A model generated the notes under the pieces. That model was not told the DNA's origin. It saw only the letters and a list, made by a program, of their open reading frames with translations, and ran no database searches. 64,000 nucleotides of DNA from Takakia lepidozioides. Lineage: Eukaryota; Plantae; Bryophyta. A program made the position numbers and the translations under genes. Position 1 is the stretch's first letter; each line of letters opens with the position of its first letter. The stretch covers positions 19,096,001 to 19,160,000 of the forward strand of contig CM060733.1 in NCBI GenBank assembly GCA_030704615.1, read 5' to 3'. Shown piece by piece: positions 1-64,000 of the stretch.

Positions 1-2527
1 ATAGTTTTTGAGGGAGGTCAAAAACAATTGTTCATCATTATCCAGGGTTGACTGAAATACATGCCTAATATTTGGAAATTACCTAGTTGAGGTGCCTAAA
101 TAATAAAAACGAATCTGCCTAATAATATACCATTTTTATTAATTATTAGGCGCGGAAGTGCCTAATAAGCTAGGTGAGTAGGATATATGTTTGCTCTGGA
201 CCGTGGATCTTCGCACTGGAAATGTTTATTATATGTTTGCAATGTTCCTTCAACCCACCTCCTTTGGCACTTCGATGGCTGTGAAATATCTCTGTCCTGC
301 GACCAAATGTATCGATCTGGTCTCTCTTTCGATAGCCTGCGGACGAAGATACAAACTTTTCTAGTCGTGTAACATTGAGACTCAGCTGGCATTCCAAATC
401 TTGACATCTGGCTCAGAAATTCGATGATACCTTTGAATTTAATATATTTTCCCAAGCAAGTTTTCCTATGCTTGCAGTGAGACTCCGATTGACGAAGACG
501 CAAATGATTTGAGAGACTCTTTGACTGCCATGAATGCTGATTGCGGGTACAATTGAAAGATAGCTTGCTCGTACACTTGCCTTGCTTGCTGGCACCAGCG
601 GTTTTTACTATTTAGCATCGTCATGCATTCTCGATACACGTCGATGCTGGCTGGCACTAGGTAGCCACTCCAGGACACTCTTCCTCTAACTAGTCACCAT
701 CCAATCGTCAGCAAGTTATGGCACAAGCACAGCTTCTTCAATGCAAACTTTATCGAGAGCTTTTTTTTTCCACTTGAAGGATTGACGATGCAGGAGGCAC
801 ATTTCTGTGGTTATGAGGCTAGCAGTTGGGAAAGTGACGGTTCGATCCATATGCTCCGAGTGTGAGAGAACTCTATGTAGAAATGTGCTCAATAACTCTG
901 ATGGCGACATGGTGAAGGTAGATGTTGCCAACAGGCAATTACATGTCAAATCGTAAGGCCTCCTGTCAGACTGCCGAAATGAAACTCTCATCTATCATCA
1001 TCAATGCAACATAGCTGCGCCCAGCCCCCGAGTGCAATTTTTTTTGTAAGAAAGACATGGTCTTTGCATGGCCGCAGGACCTATGCATTGCCGGCATCTC
1101 GTGTTGGGAAGAGGTGTCCGAGAGGAATGAGTTTGAATCAACTGGTATTTTGTTTATAAAGTTGCGATGCGATTGCCACAGTGAACTAATGATCCAGGGA
1201 AGCAAGCTTGTTGTACTCCATCTGCTGTGATGTGCATTGTGGAGAGGTGGGTGCCATAGAACTTCAGATGTCCAATACTTCCAAGTGTTCGCACGGAATT
1301 GATTAGCTAGCACCGGGAATAGAGACATCTGGAGGCCTGCCTGATGGCAGTCAAGGGAGTGTGACCATGCAGGTCGGCCATGGCTCCATGGGGATCCCAT
1401 CAAGCACCCAGCCGGCACATTATGGCATACATGGCGGTGGCGCCATGAAGGTCTTCGTCTATTGCACCATGGATGTTAGCTAACTATCGGCAGTGCGCAG
1501 GTTTCACCTGCTACATTTCTCCTCCCCCTGAGGTCAGCGCTCTTAATAAATTGCGTTTGCATCGCTCACCATGCTCTCCTGCATGAGCTAGAACCTGTCA
1601 TGCATGCTAGAAATCCATGTCTCCTACCGCTTCTCGAATTATGAATGCTAGGCCCAAAGTGCGAGATGGGTAGGAGACTCTACCAATGCAAGCCAAGTGT
1701 TAAGTATCTGTTATTAAGAGCCGGTAGTAGCATTTGTGAGAGCGGCCTGCCATCTGTTTCTCGCGGTGTGCCATCCAAGTTAGCCCCGAGTGCCTATTCT
1801 GAGATAGCCAATCTCTTACAGAGGTGTTGCACTACGACGATCAGAGATAATCCCTTGATCAATGTTGTAGTTTAAATGTGTTGGTGGGGACCCGCTCGCT
1901 TTCCTGTTTGGATTGCATTCTCTTGTCCCATACGCTCTTTGAGCTTTCTGCGGGACGTTATAAGGTGTTATTTCATTTCATTTCATTTCATTTAGAACGT
2001 TAGGACTTCTTGGAGCTTCCTGGTGGACGCTACAACATTTCATTGTTTCTCTACGTCTCTCCAGGGTCTTCCGAGTTCAGTCTTGGTTGTTTTAGTGCCT
2101 TTTATGTAAGTTATCTGCTCAAGTGCTTGCAAATCTGTAGCAATCCAGGTGGTCTTTATCACTCCCTGAGGCTCTTCCTCATTACATCTGTCATACTCGT
2201 TCTGTTGCATTATATGTTCTTACGATCTGTCCAAGATAATTGATTTAACAAGCGTCCCTGTCCCTCCTCAGCACCCATTGGAATTTTGACTTTCAAGAAC
2301 TCTACAGACTTTTCTTTGTTTCTCTACCTCTCCGGTCTTCGAAGTTCACTATTGGCAACGCTTCTATGCTCTCGCAATTTTTACTGTGATCCAGGTTTCT
2401 CAATTGCTGCTTCTTTTTCCCTCCTCAGCACCCATTGGTACTTCGACTTTCAGTGAAGTGGGGGTCTCAGAAATCAGTACCTAGAGAAGTGTGTGCAGGA
2501 AGACTAAGACAAAATCGACCCGCAAGC

Positions 2528-2872
2528 ATGTCGGGGGTTTGGGTGTTCAAGGGCGCAGTAAGTTCCAGGTTGGTGCCCAACCCACTCCAGGAGTGCGTGA
2601 ATGGCGTGGAGCTAGCAGGCCTGAGGCGTAAGGTTTTGGTGTATAGAGCCACCAATGAGACAGTTGAATCTTACGAGGTCCTGGAGGAGAAGTTTCTACA
2701 GCTTGGGTGGATTCCATACGATGATGGTGATAAGGGGCTGCGGCAGTACCACATCAGCTACTGCACCCCGCATCTCATCTCCTTGCCCCTTGAATTCGCA
2801 AATTTAAAGCCCAGGCACATGTACGACATTGTTGTTAAAACCCGATCTGCCTTTGAGGTGCGTGATGCCTGA
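2528..2872 (+). CDS. FPF1: Flowering-promoting factor 1-like protein (FPF1/FLP family), single exon, 114 aa
   Basis: ORF from ATG 2528: MSGVWVFK...RRKVLVY...LGW..Y...LISLP.EF..LKPRHMYDIVVK.R..FEVRD matches the FPF1 family along its whole length. Confidence 0.88.
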   Translation: MSGVWVFKGAVSSRLVPNPLQECVNGVELAGLRRKVLVYRATNETVESYEVLEEKFLQLGWIPYDDGDKGLRQYHISYCTPHLISLPLEFANLKPRHMYDIVVKTRSAFEVRDA

Positions 2873-4904
2873 TCATCATATCCCAGACTTCAGCCCATGA
2901 ACTCTGGTGCTATTAAAACTGATCAGTTTTTGGATGTACGTAAGCCTCTCGATTGATGTCCTTTCATATAGGTTGCATATGGTTTAAGCCATTTTCCGCC
3001 CACAGTGTTCCGCAAGATGCTAGACCATACTAGTAGTATTTACTTCTGTCCGCTGAACAGATTCTAGTAGATTGTACAGGATTCTGTCTGGCTCATGAAG
3101 GGGTTCCACCTTATCACTTGAGCTTTAGCTGCATTCAATCCAGGAAGATTACTAACACACAATGTTCAGTGTTAATAACAGTCACTTATTTTTCGGGACA
3201 GCCATTGTTGTGTTAGATAGAGCTCAGCATGCACATTGAGCAGACCTTTTAATATATATACAGGTTAAATCGTCACCACATGTACATACATTTGTTCTAC
3301 TTTCTACTTATCATGCATGCAGCAACTGGTAATCGCTGAGGCGATGATTTAGAGGCAGCAACGATACACTGTAGACTTCTGAGCGCCGGCGAAAGAATGC
3401 GACTTGGTTCATGTATCCAGCCCTCCCACAATTTTAGATTCCTTTTTATCGTTTCTGACATTCAAAGAATTTCCAAATCCCCAAGTGTAACTTTGAGGCA
3501 CTCGACGAAATCCTCGAATGGTTTCTTTTGAAGTTTAATGCAAGTACGCGTCTATGAACTATCGATGTGGCAGATCAGGCAGCTGTGATATGTATTGCTC
3601 AAGGATTGCCATCACAGTATGCCCTAGCTTTAGAGAAACTGTTACAAAATCAATTAGAGGAACTATTTAGTCGTTGTCGACCAAACACGGACATCAAGTC
3701 GGACTTCAGGCCGCTCATGTAACAGAGCCTTTCTGCTCCAAGATTTGTCAACTATACCTGATTGCTTCGGTATAGCTAACTCTACTTTCTCTTTGAGCTG
3801 GATCTTCTCTGCCCATTTTGGGTCTCTTTTGGGTGCAGAATTTTCGACACCCAGAACTTCATCTGAGCTTTGAGAACATCAGAGGTTTCTTCCTGAAGAA
3901 TCCTTACTTGATCTTACGGGGAGCAACTGCTCTGTAACTCTATCACTCACACTCGGAAGGCAATGATCAGAACATGCAGCTGCCATCAAAATTGACATGA
4001 AAAATCACATGCAGCCACACAAAATTGTCAACTGGTACCTTGCCATAACCAGGCTGATCCTGGGTTCAATCCCTAGCAAACTTTAACTCCAACTTCAAGG
4101 GTTTAAAATCTGCAAGTCTCCTCGCATGTTGTACATACAACAGAGGAATCCCAATTGGTGGCTTGAAAAGTAGTAGGCGAGCAAGCATGTTGGCTGCCAG
4201 AGTTAGTCAAACTGTACATTCTATTCACATATTGACTATCCACATGTCTGATCTGCAGATTATTTGAATGAGGATTCTGGCATGAGGATATTTGATTCCC
4301 GGGATCGAGATAGAGTGTAGCTCTATGCTCGCATCTATGGCAGAAAATCAATAACCGCCTATCGCAGTGCGACAGGACAACCATATACACATGAGCGGTG
4401 TGCGCAGGAAATGTCCACTTGTAAGCTGTTTCTTGGAAGGGGTTTCAGAAGAAAGAGACCGTTGCGCACAGTCCAGTGGATGGATTATGTGTCACCGCAG
4501 AATGTACATAGAAAACCCAGGACCACACTTGTAAGCAGGGCACCAATAGCTGCCTGCTGATTCAAGGTACATCGAAAATGTTGCCCACTCCACGCTTTGC
4601 CACTACCTGCTCAAAAACACCTAGAATTCTGTCAACCAAAAGAGTAGAACTTGACGACCGGCCAATCTACTTGTTTGAAAGTTGAAAGCTGCTTAGCTGA
4701 ACAATCCATTTCATCAGGAAGCCCCTCCGTAGCTGGAAGGCCTTGTTGTGTGCCGCTTGCTGAATCCATGAAATTGTGAAGGTAATTGCGAATCAAGAGA
4801 GCCTTTAAGCCTGCAATCCTTACGCTGTTAACCTGTTCCTTGGGAATTTAAATTGCCGCTACGTCTCAAAGCTTCTTAAGGACAAACCTGAAGTATTACC
4901 CAAG

Positions 4905-7900
4905 CTAGATTACTAAAGCGTCAGGCGATGCCACCACTGGGGAGCTCTCTGAGGAGGAGCTCTCGTCTCCGACATATGCATTGGGCCCACATTTCCGAAA
5001 CCTCAGCTGCGTATTGCTCCGCAGTGCATGACCCAAACTCTCCACCGCTTTGAACTCCTTTTGTATCACCAAGTCAATGCGGCGCTGCATTTTGTCAATG
5101 TTCTCCTGCACTCGGGCCAAGCGCTGCTGCATCACGTCCTCGATGCCATGCGCGCCATAGCGAGTCAGCAGCTCCTTCACTGTGTACATCAGCACCGCCA
5201 TCGATCCCCCTGCCCCCCTTCCCACTCTAAATCATCAAACTTGAAATTTGGGAGCTTCACCTAACTTAACTTGGATGACATGTCTATGCCCATTTTCGAG
5301 GAAGAAGGATTGTTTGAATGGAAAATCCCTAGGGTCTCACCTGTTTTGTCAAAACATCACAATGTGGCCCTCTCTTGGAGGCCACCTCATCCACTCCCTG
5401 TGCCTGTGGGGGTCCCTTAAACAGTTTGGGGCCAACTATGCAGGTTTGGGCAGCTGGGTCAGCCCAATGCTGCAGCCTAAAACCCAAAAAAGCTGCTTTG
5501 AATTACTTCAAAGATGCATAGCAAATCTTGCTTTGATCTGCCGGCGACATGGTAAGGGTTGTTGGAAAGTTGAGATTCAGGGCTACATTTTGTTTTTGAA
5601 AGTTACCTTAATCAGAGGAAAGCACAAAAAGTTAGAGGAAAGTAAGGTTGGACCCATTTCCGGTCACTTGTGCTTGAAGGGATAACAAGTGAGTTGCTGA
5701 TCAACATTATTTATGCCAAAATTCCAGACACATTCAACACCAGGGATGGCCATCATAGAAAGAGAGCTCTCACCTATGAGCCCAATTGCATGTGTGCGAT
5801 CAGAAGCAAAGTAGAGCATTGAAACGCACAGCGCGATCGGGATAGCCATCAGAGCTGTTAGCCATCCACTCACCCAGCTCAAGTTGGTGTTAGGGTGTCT
5901 ATTATCAATACAATATGGTGACTCTGGATGTTGTCTCAAAGTTCTGAGGCCCTACTCTGTAGGCCACCAGTATTGTACTCATAAGACGTTGTTTGCCGTA
6001 GCCTTGTGGCCATTGACCCCGCACCCAGTTTGAGCGGGAACAAAAGGGACAGAACCTACCTCTGTCAGGGGCTGACGTTGGTAGTGTGACTTACCATCAT
6101 ATATAGAATTAATCCGGGTTTTCCAGATATCCTCTAGAAATCCCTTCACACAAGCATCAATCTGCTGTGTGTGATTTGCCCAAAAACTAGGCCTCAGGAG
6201 GGCCTGGGCTTTTGGCTCAGCCTCGAGACTTTCAAAGTTGTTAAACAGGGGTACAGGCACAATTCCCTTGATAGAATTGAAGAGAGCGTCTCTTTGGTGA
6301 GAGAACCCCGGACAGTGTATCAGAAAGTGAATACTGTCTTCAGATTGCCCACACAGCGGGCAATTGCACTCTCCCTTTCCTCTCTGCTTCTGTTTGCTGT
6401 TCAAAGGTAGGCTTCCTGCCCTGAGTTTAAATTTCAGTCTAGTGCCGAGAGTGGGTAGACCCTTGAGGTCATTCAAAATGTCCTCCCCCATGTCACTGAC
6501 TGGAAACAAGTTCAGGGACCAGTAAACTAGAGAGAAAAACAGGAAGGGAGGGCTGTGAGGTATTTTTCAATTGTGCCTCAGGGACCATCTCTGACTCATG
6601 CCAGAAGGATCTCACATAGAACTTCAGTGTTTACCTGTAAGTTAAAAGACCTCAAACATACACTAGTAAAAACAAAAAAAATAGAGCAGAGTGATCAAAC
6701 AAGAGCGGAGATGACTGACATCACCACATCATAGCTGCAGACAAACCATGCTGGGAAGAGGTCGAACCTGGAAGCGTTATATTTCCAAGGGGAATTTGAA
6801 ATGGGCGGAAAGCGTCAGGTTCTGTGTAACGTAGTTGTATCAGTGCACCAAGCTTGAGTAGAGTTGACAATGCATAAAAAAACATGTCCGCCTTCCAGAG
6901 GGTGTCCATCAAATACAATACATACATGGTTTCAGCAGAGTTCAAATCAATTGTTCCTCTTAAAATTAGCTACTTTCTTCACCTTATGACCCATTATCTG
7001 TGGAGAAGAGAGGAGACAGGAGGTACCCACAGAGAAATACAGAACAGAGAAATACATTGCAGGGAGAGAGATTTGCAACCAGTTGTACACAACCCGGGAA
7101 GAGATTCAAGGAGATGAAGAGAGGCAAATCATGGGCAAGATGTGAGAGCAACCTCAGCAAGGTGATAGAAATTGAAGAAACAGAGCACAAACGTGCATAA
7201 CGAGGCGACCAGAATAGCTGCCCAGGGTGTGCCATAGACTGGGTGCAGATACGTGAACCCATGATAGGCCTGCCCACCCACAAGCTCACTGTCATCTTCA
7301 CCTTCCTGGTTTCCTCTATCTCACTGATCATCAGAAGGAGATCCTCCTCAGCTCAAAAGCAGGTTCTATTCCCTCCTCAATGTATCAAGGACGGAATACC
7401 ATGTTTCTAACTTTATATGGCTCATAGCGCACACGATCCGGCTACCCAGCACTGCCTTATATTGGGTTGGAATTCTAGTTTCATGCAATGGCACATTCCA
7501 GAACATGTCATCCACTCACCTATATTTCTGTTTGTCAGCTCCAATCAGACTGTTACTATTCATGTAATCAATGTTACAAATCAACACATGTACTGGGACG
7601 AGGCCAGCCAAACTTCACACAACAACAGTGCAAAGGAGCCTGCTACTGGAGATTTGAAAGTGACTAACATAAGCCAGGTTAATTGATGGATTGTAAAGCT
7701 TGTAATAAATGGCAAGGTAAGAGGATTGGAGAACTGCAGACTTGGTTGTAGTTCAATCCTTTCCTTAGTGGTCATGTTGAACTTACAAGCCTGACATGTA
7801 GACAAGATCTGCATAAATTGCAGAGGCATCCTATATCCGGTGTCAAGGCTATGGCAAGGGTAAGGTGAGAGAACAAAGTTATACTTGGTCAACTTGGGCC

Positions 7901-10811
7901 ATGCCAAAAATAATGCGCGAATTTATGCAGAGGCGGGTGAGCAGCAGGCCCAATGCACTCAATGCTGCTGAGAACCCCATCCATCCCTGTCATTCCATCC
8001 CACCCTCCTTTCACCACATTACATCTCAGCCAGCTATGCCACTACTATTGTCATTAGCGAAAGCTCTCTTGGGTCTTTCCCATCCCAGAAACCACAATTA
8101 ATGTTCGAGCGATTGTCTAAGGGTGAAGGCCTCGTGTAGGTAGGCTGCCAAGCATTTTTGATCCTCATAGTTTAAGACCATTGAGAGTTTGGGTTCCACT
8201 GAATAAACAGTGGAATCTCCCACGGATATGCTCGTAGTATAGAGGGCAGTAGAAGAAGTGTTCTTCAGTTTCAATTTCCTTGCTGTGCCCTATGCAAGCT
8301 GGAGGAAGAAAGAATGAATGAATGCAGATAACATTGAGAGAGAATGAGACATATAATCTAAGAAACACAAAAGAAATTTTATGCGGACTACAGTTACACT
8401 GACATGTGGCAAAGTTAAGTTCAAACACATAGCCTTACAGCTCCTTTACTTATAGTATCTTCCAAGTACACCATCAGACATACATCTAATCACCCAAGAC
8501 ACATGCTACCTTTTGGCACTGTAAGACTCCCAATAACAAGATGGTGCTATCGTAGGCCTGTTGCAGCTCTACCCATTTACTTGTGAGACGCAGATATGAG
8601 ACTAAACAGACCGCGACAAAGCATGATAGTACGAGAAACCTGAAGAAAGTGCCCACCAATTCCCTTCGCCATGCTGATGTACGTTCCATTCTTCCACCTG
8701 GATAGTCAGGAATCAAACTGATGCCTATAAGCATGGGCAAGCTGTACACAGCTAGATAAAGTAACCAGTATTTTTCAGTGCCCGCGGAATGAGGTCCTGG
8801 ATACCTCACCTCAGCAGCACATGTCCCAGCCGCATCCAACCTGCTTCCCAAATGCCATTAGTTAGCTGGACATTATCCGTCCACCTGTACACATCTCCCA
8901 CGCCTCCCTTATCTCTACACATTCCTTCCAACCCCACCCCCACAACACACACCCACACACACCCACAACCAAAACACCAGCAATGGTAGAAATTAGAATG
9001 CAATTCCCTCTAAAGAATGCACACTACAACACCTTGAGCACTCGGAATTTTCAAAAGTGATGGTGAGGTCTACAAAAATATAATGGAGTCATTTGTATAG
9101 AACAGAGATACTGACTTTGAGACCCCATATTTTGTGTTTTCTTGAAAGGAGCATCAAATTAAGTCAGAGAAAGGCCTGTATAAAGATTTAGGAGAAGTCA
9201 TGTGTTAAGGAGAGAGAAACAGAGAAAGAGACCCTGAAGTATTCCAAAGAAGTACAGTGATGAACTTGCCCCAATCAACAGCAGGGGGAATTGGTGCATC
9301 CATCCAGCTAAAGTTGAGATAGAAGATGCCCATTATGCACATGATTAGAAATGGTGCTAACACCATCAGTGCCAGTACAATTGATGCTGTTCCTGCAGGA
9401 TTGTGGGACATGTTGAAAGTTAGTTCAACCCTTTCCCCATATCCTCCTACCCTCCTGCCTCTAGTTCTTTTTCAATGTTTTCCTGCATATGAATTGACTC
9501 GTTTTTGCTTCTCTCTCTCCAGCCGCCTTGTACCTATTTCTCTAGCTTTTCCATCTTTCTTCATGCTTCCTTCATGCTTCATGATGCTCTTTCACGGACC
9601 TAACATGGTGCTAAAAAAACTGGAAACTTTTCTCAAGGCTAGGCATGAAAAGAGTAAGGTTGCAGACAGGGGGAGGTGCGAGAAACTTTCTTAGACAAGG
9701 CAACAGTGATTACTTTTACTTAAAGAATAACTATGAGCACAGGAGACAGTTCCCTGAAAGAAATCTCTGAGAAATGATCAAGCTTTATGTGAACCTTCCC
9801 AGAAATCCTGCTATGGTTAAGTGAGGAGGGGAGCTGCTCTGACAGGTTTTGGTCACGGAGTTTAAATGCAGTTACAAACATCCAACTCACCCACAAATCC
9901 AACACCAAGAATGTTGAGAACAGTGACAAGGAGCAACATAAGCACTTTCAAGAACACGCTCCAACCATACGAAATCATCTCATTGTCATTGTCATTATCG
10001 ATAAGGGCGGACAAATAGTCAATAAATAGAACTGGGTACATGGCATTGTCCAACACACAGCAGACAGTCGCAAAGACGCTGTTGATGAAAGACCAGAAGG
10101 GCCCAAATGCACGGTATATCCATAAAACGTGCCCACCGCTCTCGGGTATCATACACGAGAGCTCTGCGGTCATCAGCGCCAGTGGCGCCGACCACAAGAA
10201 TGGAAAAAGCAAGATCCCTACAACCAGCAGCGGACCCCCTGCTTTCACCGAGCCTTCGAATCCAAATGGACCCTGCAACCAAGAAAGGTCCACTTACTTT
10301 CTGGACATGAGTAAACTGCATCATGAACAAGTCACCCAAGTTCATTTCGGTAGCTTTGCCCACTACAAACAACTCTCAACAACATGACGTTTCCAACCTG
10401 GTCTGTTGTCGTGACTGGTGCCAGTGTATCGCCACAATTCCTTCGTGCTGTCCAGAAGTATGACTTACTACACTCCAGACGTATGTCTGAACCATGTAAT
10501 CATACTCCAGACCTCGTTTGTCTGGTGGAAATCTGCACTTTTAGGTCCTCGCTACATATCCCTCTCGTCCTCCTCCTCTCCACCCACCCCCCTCGTCCCT
10601 TTCAGTGATTTGAGGTTGTCCATCGGTCTCGCAACCACACAACATGTGAAGAGGTGACAGAATTCTGCGGTGAGCTTACAAGTGAATCAGCTAAGAGTTA
10701 AAAAAGGAAATGGGAATGAGCGCTTACAGCAGCAACAGCAAAAAACGAAATGCCAACGAGCTGCCGGGTGCTTAGAAGATTTTTGTCCGAATATTGAGCT
10801 TGGCTTGCCAT
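4905..10811 (-). CDS. APC-superfamily polyamine/amino-acid transporter (PUT/LAT-like), about 9 exons, with apparent frameshift(s) in internal exons
   Basis: Exons read by eye: 10811-10728 (..FFAVAA), 10272-9891 (GPFGFEGSVKAGGP..AELSCMIPESGGHVLWIYRAFGPFW..LDNAMYPVLF), 9392-~9233 (VDWGKFITVLLWN), 8840-8640, ~7988-7885, ~7670-7600, ~6910-6785 (LRYTEPDAFRPFQIPLG), ~5870-5774, 5209-4905. GT/AG borders seen at most junctions. A frame change is needed near 8700. Confidence 0.75.
5971..6490 (-). mobile_element. 5'-truncated non-LTR retrotransposon (LINE) 3' end inside a transporter intron
   Basis: ORF 5979-6509 has the LINE ORF2 C-terminal Cys/His motif (CPLCGQSEDSIHFLIHCP..IWKTR). Related sequence recurs at 31345-31885 and 51020-51170. 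Confidence 0.75.
8170..8295 (-). mobile_element. Short degenerate LINE ORF2 C-terminal fragment
   Basis: Intronic; translation EIETEEHFFYCPLYYEHIRGRFHCLF resembles the E-x-x-H-x-x-x-x-C-P-x-Y-x-x-I-R LINE tail motif. Confidence 0.45.
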
Positions 10812-12190
10812 GGCCCCCTTGTACCGGCCTAGGTTGGCCAGTGGCGTCCCCTCACCCAGACCTGCAACAGTCCCCTGTGCAACCCCCTCCAGGTGGTCCT
10901 GCTGGGAAGGCCCACCGGACTCTGGCCACTCATAGCTTTCACTTCCCTGCAACGTAGCCTGAGGCTCCTGATCTCCTGCAATCCGAGTAAACCATCTATG
11001 TTGGCTCACACCGTAACAGCGTGAAATTAGCTTTTCGATGGTCTCCGTTGTCTTCCTTATCAGCCGCAGTCTGCGAGATGGCTGCACTTCCATTTCGCTA
11101 TCCGCAATCACCTAGGGGTTTAACTGCGTTTCTTTCTATTTCCAAACTTCATCTGCATTGAGGTGGCAAAGGAGGACCGCTCATAAAAATGTCTCGAGAA
11201 CTGTCCTGCTAAGACCTATGTTTCCTGCATAGCAACCCCTCTCTTTCAGACCTCAAGTTTTTGTTGCTATTCTCCACCTTTGAATAGGTCGATGTGCAGT
11301 AAGCTCAAAATGCCTCTTGGGTGAGAAACTCAATTAGAAGGTCTCAGATGTTGTCTTATCAATCGTGGTCACTTCTGGAGTCGTATCGTCTGCAGCTCTG
11401 GGGTGACCTCTTTCTTGAGCTCTCCTTTAAGGGCTTCCTACACGGGTAGACGGATTCTCTTCTTGATGATCAGCTCTTATAAATGGATCATCGTCCAACA
11501 ATCTGGTTCATAAAATACCCATGTAACAAGGCACGAATGTCCTTAGAGAGTTGCATGATGCAGAGATTTTCTTCCAGGTTGCGAGCAAGGCGGTTATGAG
11601 CTACTGGTCTGTTATGCACCTCAAAATTAGCCCGTATGTGTCCTCACAGCAGAGATGCTCCATTCCTGAACTACTAGCTTCAGAGAGACCAAGAGCGAGG
11701 AGGTGGGTAGGCACGGCGGAAGGCAGTTATAGTAGGCGAGCTGCCATGAAAGCTCAACGTAACTTCATGGGCTTCGGAAAGCGTTGCCACATGCACACTG
11801 TCGTTACACTAATAAGCTACCCTATAGCCCCCCAACTCTTCAACTTTCGGAGTCACGTATGTTTATTTGAAATAGGGCGGCACTGCTGACGCCCGAGTCA
11901 AACTGTCGATTGGTGTATTTGGCATGGAGATACACCCAATCACAACCCAATGCGTGCTTTCTGATATCTGTTGCGTAAGGTTACAGAGTGGAAAGAACTT
12001 GCAATGTTTCAAATGGCAATAGCTGGGTCATCCTGCTGGCATTTAGAGTTTTGCGGTGGTTACCTTCTTGTACTCAATAAGGCACAGGGGAAGTAGCTCG
12101 ATGAGAGACGATGGTGATCTGATGGGCGGCAGGTTGTCTTGTCACCCTTTGTAGATTCGAAGAGGTAGAGGAGAAAACTGCCACGGGAAG

Positions 12191-15100
12191 ATGATTCGAA
12201 CGGGCCTGATGGAAGAGGTGCACCAGAAGTTGGGAATGCTGCACTATCCACGGGCTTCGGTGCCATCACAATCGTTGCTATACGCCGGCCTAGAGCGCTA
12301 TGCGCTCCTGGAGTGGCTGTTTTTCAGGTCCTCACTCATTCTAGAGGAATTCGCTTCGTCCTCCTTGTTAGCTTTTGTTGTTCGTCTTTGTCTTTTCATG
12401 AATCTTTCCAGTTGTATATCTGAAGGGATCCTTGGAGCCGTCAGTGAGACATGGTTCCTTGCAAGGTAGGGTGTAAAGCGTCGTAGGGGAGTCGTCAATG
12501 CAACGATTCCGGGTTGAAAACTGAAAGCATGCAGAACAGCAATTGGAACTATTGTGCAAGGATTGATGTGACTCCTCTCACCTGTGAGGAAACTGGATTG
12601 GTTTATGGTGAAGTCTTGCCTTCGTGAGATGGTTTTTCAAGTTTGAAGTTGTGAGCCAGTTTGGATGTTCGGTTTTTCCTGTGTGATATGGCCGTGATTC
12701 TGGGTTGGTGATCAAAATGGTGTTGCATTCTCGGAGAGTTATTCCTAGTTCACAAGTCACAATGTGTGGGTAGAGTGATGAGGGCTTGTATCTTAACGGT
12801 TCTAGGTGGCTTGTACTGCACCCCCTCTTTACCTTGTCACTGTTTTTCCTTGTTGGGGTGATTCGAAAGGTTTTTATATGAAGGGTTCTTCATGAGGAGC
12901 GAAGGGGAAAGGATTAGGGATCTTTATCTGCTAAAGGTGGGCCTCTCCCCAGGTTGTTTGCAATTTTCATAATTTAGGAAGAGAGGGAGTTTGTCTGAGC
13001 TTTCATACCCAGGCTAGCAGTAATGTGAACGTTGTGTATGGATGTGATGGACGAACTTCTGCAGACTGCTGGGGGACAAGTCACCCTTCACACAGCAGGG
13101 TTTGCTTGGTGATGGTGCAGACCGTGACGAAGAGGCTGCTCGCATACAGTGTAAGTCTCTTGCATGTACCATGAATTTCTGGAGGTTGCTTGAAGCATGT
13201 TTATTTGAGGTTTCTGCTTTGAGTTTCCATGTAGCAACCATTTGCAAGTATACTCCTTGTGTGCACAGGAATGCAGAGCTCCTGGTTGCATGTGATTGGT
13301 GCTAAGGCTTCAAGCTCCATGGTGACATTTGCGTAGGTTGTCAAAATTTGAATTAAAGTGCTTGTAGAGGCCACAGTGCCAGCAGAGTTGAGGGTATGAG
13401 AGTGAAAGCATATCAGCTGGGTGCAGACTTGGCAGAGATTGCCAAATACCTGGGATTGACAACTGCAGTGGACCCAGATGCCATCCAAGTGAGTGCCTCC
13501 TCATGTTTGGTATAGTGCTGACCAGTCTGTCTCTGAAGCTTCAATGAGGCCATGTATTTGTCTTGTTGTCTCACCGTGATTTCATCCGTGCGTCTCTATA
13601 TCTTCTTTTGGGAAAAAGTATTCTGAGTCAGTCTAAGGCTCCAGTACCAGTATTAGTCCAAAGGATGTGCATAAGAACCCATCCTTGCCAATGAGGTCAC
13701 AAGATAATCCTGGCTCTGTCTTGCTGTTTTGGAATTGCCTGTGTACTCTACAATTTTGATCTAAAACTTGATCTGTCGTATATGGAATGGTACAGGGGAA
13801 AGGGAGTTATGAGAGTCGAGCAGAAATGCTGCACCTGACAGTGGAGCTAGTGGAAGCCAGCAGTGTTGCTGACAATCCTGAGTGGAGGTGAGGCTGCCAA
13901 GTCTTCATCTGCAGACATGGTTTCCAAGTATGTTTTCTTTTTTATTTGCTATTACAGCTCACTATCCATTGTGTCAGTCTCCCAGCTGGGGCACATAAGT
14001 GTGGGCTGTTCAGAACTGTCATTGTCAAGTGAGGGTGCAGTGTGTGAGCACAATTGTGAGCATAGGTGGGCACTGTTTCAAGGTAATGGTAACTCTATGT
14101 GTGCATTTGCCGTTTTTACAAACATGTACAGCCCATTTGTGGGTTGAGTAGAACTAGTCTCAATGGTAGTTGCCCTAAGGATCATCAGCAGGACCCAGCG
14201 CTTGATTGTTTGATCTCTATCCAAAGCAACCAAGTCTTTGGTAGTATTATTGAACAGGAGTGCTCAGTCTTGAGAGGGGCTTTGGGCTGCATGATGTGCT
14301 TTTGGGTTTTATTAGCAGCTGCTTCAAACAGGCAAACTGCCTGCTCACTCAAGTAGGTGGGGTGAAGTCTTTTGGAGGAACTCCTGTCTCAGGAGTCACA
14401 TTCAAAAGAAGGTACAGAGACCGTAGATGTATCAATGATGCAAGGATCAAGTAATGGTTTGACTGGTTACCAAGGGCAGATGAGAAAAGGAGTTCCTACC
14501 GAATGACAGAGGAGGGGAAATTGGAGGAAATTGCATGGGGCAGTAGCTTTTAAGCCTCTGCTTGTCATTGACTTGTGAGGGCATGGATGGGGCTGGGATG
14601 CAGCATCGATGACCAAGTAGCCAAGGACGTACTATTGGTCGATGCCATTGCTGAAAAGCAGACCCAAGTTTTTTCTGATGAATGTAAACTCTTCCCTGCT
14701 GACGTGCAAATTATGCTCAACTCTCCAGTGTATGACCTCGACTCCTTTCCTGGTATATAAATCCTGGTAACATGACCATTTTTTGGACACAAATTAGTTA
14801 TGTAGGCTATTTAATAACCAGAGGTGAAAGTCCTGACTGCGCTTTTTGCACTCTTGTATAAGGTAGGAGAGGTATGGTAGGAGCTAGCCTTAGGTTAGCC
14901 TTAGGTCCTCAGCGCTGTTGTAGCTGAGGCACTTACTGGGCTGGCTCATGGTCACTTGTTGTTCGTTTAACCTTGACTGCTGTTTCGTTCTTGCATTCCA
15001 AGGTGTTTTCAGAGGTTTGAGATCTTCCAGAACAAAGGGATGAGGTAGAAAAGTTGGCTGAGAACCAGTTTTGTGGATGGCCCTGGGTTGTCTGCAGCCA

Positions 15101-16420
15101 AGATATAGTTGAACTGGAATCACAGCTGTCTGAGCAGATGAAGGACTTGGCAAATCTGCAGACCCTGGTTACTGACCTGGCTGCCAAGGTGAGCATGTTT
15201 GCATTGTCTATGATAGTATCTGAACATGAATGACAGTCTATGGCACACTGGTATAGAATGCCGTTTGAAGAGTGCATCCTGTTTATGTGCCGAACTCTTT
15301 ATGTGGCATGTAAGTTCTGAGGATACATTCTTTTGTATCCCATTTCTGGTAGTGCGTCTACTCCCAGGCTGCAGTGCTAGAGTTGTACTATCTTGTAAGT
15401 GATTATCTGCTTGCTTTTTGCATAACAAATCAGGACTTTGTGTCATAGGAAGTTGATGGATGTGCATTTCTGTATGGGTGAAGAAGCTGAGAGAGTTAGT
15501 GGGTTGGCAGCAAAGTTACAATCCTAATGAGGACCATGCCGAAGCTGAAGTGGAACTTCGCACACAGTTGGAAGCTTTTCTAGATGCGGCTAAGGCTTTC
15601 AATATCATCTATGCCAAGGTGGGGCCATGGACTCAATACTAAACTTTTTGCTGTACATTTTTCAGATTCTGCATGTGAGTATGTACATACAAGTCAAATT
15701 TTATTTGTGAAGTTTCATATTTTTTCCTACCAGGAATAATTCCAACCATGTGCATTGAGAGTGGAGCAGGAGATACGGCCATGGACACACACGATGGAGG
15801 TACCACAGCTGCATGGGTTGGGGCCAGCAGCCCACCGTTTGCTTGAATCCTACAAGCTACTGATCAAGGTACTACTCCTGAAGTTCAATCTTGTTTGAGT
15901 TTGCTAGGCCAAGATCTGCCTTTTTCCTACTTTTTGAAACTCACATTGGTGACTCAGTTGAAACTCGAGCTCAGCTTGAGTCCCAAGGCTTGGCTGAATG
16001 TCATATTGTTCTACTTTGTGGAAATGCAACATCTGTCTGCTATGGCTGACTGGTGCACACCTGGCAACCACTAGGACCCTCCTTTGCAGCAGGTGGTCAC
16101 CTGCACCAAATGTTAATGGCAGGCGTTGCAAATCACATACACATTCTGCCCTCTTACAAACTTTCTGGGTGCTTGTCTGGCAGCTCCTGCGGAACCTTCG
16201 GAACATGAGAGATTCACATTCAGCAGTTGCTACTGGCTCAGATATATCAAGTGAAGAGGATTCCCTTTCTTCCACTCTGGAAGTATCTTCTTTGGTACAG
16301 CTGGTGGCTGAATGTGAAGAAGCTCTTTTGCTTTTAAACAATGGTCTCGGTATTCTTTCTCTCTCCCTTGAACGGGACTCTGGTGCTACCTCCCTTGGAG
16401 ATGAGCAAACCAATTGTTGA
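12191..16420 (+). CDS. AUG7: AUGMIN subunit 7 (plant HAUS7-like), 9 exons
   Basis: Exons ~12191-12327 ([27 protein letters not shown]), 13065-13150 ([19 protein letters not shown]), 13427-13488 ([10 protein letters not shown]), 13796-13887, 14604-14729 ([18 protein letters not shown]), 15098-15188, 15511-15618, 15770-15868 ([21 protein letters not shown]), 16184-16420. Collinear with Arabidopsis AUG7 as I recall it. Confidence 0.9.
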
Positions 16421-17529
16421 GGAGACTTGACATGATTGATGCTCTTTGCAGTAGGCGGCTCGCTTTCTCTCTCTTTCTGACAATACACTAACATGCAGGT
16501 TACAGTAACACTCTAGCACATACCACAGTTACGTGGTAAGGTAGATGATTTATCTTTGTGGCACCTAAGCAGGATGGAATTCATGCCCACTATTGCATAG
16601 AGTTGCATTTAACTTGTTGGGTGAGCGCAGTCTTCTCCAATTCAAAGGGATGATGGAAGGAATTCTAAGGGATAAATGAAAGTAAAAGATGCAGTTAGGA
16701 ACATGATTCAAAACTCAAGTTGAGTAGATCTTAGGACAGCTTTGGTTGTGAACAAAAAGGTGGTGAGAGGTGCAGAATTTGCAGAAAAACTGTAGACCTT
16801 GAGGTGTTAAGAAGCTGTGAACAAAGCGTATCAAGGTAGCACTTGCACAAATTTCTGCAGAGGGGGACAATTCTGTTCTTTTTTGGAGAGTGACGGAAAG
16901 GTTCCTCAGGCTGATCAGTGCAAAAATTCATAACCTTGTTACACAATCTGTTTTTGAAACAAAAACTAATGATCTTCCATATTTCTCAAGTCTAGACCTT
17001 CGCATCTGCCAATTTCATGTCTACATGAACACCTAAACGTTTAGTAGTGTCACACCAACCATTGTTGGAAAGGCCAAAAATGAGAGACTTGCAGCTACCT
17101 AGAAAGCCAATGTAGCTACAAACCAGCATGAAGTCCATAATTGTGTAACAAGGGACCCACTGAGAACCTTCATTTAGTTGCTGATAGGGGAAAAAAAACA
17201 AATCCCAATGGGCCATAAAGCAAACACGCCAAAAGATGGTGAGGGACGAACCCAAAGACACAGATTTGTTCTCTTATGATAAGAGCTAACCACAGGGAGA
17301 TATGGGTGGTTAAGCTTGAAAGCTTGCCTCAGTCCAGATCATGACGTTGATTGCGGAGTCCCTGTTTGAGATTCCAACATATTCCCGAAAGAGACTGTTT
17401 TGGTAGTGTGATGCTCAGAAGCTCGAGCAGAAGATGCGGCAGCAGAGTGGAGGTTAAGGGTGAGGTGAGCATTTGTGACCCTTCGTGCTGCAGTGAAGAG
17501 CAAGGTGGTGCTGGACTCCGAGTTTGTTG

Positions 17530-20500
17530 ATGGCGTCCCTGTCTTCCAGGCTTGCTTCCTGCCATGTCACGGCTCAACGGTTGGAGTTGCTCCGGCCTCC
17601 TTCTGTTCCGGTTGCTGTCCTTGCCAAGCGCAACAATGTGCTGACAGTTTCGTTCAAGGACGGCTTCGTCGTCAGGACTTCTAGGCATGGCTCATCCACG
17701 AATGCATCTCTGTCTCAGCGCACAGAAGCTGCTACGATTGCCGACGAAAACACTTCTAGTGGGTCTTCTGCCACACCAACCATTTGTTTGACAATTAATG
17801 TAGATGCAACGTCTTACACATGCCTCACGGCTGCCCACCTTGCTTGTGGGAAAGTCCAATTGCCGACGTTATCCCGTCATTGCAATGAAATCTGCAATCC
17901 ATGTCGGAGTCAGAACCCAACACCCTCTCCAGTAACCTTTCGGTCGCTCGTCTGAGAAGCCGCCCATTGAATGAGTGGAAGTTCTCTCTCTCTATCCAAA
18001 CACTATCTGGAGCGATTTTTCAACAACCGGAAACAACCGAACCTTTGCATGAACTGTTGGTAATTTTTAAGATCATCTGCCCCTTCCAGTTCTCGTGAAT
18101 TATCTCTTGAGATTATGTACACACCAAGAGAGTCACGTCCGGTTTTGTGTTGAAGTTTGTGTGGAGAAATCCAAATTGACTGCCAGGTTTAAGGTAAATT
18201 CAATGAGAAAAGTCTGTGATAAAGTGAGTACGGACTGTAATTACACCTTCCTCAGCTAGGAGTGTTATAATGCAGAGTGAAGAGGGACCGGTGGGAGGTG
18301 GGGGGGAAAAGGGGAGGGGCCTGTGGGTGGTGAAGTTGTGCTAAGTGGTTGAAGGATTAAACAGCAGGAAGCGAAGCAGCCTGGCAAGCCTTTCAAGGCC
18401 GAGTTGGGGGAGAATGGGATGGATATGGAGCAGACTTCACTGCACAAGGGCAGCCCTTGGAATTGCCCCGGGCTGTTGTGCCTGATGCATTCCGCGAGTG
18501 GGGAGTGGAAATCCACGACTGGCAGACCCAGTGTCCTACTCTTGCTCATCCAGAGCAGGGCCGCCTGTGGTACAAGCTAATACGGCTGCTTCCTACTGTG
18601 GGATGTGAGGCTGATGCTGCCACAACATATAGTGTGGAAGAATGTGATGTGCAGCAGACTGCTGCAATACTAGCATTTCACCAGGAGGGCTCCTACACAG
18701 CTGTCTGGCGCGGGCAGCGAGTGACAAAACAACAGCAGGGCCCTGGGAAGCTGGTGGTGCGGGAGGGTGGCGGGTTGGAAGTGGAGCAGTGCTTGCTGCA
18801 CGGGCAAACACGGGTGCGAGTGGTGCAGCAGCTGAGTGAAGGGCGGCGCATTATGGTGTACCGTGAGTTGTGGGAGGGTCCCTTCCGGAATGGTGAGTCC
18901 CTCGGCGGCTGTGCCTCTGGTGCCTCCACATTTGCAAAGGAACCCCCATTGCAGGAATCGTTGCTTGCGGGTGCATGGCATGTCGACCATTTTTCCACCC
19001 AACCACCATCTTCCAGTGTGAGTATTGGTCACCATCACTTGTTACCAACTCAAAGTTGCCCTTCAAAACTACTGGGCTCCTTTTAGTATGAGAGAAGAGA
19101 GGTGGAAAAGTTTTGGGCTGCTTTCGGAGTGCAAAGTCCCTAGTGTTGCATTTAAGATGACATTATTGTCAGTCTACAAAGGAGTGGACGGAGGTCCTTT
19201 TTGCTTGCCTGGTGGGCACATGTTTTTCCTCCTCTGTGCCCATCATCTCACCATATTGAAGTTACTGTTGCACCCCGGTGAGCTAAATGGCTGTAACAAT
19301 AAAGCTGGAATAAGAAGCCCATTGTGGACCAATGTAACTCACCCTTTAAAGCAACCATCACTTTCAAACCAAGAATGTCCTTCGGTTTGTGTGTACTCTC
19401 TTCGGGATATCCTTAGTGATACCCGTTTGAGCAGCTGCTTCTTTCAGAGGTATAGAATTTCATGGAGCCTATGGCAGGCTTACTCGTGCACTTTTTAGTT
19501 CTTCTTTGAGCAGCTGATGGCTATCTCTCTTTCCTCCCCTCCCTCCATATTCCTACCTCCCTCTTGTTCTACTGCATCGAGCAATCAATGACAGACTGAT
19601 ATAGCTATCCTTTCTAAGATTAGTCCGTCGGCTGTGTACTAGGGATAAGAACACTGGGATCTTGTGGACTATTCCATGTCATGTTCTTGATAAGGCCAAT
19701 TGTGAACAGTGCATGCAAAGGGTTTTGGGGTTGTCAGTATGTTGGTGATGCAAAGCTGGCTGGAATGGGAGGGCAGAGTGGTCCACAAAGTCACTGGGGG
19801 GTGGCTTTTCTTGTTTGTCTGGTTTAGGACGTAAGTGTACAAGGCAAATGCGCAAGCTGTGAACTCATCTTTGTGGGCTCCGAGGACATGGAAAGACAAC
19901 TGCCCGATGACCTTGTTCTTCTTCCCAAGGATATGTGGACTAGAGTGATTCTTTCAGAAACCGATGGGTACCACATCGAGACCGGCTGGCTTTTGCATCC
20001 TGATCAAGCAATTGTGTCTGTTTGCCATTGTGCAAGCTCTGGTGAGCTGAAGGTGAGTGAATACCAACAGTAAGGAGATAGGGGAGCAGCCCGAGGAGAG
20101 GAAACACAAGTAGGGTGTGATAGGGGGTGTTTAAGGACAGCGGACAGGAACAGAAATTTATTATGTTCGCAGGATGCCATCTTCACCAGTAGAGAAATGC
20201 TTGTTTGAACTATAGACGTACTGACAAGCCTGTAGTTCGGATTGATTCTGTTTAGGCCTACCTCTCCCTTGATGACCTTGTTAGATTACTAGGCGGAGTT
20301 GTAATTTAACTCAGCAAAGCCATGCCACATTGCCCTGCAATCCAGGTGCCAAGGGCGAGTACATGAAAGTAGATGTGTAAGACTCAAGGAGAGGATAGCG
20401 GCATGGAAGTCTGGTACGAAGGACAAATACCTTCTGTCAATTTATTTGTGTCAACTGCAAGTTATCGGTGATGTTCCAATACTACCCTCGGGTTATGGTG

Positions 20501-20545
20501 CAGGGTGGCCGTATGAGATTTGAGCAGCGCATCACTACCAGATGA
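17530..20545 (+). CDS. Conserved plant uncharacterised protein with a putative plastid transit peptide, multi-exon
   Basis: Ser/Arg-rich N-terminus from ATG 17530. Main exon ~18375-19017 reads WQAFQGRVGGEWDGYGADF..ELPRAVVPDAFREWGVEIHDWQTQCPTLA..LLPTVGCEADAAT..EGPFRNGESLGGC. Further exons at ~19886-20052 (LLPKDMW..IETGWL) and 20504-20545. The first-exon boundary is uncertain. Confidence 0.7.
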
Positions 20546-23500
20546 TGGTAGCCCTTAGCAGCCTTGGCAAGTAAGAAATAGCCCTATGACTTACAAGGTC
20601 AGTAACTTCACTACCATGATTTTCAGGTAGCATTTTTAGAGATAAGCATCAGGGTAGGAGGGCTTTGGGCTTAAGTTATGTAGCTAACCAAAGTTGGCAG
20701 CCTTGTCGAATGAAGACAGTAGCCGAAATTGTCGAGGCATTAACATATTGCAGTGGCTAAGGGACTTAACCCATGGCCCAAGAGCTGGTGGGAAGAACGC
20801 AGACAGGAAGTGGTGGTATTTTTCTTACCTTTCAAGTTTTGCTGTCTATAGCTCTCACTGCATTCTCCAACAAGTTTATGTTCCTTCCACGGCCCAACTA
20901 CTGGTTTACCCCAGCAATTGGAACAAAAGTAAGATTCCCACAGAAAGTCCAAACAGGTCTTCATCGACTACAAATCCACTGCATTTAGAGTGAAGTGAGG
21001 CACACTGGCAGTGACGCTGTTACTGGATTTTCATTCCTAGCCCTGAGCTGGTATTGCATATATAGCCATCTATATGTTATCTAGCACAACCTCATGTGAA
21101 CGACTTGCTCGATGGGTTAGCCTGTGGATGGATGCTAATGGAATGTGGCTGGTTGATAAACATAGGTTTGCAGTACACACCTCTGCAATGAGCAGAGCTT
21201 CAGAAGTACCATTCGACATAGTCACAGAGTCCTTACCGAAAGAGCATGGAATGCAAAGGACATCTGTTCACAGCAGGCACAGGACTGGGCAATCAACCCT
21301 TTAAAGACCTGCCTCTATCACAGATATATAACATCATTGGATGTCTTTGGATGTGTTTTAATTGGATCAAGCTCGGTTCCAATGGGAAGGTGTTAAGAGT
21401 GTTTGAAGAAATTAATACCCCTAAGTATATGAACTATTCTTGGTACTTTTGGAGACGGCCAGAGGTGTAACTAATCTTACCAGGCTTAGAACGTTCTCAT
21501 TAGTTGCATCAAATTAGTCATAGTCCTCCACACCTTCTATGGAAGTCATGCACAGAGACCATATGGATCATATGACAATTGTACAATGAGTAGGTGATAA
21601 ACCATAACCTTTGAACGTGACTATTTCTGTAATTTGCTACTTACTGCTGTTGAGGTTCTGGTGCTCGATTTGTCAATATGTTCACATTGGTATATGGACG
21701 CGTGTTCCTCTTCTGATCTGTATGTATTCTTTTGGTTGTCAAGGTCTTATAGGATACTAGACAGTGCTGAGCGCCCAGCATTGTCATGCTTGAATCTTTG
21801 GAAAGAAAGAAGAAAGAAGAAAGAATCAAGCTTCTTTTTGGTATATAGTTGAAGGGAATGCAATTCTGGCCGTGGATTTAGGAGGGTGGTCAGAGATTAC
21901 TACTTTTTTGTTTGTAAATCAATACTGGCACACTCGGAAAGCACAAATGAAAGGATGGGTTGTCTATGGGCGCGGGCCACAAGCGGACTACTGGCTGACC
22001 AAAGCTTTGGGAGTGGGTCTTCATTAATGTTTCACACTATTTTGAGACCAAGGGTGGCAGCTTTTCTAAATACAAAGGGAATGAAGACCAGACCTCTGAC
22101 AGAGCTCTTAAGTGTCATAAGTGAACTGGAATTCTCACTTATTTGTGTAACTGTCATGTAGCTGAGTGTATGCTTCCTAGTCGGTAACTAAAGAAACAAC
22201 TGAATAAGTTAGTTCTAAAATTTAAACCCCACCCGAAGAAAACCAAACGTTGAACATGGAACATGAGGACCTACTTACCAGTTTGCCCATGTTAGCAACC
22301 CACTCATAAGCTAACGCTCACCAAATCTCACACTCGGTTACCAACCGCAAGAAGAGAGTGGACATTAAGAGAGCGTGTTCTCCATCTTGAGATTTTGACA
22401 TGAAGATCTTCTCTTTTGTGGGCCACAACCCAATGACATTTGGAGCAACGGTCATAGGCACAAATGATTGGGTTGGAGTCAAGCGGTGGACCGGTCCAAG
22501 CTGGAGAGATCTAGCTATGCCTAGTAGCTTGTGGAAATGCACCCCCGGCAGCAGAATCATGCCTCTCAAATCCTCACATCAGACGTGTCTAGACACAATT
22601 CGTTTTGACCAGTATTGACAGTTAGACTATGAACTAGCAAATAGTCCTGTAAGATCTGTCCTGAGACGGAGGTTGGAGAGTTGCTAATAAAGATCAGGGA
22701 ATGGACTAGCTGCCCACATAGAAAGTATAAACGTGGCAAGACTCTCTGGAAATAGACACCGCTCGTCCATGAGTACCACGAACTCTTGCTAATGTAGCAT
22801 GGTCAACTGCTGAAAATCCATCAACCCAGCAAGGGTTTGAGACTGATACCTAGAGGGAGGGGATAGCAGGGACTTGGATTTGGAGACATGTTTAGATGTG
22901 CTGGAGCCTGGAGGGCTCATGACTGGGACAAGCATGCAGGTAGCTAAAGATCAGTCAGGACTGAGAATGATAGAGCAACATGATGATCATTCTCAACTGT
23001 TTTTGGGCGTCCTGCAGACGAGAAAGAAACAAGCGGAAGTTGTTAGTGATATGTACAAGGACAGCCGCCATGGAGGAACATGATTCCCACTGTACACATC
23101 CCCCCTTCATCTCCGTGTGGGCTGCTGGAGGTGCGAGACGAAGTCGGAGCATGCCTGGAGAGCTAGAGGGCTCAGGGCAAGCGCCGCTGTCAAGGGCAAC
23201 TCTGCAAGCGGCGCTGGGTGTATGGCAGGCAGCATGCCACGTCCACCATAGCTGCTGCTGTTTGTGCTTATCTTCCTTTTGTGGTCCATGGCTGTACCAA
23301 TAGGCAGTGAGGACAAACTGCAAAGAGGGGTGTATTTTTAGCCTGTCCCTCTATCTTGTGCTTCAATCATGATCCTTCTTATTTTATCCTTTTTTCATTG
23401 CACTGTTAAGTCACTGGCGGCTAGTAAGACAGGGATTTTTTTCAAAGAAAAAGAAAAAAAAAAGAGAGGGATTCTTGTAACTGCAAAAACCCACAAAAAC

Positions 23501-24732
23501 CCAAAAGAAAAAAACCTAAAAAAACCCCACAAAACATCCGAATTTGGGTGATTATGTTTTCTTGTACTTGTATGATGCATCTTATGAGGAGCACGTTTGT
23601 GTGATCAGAATGTTCATCAAGTATGTAAGTAACTCCTGCGAACAAACTGAGATACACTTGCAGTCAAGACACTTGTTGCATACCCAGAGGCACCGGACAA
23701 ATGTTGGTTGCAAATGGTGCGACGTAGTATGTACAATATAGATATGGGTTCGCATGTTTGACGCGCATGGTCACTCAAAAACTTAGCTCTATTGTCTGGT
23801 TTTCATGCGCATATTTGCGGTTGTATTTGCGGCGCTATATTGGACCGCACGTTTGTCCGTTCTCATCGGATCAACATGGGCTCCTCCCACCCAACAAAAG
23901 AGTGGGCACCCACTATTTGGGTGGGGGGGGGGGGGTTTGTCACTTTTCCGAGTGCAAGCTGAGAATTTCACTTTTTCTCTTTTAGTCGGTCCAACTGCAG
24001 TGATGATAGAATGACGGAAAGTTTTTTCTTTTTTAATGCAGAAAAACAAAAAGCGGTGAAGGAGATAGACTCTAGACCCTGCCAGCCACCTCCAAGATGG
24101 CAGAGCTGCAGCCAATCAGCTCTGATCACCAGTTTCCAGCTTTTCAGCAAACCCTAATCCACACACGAGTGGTGTTCCTAAACATGACGGCAAGGAAGAA
24201 AGCGATCAGATTAAGCCGCCAACTTATCTACAAAACTTGGACTGCACATCCGAGACTCTATCTCAAACTCCTGTGAGTGGACACAAGAGCCCCCTACAAT
24301 ACCGCTCCAGCCCGCCATCACCTTTCAAAGTTCACACTACTACTCCAGATTTTTGCTGCATCCACTTTACAACCGAGCCGTGAGGGACCCATTTGAGGGA
24401 CCCAGTAGATCGCTCTTGAGCCGATCAGTTCACTACAGTGATTCCAAAGCGGGAAACCATAATCATCGGGATACATCGGGATACAAAGTCTTCTGATCAT
24501 TTCACCGTGACTGAACACTGACGATCAGTTTACTAACTTACAGTGATTCGAAAGCGAGGAAACCATAATCCTTGTCTCCTAATCAAACTTCTCAGATCAA
24601 ACTTCAGACTGAAGAGAAGAAAAAGCTCCGAAACATCTGCTCCATCCATGCCTAAGTTTTCGCACAAGAACTCACGATCAAATCAGCAGTAGCAAAGTAG
24701 GTACGGTAGGAACATCCGTGCGATCGATCGAT

Positions 24733-24817
24733 CGAGAGAGAGAGAGAGAGAGAGACGGGGCTCCAGGGGTTGCTGCAGATAAGTTAAAGTTCAATCAGAG
24801 ATCTGATCGGAGTGAGT

Positions 24818-24848
<31 letters not shown>
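24733..24848. repeat. Two (GA)n microsatellite tracts upstream of the GATA gene
   Basis: GA dinucleotide runs at ~24733-24755 and ~24817-24848. Confidence 0.85.
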
Positions 24849-25666
24849 GGGTAGCGCTTCGCTATCCAAAGGATAACGTACGAGGGGGACGGGGGGCCGA
24901 GCGATGGGGCCTTGGATGCTGCATCGACGGCAGGGGGCGCGCTGCAGGGGATGCCGGGTGCAGCCTATGCGGGGGCGGAGTGGCACGTGCGGAGGGCAGC
25001 GCCCGACCACAGGTGCAGCCTCCATGGGCTGCCCCATGGGGGCGGGCCACGTGGCGGGGGAGATCGGGTAGCGGGCAGGCTATGGATGGCGTCCTTGTGA
25101 TCCTGCCACTCTCTCTCGCTGCTTGCTTGCTCGTCTGCTCTTTCTTATCATTTCTATGCACGGATGCATCTTGCAGAGTGTCCGATCCGGCCCCTTGGCT
25201 CCGCGGGTGCATGCTAGGAGGTGGGTTCTGCGGGGATGCGGAGAGTGTAGACTGTGGAGGTGGAGGCGGGGAGCGGCGGGGGAGGTGAGGGAGCTCGGAG
25301 GATTTTTTTTGGTAGACTGTGGAGGGGGGAGGAGAGAGATCAGCTGGCGGTGCGGGTGTTGTGGTGAAGCTAGACTGCGGATGTGTGAAGGAAGGAGGTA
25401 GAAGGGGTGTTGGATCGCTCAGTTGGAGATGGGTCAATGTGGAGTGGGAGAGGCGAGTGGGATAGTACCGGTGGTGAATGAGGAGGAAGCGGGTCATTGC
25501 GAAAGGTAGAATTTTGGGAGGAGAGGATTAGGTGCATGTAGCTCAGCATGCAAGTACCGGGAGGTTGGAGTTATGTGGTGCGTGGTTAGGAGAAATCAAA
25601 TGCGTAGTGGAGGTGGGAGTGGTAGTGCCTGCTGGTGGCGCGGGGTGCAGGCTGGAAGGAGAAGTC

Positions 25667-27335
25667 ATGTGGCAGGTGGCCTCGGGTTACAGTCGTTACA
25701 AGCATAATTGGCTCAAGGCATTGGAGGGACTCGGCGATGAGAGCACAAGCTGTCAGGGTGCCTGCATCAGCAACACGCAGAATTTGTTACGCTCTCCTTC
25801 CTTGTCAGCAGCTGTTGGATCAGTGAGAACAGGAGCGCAATGTGCGAGTTCCTATAGCGGATCTTGTGTGAGTGACGCACCCAGATTAATGGAAGACACT
25901 AGTTGTGAAACATCATGTGCTGTAGACTGCACATTATCGCTGGGCACTGCAGCATCGCGCCCTGACATACCCGCCCGCCTCTCACGTGCGGGATCTCCCG
26001 CACAGGAACCGTCTTGGCAGCTCTGCTCTAGGTCGGAGCAAGCTGATGCGGCCGTGCGTCGTGTATGTGAGCAGGAGAGGAGTGAACCGGGCATGTCGTG
26101 GGCAGCTAGCTGTGGTGGGATGGAACCCACCTTGCCGCCTGATTATTTTGGACCCCAGGTACACTTTTTGTCTAGCAGCCGGCAGCCAAGTGTCTGATGG
26201 CTTTCACGTAGGCAATGGCTGCCTCAAGAATCATGTTGTCTTCTTGTTCTTACTAGAAAAAATCTTCCTCAACTTCTTACATGTTTACAGTAGGCACGCC
26301 GGATAGACAGTGAGACAGGTAATGGGCGTGTTGCCCATGCTTACACACACAAGATTGTTAGTAGTTCATACAAAATTCAGGGAAGTAGGAAGATGAAAAT
26401 AATAGACAGTCTATTGGTGTCTAAGCAAGCGATTTTGGCACTTAAATGTGTCTCATTGTACTTGGTGGCACAGGTTGTCGCCTCAGAAAGGGGACCAAGG
26501 CCTAGTGATGGCGTTCAGAGGAGTGGATCAAGCAGATGGACCAATTTCTGTGTCCGCGTAACTGAGAAGGAGGCAGCCCCACGCACAGGACTATTAAGCA
26601 TGCTGGAGAAATATGATAGCATGCCTACTCGCAAGTCCTGGCTGGCCGCTGATTTGACACCGTCAACTGTTATGTCCGTGGAAGGAAAGCTCGACAGCAA
26701 GGCATCAGATCAATGCCTGCAGGAGAGCAGCAGTGTTGTGCGCATTTGCGCACATTGTGGCACCACCAAAACTCCATTGTGGAGAAATGGTCCCCAGGGC
26801 CCGAAGGTATGCTACTTCTTCACACTGTTGCACTGTCACTCCTTGCATATCATGTTACTGTGTGTGTGAGGCATCTGAATTCTCCCTCCATCTGTGCTGG
26901 TTGGGCCTACAGTCGCTCTGCAATGCGTGCGGCATCCGATTCAAAAAGGCTGGTCGACGCGCGGCTGCCAGTGCCACCTCTGAGCTACAAAACTGTCCGT
27001 CAGCTATGATGGGTGCAGCCAAGGCAGGGAAGCGGAAATTGGGAGGGATCGAGCATCAGTACTGGGTGTACCCACAGGATTCTCGGCCGCGCAAGCGAGG
27101 CAGGGCGCCCTCTTTGCGTCCCGACGATAGCCTTTTCAGTGGGGCGAGTTGTGTGACATGGCAGCCGTGCTTGTTGGCACCCTCTTCTCAAGTCTGCCCG
27201 CCACGCGAAATACACTCCACACCGCCGCCTGGATCTCAGCAAGAGAACAAGGCCCAAACGGGTGCCTTCTCTACTGAGGAAGAGGAGGGTGCCGTGCTGT
27301 TGATGGCACTTTCCTGTGGCATGGTACAGTCCTAA
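25667..27335 (+). CDS. B-class GATA transcription factor carrying both HAN and LLM motifs, 3 coding exons (25667-26158, 26474-26806, 26913-27335)
   Basis: C-X2-C-X18-C-X2-C finger CAHCGTTKTPLWRNGPQGPK|SLCNACG, split by a GT-AG intron. N-terminal VDCTLSLGT (HAN motif); C-terminal EEEEGAVLLMALSCG (LLM motif). Confidence 0.9.
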
Positions 27336-28421
27336 GCGACACCACCTTCTGCAGACTCCCTCTATGGCAGAGCCCCCGTTTCTAGTGCGGAGAAGTGTGA
27401 GTGCAGCTAGGCCCTGTATATAGTAAGAGAGAGAGTAGACATGTGAGGATGGTCATGTACAATAGCATATGTGTTCTTGTATTTCCAATGCTCGAGCAGC
27501 TCATCACGCCACATTGCATTGATCTCCTGCTGGACTGCACATGGCTAAGTAAGATCACAACAGGGTTTGTTTATGTTGCCAAGTAATGCACTTGGGGTTG
27601 GTCAATCAGACCAAGCCATACGCTCCAAGCTAGTTCCTGATATGGATTGGATAACACGCATAGTGTATCTGTTCTCAGATTGTATCAGTGGTCGATATTC
27701 AGGCCTGAAAGCTCTTCACTAGGAAGGACTACGAGGTAGTCTTCTTTCTTCTTTTTCACAGTTCGCTGGTTGTTCTTGGAGGTTTACAAACCACATACTA
27801 GAATGGAGCAAGAGAATAGAACCTCCGAAAATCCATATGATATGCATGTGATCTGGGGAGGAAATTAATCTGCTCTAGTAGAGTTTGTAGTTCCTCTTGC
27901 ATATTATGGGAGTTACATTTCCCATAACAAGTCTTCTTCACTGCATTGCCACTTATGAAATGTTACTCTGGCAGAAATAAAGTGATGGTGAGCTAGCAGA
28001 TACTGCAGTCGTTAATCAGTCTTCAAAGTAGCATATTGTAAGTTTTTCTCCACGGGTATTTCGAATGCATTCTAGGAAAGATTAAATAGATAATGTTACC
28101 GAATACACTCTAGCTGAAATATTCAACATTATAAACAAATTCACAAAGAGCATTTGTGACACATTTATGCACGAGTACACATATAACTCCCAAAGCGTAC
28201 TTACCCTCAAACCAACTGATTGTACACAACATTAACGCAAGTGGTCAGTGGGAGTAATTGATGTTTAATGGTGTTCAACTAGGCTACAAACTTCTGAAGT
28301 GAAAAGGGAAGAACACTAGCTGGAAAATACACAGAGAGAACTAGGCAAAACATCTTTTTCCTTCCACCAAAACTTTTAGACACAACTGTCTTATCTCAGG
28401 TTTGTTATTCTTCTGCCTTCA

Positions 28422-28634
28422 AACCTTAGAAATTGAGTAGGTTCAATTCCTGATGTAGACTCAGATACAAGCTCCCAATAACAGAAACTCTACATTTGGC
28501 TAAATCACCTTTGAGCTAACCAATTTGATAACCTTAGAAACTGAGTAGGTTTCCTGATGTAGACTCAGATGCAAGCTCCCAATAACAGGAACTCTACATT
28601 TGGCTAAATCACCTTTGAGCTAACCAATTTGATA
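28422..28634. repeat. Tandem duplication of a ~105-109 bp unit (2 copies)
   Basis: accttagaaa(t/c)tgagtaggtt...gagctaaccaatttgata occurs twice back-to-back, with a few substitutions and a small indel. Confidence 0.9.
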
Positions 28635-28759
28635 CCACCCTGTTTCGAAGCTCCCCACCCAAAACACCCCAACCCTTCCGTTAGATCCTAACCAAAAGCA
28701 GCTCCATCTAAAGCTCACACACACATTTCCACAACTGGAAAATACACAGAGAAACTCAC

Positions 28760-31700
28760 ATTCTCAATGAGAAATCTATCAATTGGTAAGAGTTCGGGTA
28801 TGCGCCACACTGCTGTGAACACTCCTGCTTCCCTTGCTTGCGCACCCCAACCCAAACCATTGGCAGTCTCTTCATTACAATGTCAGATTCCACGCAACCA
28901 AACTAGTACACACCTGCCTGCATTTTTCCCATGTGAATTTCCAGGCCAGACACAAACGCAGGTGCAACCAATTCTTCACACAAGACAAGCGACTTGCAGC
29001 GACTTCATGCCTATAGAGAAGAAGGGCAATTGATTATCACACTTGTCGAAAGCTATCAAACTGTGCCCACGCAGTAGCCCAGGCCTTCTAAATAAATACA
29101 ACAGACTGAAACACTACATGAGAGAACAGGTCCCACAATCTGAATGCAGAAGGGGATAGACCTGCTGTAGACAGGTCCTGCATCAGCAGCAAGCGATGGG
29201 TAACAAACTCCTGTATCATTCCATACACGGTTAGCCTTGTGGTTCACATAACACTAGGAGCTGTGCAGCCATGCGTAACAACACAAGGTTTCAGCCAACC
29301 AAAAGCAGATAAGCAACAAGCAGATATGGTCTTGGTCTTGCAAACTGGTTGTGTTGAAGCTACCCCTTAAACTGACATTTGCACACTTGACTCATCAGCA
29401 GACATGACAGGAATGAAGAAGCCCGCACTGTCACTCCTTCTGCCTCCTACCCAACCCACCAGGTCCAACATAAAAGGAGTCTGAGTGTATACCTGCCAGA
29501 CTGCTGGCATGTACTCACGGTTAGAACCAAATGATTTCTTTGCCTTGCCTGCAGTGGCATCTGCGTTTGATTCCTTGTGAAACCATCTGCCACTTGGCCT
29601 GCAATCACTGAATCATGTCAGCCATACCATACACACATGGAATACCAAGCAAGACAAGCTCAAGCCAGCACTTGACACTTATGACTATTGTGACTGCAAG
29701 CACATTCGTAGTTGCCTGCTTGTGCGTGATGCAATCATGTACACTGGGGGCACATGGGTGTGATTCATAAAAGGAACTTCACCCACTTAAGACATACACC
29801 ACCATTGACCATAAGAGCAGCGGTAATAAAAGACTCACGATTTCTGGGTGAGATTCAGATAGCAGAAAGGATTTGAGATTACATGTCAACAGTGTCAGAA
29901 GCAAACGTAGAGAAAATGGCAGATTTGGTGGCCACCACAAGAAGTCCAAAAGTCTGTGACAAGTAGCGCAGTTCTCTCACCAGAGCTTGCACAACACCTT
30001 GCACACCCCTGCCCACCTCCAAGCCAGTTCCATTAGGCACTCGTGTCCAAACCAGTCTACCTAAAACACTCATCAAACCCAAATTCCTGAGCAAGTGCTT
30101 CTCATGCAAGTCTCTGTTCCAAAGCGGGGTGAAAGAAAAGCTTGGTTTGACCTAAGTCAATGGGTTTGCCAAGTGATTGAGAGAAGTTGAACCCACACAT
30201 TACATGACGGAACACTTGTAGTCAAGTAGTAGTCATGCTTCAATCATGTCCCAATCCTTATGCACAGGCATTAGTGCTTGAAGGACCTGACAACTATTTT
30301 ACTTTACAATCCCAGTAAATCTGGAGGCTTAGCCTCATGCCAATGATAATCTGACAACACAAGCAGTACTACCATTTTATTTTATTTTCATTTATTTCTT
30401 ACATGAAGGGGAAAGAAAAACCCCCCAGAGGCCATGAAGGCAGTACCACCTTCCTTTGTCAGTACTTGCTCCTGCTATCAACTGTGCTCCTCTATCCAGC
30501 CAATAGAATGCTCCAATGCTGCACCCTCCTCTTCAAGCCCTGTCAGTTTCCACTCCTGTACTGTGGCATCACAAGGAGCTTACAAACTACAATCTTAAGA
30601 ACTGCAAAAAGATGGGTAAGCTGTCGAGGCAGTGATCTGTATGTCTCCACTTTTCCCTGCTCACTTCTGTACCTACACCTATGCATATCCACCTCATTTC
30701 CTCGACTGTTGTTCCATTGGACGGACAAACCACTACACCTCACTATCACCCAAAGCTTCTCACAACAGAACATGGAACACAGTAAAGTTATCCGTAAACT
30801 CGAACAGACAGACATGCATATTTTTCGATTTTATGTTGATGGTGAGGGATGGCCAGTGATTGGGGGTCAATACCCCCAGTTTGGCCGAAATAGGGGATGA
30901 GTTACAAAACTAGGATCAAACTAATACAAAGGGACAAAACACAGGATGAAACTCATTTCTTCACCAAAACCCGGGGTCAAACTAGTTTCATACCCAGTTT
31001 GGGTTTTGCCGTGTCCATCGTGAAGGTGAAAGGGCCTCCAGGAAGAAAATCCTTGCTTCTTATACTTTTGAGGGAATCGGACTATGTCAAGTAGCAAGAC
31101 TCATACCAAGTTTACTCGTACCGTGTTTGGCTGACTTTACATACTGGGGATGAAACACGAGTTACAGGTCCAAAGTGGGGCCCAAACTCAGGATGGCTTT
31201 CCGGATAACTTCAATAGAAAATAGAAAAAGACAGGAAGGAACTGCATAACGCCTATAGAAAGAAAAAGAGAAAGAACGAGCTTAAAAACATCAACAGCGA
31301 AGAGAAAGTATCCATAAGACTTCGTTTGCCGTAGCCTCTATGAGGGGATCACTCCAGTAGTGTGACTTACCATATAAACAATTAGTTCGGGCTTTCCAGA
31401 CATCCTCTAGAAAGCCCTTCACAGAAGCATCAGTCTACTGTGCATGAGCAGCCCAAAAGTTTGACCCCAACAGGGTCAGGGCTTTAGGCTCAGCCTTGAG
31501 ATTTTGAAACTTGGTGAACAGAGGTGCAGTTGATGTTCCTGAAGAGGGTCACTCTCTGGTGAGAATACCCCGGACAATGTATCAGAAAATGGATATTGTA
31601 TTTAGGTTGCCCGCACGTCCGGCACTTGAATATCTCCCTTTCCTCTCTGCATCTGTTTAATGTTCAAAGGTAGACTCCCCACCCCGAGTCTAAAATTCAG

Positions 31701-33502
31701 TCTAGTGCAGAAGGTAGGTAGGACCTTCCGATCATTCCTTCAGGTCCTAAAGGTCAGGCAGCCAAGAGATTGTACTCATAAGACGTTGTTTGCTGTAGCC
31801 TTGTGGCCATTGACCCCGCGCCCAGTTTGAGCGGAACACCAAGGGACAAAACCTACCTCTGTCAGGGGCTGACGTTGGTAGTAACCGAGAGAGAATGAAA
31901 AAGACAGAAACCAATAGAAAGTAGGGAGAACCTGTCAATAAGAAGAAGGCTGACAGCTCTTCCCTGATGCTGAGAAGCATGGATCATTTGGTGAGTTTTG
32001 GTCTGCCACACAGCCCTGCCCGCTGTCAGCCATTACTTCGTTTTCCATGGGACCAGGCCTTCTGTAGCCATTATTTGCCCAAAAAACTGTCAAACATCAT
32101 ATACTAAAAGCACAACAGTACATAGCAAAACAATTCCACAACAACAATTGACAGAAATAATGATGGTTTCTCAATCAGCTGGTAAGGTAGACATGTATGG
32201 AAGGACACATGAACCCGTAGGGCAGCTAAGAGATGAAAGCTGTGGTAGCAACGGGTGTAATGGAAGCGCTTCAAACAGGTGTCGATGACATGCTCTCCAT
32301 CCTCCACTATCTCTCCACCTTTCTCGAATTCAGAATTTCCCTCCTGCCTGTGCCTCTGCTGTGCCACTGCCATGTGCCACTTTCTTATAAACCAATGCAC
32401 ATACTGAACTGGCAAACGACCCACTTCTAAATTACAGGAGACTCTTGAATAGTAGCAATTGAGTTTTATCCCTCCCAGTAAGACATTTTCAACAAACTCT
32501 AGCTCCATGCCTTCCACCCTTGGCTACCCACATTAGCTACTTTCCAGTCAATCCTACCTTAGCAGAGCAGCAGGTAATGGCAAGCAGGGCATACACTGGT
32601 AGATACGAGCTTGCAGAAGACACACCAAGCGTAGTATGTCAAAATGACCATCTAGGTCATACCACAGGACCCCTGCCTCCCATCCTCCGAAGCCCTCCTT
32701 GGGCAGCAGACATGTCACTGCCGCCTTCCAACAGCCCCCCCCACACAATTCTTGCAAAGCCTCAGATAGTTGAGGTTACTTCCAATAATACAGGTGCATA
32801 TATGCGAGCCTTCAATCAGAGGAAGCAACTAGGCAGGCTGCACGCCTTTGACAACTACCATTTTAAATTAAATGCGGGCTGTAAGAATCGTTGCATCACT
32901 ACCTACTGCTGCGACTCCAAAAATTCAAACCCGACACAAGGGAGGGCACCCTCAAAGGTCATGCAAATGACGATTAGAGCAGAAACAACGCGACTCGCAT
33001 ACCATTAACAATGCAACAAACTAGATGGCTGAAAGTCATCCGAACACACGCAAGGGCCGAAGCCAACATTGGGGTGCACATCTTGTTCCACACGAAGTAT
33101 CATAAACATTCAGATGCAAGCACCCACACCCTTTGTGTTTCTGATATAATTCCACAAAATAGTGAGCTGTGTGTCATTCGAACCATCTTCTGGCAATTCT
33201 TCTCTCATTAAATCCTTTAGTGCCAAGAAGTCAAAACCCAACGACAACTCGCATGGATCGTGTTGTGGAAACGAGTGCACGTAAAAGAGACTGTAATTGA
33301 AGGTGGAGGTAGACAAGAGGTAGTGCACCTCCAGAAGAAACTCGGTCTTGCCAGATCCAGAGGCCCCCCCCACTTCCACCACATTCCCCGGCTGCAAACT
33401 CACACGCTGTAACGGTGACAGAAGGGGCAGCGACCGCCGCAACACCCTGCGCAACATAATTTCAGCAGATTCATCCCCGCGCACCCACTGCTGCACCTCC
33501 AT
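28760..33502 (-). CDS. XRCC2: DNA repair protein XRCC2 homolog (RAD51 paralog), multi-exon
   Basis: Exon 1 reads WVRGDESAEIMLRRVL..PLQRVSLQPGNVVEVGGASGSGKT (Walker A). Later exons give AAVTCLLPK..YDLDGHFDILRL, CLKRFHYTRCYHSF, LLLID|SIGAFYWLDR (Walker B), LVVATKSAIF, REYMPAVWQ and WRIPELLPIDRFLIEN. The 3' end is approximate. Confidence 0.85.
31345..31885 (-). mobile_element. LINE fragments (same family as 5971-6490) in an XRCC2 intron
   Basis: 31345-31740 resembles ~6080-6470. 31770-31882 is a close match to the 3' end at 5971-6085 and is absent from the duplicated block at ~51190. Confidence 0.75.
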
Positions 33503-34471
33503 TGCCTCCAAATCATTGCCTGCTGCTGCTCCCTCAACCACCAAGCATCTTTCAACCCTTCAATGCACCACCCTTGTTCTCACATCCCGCACACATGGGA
33601 TTCCGATCCTCGCCCACCTCGCACGACGTACTCAAAATTCAAAGTTCAAAGTCGACCACCTTTCTGCTGGGGTCCAAGGCTGCCTCTGTGAAGAGAGACT
33701 GGACAACTTTTAGCTACTAGAGAACGTCGGTAAAGTTTTATATTTTAGCTACTTACTAGTCAGGATTCCAAATGGGTGATTTGGTTTTTTTCTGGTTAGG
33801 GTTGCGATTTTTGACTGCGCAGGGAGTGGGGTCCGCTTCTGCGCGTTTTTTCTCTGCTCCCACGTTTTGTGCGCCGTCTCTCCTTCCACACATTTGCTGA
33901 ATTTTCCCAAATGCCCATTTTTGACCCAGTCTACTCTGACCAAGTGTCAGCACCTGAGTTTTTTCCCAAATTCCATTTTTCTTTTTGGGTTGGATGGAAG
34001 ATCCCACCAGGATGAAGTGGGAGCAGATTCATTGAATTTGGAAATCATCCTGTAAATTCAATTTACATTTTTGGTGTGTGGGGCCCAGAAATGGGCCCAG
34101 TTGCAAGGGTGGCATTGCCTTGCTTTTCACCTGATTTTCCTGAAATTTGGCATGTCCCTGCAGCAGGTAAATACGCACCTAATGTGCGGTCAGAATTCTG
34201 AAACTACCATTTTTCCAGAAATTACCCTCCTTTTTCTGCTCAGGGGAATTTTCCAGAAAGTCAAATGTTCATGAGTGCTGGGCGCTTAAGGGTTGTCAAG
34301 ACCAATGCATACATCATACAGTAACTAACCTACCAACACAATCAACCACAGTATAACTAGTATAATTTTACATCAAAAACAAAAAGCCAAAGATCTAGCC
34401 TGGGCATGGCTCGAGCATGCATCCTTGTATGCATTTTTGTAGAGCAGTTGGAATGTGGTTTCCCCATACAA

Positions 34472-36193
34472 TTACGTGACAGCGGTGACAGATGATACAC
34501 AAGAGATGAAGTCTGGATCTTCCTGCAGTCTCTTCGCAACATCGGGAGGCAGTTTGAAGTTTATTTCTATTGTGCCATTGCTGTTCTCTGGAAAAAAACC
34601 GATCAATGGACTGACGGTAGACTTCTTGGCGTAGAAGACAGTATAGGCAAAAGCCGGGCCCCATCCGAAGTCACAACGTTCAAGACTTGGGAACCGAGTT
34701 GAACCTCCAGTAAGCACATCAGTCAAAGGTCGAAAATCACTGACAAACAACCATTCTTTTTTTTCTTTCTCCATCATGGTAAAATAAGACTTGATTTGTT
34801 CAGCGGTGAGATCTGCAATCGTCATGTGCAGCAGGTTTGCAGCATATGAGATTCCATTTCCCAAAAGCTCTCCCACAGTGGTGACTGCCACTGCGGTAAG
34901 AATAGCATTTCCAAAATAATTCGTAGAGAGCTCTGGCCACCGTTTCCTGCAATCCACGCTATTGAAGTATCGAGTTTCCTCCGTATCTGCAAGCAATCGA
35001 GCCCGGGTAATGGCCCTCCAGACATGTGCACTGATCACTACATAAGCACTGTAAGTAGATCCATCTTGTGAATCCTCCCATGCTTTACCTTTGAGCTTCT
35101 TTTGCATCGGTAGATCAAAAAACACGTGCAAAGTTGTTGGGTCTAGGGCATGAGTCACGATAGGAGGACCCTTTGAATCCTTGACGTAACGATTACCCAC
35201 CAACGGTAACCTCGTACTAAAAGCCTTTCGAAAGGTTTCTGTCCAATCTGAGTTGTCTGACTCTGATGCCAATTTGACTAGATTGGCTCGCGAGCTAAAA
35301 TTGGGAGGAAGGGAGATGCGTTCCCCACGGGCGAGCTCTGCCCATGACTTGATAAATTGCCACACTGTCATTCCATCTGCGATTCCATGGAAGTAAACAT
35401 AACCAAGTACATAGCCGCCACACTTGAGATGAGTGATCTGCGGTTTTCCAAAAGAATCGATATATCACTCCGAAACTCGAATTGGGTTATACATGTGCAT
35501 TGCGATCAACAGTGCTAGTCTACTATTGCACATGTCATGTGTCATAACCTTCACACCTGAAATGGAAGCCATTCAATGACGTGCAGAGATATTGGAAGCT
35601 ACCTGGGCGCCGAAAAGAGGACCGCGGGTATGCCAGGTACCGAAGTCCTTCCCATGGAAGGGGATGGGTTGGACAAAGTGTTGATACATGTCAGCCATGT
35701 TGTAGTTACTTAGCTCCCGCACAGTGATGGGAGCTGAAGCCTCAACAAACTCCACCCCTGCATCGTTACAGACCACGGCTGTCTCCCCGTCTTCGGCTTG
35801 TACAAACCGGCCTGCATGACATGTCATGGTCTCCCAACGTCGTCATCTAGTTTCCCCGAAGCCTAGATACCAAAGCTGGCATGACAGACTTGGATAATCG
35901 CATCTAGATAGTACTGTAGCCGCCGTGTAGTCGGTGCACTCCTGAAATGATTTACCTGCAAGTGGGTAGTACTCTGCCAGCGCTCTTGAGAAACTCTCCC
36001 TTAGTTTTCCATTGAACTGCTCCACACTGAGGTCTTCTTCAGCGCTAGCGTCGAACAGGAACACCTGTCTGAGGGGAGGAGCTCTCAGAATACGGAGATC
36101 GAAGCTCGTAAGTGGGAGCCGCTGCAACTCCCGCCTCTGGTCAGGACGTGGCGTGGGAACCACCATGGTTTTTGATACGACACTCACATCCAT
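34472..36193 (-). CDS. BAHD-family acyltransferase, 3 exons (36193-35956, 35811-35603, 35437-34472), apparently intact
   Basis: LPLTSFD, ALAEYYPLAG|R, CNDAGVEFVEA, Q|ITHLKCGGYVLG, the catalytic HxxxD (HGIAD), NYFGNA and DFGWG are all in frame across GT-AG introns. Confidence 0.92.
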
Positions 36194-38039
36194 TTTAAAC
36201 AAGTGTTGACTTCACCGGGAAGTTTGTGACTTGGTGAGCTAGGCGCAAGCTAAATAGGAATCCAGAGTCAAAGAGTACTAGACAATGATCAATGGAAGGT
36301 CTGAAATCATGTCGATGCTGATCGATCACGAGTCAGGAAGGAGTCTAAGCTAGAGCTGGATATAATCCTCGAACCTCAGAGGATAGTTCACACAGTCCAC
36401 CGGTGAACATCAGAGGAACTCTGAACTTTGACACTTCTGTGAGGTCTCCACACCCCTCTCACATGCGCATCACTAACGACGCAGAAAGGGGTATGAACAA
36501 GGGCTCTCCAGAAGCAAATCCTAGATTATGAATAACCCGGGCCGGCCAGAGCAGCCCTTGCTGCCGAAATCCGGCAAAAGTACCGTAAGATGGCAGGAGT
36601 GCATTAAGTTTTTTCCTTATTTCTATTATCTTCCCTTTTTTCCTTACCTTTAATAAACTGGGGCCTTATTCCCTTCTACTAAAAAAACAAAAGAAAAACA
36701 AATGATCTGGGCCTCTGGCGTTTGCCTTTCTGACTTGGCGTGCCTGCCTGACCCTTTTTTCGCGTTGGAGGATCTATAATTTACTGGGCCCTGCCTTGGA
36801 AAGGGACTACCGTACTGTGCTGAGTCCACTTTCATGAATATCTTGAGTGGGCACAGGTTCCCTTGCCGCCCTTCCTTATGTGTTCCAGTAATGCATGAAT
36901 ATAGATACTATTGATATTAGATGAACTTTATAGATGAATGTCCACATTAGTACGTATAATCCAATGGTGGATGTCAATATGACATATCATATCTGTATGT
37001 GACATTACCACTTCCAATATCTAATTCCAAACAAAAATAAATAAATAAATTCCGAACATCTAAGATTGGATGTCTAGATGTCTTAGATTTTTTTGATTTT
37101 TTCTTAGATTACCAAACAAACGATCTCAAGATGTAGGATTTGAATTTTTCTTTATTGGACTGGCTTGGAATCCCTTCCTACCGAAATTTTTGCTGTCAAC
37201 TTTGCTCTATTTTGAAATGTTGTGACTGGGCTTACGAGGGTTAATAGTAGCAGCTTGTGAGGCCTTTCTCATATCTAAGTCACAAGGAAGGATCGATAAT
37301 TTTTTCTCAAAAACAGTAGTGCCGCATAGTTTTGTAAAAGACCCAAGTGGGGTGATTATACAATTACGGGATTTTGAGCACACTTTCCATGAAGAAGCTA
37401 TGCGAGCAAATTTTGTTCACAATTTCTTTGTAGTGATTATGATGATTTGGTGGACGGGAATGCTGAAGACACCGAGGATATTCCTGATATCTACCTTGAC
37501 CTTAGTGTAGACGAAACTATGTGTAGATGTCTTGCAAATCGGCACATTGAAAATGAGGAGATTCATGATCTCAATGTGGTGGACGAGGTAGATGGAGAAA
37601 TCATGATGATTAGCGAGGAAGATGAATATGATGACATTGTCGAGTCCATGCAGGGGCCTTTTGAAGTTACATGGAGCTCTCGCAAATAGATGCGACTTGT
37701 ATGAAGTTATTTCCGCACGCACATATTTGTATTGATTTTTGTTCAATGAAAATTTCGATTTTTTTCATCTTATTTTCATCTTATTACAAAAACATGAGAA
37801 GAGGCTTGCAAGCTTTTTGCTGGGATTTTTAGGAATTAGGCACTTTGGTCCCATAGTTTCCGAAGAATTAGGCCAAAATCTGAAAAATTCAAAGAATTGG
37901 CTAGGCACTTTCATTTTGAATTAATTATCGCCTAAACGGTTGTCCAGGGACAGTAATCTGAGAGGGTGGCTGCTAATGTGTGTGAGAAACTTAAGGAAAT
38001 CCAGGCAGCCAATAAGAGGCCACCATTTACCATTCCAGA

Positions 38040-38390
38040 TGTCAAGTTAAATAAGCACAGTGTGAAAACAGCTAGAATAAAACTAGTTATTTGTATTTAA
38101 CACTTGGATTTAGGTCAAGTGTTAAATCAGGTGTCAAGTTTAGTTTGACACCTGGTCCGTCTTATCTTCACGAGAGCGGCAGTCGCGCGGCTCATCTTTC
38201 TCGAGTTGAGCCTGCGCGACCGAGCTCCTGCATGCGTTTAGATCTGAGTGTACTCATGATGGGAGTGTAGGTTGTTGTGGGGTGGAGTCCCCATAGCTTG
38301 GGGTGCCCCTGGCTCGACTTCTATTATAAAGAGTGATAGCGATGGATTTCATATGTTTTGTGTCAACAGTGTCTCTATGCTTGTTTATCA
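38040..38390 (+). repeat. Terminal repeat A1 (351 bp; right-hand part of the LTR)
   Basis: Matches 48057-48407 with only two C/T differences found by eye. Begins TG and ends CA. Confidence 0.95.
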
Positions 38391-38406
38391 CTCGAGAAAG
38401 ATGAGC
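38390..38406 (+). promoter_or_regulatory. Putative self-priming primer-binding site
   Basis: ACTCGAGAAAGATGAGC at the LTR end is the exact reverse complement of 38190-38206 (GCTCATCTTTCTCGAGT). No TGG-type tRNA PBS directly follows the LTR. Confidence 0.7.
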
Positions 38407-39113
38407 GTTATCTAGTGTGTTGGTGCTAAGCTAGATACAATGTTTGTTTTAGCATTATTATAATATATATCTTGGGGCGGGAGTCCATCTGGCCCTGCTG
38501 TTTCAATGGTCTGTGCGCAAGAGTGTAGGCGAGTCTCTCTCTCTCTTCCCCGCCCCTTGTTCTCTCTTTCCCGCCCCTTACAAGCTCGCAAACCGCAAGT
38601 CGCTCCCTCGCTGGTCTGTGCGCAAGAGCATAGGTGCTGTACAGTCCATTAAAGGGAAAGGAAGGAAGAGTCTTAGAAAAGCCGCAAGAGGGAGGGAATT
38701 TGAGCAGTGGCACCATCGAGCGGAAGGGAGGCACGGACTTCGATTGTCGCACAGCATGTCGCTCATGATGGAAGTCCCGGTGTTTCGTAATCTCTGCAGT
38801 TCTGGAAAGTCTGGTAGCGGGAGTGCTTGGAATTTTGCTTTGTACCGTTTGAAATGGAGAATCTGAACGAAGCTGGACCCTACTGTTTTCGGACAAAAAC
38901 AGCGATCTCACCTACTTCTTCTAGCCTACACATAAGGCACTGTTTTGGGTGGGGCTTTCTATCCTTGGCTTGTTCATATTGGCAAGTAGTAAGGCAGCAG
39001 TAGCAAGCCATTTTCTCTGTAAAGAACAGAAGGTAGATTGTCTGTGGCCCCTAAGGAAAACTCTGGGAAGCTATGCCAAAGCATTCTGACGCTAGTGCAA
39101 CGTGCAAATGTCA

Positions 39114-39327
39114 CCTCAGAATCATGTTGCTGGGCCTCAAGACGATGTTGCCTAATGATATGCTAGACGGTCTGGCCCTGCTGTGACATTCGAACACGGC
39201 GTGCTCGCACTTGAGCCTGCACTCGCACCAGCGCTTGCAAGCACCGCAGGGTACTGGCAGCCTGCCTTCGCACTGTGTGGCCCGCACCAGTGCTTGCAGC
39301 CGCACCAACCCTTTCAGGATACGCAGG
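39114..39327 (-). pseudogene. Captured IQ67-domain (IQD) exon fragment, antisense within the retrotransposon leader
   Basis: Reads LRILKGLVRLQALVR(G)HTVRRQAASTLRCLQALVRVQAQVRARRVRMSQQGQ after correcting a 1-bp deletion; then has a TAG stop. Confidence 0.85.
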
Positions 39328-39769
39328 CAACCTCTTCTTGCCTGTTCAACGTCAGAACGCTCATCAGTAACATATGCACAAGCTGCATTTGATCCAGAGC
39401 TACACTCTGTACTGGAGCTGGCCAGTTATGTGCTGCCTGTTTGTCTCTGCTTTGTATAAGGATATGGGCATTGACGAAGAAATTGGTACTGTTTCTTAAG
39501 TTCTCGGGCTTTCTTCTCCTTACTGCTTGCTGGAGGTTATGACATTTCTTCATTTCCTTCCGTCTTCCTTGTCTCGATAGCAAGATTATGTTAGGCTGCA
39601 GTAATGCTTCTATGCACTTGGCAAGTAATGGTAAACCATCTTATTATGAGGCACATTATTGGTTGGAGGTCGAGAAGTCACAGGTGGACCAGCTCAAGGT
39701 CTGAAACCTTCCAAGGCTGTTTACAACATGACAAGAAAGCAGCAGAGATATACCTGCTTACTGGCAAAG

Positions 39770-39905
39770 AGTCAGTGCTAGGAGCTGCATTTGATCCAGA
39801 GCAACACTCTGTACTGGAGCTGGCCAGTGATGCTGAGCTGTTTGAACTATTGAACATTCTCTATGGACAAAGCCTGCTGAGCCTGCTGTTGAAGTCAGTG
39901 GCGCT
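39770..39905 (+). pseudogene. Second captured host-gene fragment (conserved plant unknown protein)
   Basis: AAFDPEQHSVLELASDAELFELLNILYGQSLLSLLLKSV resembles a conserved plant motif of the type DPEL..VLELATD.EL.EL..IL.G.S..SPLLKS (from memory). 46 bp of it is duplicated at 39381-39426. Confidence 0.5.
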
Positions 39906-40373
39906 AGAAGGAGGGAAGCCTATGGGGTGCTAAGCCTGTCGAGCAGGGGTGTGTACTGGTGATACGAGCGTGGGTCAGGGAGCTACTTGGTTCGAGCGCA
40001 AAGGATCAAAGCCCTGGAGTCAGCATAGTCGGGGAACGGCCTCGGGAACCCGTAGATAACCAGGGAACAGGGAACCTAGACAAGTATTAAAAAAAAAAAA
40101 TTAATTAAAAAAGAAAAGAAAAAAAGAAGGTGTTATGTTTAAAGAGCCTGGTTGGTCATATCTTTGTCAAATGAGCTCCGTTTGACTCAGTTTTTGGGGG
40201 GATAGCTGCAGAAAGGGGAAATCTACCTATCTAAACCTGGTTTCTGTTTTTGGGACTCTGCTAAAAATCTATGGAATTTTTAGAGTGTGAGTGTGCCATG
40301 AAAGATCCACAATCCTGTCTCTAGAACCTGTGCTGGTCTATATGAGAGACAAATTGGTGGATGTACTCCTTGC

Positions 40374-41107
40374 ATGGCTGGGGGAAATGAGGACGTAATT
40401 GAAGGGCAGGTCTCTTCTCTTAGTCTGTGCACACAAGGGGACAGGATTTATGTTTCCCAAGGAACTCAGACTGATTTGAGTGGAGAACAGTTGGACGAGT
40501 TGATTGCATACTGGGAGTCAGGCATTAGCAGTAGACAACAGACTGCTGTAGTTGGCATTGATGGCCTCAATATTGCCTTGGACAGTCAGAACTCTGTTGG
40601 AGCCAGTAGTTCTGCAGCTGTAGGTGAAATACCAATGTGGGTGAAAGCTAGGCTTGGAACACAGCCAAAGACAGTCCCGGGGACCAAGGTGTTCAGTCAC
40701 AAGGCCGTGGTGTACTGGAGCAGAGGGTTTGTGCAATCAGACATGGTTGCAGCCGGATACGCTCTGCACAGGGCAACCACGAGCGGGGGTTCATCAGCAA
40801 TGACATGTTTGTTGTGCGTGAAGGAGATGCAGTCATTCGCAATGAGGACACCCGCAACCGTCTCAAAGCTTTCGAGTTGAGAGACTATCAGACCCTACCT
40901 TTGTTTTCTTTAGTGTTTAGTGAGCGGGAGATAGGGGAGTATTGCTTTGTCTCTACCTGGCAGAAAGAGGAGGAGGGTTGGTTAGAGCGAGCTACTGTAG
41001 CTTGGGACAAGGTTAGTGGCAGGTTTCTGGACATAGATATACCTCCTACACCTTACCATCATGCAGAGCGAGGCACTTTGAGAGAAGTCTGGCAGTTGAT
41101 AGCATAG
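40374..41107 (+). CDS. Extra upstream ORF(s) of the retrotransposon, function unknown (overlapping ORFs 40374-40880 and 40805-41107)
   Basis: Two overlapping sense ORFs between the leader and gag, with protein-like composition; no family recognised. Confidence 0.4.
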
Positions 41108-41627
41108 ATCAGGATTAGATCTTGATTGGTCGGGCTTCTATTCTTCCCCTCCATCTCTGTACTATTTTCATTACCTTGTACTTGTAGTTGCCAAAGCCTC
41201 TCTTGGTGGAGGCCAGTCAGTCCGGGGTTTTGGGCTGGGATATTCTGCAGGATCAGCATTGCAGCTGGATTTTGGTGTAGGGGTGTTGATGTTTTGATTT
41301 CTTGTGTTTGGATCCCCCCCAACACCTGCATGCTTGACTGTGCGCCATGTTGGTTTTGTGTGGGCGCTTGCTTTCATAGGGATTAGGCCGGATTTGATCA
41401 CCGGTCAATCCTAGAGTATGCTGTCGGTGGTGAGGCTGGAGTGATGACCAGCAAGACCACCAGTGTTTCTTCTATGGTGAGGCTGGGTTGATGACCAGCC
41501 AACCATAGGAGTTCTTGCGGTGGATGCAAGTGCAGGTGCCCTGAGCCATTGGGATATGACCCTTAAAACTGCAACAGGTGCCCACCCGTGTCACTATTAG
41601 ATTAGTAGTAGAGCCTTATAGTGTCAC

Positions 41628-43105
41628 GTGGAGGAGGTGCACATTGTGAGTGTCATTACGGAGTTACCCAAGGGTGGTGAGGGGAGTACGGCTACAGGCA
41701 GTAACAGTGAGAGTGGGTTCACAAGACGAGGTATTCGGTTCAGACCACCTTCACCGCCACCCTCAATTACTGTAGAGTCAGACACAGACTCGGGGGCTTC
41801 ATCAACAGGTGTGCACTTTCATTCGCCATTGTTGTGGGACGACATGGAGGAGATGTATGGAGCTACCAAGAGGCCTCGTAGGTACTCTGGAGCTGTGGGC
41901 ACAATCGAGTTGGATGACTTTATCCAGGAGTTCGACAGCTGGTGTGATTTGCAGCAGATGCGCAATCCACAACTATTCACCCCATTCATGGCGTGGAAGG
42001 GACTGTTCCAGCATTTGGAAGGCCCGCCTATGGACGATTACCACGAGTTCAGGCGAGGACATGAAGCAGAGATTGAGGAGTGGAGGATGTATTGGTCACC
42101 TGACTACGTCTCCATTACTCGAGGCACGACGCGACCAGTAGCTGCATCAGTACCAATAGCTCCCACTGCCAGCACTAGTAGTGGAGCAGGTAGTGCTGGT
42201 ACTTCTGCAGGTGGTACCAGTTCAAAAGGTGCTACTACTCCTCCTGCCACAACTACAACACATGTGCCTAGATTCAACCCGGTGGTGGAGTTCTTCCAGG
42301 AGTTGCGGAGGAACTACCAAGGTGTACGGACAGAGAAGCTGCGAAGTTTGCAAGACTTCCAGCGCAAACCCAGTGAGAGCCTGCAAGAGGCGTACACTCG
42401 TATGAGGCGCTTGATAAGTGTGACCCAAGGGGTTACTGAAGCTCAGGCAATCCAGTTTTGGTATGGAATTGTGGACAAGGAGCTCAAGAGAAGGGTGCGA
42501 GATGCAACCCTGTTACAAGCAGCCCAACCCACATTAGCAGATGTGTTTCTGCTGGCTGAGCGGATTGAGCTCAACATGGTGGAGGAGCGAGTTGTTACAA
42601 TTGGATTTGGCAAGGACATGCCGGTACGGGGCACAGCTGTCAGCCCACAAGCACAAGGGACTGCCCAACAGCGTGGTCAGGGGGCAAGGTTGCCCAGCCC
42701 AAGTTCCATGGAGCTTACAGGGGACCTCAGGTGCAGAGGCCCGTGGCATCTTTTGCAGGCCAACAGCAACCAGGGGTGATATGTTGGACATGTGGAGGAC
42801 CCCATGTCAAGAGAGATTGCCCAGAGAGTGGCAGAAGGCCGGCACAAGCACAGCCTGCACAGTTGCAGTGTGGGCATTGTGGCAAGTATGGGCATGGAGA
42901 TGCCCAGTGTTATGACTTGCATCCTAAGTTGCACCCAGGCCAGTTCCAAGGGAACAATGGTGGCCGGGGGCGAGGTGGACCAGCCCAGAGAGGACGAGGT
43001 GGTCGGGCACGAGGTGCAGGCCAAAGGCAAGCTCAACATGGCCAAGGACGCGGAGGTCAGGGCGTTGATCAAGGCATGGCCAACCGGCTTCAGCAGAGCA
43101 GGATG
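41628..43105 (+). CDS. gag: Gag-like protein with two zinc knuckles and an RGG-rich tail (frame change at G-run 42680-42684)
   Basis: Capsid-like YSG...LDDFIQEF..W and FQRKPSESLQEAYTRMRRL. After the frame change: CWTCGGPHVKRDC, CGHCGKYGHGDAQC and GGRGRGG repeats. Confidence 0.8.
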
Positions 43106-43107
43106 AC

Positions 43108-44574
43108 ATGCATGGTACGGCGGAGTTGCCTGCCATGGTTGCTCACACTCCGTTGTGGGGTACGAGCAAGGATTTGCAGCAAGCTGCTGATGGACGGGTG
43201 CAACAAGCTTGGGAAGAAGCTTTTGTACCGTCAGGAGAGGAGGAGAGTGCGGTGATTGCACCAGGGCCACCTCAGTTGTCGCCATTGGACACCACACCTC
43301 TTGTGTGGCAGCGGCCGGATGAAGGCATTTGCCTTCTGGACTTGTTTGGCGGGATCAGCACCGGATTGGCTGCTGTGCTACAGGCAGGTGTGCGGGTAAG
43401 GCGTTACCTGTATGTGGAGAGGGATGAGACTGCACGACGCGTCTCACTGCGCCATGTGGCTCAGTTGGTACAGCAGTACCCTGACTTGTTGCCTGTGTCT
43501 GCAGTTCGTGGATACCAACAAGCCTTGCCAGCAGACATTTCCTTGTTGGGGGCGCAAGATTTGGAGCAGGTTGGCTCCATTGATCTGATAGTGGCAGGTT
43601 GGCCCTGCCAAGGGCATTCATCAGCCGGGCATGGCAATGGATTGCGAGACTCGAGGACGGGTCTGTTTTGGGAGATGGTGCGGATTTTGCGCTGCTTGCA
43701 GCTTCATCAAGCTATATCTCCAGCATACATCTTGGAGAATGTACCACTGATGGGTGATTCTCGGGCCAGGGTGATATCCAGTGTGCATCAAGTCCGGTCG
43801 TGGCTTGGGTCAGCAGTGTTGTTGGATGCAGCTGCAGTGGGGTCACGGGCTCATCGTCCACGACTATGGTGGACTAACTTGATGCCACCCGCACTGCTCA
43901 AGCGTGCATTTGATGGGGTGCAGCGGCCAGCACACCTCACCGTGGATGGCATTTTGGACACAGGAAGGCAGTCTCAACGTGTGAGACACGATGACCGTTC
44001 GCCTTTGGCAGTGGTCAACAGGGTGGGTCAACCACGAACAGCATTACCTACACTGCTCAGCTTCCCAGGATCCCATGCTTTTCGGGATGGTGGACCTGGC
44101 CTCCTGTGGGATGCTCAGTTGCAGCAATTAGTGGAGCCTAATGCCGACGAGCGAGAGCGGGCTATGGGGTTTTCCACTGGGACCACGGCGGTGCCTTCTC
44201 TTTCTGAGGCATCACGTCATCAGGTGTTGGGGCAAGCAATGGATCTCAATTGCTTGACCTGGATTGTCAGCTTGGCTATGGCTGAGCAACGTAGAGTGCG
44301 GAGTGCACTTCCCTTGACGGTCTCTCTGCCTACTGAGACGGTACAGGCAGCGAGTGGGGGCGAGCCGGTGAGGACCACGAGGTGTAGACATCCATGGCAC
44401 ATGTGGGAGGTGCTCGAGGTTCAGAGGGAGTTGGCAGCGAAGGCAGCTGTGATGGATGAGGTTGGGGATTCTTCTCGGGATGAGGAGGTTCTCAATGATG
44501 AGATGATGGGGCAGGATGAGGCCTTGTCATTGACTGAGCAGGAAGGGGGTACTGCTCAAGAGGCTGCAGCATAG
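43108..44574 (+). CDS. C5-cytosine DNA methyltransferase (DNMT) domain encoded by the retrotransposon, same frame as pol
   Basis: Ordered motifs: I LLDLFGGISTG, II YVERD, IV IDLIVAGWPCQGHS (catalytic PC at 43603-43608), VI YILENV, VIII RAHRPRLWWTN, IX ERERAMGF, X LGQAM. Confidence 0.93.
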   Translation: MHGTAELPAMVAHTPLWGTSKDLQQAADGRVQQAWEEAFVPSGEEESAVIAPGPPQLSPLDTTPLVWQRPDEGICLLDLFGGISTGLAAVLQAGVRVRRYLYVERDETARRVSLRHVAQLVQQYPDLLPVSAVRGYQQALPADISLLGAQDLEQVGSIDLIVAGWPCQGHSSAGHGNGLRDSRTGLFWEMVRILRCLQLHQAISPAYILENVPLMGDSRARVISSVHQVRSWLGSAVLLDAAAVGSRAHRPRLWWTNLMPPALLKRAFDGVQRPAHLTVDGILDTGRQSQRVRHDDRSPLAVVNRVGQPRTALPTLLSFPGSHAFRDGGPGLLWDAQLQQLVEPNADERERAMGFSTGTTAVPSLSEASRHQVLGQAMDLNCLTWIVSLAMAEQRRVRSALPLTVSLPTETVQAASGGEPVRTTRCRHPWHMWEVLEVQRELAAKAAVMDEVGDSSRDEEVLNDEMMGQDEALSLTEQEGGTAQEAAA

Positions 44575-47500
44575 CAACCACGGGACGCGTCCTCTACCTC
44601 TAAGCCCACTGGACTTAAGGTTGCAGTTACGGAGGACAATTGGGAGCCTGACATTGGACCCATTGTCACCGGAGGAGAGAGACGACGTATTTGGCGGTTC
44701 CTGAGGGCTTATAGGAATTGCTTTGCCTTCAGTTTGAAGGACTTGGGAGCACTGAAGGGTCAAGAGATCCGTATTGAGTTGGCCACTGACACGCCAATCT
44801 TTCGGAGACCCTATAAATACAGTGACATGGAGAGGTCTTTGATTCAGATGAGGACTCAAGATCTCTGGGAGGCAGGTTTGGTGGAGCTCTCTGGTGGAGA
44901 GTATGCTTCAGCCACAGTGATGCCAGCTAAGAAGGATGTCTATGGCAATTGGACGGAGAGACGTATGTGCGGTGATTACCGGCCTGTAAATCGTCAGACC
45001 AAGTCCGATAGGTATGCCATGCCAACACCAGAGGAGATCTTTGATGCCATTGGGCATTCCAAGGTCTTTAGCACGTTGGATTTACGATCCGGATATCACC
45101 AGTTGCCGATCAAGGAGGCGGATAAGCAAAAGACGGCATTCTGGGGGATCAATGAGCACGGGAAGGATTGCCTATACCAGTGGCGGTTCTTACCATTTGG
45201 GCTTAAAAACGCTCCCGCTGAGTTTCAAAGAGTCATGGACAGGATTCTAGCAGGGGTGGAGTTTGCTCGGTGCTACATAGATGACATCATCATCTTTAGT
45301 GCTACGGTGGAGGAGCATGAGAGACACCTTCAGGGGGTATTTGAGCGCTTGAGGACGCACGGATTGAAGTTACATCCGGGCAAGTGCAAGTTTTTCCACA
45401 ACCAGATTGAGTATCTGGGTCACATGATATATCCTGGAGGATTGGGGGTACAGCAGACTAAGGTAGAGTCCATTGCACAGGTTCCATGCCCCACGGATGT
45501 GAGCCGAGTTCGAGCTTTCATGGGGTTAGCAAACTATTACAGACGGTTTGTTAAGGGATTTAGTGCCATTGCAAAGGCTCTAACCAAGCTGACCAAGGTG
45601 GACCAGGAGTGGCAGTGGGAAGATGAGCAAGAACAAGCTTTTCAAGAGCTCAAGGCGAGGTTGACCTCGGCGCCCATCTTGAGACGACCTATCAGGGGGC
45701 GTCCTTTTCAGCTGCATACAGATTGGAGCATGCTGGGGCTTGGAGCGGTGCTCACACAGGTGGATGATGAGGGAAGAGAGTTCGTAGTGGCTTATGCTAG
45801 CCGCTCGAACAATGCTGCAGAGTCTAAGTATAGCTCATATGAGGGAGAATGCTTAGCTGCAGTGTGGGCCGTGGCACACTTCAGGTGCTATTTATACGGC
45901 AATCTCTTCACCCTTGTCACGGATCACCAACCACTCAAGTGGTTGATGAAGTCAGACAAGCTTACGGGGAAGCTTGCACGGTGGGCACTCATCCTTCAAG
46001 AGTATGACTTTCAGGTGGTGCATCGACCGGGTTTGGTCAATCGAAATGCAGATGGGTTGAGTCGTAATCCATGCACGAGCCAGCAGGATGACACTGGAGC
46101 TCGGTGGCATGGTGAGACGGACGAGGAGATGGTGCCCGGATGGCATGCATCTGCATTTCTGTGTATCTTGGCAACGGAAGGCCAGGTTGGACCTACAACA
46201 GGGATGACTGTAGATCAAGTGTCTGAGGACCCTGAGGCCAGCAATGAGCAGGGTGGCGCCAAAGATATACATGAGGATTCAGTTGTGTTGGACTACCTCC
46301 GCAGTGGAGACACGGCAGCCACTATGACTGCCAAGGAGAGGGATCGGATCCTACAACGAGCCAAGAGGTTCAGGTGGGAGGGGACACACCTGCTCCGAGT
46401 GTGGGAGGATGGTCGAGTGAGGATTGTGCCTCACCCAACACAGCGGGCACGGTTAGTGCGGCATGCCCATGAGGAGTTGGGGCATTTTGGGGTGCGACGC
46501 ACTCATAGTCTACTGCAGGGGCAGTATTGGTGGCGTGGTATGCACACAGAGGTGCAATAATTTGTGGCTAGGTGCATGGTGTGTGACAGGATGCGTGCTT
46601 CATTCAACGCCCCTACTCCACAATTGCACCCTCTTCCGATCATGGGATTGGGCTACAGGTGGAGTCTTGACTTCGCAGGGCCGTTGCCACTGACCATGCG
46701 CCACAACAAGTACGTGTTGGTGATGGTGGAGCACTTCTCCAAGTGGATTGAATTGGTTCCATTGCCTGATAAGGCTAGTGAGGGAGCTGCGTATGCATTC
46801 CTGGATTGTGTGCTTAGCCGATTCGGTGCTCCAGCTGAGGTACTCACGGACCAAGGGAGAGAGTTCTTGGGGGAGTTTCAGGCTTTGTGTGACAAGGCCT
46901 TGATAGACCACCGCACCACTTCTCGGGATCATCCTGAAGCCGATGGCTTGGCAGAGAGAGTTGTTCAGACAGTAAAGAGGGGTTTGCGCAAGTATGGCTT
47001 GCAGAAGGGACACCTAGGAGATTGGGACCTTCAGTTACCCTGGTTAGCCATGGGCTACAGGTTCAGCAAGCAAGCATCACTTGTCTCCTTCTCACCATAT
47101 TTTCTTCTCTTTGGCCGAGAGCCGGATTTGCCTACATCCATTCGCAGAGAAGCTGCTACAGTTCTTAACCTTGACGATCCGGACATGTGGGCACGTGCAT
47201 GTGAGCAGCGTGCAGAGTTGTTCAAGAGAGTCATGCCCATGGCTTTCGAGAACCTTGCCATTGCACAACACCGTGATACGTTGAGGTATGCTACCATACG
47301 TGGTGGGGGCTATCGTCCTGGGGTTCGGAGATTCAACCCTGGTGACTATGTCTATCTGCAGCAGACTGCTCCTACGACCCTGGATGTGACTGCAGGACGT
47401 GTTATTTTGAGGGTTCGAGAGGTCTTACCCTCAGGCGTCTTGGTCTTGGAGGGTCGGGATGACATAACTTGGAAGGACCATGTGCGTAATTGTGCGCCAT

Positions 47501-47709
47501 GTCACCTTCCGAATGTTGATGGCAGGATTGACCCAAACCTGGTAGTGGTATCTGCAGGTTTGAGGTGCATGTTGTGTGGGTCTGCTAAAGGGGCAGCCAC
47601 CATGCTGGTGTGCGATCGATGCTCTAGAGGTTGGCATATGGGATGCTTGACTCCACCTCTTGAGATGGTTCCGGATGGGGATTGGTTATGTCCACATTGC
47701 ATTGGATAG
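44575..47709 (+). CDS. pol: Pol: reverse transcriptase, RNase H, integrase and C-terminal PHD finger (in-frame TAA at 46558-46560)
   Basis: RT: RMCGDYR, LDLRSGYHQ, PFGLKNAP, YIDD. RNase H: LHTDWS, YSSYEGECLA, TDHQPL, NADGLSR. Integrase: HEELGH..C..C and D-D-E (LDFAG, TDQG, GLAER). PHD C4HC3 at 47566-47700. Confidence 0.95.
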
Positions 47710-47954
47710 TGGGAGTGGATACAACCATGGAAGGCTAACAAGAAACGCAAGGCCCAGCTACTAAGAGACCTTGAACACACGAGGTCCTGGCCCAAGTTCA
47801 CAGATTGCAAGATGACGACTAACGATGGGGCTACTCTTGTACCCGGCCTCTTGGTCTATAGAGTTTGAGTACAATAGGGACAGTGATAGAGGACTTAGTA
47901 CGGCTGTGGCTATTACATCTTGTAGGTATCTGGAGGTAGAGGGACCTATCCACC

Positions 47955-47969
47955 AGCTAGGGGGGCGAT
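47955..47969 (+). promoter_or_regulatory. Polypurine-tract-like sequence immediately before B1
   Basis: AGCTAGGGGGGCGAT directly precedes TGTGGC at 47970. Confidence 0.7.
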
Positions 47970-48407
47970 TGTGGCAGACTACTTTATTGTGCATATATGT
48001 GTGGTGTGGTTTGGACAGCGATGTAGTTGTGTAGCGATATGTATGCGCACGACAGCTGTTAAGTTAAATAAGCACAGTGTGAAAACAGCTAGAATAAAAT
48101 TAGTTATTTGTATTTAACACTTGGATTTAGGTCAAGTGTTAAATCAGGTGTCAAGTTTAGTTTGACACCTGGTCCGTCTTATCTTCACGAGAGCGGCAGT
48201 CGCGCGGCTCATCTTTCTCGAGTTGAGCCTGCGCGACCGAGCTCCTGCATGCGTTTAGATCTGAGTGTACTCATGATGGGAGTGTAGGTTGTTGTGGGGT
48301 GGAGTCCCCATAGCTTGGGGTGCCCCTGGCTCGACTTCTATTATAAAGAGTGATAGCGATGGATTTCATATGTTTTGTGTCAACAGTGTCTCTATGCTTG
48401 TTTATCA
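47970..48407 (+). repeat. Complete 438-bp LTR (B1 + GC + A2), TG...CA
   Basis: Starts just after the PPT with TG and ends TTTATCA, the same end that abuts the PBS in A1. Confidence 0.85.
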
Positions 48408-48408
48408 T

Positions 48409-48493
48409 TGTGGCAGATTACTTTATTGTGCATATATGTGTGGTGTGGTTTGGACAGCGATGTAGTTGTGTAGCGATATGTATGCGCACGACA
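48409..48493 (+). repeat. Terminal repeat B2 (85 bp; left-hand part of the LTR, displaced to the right end)
   Basis: Matches 47970-48054 except one C/T. Ends GACA and is followed by the CAGA TSD. Confidence 0.93.
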
Positions 48494-51239
48494 CAGACTT
48501 AGCCCATTCCCTAATATAAAAGCTTATGCCAAACGAGGATGATTTGTGTGATCATCATAGTGTACTTGGATGAGTATGATATTTGGATGATGGGCACTTG
48601 ATGCCCCTGCATGTGATTTGATTGGCCCACCCGTGAGGCTCCTCTTGCGAGAGATCCTTCCTTTCTAGCTTGGCGTGCTTTACTGGCTACTTCCCCGTTT
48701 TAACGCCCGGGCTCTAAGAGGAGAAGAGCATATCCCCCGGTAGAGGAATTGGTCTTACTGTGAGCACAACCCACATTCATGGGAGTTTTATGTTTTTTAA
48801 CATGGTCATAGAAATTCTAAGTTTTCAAAATGGAATAAAACCATAAGCTGGGTATAGAGGACTGGTGCATTTGTACGGTACATCTGCGCCAATTCAGCAA
48901 GGCGAAACCTTCGGTAGAGTAGCCAGAAACCCTAAACCTATAGCGGCGGCGACGAATTTCGCATTGAGAAATGACATGTGATATGGGCACAAACCTAAGC
49001 ATCGGTGGGTTTCGCATTGAGAAACCCTTAGTGGTATAGCTTGAGTCAAAACTTTGTATATGAAATCCCATCCCCCAACAATCCAACATCCAAAAAGAAT
49101 GGGTGGGGGCTTTAAAAGTGACATTCATCCTTTTAGTTGCAATGTGATTTCTTCTCAGGCTAGTTTCGCCATGCGAAATTATCCATGGGTGAGGACCCTA
49201 ATTTCACGAAAATTTGGTGAAAATTCGGGGAATATGCCCTTGTGTACCCAACCTCTAATGCAGTAGGTGATACTAGAATGGTAATTTGATCTTTCTTGTT
49301 AATATATCTAGCTCTATGAAATTTTTGTTTCTCCTCTTGGGGATAGTTTTACCCACCGCCTTGGAGCACCGCCTACAACAAAGAGGGGCTTAGGGTTTCA
49401 AAGGAAATGAATGATAGCTGCCACGCCAACCGCCTTGCTTTTCATCCAGCCCACGAATAGCAGGTCCTTAGAAGTACACCGACGCTTTGGCAGTGGCGGC
49501 GCTTCTCTGTTTTAGTTGATACTCCATCTTACATCACGCTATGCATACCAACCCCCTGCCTGAAGAAGGTCAGACAACAGGAAAGAGGATGGGTTGGAAA
49601 GTCCGGGAGGGCCGCTCACTATTTTTCTCCCGCAAACTCTAAGTATGGGAGTTTTCCATGAAGGTCAGTGCATGCATGGATGGATGGCAATAACAGAGTA
49701 GATCGCGCAGTTGACACCAATGCCTTTTGTATAATAGAGGGCCGTGAAACTATGCTGGACTTGGCCAATGGCCCCTCATTATGAGAACCATGGGTCCAAG
49801 GCAGCTCCACGACAGAGTGATCAAGCATGCTCCAAGAGTGTCTGCAGCCTTTTAGGCTCAGCCAGTACTGCAGGCATCCTGAGTGATGTCCAGAAAAGCA
49901 GCTAAACGAGTAACACCAGTGTATCAGTGTATCAGCCCACACACATCGTAAACACGTTATCATCTACCGGGGCTCTCTTATGGTACATATCGGAGCAGTT
50001 GTTGTTTCCTGAGCTGTTTGCACTGGATAGCTAGACGTCTCCAAACTTTGCACCTTCAAGGGGAATCCGAACTATAAATTCTCCATTTTGATAAAGTATC
50101 CTACCACGTCCGGCGGTTGCTCAGCAAAAGGATCCAGCGAGGCAATAACAACGACAACATGGGATTTGATACTTTCAAACGTGTCCGACCAAACTGAAGT
50201 ACCTTGCGTTTATTTGTCTCTCGGTAGAAAGTATAGATCACATGTTTACATACTCTCGCCACAACAAGAACCAGCTCACATCAGATGAGAAATCTTTGCT
50301 CTGACATCGACAACCATTGAAATAGTAATACGCCTTGAGAGTCCAGCCACCACTGCAATCTCTGGCTTCGCTCATTCCTTCGAGAGCACCTTCCGCGAGG
50401 TGAAGCGGTGCCACAATGTGTGAATGCAGCATTGCTCCATATGCAGTTCTTCTCCTTGTAATATCGTTACAAGTCGCCAGATGCAAATCCGATGTGCTAG
50501 CTAAGCCTACCAAGAACTTGACACGAGAACCCATAATTCGCTTGATATAAACAATTCTCCATCTCACCAATGTGGATCAGCACAGGAGAGGAGGGTCGAG
50601 TATGGAGGGGACTAAGAGGGTGATACGAAATTATCCCACTTCTTCCGAAGTCTTCTAACCTCGGTTCCCCTTTTCGGCCTGACGATACCGAAGGAGCTAT
50701 AATGGTGAATGTACATATATGCATAAAAAATGGGCTCCAAGAAACGCCGTCACAAGCATCCGTGAGGACTTAGAATTCTCAAGCCTCTGCTAATTTTCCC
50801 GCTATAGTTAGCCAACCACCAGCAAGAAGTGATATATTGAGGGTTACGAGCCAATTTTGTAGCCCACCCGATGGTTTAGACATGGCTGGATTTAGTGAAG
50901 ACAACAGACATAGCTGTACCTGTGGTACATTGTGAGGCGTGAAATTGTTTCGATTGAGTGCTGCTAGAGCAAATTAGGAAGGAGAGGCGTGCGGGGATGC
51001 CAATGAACTGCATCAGAAAATGGACTTTGTATTCAGGTTGCCCGCACATCGGGCAATTGAATATCTCCTTTTCCTCCCTGCATCTGTTTATTGTTCAAAG
51101 GTAGACTCCCCACTCTGAGTTTAAAATTCAGTCAAGTGCCGAAGGTAGGTAGGACCTTCCGTTCATTCCTTCAGGTCCTAAAGGTCAGGCAGCCGAGAGA
51201 GAATGAGAAGAAGACAGAAACCAATAGAAAGTAGGGAGA

Positions 51240-52628
51240 ACCTGTCAATAAGAAGAAGGCTGACAGCTCGTCCCTGATGCTGAGATGCATGGATCATTTG
51301 GTGAGATGTGGTCTGCCACACATCACTGACCGATGTCAGCCACTACTTCGTTTTCCATGGGACCAGCCCAAAAAACTGTGAAATCATATACTAAAAGCAC
51401 AATGGTCATAGCAAAGCAACTCCACTACAACAAGGACGGAATTAACGATGGTTTCTCAATCAGCTGGTTAGGTAGGGGTGTGGGTGCTTGCATCTGACTG
51501 TTTTAGATACTTCGTGTGGAACAAGATGTGCACCCCGATGTTGGCTTCGGCCCCTGCGTGTGTTGCGACATCCTTTTTTCTCCACTAATTTGTTGTATTG
51601 TTCAATGGTATGTGGGTCGCGTTCTTTCTGCTCCAATTGTCATCTGCATGACCTTTGAGGGTGCCCTCCCTTGTGTCGGGTTTGAATTTATGGAGTCGCA
51701 GTAGGTAGTGATGCAACAATTCTTAGTAACGTCAACTATCTGAGACTTTGCAAGAATTGTGTGTGTGTGTGTGGTGGGGGGGGGCTGTTGGAAGGCGGCA
51801 GTGACATGTCTGCTGCCCAAGGAGGGGTTCGGAGGATGGGAGGCAGGGGTCCTGTGGTATGACATAGATGGTCATTTTGACGTACTAGGGTTGGTGTGTC
51901 TTCTGCAAGCTCGTATCTACCAGTGTATGCCCTGCTTGCCATTACCTGCTGCTCTGCTAAGGTAGGGATTGACTGGAAAGTAGCTAATGTGGGTAGCCAA
52001 GGGTGGAAGGCATGGAGCTAGATTTTGTTGAAAATGTCTTACTGGGAGGGATAAAACTCCTTAAATTGCTACTTTTCAAGAGTCTCCTGTAATTTAGAAG
52101 TGGGTCGGTTGCCAGTTCAGTATGTGCATTGGTTTATAAGAAAAGTGCTACATGGCAATGGCATAGCAAAGGCACAGGCAGGAAGGAAGTTCCGAATTCG
52201 AGAAAGGTGGAGAGATAGTGGAGGATGGAGAGCATGTCATCGACACCTGTTTGAAGCGTTCTGTTGCTGATATAATTCCACAAAATAGTGAGCTGTGTGT
52301 CATTCGAACCATCTTCTGGCAATTCTTCTCTCATTAAATCCTTTAGTGCCAAGAAGTCAAAACCCAACGACAACTCGCATGGATCGTGTTGTGGAAACGA
52401 GTGCACGTAAAAGAGACTGTAATTGAAGGTGGAGGTAGACAAGAGGTAGTGCACCTCCAGAAGAAACTCGGTCTTGCCAGATCCAGAGGCCCCCCCACTT
52501 CCACCACATTCCCCGGCTGCAAACTCACACGCTGTATCGGTGACAGAAGGGGCAGCGACCGCCGCAACACCCTGCGCAACATAATTTCAGTAGATCCATC
52601 CCCGCGCACCCACTGCTGCACCTTCATT
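51240..52628 (-). pseudogene. XRCC2: Partial XRCC2 pseudogene (exon-1 frameshift, exons 2-3 inverted, 3' exons missing)
   Basis: C7 instead of C8 run near 52490 shifts the frame in the Walker A region. 51476-52258 is the reverse complement of 32267-33131. Confidence 0.88.
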
Positions 52629-53621
52629 GCCTCCAACTCATTGCCTGCTGCTGCTCCCTCACCCACCAAGCATCTTTTCAGCCCTTCAATGCACCACCCT
52701 TGTTCTCACATCCCGCACACATGGATTCCTCACTGTGCGATCCTCGCCCACCTTCGCACACTGTCTTCAAAATTCTAAGTCCAAAGTCGACCAGCTTTCT
52801 GCTAGGGTTTTCCGCAGTCCCAGGCTGCCTCTTTGAAGAGAGACTAGAACTTCGGTAAATTGTTATAATAACAAAAGAACCAAATGCTTTTAGCTACTTA
52901 CTACTTAGGCCTTCTCACAATGCTCGAGCGGGGTGGTTAAAAATGTAACACTTCATCAACCTTCTGAATTACCACTTACTCCTTTGCAGATGAAACTTAC
53001 TGTCAACCATTCTGCCTAAGTTTATGACAGAAGGTGCTTTCGGCACTATGTACCCGCTGGACCCACCTGTGTCAGAGCTACTTGACCTCCGCTGTCTCTG
53101 GCAATTGCCTCTCCACGAGCCAACGGGGTTGCTGCGTCTGTCGCCTCGTTACCTTTCTCTTCTTTTACTACAACAGTCTCTTGTAAGACTGGGCCCTACG
53201 CTTCTTGGGTAAGTTTGTCTTCTCGAGTTGACAACCGATATTCTAGTATTATTTGCAATGGCATGATCCTCCCGACTTGATCCTATCAAAATTTCAGGGA
53301 GACAGTGAAGTGATCTTCGTGTCTTATAACAGTACGTGCCCATATTGAAGGCTTTCGCATTGACTTAGTAGTAAGGAGACCCAGAGCCAATGTAGCCAAC
53401 CCACCAGTGTTCTTATGTAACAATATGTACTGTTCCATTAATGTGAAGACCAATACATACATCATACACATAGTAACTAATACCAACACAATCAACCACA
53501 GTAGAACTACTATACTTTTAGTTCAAAAACAAAAAGCCAAAGATCTAGCCTGGGCATGGCTCGAGCATGCATCCTTGTATGCATTTTTGTAGAGCAGTTG
53601 GAATGTGGTATCCCCATCCAA

Positions 53622-56205
53622 TTACGTGACAGCGGTGACAGATGATACACAAGAGATGAAGTCTGGATCTTCCTGCAGTCTCTTCGCAACATCGGGAGGC
53701 GGTTTGAAGTTTATTTCTATTGTGCCATTGCTGTGCTCTGGAAAAAAACCGATCAAAGGATTGACGGTAGACTTCTTGGCGTAGAAGACAGTATAGGCAA
53801 AAGCCGGGCCCCATCCGAAGTCACAACGTTCAAGACTTGGACAAACAACCATTCTTTTTTTTCTTTCTCCATCATGGTAAAATAAGACTTGATTTGTTCA
53901 GCGGTGAGATCTGCAATCGTCATGTGCAGCAGGTTTGCAGCATATGAGATTCCATTTCCCAAAAGCTCTCCCACAGTGGTGACTGCCACTGCGGTAAGAA
54001 TTGCATTTCCAAAATAATTCGTAGAGAGCTCTGGCCACCGTTTCCTGCAATCCACGCTATTGAAGTATCGAGTTTCCTCCATATCTGCAAGCAATCGAGC
54101 CCGCGTAATGGCCCTCCAGATATTGGCACCGATCACTACATAAGCACTGTACGTAGACCCATCTGGTGAATCTTCCAGCGCTTTATCTTTGAGCTTCGTT
54201 TGCATCGGTAGATCAAAAAGAATGTGCAAAGTTGTTGGGTCTAGGGCCTGAGTCACGATAGGAGGACCCTTTGAATCCTTGACGTAACGATTACCCACCA
54301 ACGGTAACCTCGTACTAAACGCCTTTCGAAAGGTTTCTGTCCAATCTGAGTTGTGTGACTCTTATGCCAATTTGATTAGATTGGCTCGCGAGCTAAAATT
54401 GGGAGGAAGGGAGATGCGTTCCCCACGGGCGAGCTCTGCCCGTGACTTGATAAATTGCCACACTGTCATTCCATCTGCGATTCCATGGAAGTAAACATAA
54501 CCAAGTACATAGCCGCCACACTTGAGATGAGTGATCTGCGGTTTTAAAAAAGAATCGATATATCACTCCGAAACTCGAATTGGGTCATGTGCATTGCGAT
54601 CAAAAGTGCTAATCTACTATTGCACATGTCATGTGTCATAACCTTCACACCTGAAATGGAAGCCATTTAATGTCGCGTAGAAGCTACCTGGGCGCCGAAA
54701 AGAGGACCGCGGGTTTGCCAGGTACCGAAGTCCTTCCCATGGATTGGGATGGGTTGGACAAAGTGTTGATACATGTCAGCCATGTTGTAGTTACTTAGCA
54801 CCGGCACAGTGATGGGAGCTGAAGCCTCAACAAACTTCACCCCTGCATCGTTACAGTCCACGGCTGTCTCCCCGTCCTCCCCGTCTTCGTCTTGTACAAA
54901 CTGGCCTGCATGGTCTCCCAACGTCTACTAAGCTCTATGCAAGTATCTACCCAATATTAGTGGGTTAGCTTCCCTTGCATGCCTAGCTAGCTTCACACAT
55001 GAACATCAAGCCTAGTGGCCAACAACAAAGAGAACCCACACCCCTCCTAGAGATCCCAATGCATGGTTAGCTCTCTAGGGGTTAGATCTTTCCACTCTTA
55101 AGCCAAAAGACAGCATAGATAAAAATGACAACTGCTTGGACCTCTTTGCCACTAAGGAGGGTTAGTCTCTCTCTTTCCCAAGCTCCTACTACTCCTTGGG
55201 TAGCCGGCATGGTCTCCCAACGTCTACTAAGCTCTATGCAAGTATCTACCCAATATTAGTGGGTTAGCTTCCCTTGCATGCCTAGCTAGCTTCACACATG
55301 AACATCAAGCCTAGTGGCCAACAACAAAGAGAACCCACACCCCTCCTAGAGATCCCAATGCATGGTTAGCTCTCTAGGGGTTAGATCTTTCCACTCTTAA
55401 GCCAAAAGACAGCATAGATAAAAATGACAACTGCTTGGACCTCTTTGCCACTAAGGAGGGTTAGTCTCTCTCTTTCCCAAGCTCCTACTACTCCTTGGGT
55501 AGCCAAGACCTTCATCCTTCTCTTTGTTAATCCGCGTTCATCCTTCTACTGCTCATCCAGTTTGCCTTGAGCTTGTTGTCTTTGTCACTGAGCTTGTTGA
55601 CTCTTTCTCCGGCACACTCTATACTCTACTTGCCAAATCCAAGTGTGTTTCTCATCACCTCTTTTCCCCTTACAAACCTTGCACCCATCTGAAATGCAGG
55701 CTTTTAAGGTTAATTTGTAATTTTACAAATCATGTTTGTATGAACCTTCCTGTTCTGACCTTGTTTTTGTTTTGATTGACATTACAAGCATGGCTTCAAA
55801 CTCAACCAATTGGGCTTCATGTGGGGGGATGCAACAAAGCTGGCAACTTTGCCACTTTAGGCAGTCTAGTTTCCCCGAAGCCTAGATACCAAAGCTGGCA
55901 TGACAGACTTGGATAATCGCATCTAGATAGTACTGTAGCCGCCATGTAGTCGGTGCACTCCTGAAGGGTGGATCATGATTTACCTGCAAGTGGGTAGTAC
56001 TCTGCCAGCGCTCTTGAGAAACTCTCCCTTAGTCTTCCATTGAACTACTCCACACTGAGGTCTTCTTCAGCGCTTGCGTCGAACAGGAACACCTTTCTGA
56101 GGGGAGGAGCTCTCAGAATGCGGAGATCGAATTATAAGTGGGAGCCGCTGCAACTCCCGCCTCTGGTCAGGACGTGGCGTGGGAACCACCATGGTTTTTG
56201 ATAGG
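53622..56205 (-). pseudogene. BAHD acyltransferase pseudogene (duplicate)
   Basis: Near-identical to 34472-36193, but with a TCA>TAA stop near 54362, a frameshifting deletion near 53840, an altered/deleted start region, and a ~940-bp insertion in intron 1. Confidence 0.88.
54908..55504. repeat. Tandem duplication, 299-bp period, 2 copies
   Basis: gcatggtctcccaacgtctactaag...ctccttgggtagcc at 54908-55205 and 55207-55504; no differences seen by eye. Confidence 0.93.
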
Positions 56206-58701
56206 ACAGTCTAAGCAAATAGGGTCGACTTCACCGGGAGAAGTTTGTGGACTTAGTGAGCTAGGCGCAAGCTGATCAATAGGAATCCAGAATCAAACAG
56301 TACTAGAAAGTGATTGAAGGTCTGAAACATTGTCAATGCTGATCGATCACGAGTCTGCAGGAAGAGTCTAAGCTAGAGCTGGATATAATCCACGTAAGTG
56401 GATAGTTCACACAGTCCACCGGTGACCATGAGAGGAACTATGAACTCAAATTGGCACTTCTGTGAGGTCTCCCCCCTCGCACATGCGCATCACTTTCTCC
56501 TGCACTGACTGACGACGCAGAAGGGACTTCCCGAGAAAAGGTGCAATCAAAAACCTCCTTTCACGGCCTTGAAACTCATATCTCTCTCTCTCTCTCTCTC
56601 TCCCAGTGGTTGGGTGTTTGTGCCTTGCTGTGCATAACCTAGGTGATCCTGGGTTCAATCCTTCAACATGTGCCTTCAGACCGTCCATTGGGCCCTTGAT
56701 GGCTTGTGTGTAGAGCAGTAGGCTCTGTAAATTCATTGGAAATTCGTTAGAGAAAACTTTATCTTATCTCTCTCTCGCTCAGCAGCCTTTCTGGCACTTG
56801 TAAGGTTAAATTTTTGGGAAGATAATAAAAATGAGGTAAGAACTTAATGCACACGTGTAACCGCTACAAGGACGGTACTCCGGGTGCCGGCATGTCAATC
56901 TTCCCCACCCTCTCTTGAGAGTGACATGGGACAGAGGGAGCGTAAACTCCAGTCGAGGTTAGGGAGTGTAACTCTACTTGGGGTTACACTGGGTTCCACT
57001 GGGGGTTACACTCACACTTGGTCTCGAAATTTTACTGCCCAAATTTTCTTTAGTATAAAATGGACTAAGAAGAGTTACACAAGGCACCAGGAGTGCACCA
57101 GTGGTGATATCAATACCAGGGTTACAATACAATGGCCTCCCATCAACAATCGGGCCAAAACCTCGCCGCCAGCACTGCAATCACCTTACCAACACGCTAC
57201 CCATCCCAAACTAGACACCCCTTTGGATTCTTAAGTGTTTTGAAACCAAGGTAAGAGTGGGTGGGGAAGATTTGACAAGACTCCCACCGCGAAAGTACCG
57301 TCAAATGGCAGGAGTGCATTTCTATTATCTTCCATTTTTTCCTTACCTTTTAATTAACCGTACTTGGGCCTCACTGGGCCCTGGCTGTATTCCCTTATAT
57401 CATTGAATCGTTAACATCTTTATTTATCTAGACATGATCAATCTTAACAATGACGACTACTCTTTAAGCAAAAGAGAAAAAAAAAGGTCTGGCGTTTGAA
57501 GGACCTCTTGTGGGGTTTTGGGGCTTGGAGGATGCATATTTTGGAGTCGTCTGTGAAAACCAGCAGGATAGAGCTGAGCAGCCACAGTTTTAACCACAGC
57601 TTGTAAGACTAAACCTAACCACAGCTTTGTAAAACTAAGCGGAACCGCCAACCCGCTCAAGTATCTTGCAAGTTCAAGGAAAGATCCTACTTTAATGCCA
57701 TGCTTGGGGAGAAAACACTGCGATACCCACAGGAAGAGCCGTTTTTGCAAGACGAAGGAAGACTGTAACTCAACGCAACGAATAGGGGTACATTCCAACC
57801 CACAAAAATATGTTGCTCCCGAGTCAGTCCCTCTTTGACAGACTCCTTCGCATCCTACATGAAGAAAGCGCACCTTGTGAGCGCTGTAGTCCAGCCATTG
57901 TGAAGGATCTTTAAAGAACTCCTGCCAGCGCTGTCCCATGCTCCAGCGTTGATCTACGTGCCGGACATACCAAAAGCTTCAAGAGGGCAAGAGTGACTAC
58001 ACCTGAGGAGACATGAAAACTGTTCGTCGAACCTCCTGCATTTTTATTCAACTGCACATCTGTAAGCCAGAATGTTGCCAGTTGCACCGGTGTCGTCGCA
58101 TCCGATTCATTCCAATGGGGGGTATCTGGGAATTGAATCTCTCCTCGACGAATTCGGTTGTAGAGAATAGGCTTGGAATCCTCAGACTGCAGCCAGTCCC
58201 CATTTTGAAATGGAGAAAGGGTTTGCAGCATCCACCATGTAGGATCTCCCTCCCTCGTGAAACCCATCCACGCACACGGGGAATCATCGTCCCTTCCCCG
58301 CGCTGCAAGACACCTCTCCAGGTTATTTTCAGGCATTTCGGGCTTGTTCTTAAAACAAATGATGACGATGATGTGGCATAACGACGACGTCGTGGCGTGA
58401 CGATGATGATGTGTATTTGATGAAAGCGTCGCTCACTTTCTCGGTCTTCATATTCATGTTCATGGCGACGATGGCGTGACTACGATGAAGTGGCACTATG
58501 GCACCCTATTCTCGCTCTACGCTAAACTAGTCTCTGATCTTCAGTCTAGAATTACTACCTAAGGAGGATTGCAGGTATTGTTTTACTTGGTTTTGGATTA
58601 CCCGCTTCTAAATTAATTGAATCATTGAATTCACTTAGCATTAAATTTGGTACAAGGCAGGTTCCACCATAGTGTGATCATGGCTCCAGCACAAGCTCTA
58701 G

Positions 58702-59290
<589 letters not shown>

Positions 59291-60472
59291 GAGGCTGGTT
59301 TACAACTAGTGTGCATGCCGGTGCAGATTATCCGGTGGTGAGGGGACAAGACTACCATAGAAGTGGTTGTGGGTTGAAAGAATCTAGTTGTATGTTGATG
59401 TGACTTACTGTAGCCAACCTAGCTCTAGGAAAAGAGAGGGGTCGGGTGAACCGGTTTGCTTAAACAGTACCTGATGAGTTTGGAGGCCTTGGGGAAAGAG
59501 CTCTCTGTGTATGCCTTAAGTTTCACAAGTTTGTATCTCAGACTGAGGAAGACGAGTGGCGGGTGGTGTGTAGAGCTTTGCTATCCAAGCTTTAAGCTCT
59601 TTACCTGTTCCTATGTTCTAAGCTGTCTTCAAAGACAGCAAAGTAAACTGCTGTTGTAAGACTTTGGCTGGATTTTCACAGATTTTTCAGTAGTTGAGAT
59701 TTCTCTAGACTCATAGAGTGAGTTCGGCTCCAAATCATCTGCCACATGTTGGACAACTATCTATTCCTGGTACACTTAAAGAGAGATGCAGCACTGGCAT
59801 TTCTTGAGGAGGTTGCCCAGTTGTGAAGAGATTTCTTCTCAGGTTGTCTGACTCAGAAACTGGGGGCAGCGCTGGAATCTAGCATGAGTTCAATGCAAGT
59901 TTTGATCAACAGCAAATCACCTGTACCTTGATTGTCAGGAATGGCACTACGGTGATTTTTTACGAGGCAGGCGGCTCCAAGAAGGTTGATTATATAGTGA
60001 AGACTATGCCCTGAAGATGGCCATTGCCAAAACTTCACGAGGACAGGAAAGGAGCAAATCTCATCTACTGAATCTTTCCTACCTAAACAGGGCAAAAATA
60101 CACACCCCCCACCCTAAACCTGCAAGTTTCTATTCCAAATTGAACGTCTCTGGAACTCCCACCATTGGCAGCTCTTACACCTGCTGGTTGGACAACAACC
60201 ATCATTTACAGAGACAATCTTGTGTAAATGGTGAGCACACCAATGTGCTTCAGAAGTACAGCTTTTGGGTATGGTCCTAAATCTGACTAACATGTTGTAG
60301 GTTTGCCATGGTTTACATACAGAGAGACCTGACTTCCACTTACTACCCAATACATGTAACTCAAGGACCACCCTGCCGACGCTCTTGAAATGGTGAGAGC
60401 CACCCCACACCATGCACAAAAGAGGGGGGTAGAATTGACTACTCATCCGGCAAGGAAAATCCATCTCTGCAA

Positions 60473-62002
60473 CTATCGGAACCGAGCTGAAACTTGATCG
60501 TACCGGGGAACATGTACCACATCACCCCATGAAGCCATAGTTAGAGGCGTGGAAATCATCTTTCCAGCCACTGCAGCAATGTCTTGCAAAGTCAAGGACT
60601 GCACACCCTCAATGAATACTTCTACTGGCTTGCGATGTCCGTATGTCAAAATTTGCCGTCCAATATCTTCAGTGACCACAACCCGTGACTCCAAATTCAT
60701 CAAGACTGCTGAAATGGTTGAGTTCTTAGCACGCTGTAACTCAACTTGTGTCACTTTGCCTGGTGTTGCGACCTCTATGAACTCCTTGGCAGCTAGATCA
60801 ACGAGATGGGGAACAAAATCGGAGCCTGAGGTGGCGTGGATCCCGAAAAGGCCAGTATCATTGTAGATGCTGTTAAACGCAGTAAATGACTGAACTTGCT
60901 CATACCTATTGAGTACCCGTGTGTACAAGCGAGAGTACATTCCTTTGCCAGGACCCCCTGCGGAAAATGAACCTCCTCCTCCTAAAAGCACCTGCAAGAC
61001 TGTGGCAGCGAACGATTCCTTCTCATTGCGCCAACCTCCCGGAAATTCAAATGCAACAGCAACGTGTGTCTTGGGGGAGTCTGCAGCCTGGCGCCAGTCA
61101 CCTCCCACGTACTCTGTGGCGACAGGAGCTGATTGAGGGACTGCGGCCATATCTGAGAGCAGAGGTTCAGCCACCGACAGGAGCTCCTCATGATCCACAC
61201 CAGACGCTGCCAGCACTATCCGAGGAGCAGTGTAATTCTCGGCTACAAACTCTCGAAGTATTTCACCATTCAATCTCTCAATTGCGGGTAGAGGAGCCAA
61301 AAGGGGGTGAGCAAGCGCTCCTACATAACCTGCTGAATGCAGGGCCTCCAATATCAAACACTGTGGATTGTTGGCCACCTCAGCAATCTCTGCTTTTACT
61401 TTCTCCTTCTGCTCCTGAACTTCCCATTCATTGAAAAGAGGGTTTCGCACACTGTCAATCAGAAGCTCCACCATCTCAGGCATGAAGGTTTTGATCGTAT
61501 CTCCAGTATAACACATCTGCTCGCGTGATGCGTTGGCCATAACGTTTCCCCCGATCGCCTCAACCTCCCGAACCAGCCGGAAATGCGATCGATTGCTGGT
61601 GCTCTTGAATGCCATACGCTCAAGCATATGTGAGGCTCCAGAGGTGGCTGGAGTTTCATCCTTCGAGCCGGAATCAATATAGATTCCGATGGTTGAGCTA
61701 GGGCCAGGAGTATCCTCTGTAGCAATCTTGAGACCATTGGCAAGAGTGCTTATCTTTGTCTGTGCTGGCTTGATGTCATCAGGTAAAGGAGGTGGCAGAC
61801 GCACTCCAGGCAGGGACTCATACAGAGGCGGGATGTCTGGTGGTGGCAACTCTCCCACCAGCCATGTCAGAAGCCCTGTGCTCGACGGTGTGGGCTGCAC
61901 AGCAGGCACCGCCTGTCGAGCTGCACTTGTGCGAATCAAGCGCCGGCCGCCATAGCCCACAAGCTTGGCAAGGCGCTGCCGCCCAAGCCCGACCCTAACC
62001 AT
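60473..62002 (-). CDS. MPPA: Mitochondrial processing peptidase alpha subunit (M16 family), intronless, 509 aa from ATG 62002
   Basis: Arg-rich presequence; TLANGLKIA; GASHMLERMAF (inactive HxxEH variant); ASREQM; glycine-rich loop GGGGSFSAGGPGKGMYSRLY; EDIGRQILTYG. Confidence 0.95.
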   Translation of the reverse strand: MVRVGLGRQRLAKLVGYGGRRLIRTSAARQAVPAVQPTPSSTGLLTWLVGELPPPDIPPLYESLPGVRLPPPLPDDIKPAQTKISTLANGLKIATEDTPGPSSTIGIYIDSGSKDETPATSGASHMLERMAFKSTSNRSHFRLVREVEAIGGNVMANASREQMCYTGDTIKTFMPEMVELLIDSVRNPLFNEWEVQEQKEKVKAEIAEVANNPQCLILEALHSAGYVGALAHPLLAPLPAIERLNGEILREFVAENYTAPRIVLAASGVDHEELLSVAEPLLSDMAAVPQSAPVATEYVGGDWRQAADSPKTHVAVAFEFPGGWRNEKESFAATVLQVLLGGGGSFSAGGPGKGMYSRLYTRVLNRYEQVQSFTAFNSIYNDTGLFGIHATSGSDFVPHLVDLAAKEFIEVATPGKVTQVELQRAKNSTISAVLMNLESRVVVTEDIGRQILTYGHRKPVEVFIEGVQSLTLQDIAAVAGKMISTPLTMASWGDVVHVPRYDQVSARFR

Positions 62003-62542
62003 GGCCAGACCCCACAGAACAGATCGCACACAAAATAACCGAGAGACGAATCCACACAAAACCCAACTAAACCCGAGTGAGGAAGACGCCAATCTCCTCT
62101 GTTCCTGCTTTAGGGTATGGATTTCCAGACTTGTCACATAAACCCTCTCTTGAACCTTCAGCCTCTCCCACCCTCTCTGTAGTGAAAAACTTAGGTCAAG
62201 GAGCCCACACCTACAGTTTACTGCCTCACTCCAGTCTTACTCCCAGTTCAAAGAAGGAAAGGATTGTCCACCACATATTCTCCAATTTCCATCAACTGAG
62301 TTATGGGAGCACTAGATTCATTATTCCTTGAGGCATGAAGCTGAGGACATTATAACACTTGGTTGCACTCTCGAACAACTTGGAGGCTACAAAAACTTAA
62401 AAGTAGCAGTGACATCACAAAGATCAGACATTGAACTAGTATCCTAATAGTCCTAGCTACATATATGATTTACACTTGGTGCGCCGCCATACAATGGTTA
62501 CAGACCATCAGATCTCTGCACCAAAAGTAAAATGTGGTGGCT

Positions 62543-63300
62543 TCATTTCTTCTTAGTGGCTGGCTTTTTTTTGGCCTCTTTTGCAGGAGGGGCTGCCTCC
62601 ACCTTCAGGACAGGTGGTGGTATAACATCTTCCTTACCTTCACCTGCCAAGACTAGCCTGCAGCCTCGGCCTCTGTAAACTTCAATCCATATGACTTCAT
62701 GGTAAGCAATTGGCTCCAATGGCGAAAATGTGATTGTTACAATCTGCTTATGTGCTGCACTCATATAGCCTTGCCTACCAGGCAATCTGCCACTCTCAGG
62801 AGTTGCAGCCCAAATAACTGGCCATATTTTATTCAGATCTCTCAAATATCCCTGCACATAATACCACTGGTTGAAAAGTGCAGCTTGGTTTTCTAATTGT
62901 AGCTGATCCAGTTTAAGTTTGGTTTCATTTGCTGTTTGGTTGCTAGCTACACAATTAGGTGATTTTGTGGTTGCTAGCCCCATCTGGTGCCCCACTTGTT
63001 CTGAGAGAGAGTACTCTATCATGCAACTAAGTCCAAGCTAATCATCACACATCAATTGTACATAATCTGCATCACTTACCCAATCCACAAAACCATTCCG
63101 TGCTGCCCTTTCAACCATAACTTCGTGGCTTTCCTCAGTGACTATGCGCCATTCCACTTCAGCAAAGCTCATGTTTGATATACTGAAATCCATGGTCTGC
63201 ACGAAATCAGGGCAGACCACTGTCCCAAACCACAGGCTCTCGGTCTGCAACTGCACCTCTGGGAAGTAGAGGTCTGCATGAAGGCATATAGTCTGTACAT
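62543..63300 (-). CDS. 3' exons of a probable ciliary ASH/PapD-like Ig-domain protein (HYDIN/DLEC1/CFAP65-like); the gene probably continues upstream
   Basis: PEVQLQTESLWFGTV..FSISNMS...VEW and PESGRLPG..IVTITFSPLEP..Y..VIWIEV..L.L.GEG fit ASH-repeat patterns; Lys/Pro/Ala-rich tail. Confidence 0.5.
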
Positions 63301-64000
63301 GCAAACAACATCAGTACTTAGCTTGGTTAACTTCCACGAACTGATTAGAGCTGGACATGTTCATTCAGACATCATCACCTAACAACATATCGCATGAAGA
63401 GTTGCCGATTGACACCATTACTCACTAGGAGTTAGGACAATGTCCCTTTCCTCCCTCTCTCAATGCCAAATGTCTATCTGTTCAGGGCAAGGCTTGAGCT
63501 TTGAATTCCTCTTTAGTCTCAAAGTTCTATGTGCTGAAGTTTTGTCCCTTCAGCCCCTAGGATCTCCTGCAGATATATTAAGTTTCTTTCCAGGCAGCTA
63601 ATTTTGATCAGTTTAGGGACTCACAGGCTTTGAAGGACCCCATGCAGTTTTGAGGACCCCAAAGTGCCTGGCAGCTTGCGTGCATGAGGCACTCAATCGT
63701 CCGTTCTTATTCGACGTCATTTCAAAGTGGTTTCTTGTTGACATTCTATTTTGTACCATGGGTCCTTTGGGCCCTGTGGATCTTATCAAGCCACTTTCTT
63801 TCTTTCTTTCTTTATAGGTTTTTCTCTTTCTCCATCTATGCGTCTCATGGAGGTACTTTCTTTCCTTTTTTTCTCCAAGCAATGCTTGGCGCCAGGAGCA
63901 CAACTCCATCTCAGATCCTAGGTGCAGAGTTCGCATGTGTACCATTGCAATCCGAGGCCCTCTTCAGGCTTACAATCTTTCTCCATAGATTGCAGGCCCT

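Follow-up and report, generated by a model that had tools for sequence, protein, structure and literature searches.

A split-repeat Gypsy element in the window

The window analysed here, a stretch of 64,000 nucleotides of Takakia lepidozioides DNA, contains a 10.45-kb insertion, 38040–48493, bracketed by two copies of CAGA (Table 1). Its termini are TGTC...GACA, its target duplication is 4 bp long, and its parts run Y1 (351 nt), primer-binding site (PBS), internal region, polypurine tract (PPT), X1 (86 nt), GC, Y2 and X2, rather than LTR, internal region, LTR. Because Y1 and Y2 agree at 349 of 351 positions (2 differences) and X1 and X2 differ by one mismatch, the insertion is young. The inner X/Y junction reads GACA-GC-TGTT, which amounts to both ends of the element abutting with two bases between them. 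In run X1, 32 contigs exit the X end into differing flanks (agreement 0.37), which marks X as the right end of many further copies, and one contig of run X6 enters Y1 at 38040 after 28 other letters. No empty site was found in the window's duplicated region.

The coding region consists of a gag-like part and a pol frame with the domain order RT, RNase H and integrase, of Gypsy type, together with a C5 DNA methyltransferase. Among solved structures the RT is closest to Ty3 RT (E = 2e-73), and the integrase is of the rve/DDE type; the ORFs scanned contained no tyrosine recombinase. No chromo match was obtained at the integrase C-terminus, where a PHD finger is followed by a stop, and no aspartyl protease match was obtained between gag and the methyltransferase (41622–44574), the position at which the relative P0149 has one. 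Of 21 relatives checked for the methyltransferase, 15 also carry it, and some of the 21 end short of that upstream region. Protein relatives were named from Calypogeia, Marchantia, Sphagnum and Klebsormidium; integrase–PHD proteins of K. nitens share 52–57% identity with the window protein, and the methyltransferase search, confined to long proteins, named matches from Marchantia and Sphagnum and none from K. nitens.

Part of the leader, 38668–39918, has a summed contig depth of 375–1400 versus 10^5–10^6 over most of the element (run X1; depth is not copy number), and is probably sequence of low copy number that this copy has picked up. It holds a 63-nt direct repeat (39381–39443 and 39783–39844). 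Further inverted repeats lie in the upstream part of Y (38095–38127 and about 38140–38157) and recur in Y2, and comparable DNA hairpins stand near the Y start in L001, L002 and L081.

Table 1 Features of the insertion and its borders in the window
Feature	Position	Strand	Basis or remark
Left target-site duplication, CAGA	38036–38039	.	
Y1, 5' repeat, 351 nt, TGTC...TATCA; opens the insertion on the left	38040–38390	+	349/351 identical to Y2
Degenerate TATA-like TTATCTT, putative promoter position	38162–38168	+	About 31 nt before A38194; spacing as for the TATA of L017, L002, L081, L070, L042 and L060
Hairpin overlapping the primer	38182–38220	+	Predicted absent from the 5' leader
Predicted self-primer (RNA 5' end), conserved core 38194–38206	38190–38206	+	Covariation, anchored complement
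TATTATAAA, downstream of the primer	38322–38330	+	Y2 copy 48339–48347
PBS	38390–38406	+	Complement of 38190–38206
Gag-like coding region, two overlapping frames	41622–43255	+	ORFs; Retrotrans_gag match weak, under cut-off (E 0.002)
pol: C5 DNA methyltransferase, RT, RNase H, DDE integrase, PHD finger	43069–47709	+	Single frame, interrupted by two stops
PPT	47959–47968	+	G-run before X kept in relatives
X1 repeat, 86 nt, ends GACA	47969–48054	+	One mismatch versus X2
Internal palindrome GACA-GC-TGTT (relatives GACA-NN-TGTC), predicted integrase site	48051–48060	.	
Y2 repeat	48057–48407	+	Primer copy 48207–48223 within hairpin 48199–48237
Y2/X2 joint	48407–48408	+	Links the PBS-defined end with the PPT-defined end
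X2 repeat, closes the insertion on the right (GACA)	48408–48493	+	
Right target-site duplication, CAGA	48494–48497	.	

A putative primer-binding site complementary to the element's own repeat

The original prediction had taken 38390–38406 as a perfect 17-nt reverse complement of 38190–38206 (GCTCATCTTTCTCGAGT), and the match is indeed exact and is the longest perfect inverted repeat within 38040–38440. Across 159 window tiles of 400 nt the longest was 14 nt (the tile over the site clipped the 17-mer to 12), and when Y was shuffled 2000 times the run never attained 17, the maximum being 10. Copies of the 17-mer GCTCATCTTTCTCGAGT are confined to the two Y repeats (38190 and 48207), and its complement is present at 38390 alone; at primer position 9 (48215) most contigs of the family (run X1) have C rather than T. 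With TATCA closing the 5' repeat at 38390, the complement takes in the repeat's last base and then CTCGAG. The claim that no TGG-type PBS follows the repeat was likewise borne out: CTCGAG stands directly behind it and the nearest TGG lies at 38421. Rfam returned no tRNA match in 37900–38700, the sole match being far under threshold, and a scan of the window with ARAGORN gave no tRNA. One point needs correcting: what had been called the 'LTR' is just the Y half of a repeat that is split, and the split had been overlooked.

In seven families, the bases right behind Y are complementary to a segment of the same element's Y, 100–235 nt upstream. In each of the 11 primer/PBS pairs the complementarity sets in precisely at the Y end; nine of them form perfect runs from that end (17, 17, 12, 11, 16, 13, 14, 14 and 15 nt) and two, L060 and L019, carry one mismatch each (runs of 4+11 and 8+7). 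When the homologous group was aligned through six representatives, Watson–Crick pairs filled 77 of 78 cells and 10 of 13 columns carried more than one pair type, which is compensatory change; own primers score 12–13 of 13 and swapped primers 7.9 on average. The close pair L002/L081 is also separated by matched changes. Shuffled sequences (2000 each) reached the observed length 0–4 times in all eight tests, complements across families measured 5–10 nt, and control complements of the bases after Y2 measured 5–7 nt. Older copies of family F1 pair less well (within the first 12 positions, two are non-Watson–Crick in L061 and three in L034/L035), and the best pairing register of L021 differs from the homologous one. 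In L002, L056, L070 and L081 the PBS stands directly behind X-NN-Y, probably through collapsed assembly (the contig ends of L081 overlap by 127 nt), and for this reason L056 and L070 are kept outside the claim of a split layout.

TATA-like sites precede the 13-nt core by 29–34 nt in four of the seven families; the window has only a degenerate TATA at the matching spacing, and L056 and L019 have none there. The motif TATTATAAA, which had been noted at about 38322, is present, and is the only TATA-like site scored in the window's Y. As a promoter it was rejected, for it lies on the wrong side, 118 nt behind the primer, and the relatives' TATA boxes stand in front of theirs; a 3'-end signal acting in Y2 is the more likely function.

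Because the covariation proposed as a check is positive across seven families and the relatives' TATA boxes lie 29–34 nt ahead of the primer, the predicted self-priming, with a start near 38190, is supported, and we consider it very likely, from comparative sequence evidence, that the element's own RNA primes reverse transcription in the manner of Tf1, without a tRNA. Since conservation centres on the 13-mer that begins at A38194, the RNA may start at 38190–38194. Variable starts would account for complement lengths of 11–17 nt within one family, and primer and PBS would stay matched through the very act of copying the primer into the plus strand.

The hairpin over the predicted primer

The hairpin described earlier at 38182–38220 does exist, with 13 checked pairs, one bulge and −25.2 kcal/mol (z = −2.8 for 38170–38235). 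Its proposed part in a structural switch within the leader was not upheld. Folding of the leader RNA, one of the checks put forward with the prediction, gave the primer:PBS duplex a probability of 0.64–0.77 over six starts, and with the PBS present the hairpin had a probability of 0.00 for the four starts that retain hairpin-arm bases (38040–38190), which argues against a switch. In the 3' copy, which lacks the PBS, the hairpin is predicted at 0.87–0.98. A leader switch is further unsupported because most of the hairpin's 5' arm would sit upstream of the predicted start. A hairpin over the primer was found in four of the seven families (z −2.3 to −3.9) with varying geometry, and is missing in three, in windows that were picked post hoc; within the window's own family a common variant at 48206 disrupts one of its pairs. 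We suggest only tentatively, and with somewhat more doubt than confidence, that the modelled hairpin may keep the RNA's second copy of the primer, at the 3' end, covered.

Layouts, palindromes and joints among relatives

An alignment of 22 integrases, run against metagenomes, brought up 567 relatives, and 80 of them were examined; a genome scan added four contigs (L081–L084), and the viral contigs scanned contained no loci. L081–L084 are contigs of a plant/algal retrotransposon lineage inside bacterial genome bins, where they are likely to be eukaryotic contamination. Behind the integrase, 28 of the 80 loci have X-NN-Y-X, representing 21 distinct insertions in three families with one cut contig excluded, and L082 from the genome scan has the same arrangement. 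A single X closes the element (Y-internal-X) in 21 of the 80, or 18 distinct insertions, one of them ambiguous. The rest of the 80 loci were cut short, truncated or without a match to any reference repeat. Excluded before counting were L027 (X2 cut by the contig end), L071 and L076 (X truncated), L054 and L055 (palindrome lost in a short deletion), L011 (the same insertion as L010), L034 and L035 (without a Y start) and loci with too little downstream sequence; L004 and L005 were classed as ambiguous.

An exact 4-bp duplication outside TGTC...GACA was found in five of the six elements that have both ends and the full layout, L042 having none, and among single-X insertions 4-bp duplications flank L021 (exact) and L017 (three of four bases). 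With the window included, the spacing from X to Y is exactly 2 nt in 29 of 29 loci; X ends in GACA in 25, and Y starts with TGTC in 19, TATC in 8 and TGTT in 2. L001, L002, L056, L070, L081 and L082, with integrase identities of 54–72%, have the palindrome as well. The middle two bases of the palindrome are absent at every host junction examined. The ends defined by the PPT and PBS are without TG...CA in families F2 and F3, in which the palindrome is retained. As a side observation, the middle bases over the 29 loci are AC (11), GC (9), AT (7) and GT (2), with no others, a set that would be expected if methylated CAG/CTG had decayed in an ancestral GC.

The Y/X joint is at the family's modal length in 13 of the 21 insertions and departs from it in eight (F1 2/8, F2 4/8, F3 2/5; one uncertain). 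Extra bases match the PPT end (L014, L028 and L042) or the PBS start (L077); the L077 extra doubles as a local duplication, the anchor of L008 is uncertain, and the joint of L028 contains a 19-nt patch copied from nearby sequence. Since these copies are old, with Y pairs 77–92% alike, some of the extras are perhaps later indels. The mirror form, Y-X-Y-PBS...X, was seen at none of ten 5' ends.

A proposed route from self-primed cDNA to insertion

We read the locus as a likely self-priming Ty3/Gypsy element with split repeats, whose cDNA would be end-joined and then, by the element's DDE integrase, probably inserted at the internal palindrome, and give this reading as a whole a probability of roughly 0.6. 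The RNA would start in Y1, at the predicted 38190–38194, and end in Y2; its first 13–17 nt would pair with the PBS, and RNase H would free the primer, as in Tf1. The usual strand transfers, following the standard steps of cDNA synthesis set out in the text of PMC7175516, would then give a linear cDNA, X-NN-Y...X-NN-Y, in which X-NN-Y is the LTR and the ends are set by the PPT and PBS. These ends would be joined, as a 2-LTR circle or an equivalent, the Y/X joint being made anew in each cycle, and the integrase would open the PBS-side palindrome, lose NN and insert the DNA with a 4-bp stagger. The hairpin would have no role in the leader and would come into play in hiding the primer copy at the 3' end of the RNA.

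Because the insertion reads Y...X-NN-Y-X, the right end of the cDNA must join X before the molecule is opened at the palindrome. Joining fits with the loss of TG...CA from the PPT- and PBS-defined ends of F2 and F3 while the palindrome was kept, with the missing NN at host junctions, as integrase processing would leave them, and with the off-length Y/X joints, whose extras match the PPT end or PBS start. That the cDNA is end-joined and that the integrase uses the internal palindrome seems to us, jointly, a probable interpretation of these sequences. We are evenly divided on the stricter form, in which the end-joined molecule (2-LTR circle) would be an obligate precursor and the cDNA ends no substrates for the integrase, so that a DDE enzyme would carry out DIRS-like integration. 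Against joining, the two palindromes of a 2-LTR circle are equivalent, yet none of the ten 5' ends showed the mirror form; single-X ends are nearly as common as X-NN-Y-X and have several possible origins; and the joints of modal length would be expected of a templated joint as well. Single-X insertions could derive from 1-LTR circles, from cutting at both palindromes or from recombination between repeats, and recombination of this kind might also have erased the mirror form.

The main alternative interpretation, which we consider unlikely, keeps self-priming and dispenses with a free circle: as plus-strand synthesis finishes, the RT would jump from the Y end to the left end of the cDNA and copy X, together with the palindrome, for the third time, and the integrase would cut the resulting linear DNA back to its first and last palindromes. 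This accounts for Y...X-Y-X as the only orientation, the mirror form being absent, and for single-X insertions with a 4-bp duplication such as L021 and L017, which cutting at the first two palindromes would yield, and one shared A at the joint could act as microhomology; the jump has left no direct sign, however, and the 19-nt patch in L028 would be more like host end-joining. Less probable again is replication of the DIRS/PAT kind, in which the RNA would run through X2, internal junctions would template both ends, the Y/X joint would be inherited and the 17-nt pairing would be a conserved leader structure for packaging or dimerisation. The layout equals the split direct repeats of PAT and Ngaro as given in the text of PMC4157794, the modal length is kept in 13 of 21 joints, and covariation by itself demonstrates pairing, not priming. 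However, pairing starts at the Y end in 11 of 11 cases with the other arm about 30 nt behind a TATA box, a conserved PPT adjoins X with no second priming site apparent, and 4-bp duplications accompany a DDE integrase and no tyrosine recombinase.

Priming by a whole, half or fragmentary tRNA, with the complement as a by-product, has in its favour the TGG at 38421, but we regard it as very improbable because the PBS varies at 10 of 13 positions between families, each time with its own Y matching, which is unlike a tRNA-bound site; moreover, this TGG is 31 nt off the repeat, and the Rfam search of 37900–38700 gave no tRNA. Hardly any weight falls on an accidental layout, an ordinary LTR element rearranged by nested insertion or recombination or else misassembled, which nothing but the oddity of the layout recommends: 21 distinct insertions in three families and L082 share it, with target duplications, many copies of the family exit at the X end, and the layout of a Klebsormidium element has been published (legend in PMC5890265). 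Relatives with an identical layout thus refute the accidental origin.

Relation to known elements

The reading of a self-primed cDNA joined before insertion can be set beside several known systems. Retroviral 2-LTR circles were once proposed as integration precursors and are mostly dead ends, the integrases of foamy virus and HIV cleave palindromic junctions in vitro, and the tyrosine-recombinase retroelements PAT, TOC and Ngaro integrate from a circle. Like 2-LTR circles, the present elements have a CA-NN-TG palindrome and joints with primer or PPT remnants; in the retroviral case, however, the palindrome is the circle junction, whereas here it lies within the repeat as a templated site, and the genomic copies have the joined form. 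We know of no ordinary LTR retrotransposon in which a joined copy is opened and inserted at an internal palindrome. With PAT, TOC and Ngaro the window element shares A1-B1-A2-B2 split direct repeats, as they are laid out in the text of PMC4157794, but unlike them it has a DDE integrase, a 4-bp duplication, a PPT, a PBS and an RT nearest to Ty3 among solved structures.

In Tf1, the RNA's first 11 bases pair with the PBS and RNase H cleaves between bases 11 and 12, according to the text of PMC7175516. As in Tf1/sushi (Tcn1) elements, the window PBS adjoins the 5' repeat, complements the element's own predicted R region and covaries with it, with no tRNA site. In contrast to Tf1, the complement in this lineage is 11–17 nt long, and in contrast to Tf1/sushi elements generally, the window element has a PHD finger instead of a chromodomain, a methyltransferase in pol, split repeats Y...X-NN-Y-X with an internal predicted integrase site and no terminal TG...CA LTRs beside the duplication. 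By its sequence it would thus prime like Tf1 and yet be no member of Tf1/sushi. Self-priming has been predicted in plants for Tcn1 and TAR in the text of PMC6317226, which gives 12% of plant elements as predicted self-primers and where elements were found with LTR-FINDER and two LTRs, a duplication and TG...CA ends were required; for one Selaginella element in the text of a Tcn1 study no PBS was found (PMC2864245).

A close described element is KnitGypsy-Dnmt3 of Klebsormidium nitens (de Mendoza et al. 2018), a Gypsy pol with a C5 methyltransferase, for which the Fig. 4c legend gives a DIRS-like repeat arrangement A-coding-B-A-B with Gypsy domains (PMC5890265). The window element has the same Gypsy RT-RH-INT, the methyltransferase in pol and the A-coding-B-A-B repeats, and on this sequence evidence we place it with KnitGypsy-Dnmt3-like elements. 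The main text of PMC5890265 describes such elements for K. nitens only, whereas relatives of the window element extend to Marchantia, Calypogeia and Sphagnum. That main text contains no mention of priming, circular forms, a palindrome, primer binding or PHD (the figures may show more), and three supplementary files contain none of primer binding or palindromes. Within the literature searched, KnitGypsy is named in this one paper only; titles and the openings of abstracts, a scope that leaves aside Repbase reports and most subscription journals, yielded no mechanism for the layout, and the main text of a 2026 preprint on methyltransferase-bearing LTR elements does not mention split direct repeats.

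Self-priming itself was already known and is here extended to a lineage without a chromodomain. The surprise lies in the separation of the ends used in reverse transcription (PPT and PBS) from those predicted for integrase (internal palindrome). If correct, an LTR-type integrase would here normally act on end-joined cDNA, and this would be a natural instance, in a bryophyte and charophyte Gypsy lineage, of the long-rejected route with a circle as precursor; the question of 2-LTR circle precursors would become testable in a natural system, and a path would be indicated by which split direct repeats derive from ordinary LTRs. An abundant plant family would also probably be under-annotated, as LTR finders that need the duplication beside both LTRs would miss its members.

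Other features of the window

A segmental duplication, 31371–36185 and 51009–56211 with its copies about 19–20 kb apart, includes a piece of a Transferase (PF02458) gene and an inversion (32267–33131 versus 51476–52258), and has a third partial copy near 6000. On the minus strand, 60473–62236 holds a 587-codon peptidase M16 frame that is apparently intronless, and a 299-nt perfect tandem duplication occupies 54904–55501.

Follow-up and report, generated by a model that had tools for sequence, protein, structure and literature searches.

The 64,000-nucleotide stretch of Takakia lepidozioides DNA analysed here (the window) contains a 10.5-kb Ty3/Gypsy element, which extends from 38040 to 48493 between two CAGA copies and carries an unbroken DNMT3-type cytosine-5 methyltransferase (DNMT) domain at 43318..44292; all features of the element described below are on the forward strand. 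Judging from sequence comparisons, we favor, with modest confidence, the view that the element is a defective member of a Ty3/Gypsy family of bryophytes in which the DNMT ends the Gag-protease frame, Pol would be made by readthrough, the cDNA is likely methylated, and insertion would follow a circle route. That the domain is owned by the element and maintained by selection is almost certain.

The domain lies in an open frame of 501 codons (43069-44574) that is closed by a TAG at 44572-44574. A Pfam scan of this ORF identified DNA_methylase (E 2.8e-13; 50.4 bits, cut-off 22), with no second family and no accessory domain. The C5 methyltransferase motifs from I to X are in linear, canonical order, and the PC, ENV, and RxR signatures are all present. 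Under the motif numbers that we take to apply, these are motif I (DLFGGI, 43339-43356), motif II (YVERD, 43411-43425), motif IV (WPCQ, 43600-43611), motif VI (ENV, 43735-43743), motif VIII (RAHRPRLWW, 43846-43872), motif IX (ERERAMGF, 44149-44172), and motif X (44227-44244), which reads LGQAMD throughout the family versus LGRSWS in DNMT3A. The top 16 matches in a sequence search of the PDB were all DNMT3A (best E 2.2e-11), followed by DRM-type enzymes at E 2.5e-6 or weaker and M.HhaI at 3e-4. An AlphaFold2 model of the domain had a mean pLDDT of 83, and a Foldseek search with this model also placed DNMT3A at the top (E 3e-18, TM 0.68/0.77). By sequence and predicted fold, the domain is a C5 cytosine methyltransferase related to DNMT3, its nearest class among solved structures; the nearest solved proteins, DNMT3A and DNMT3B, are only ~21% identical to it, which indicates that it was not captured recently from a gene of this kind.

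A protein search retrieved 228 relatives of similar length and 66 longer ones. The named relatives among the matches listed come from Calypogeia, Marchantia, Riccia, and Sphagnum, with identities of up to about 75-76%, and no named Klebsormidium sequences are among them. Copies in Marchantia polymorpha are annotated as hypothetical genes (e.g., Mp_4g09160 and Mp_8g17980). For comparisons among loci we used the best 80 of 94 metagenome loci together with L081, the one distant match (35%) in a search of viral_contigs. The loci that are long enough have the order gag-protease-DNMT-RT-RH-INT-PHD, and the DNMT domain occupies an equivalent position in liverwort and Sphagnum relatives. In a second organism, a single contig spans 43091-47974 unbroken (264 differences and 9 gaps), and the linkage from DNMT to PHD is therefore not private to the window. 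The summed depth of sister contigs, which is not a copy number, points to a large family.

The dN/dS of the DNMT domain, estimated by the Nei-Gojobori method, was 0.13, 0.11, 0.09, and 0.17 for four between-family pairs that were unsaturated. Four pairs that included the window and were close to saturation gave 0.08-0.20, and L001-L002 gave 0.15; the pairs of the window with L002, L038, and L039 were saturated in dS and left out. Three pairs of decayed Sphagnum-type sister copies gave 0.37-0.59. ENV, which was outside the locus search patterns, is present in 39/39 near-full domains; the conservation counts for PC and RxR are biased because the search patterns used both. As judged from these substitution patterns, the domain is under purifying selection. 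The initial annotation had described a complete, intronless cytosine-5 methyltransferase between gag and RT, with ordered motifs, no internal stop, and no accessory domains, as an enzyme belonging to the element, and our data agree with it on each of these points. The Pfam search and the dN/dS comparison among copies that it had proposed returned the DNA_methylase match and the between-family values of 0.09-0.17 given above. It had named absence from sister copies, neutral drift, or origin as a recent host fragment as grounds for giving up this view, and these are contradicted by the shared position in liverwort and Sphagnum elements, the low dN/dS, and the distance from DNMT3A.

A quick, midpoint-rooted tree of 62 element domains, built without host DNMTs and with long branches joining at the base, placed the window in a 17-row clade (SH-aLRT 100) with element domains of Calypogeia, Marchantia, and Sphagnum. 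This clade is nested in a 43-row clade (96) in which full-length, unbroken members stop after the DNMT. Outside the 43-row clade, in distant clades, are elements whose DNMT is fused to RT, and a clade of its own (100) comprises the elements that carry the DNMT between RNase H and integrase. The latter arrangement was seen in P0163, P0166, P0167, P0170-P0173, P0175, and P0176, and P0172 has a further C-terminal extension beyond the PHD finger. The presence of the same DNMT type between RNase H and integrase indicates that it moved within Pol or was captured twice. The Sphagnum element domains, which are 65-70% identical to that of the window, are nested among the liverwort ones, reflecting either old paralogous lineages or horizontal transfer. 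The database record of P0020 describes it as a DNA methyltransferase from a metagenome-assembled genome of a bacterium (Obscuribacterales); its cluster contains a 1359-aa gag-protease-DNMT protein, and P0020 is likely a misbinned eukaryotic retroelement.

The initial annotation had also placed the methyltransferase in the same frame as RT. The frame is indeed shared, and the RT frame (44575-46560) starts immediately 3' of the TAG; however, the methyltransferase is not part of the RT ORF, since the stop is conserved and makes it the C-terminus of the Gag-protease ORF. Our stop survey covered 82 sequences (81 loci and the window), and in 54 of them, representing 43 distinct copies, the DNMT is followed by an RT start; the remaining sequences end or are truncated before that point. 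An in-frame stop was found 14-26 codons 5' of the RT start in 42 of the 43 copies (30 TAG and 12 TAA). CAR-YY directly follows the stop in 40/42, with the full CARYYA in 6, and the two stops that lack CAR-YY are one C-to-T step away from the pattern. Among the decay stops of the same loci, which served as a control, CAR-YY follows 3/363 and CARYYA follows 0/363; we therefore rejected decay as the origin of the TAG. Because the copies are related, they represent about five or six lineages and not 43 events.

The stop and its context (44572..44580) read TAG CAA CCA in the window and L002, with CTA in L066; the corresponding sequences are TAG CAG TTA in L038 and L039, TAG CAA TCA in L042, and TAR CAA CCC in Sphagnum-type copies. 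The largest family (36/43 copies) has mostly CAR-YY-C, with an in-frame ATG located two codons beyond the stop. The residues encoded after the stop vary (QP, QL, or QS) and the linkers around it share little else across lineages, but the nucleotide pattern is constant between lineages whose DNMTs are only 48-70% alike. In L038, 1369 and 1047 open codons in one frame are split only by TAG CAG TTA, and many database proteins of 1230-1450 aa have their C-terminus 75-130 residues past the DNMT. According to the published passages on tobacco mosaic virus, CAR-YYA is the 3' hexamer essential for readthrough (PMC2754532); the window stop and its hexamer match the type I signal UAG-CAR-YYA exactly, although, unlike the viral signal, the putative readthrough stop of the window parts Gag-protease-DNMT from RT. 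These sequence patterns make it highly probable that Pol is made by readthrough of the conserved UAG-CAR-YYA stop. The env-like genes of SIRE1 make similar use of readthrough.

The DDE integrase and the order PR-RT-RH-INT, in which the protease is that of relatives and is deleted in the window copy, assign the element to Ty3/Gypsy, as do the TG...CA ends, the polypurine tract, and the short target duplication. Two full, equal LTRs at both ends are not present; the repeats are instead arranged as A...B-A-B in the window, L047, and L069 (3' part). The gag/RT placement given in the initial annotation was correct, but the loss of the protease, the TAG as a conserved family feature, and the unusual terminal repeats had been overlooked. 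Downstream of the left repeat is ~1.7 kb of 5' sequence with an A-rich tract at its end (38407..40131), which is thinly covered by sister contigs and may be an insertion or a minor-subfamily leader; no flanking duplication was found around it. A broken ORF of ~250 codons upstream of gag (40302-41107) is deeply covered by sister contigs, showed no Pfam family and no match among the related loci, and may represent an additional, lineage-specific gene of the element.

The gag gene (41622..43096) contains two zinc-knuckle-like motifs and a frame break near 42680; the Retrotrans_gag match (E 0.002) is below the cut-off, and identity to Marchantia P0123 is 52-63%, split over two frames. At 43091..43096 there is a deletion scar with 6-bp microhomology, where ~385 codons including the aspartic protease are gone (size from P0123). 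Sister contigs depart from the window on either side of the scar, leaving loose ends, and a protease query from the Marchantia relative found no match in the window (best E 0.57). The pol gene (44575..47709), delimited by Pfam and ORF calls, encodes RT, RNase H, integrase (H2C2 and rve), and a C-terminal PHD finger; it has an in-frame stop at 46558-46560 within the H2C2 domain, where the corresponding frame is open in L038 and L042. With the protease lost, gag broken, and the integrase stopped, the window copy cannot move alone, and it may have been mobilized in trans as a defective derivative. The insertion is young, since only 3/436 bases differ between A1/A2 and B1/B2. Between 43000 and 44760, the window copy differs from the sister-contig majority at ~80/1761 positions. 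None of the 40 of these 80 differences that were listed is in the stop or hexamer, and the 20 listed inside the DNMT (10 synonymous and 10 nonsynonymous) include none in the seven motifs. The CpG observed/expected ratio is ~0.5 both inside and outside the element and thus does not indicate element-specific methylation.

The element ends consist of repeat A1 (38040..38390; 351 bp, TG...CA), the internal region, a polypurine tract directly 5' of B1 (47957..47969) that is kept in relatives, B1 (47970..48054; 85 bp, TG...CA), GC, A2 (48057..48407), T, and B2 (48409..48493). A1 and A2 differ at 2 positions in 351 bp and B1 and B2 at 1, and the CAGA target-site duplication is at 38036..38039 and 48494..48497. 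L047 has the same A...B-A-B layout with an unrelated A, a mostly unrelated B, and an AAGG duplication, and L069 retains the B-A-B portion. A 4-bp target duplication was found in 7/8 copies with both ends and a 5-bp duplication in 0/8. The B1/A2 joint (48049..48062), a palindrome of the form GACA-GC-TGT(C/T) and the predicted integrase cut site on the circle, is shared with L003, L042, and L047 as GACA-GC-TGTC, even where the repeats are otherwise unlike. Central variants occur in L038 and L069, the GT variant of L038 being an imperfect palindrome. The A2/B2 joint reads CA-T-TG in the window and CA-AT-TG in L047. In eleven loci, B is not followed by A-B; in one of these, L020, the 3' flank matches that of L069, which retains B-A-B, at 95%, showing that loss by B-B recombination or assembly collapse occurs. 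Short-read assemblies can collapse or misjoin repeats of this kind. A rearranged copy at L044:12545-13441 has an inverted internal piece and parts of A before B and retains the 4-bp duplication. We rejected the reading of A and B as solo LTRs from two different elements, one nested in the other, given that one 4-bp duplication brackets A1-B2 and the joint is conserved.

A1 is not followed by the TGG of a tRNA-type primer site. The next 16 nt (38391..38406) are instead complementary over 16/16 positions to a segment inside A1 (38190..38205), which is likely the self-primer and the predicted 5' end of the transcript. The same relation, with different letters, was found in L047 and L048, and the shuffle maxima for the three copies were 8-10 (9 in the window). 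The complement clearly exceeded the shuffle maximum in 3/18 A1 copies; most of the 15 others, all decayed, had 10 nt or fewer. Folding from the A1-internal segment gave z values of -5.4 and -2.9, which are not independent tests because the start points were chosen by us. A self-priming site likely replaces the tRNA primer site in this family. According to the published text on Tf1 and Tj1, the sequence following the 5' repeat of these elements can likewise pair with a stretch farther upstream within the repeat, and Tj1 also has a stop at the gag end; in contrast to the split repeats and predicted RNA start of the window element, Tf1 and Tj1 have ordinary LTRs, and no methyltransferase is described in that text (PMC4600332).

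A DNMT domain in a Gypsy element is not itself new, and the high novelty that the initial annotation had attached to the domain does not hold, since DNMT3-bearing Gypsy elements precede it in the literature (PMC5890265). In the text compared, KnitGypsy-Dnmt3 of Klebsormidium nitens (de Mendoza et al. 2018) has a Ka/Ks below 0.2, DIRS-like repeats, and the DNMT in the RT ORF; it produced no methylation in yeast, a result that its authors call inconclusive (PMC5890265). The window family resembles it in having an intronless DNMT3-related domain under purifying selection and DIRS-like repeats, with A1 and A2 around the ORFs and two B repeats around A2. However, its host is a land plant and not an alga, and a stop parts the DNMT from RT and RNase H in 42/43 distinct copies, whereas in KnitGypsy-Dnmt3 they share one ORF. 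The target duplication, joint palindrome, and priming given here for the window family are absent from the text compared, beyond which our analysis adds the conserved stop, the end anatomy with its palindrome and 4-bp duplication, and the likely self-priming site. The survey in that study included 7 embryophytes, as far as its text gives them, and neither a liverwort nor Sphagnum (PMC5890265). A 2026 preprint, in the part available, has the phrase 'streptophytes (Gypsy-DNMT3)' without detail, and our search, which covered mostly open-access literature, found no report of the bryophyte family, its readthrough stop, or the circle route. The A1-B1-A2-B2 split direct repeats are also described for PAT, TOC1, and Ngaro, which use a tyrosine recombinase, unlike the window element with its DDE integrase, TG/CA ends, and 4-bp duplication (PMC4157794, from the published excerpt). 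We rejected a DIRS-type element, since an rve integrase is present and no tyrosine recombinase was found in the element ORFs of at least 100 codons or in 5 scanned ORFs of L038.

From this anatomy we propose the following cycle. The RNA would start inside A1 and prime its own reverse transcription, and the DNMT, carried on the Gag-protease product, would enter particles in amounts similar to those of Gag. The LTR start would be marked at B by the polypurine tract that precedes B1, and the LTR end at A by the primer site, making B+A the true LTR; these positions lead us to expect a linear cDNA of the form BA-internal-BA. Its ends would join to give a two-LTR circle, with the slightly variable A2/B2 joint as the end-joining scar. 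The integrase would then cut the B/A palindrome 3' of CA on each strand, producing CA-3' ends with 2-nt overhangs, and the cut circle would be inserted as A-internal-B-A-B with a 4-bp duplication. Such a cut would explain the TG/CA termini, the loss of the outer GC, and the 4-bp duplication. In the published text on foamy virus, the integrase likewise cuts a palindrome at the 2-LTR circle junction to give processed ends; however, that cut restores ordinary linear ends, whereas the cut predicted for the window family is internal and would lead to integration of a permuted circle (PMC1180852). We regard the case for integrase cutting of the circle at the B/A palindrome, which is based on the joint sequences, as evenly balanced. 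Being made with every Gag and present in many copies per particle, the DNMT would be in the best position to methylate the cDNA or the circle, either ahead of insertion or during it, and a new copy would then resemble host heterochromatin. The cDNA is, by a modest degree, the probable main target of the predicted enzyme. The fullest version of this scheme is tentative and somewhat doubtful as a whole: a widespread, unannotated land-plant Gypsy clade with a self-primed cDNA circle, a DDE integrase that normally inserts by cutting this circle at the palindrome, and a DNMT3 that a leaky stop keeps at Gag level and that methylates the circle in the particle would make pre-methylated insertions and may add to the liverwort and Sphagnum methylome.

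Other roles for the enzyme were weighed against methylation of the cDNA. It might work chiefly in trans, with chromosomal targets such as other copies, competing elements, or genes of the host, if a protease-released, Gag-level protein reached the nucleus. The conserved stop sets the domain on the abundant side, apart from RT, and the cis argument of de Mendoza et al., according to the relevant part of the peer-review file, relied on DNMT and RT in one ORF, which is not the case in the bryophyte clade. However, selection on the element would favor an effect on its own copies, and the domain itself lacks a chromatin-reading module, the PHD finger belonging to the integrase; we consider trans action rather unlikely. 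Retention of the domain for binding and not catalysis, as a nucleic-acid chaperone, decoy, or SAM sink, would fit the unusual motif X and the inactivity of the algal relative in yeast, but the text reporting the latter states that human DNMT3B likewise failed in the same assay (PMC5890265). PC, ENV, and RxR are also retained across families that are ~50% alike, the PC and RxR counts being subject to the search bias noted above, and a binding role appears distinctly unlikely.

With the role of the domain left as we prefer it, the stop could be a hard one, with Pol translated from a spliced transcript, from an RNA that has its own start, or after re-initiation. In the Sphagnum-type family, a T-rich stretch ending in AG before the stop resembles a plant splice acceptor, and an ATG follows two codons after the stop; the window, L002, L038, L039, and L042 have no nearby ATG, and the first Met of the window is more than 80 codons downstream. 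Twelve of the 42 stops are TAA, though possibly through decay, and the conserved letters are those of the hexamer essential for TMV readthrough in the source cited above (PMC2754532); we consider a hard stop unlikely. Finally, the domain could be read as a fragment of a host methyltransferase gene, captured recently and drifting neutrally, only if its shared position in liverwort and moss elements and the low between-family dN/dS were set aside. DNMT3 is a host gene in mosses, in the portion of the literature consulted (PMC6453930), and the decayed Sphagnum-type copies do show the higher dN/dS values; the window nevertheless groups at SH-aLRT 100 with element domains of Calypogeia, Marchantia, and Sphagnum, in a tree without host DNMT3, and we give host capture almost no credence.

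Land plants such as tracheophytes have been said, in the published passage, to lack transposon-borne methyltransferases (PMC6338049). Copies of the present family sit in the model liverwort Marchantia polymorpha, for which genetics and methylomes exist, and the role of such enzymes becomes testable there. The published cis argument also changes, since it is Gag, and not RT, to which the enzyme is linked. Circles are usually regarded as dead ends for LTR elements; if the circle model is true, this family would be a natural case of circles as the integrating form. LTR finders that require two equal ends likely miss or mis-bound these elements.

Several features were observed in the window outside the element. 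An intronless mitochondrial processing peptidase alpha gene is on the reverse strand at 60473-62236; its best named matches are from Riccia, Marchantia, Ceratodon, and Calypogeia (75-76%), with Brassica at 62% and other named vascular plants at 70% or less, values that point to a bryophyte as the most likely host. A segment is duplicated at 31.4-36.2 kb and 51.0-56.2 kb with 91-99% identity and an internal inversion, and each copy has a partial BAHD-type transferase gene. Two head-to-tail 299-bp copies at 54904-55501 are 100% identical, representing either a very recent duplication or an assembly artefact. A GATA zinc-finger gene at 24788-27335 shows a frame change within the finger region near 26.8 kb.
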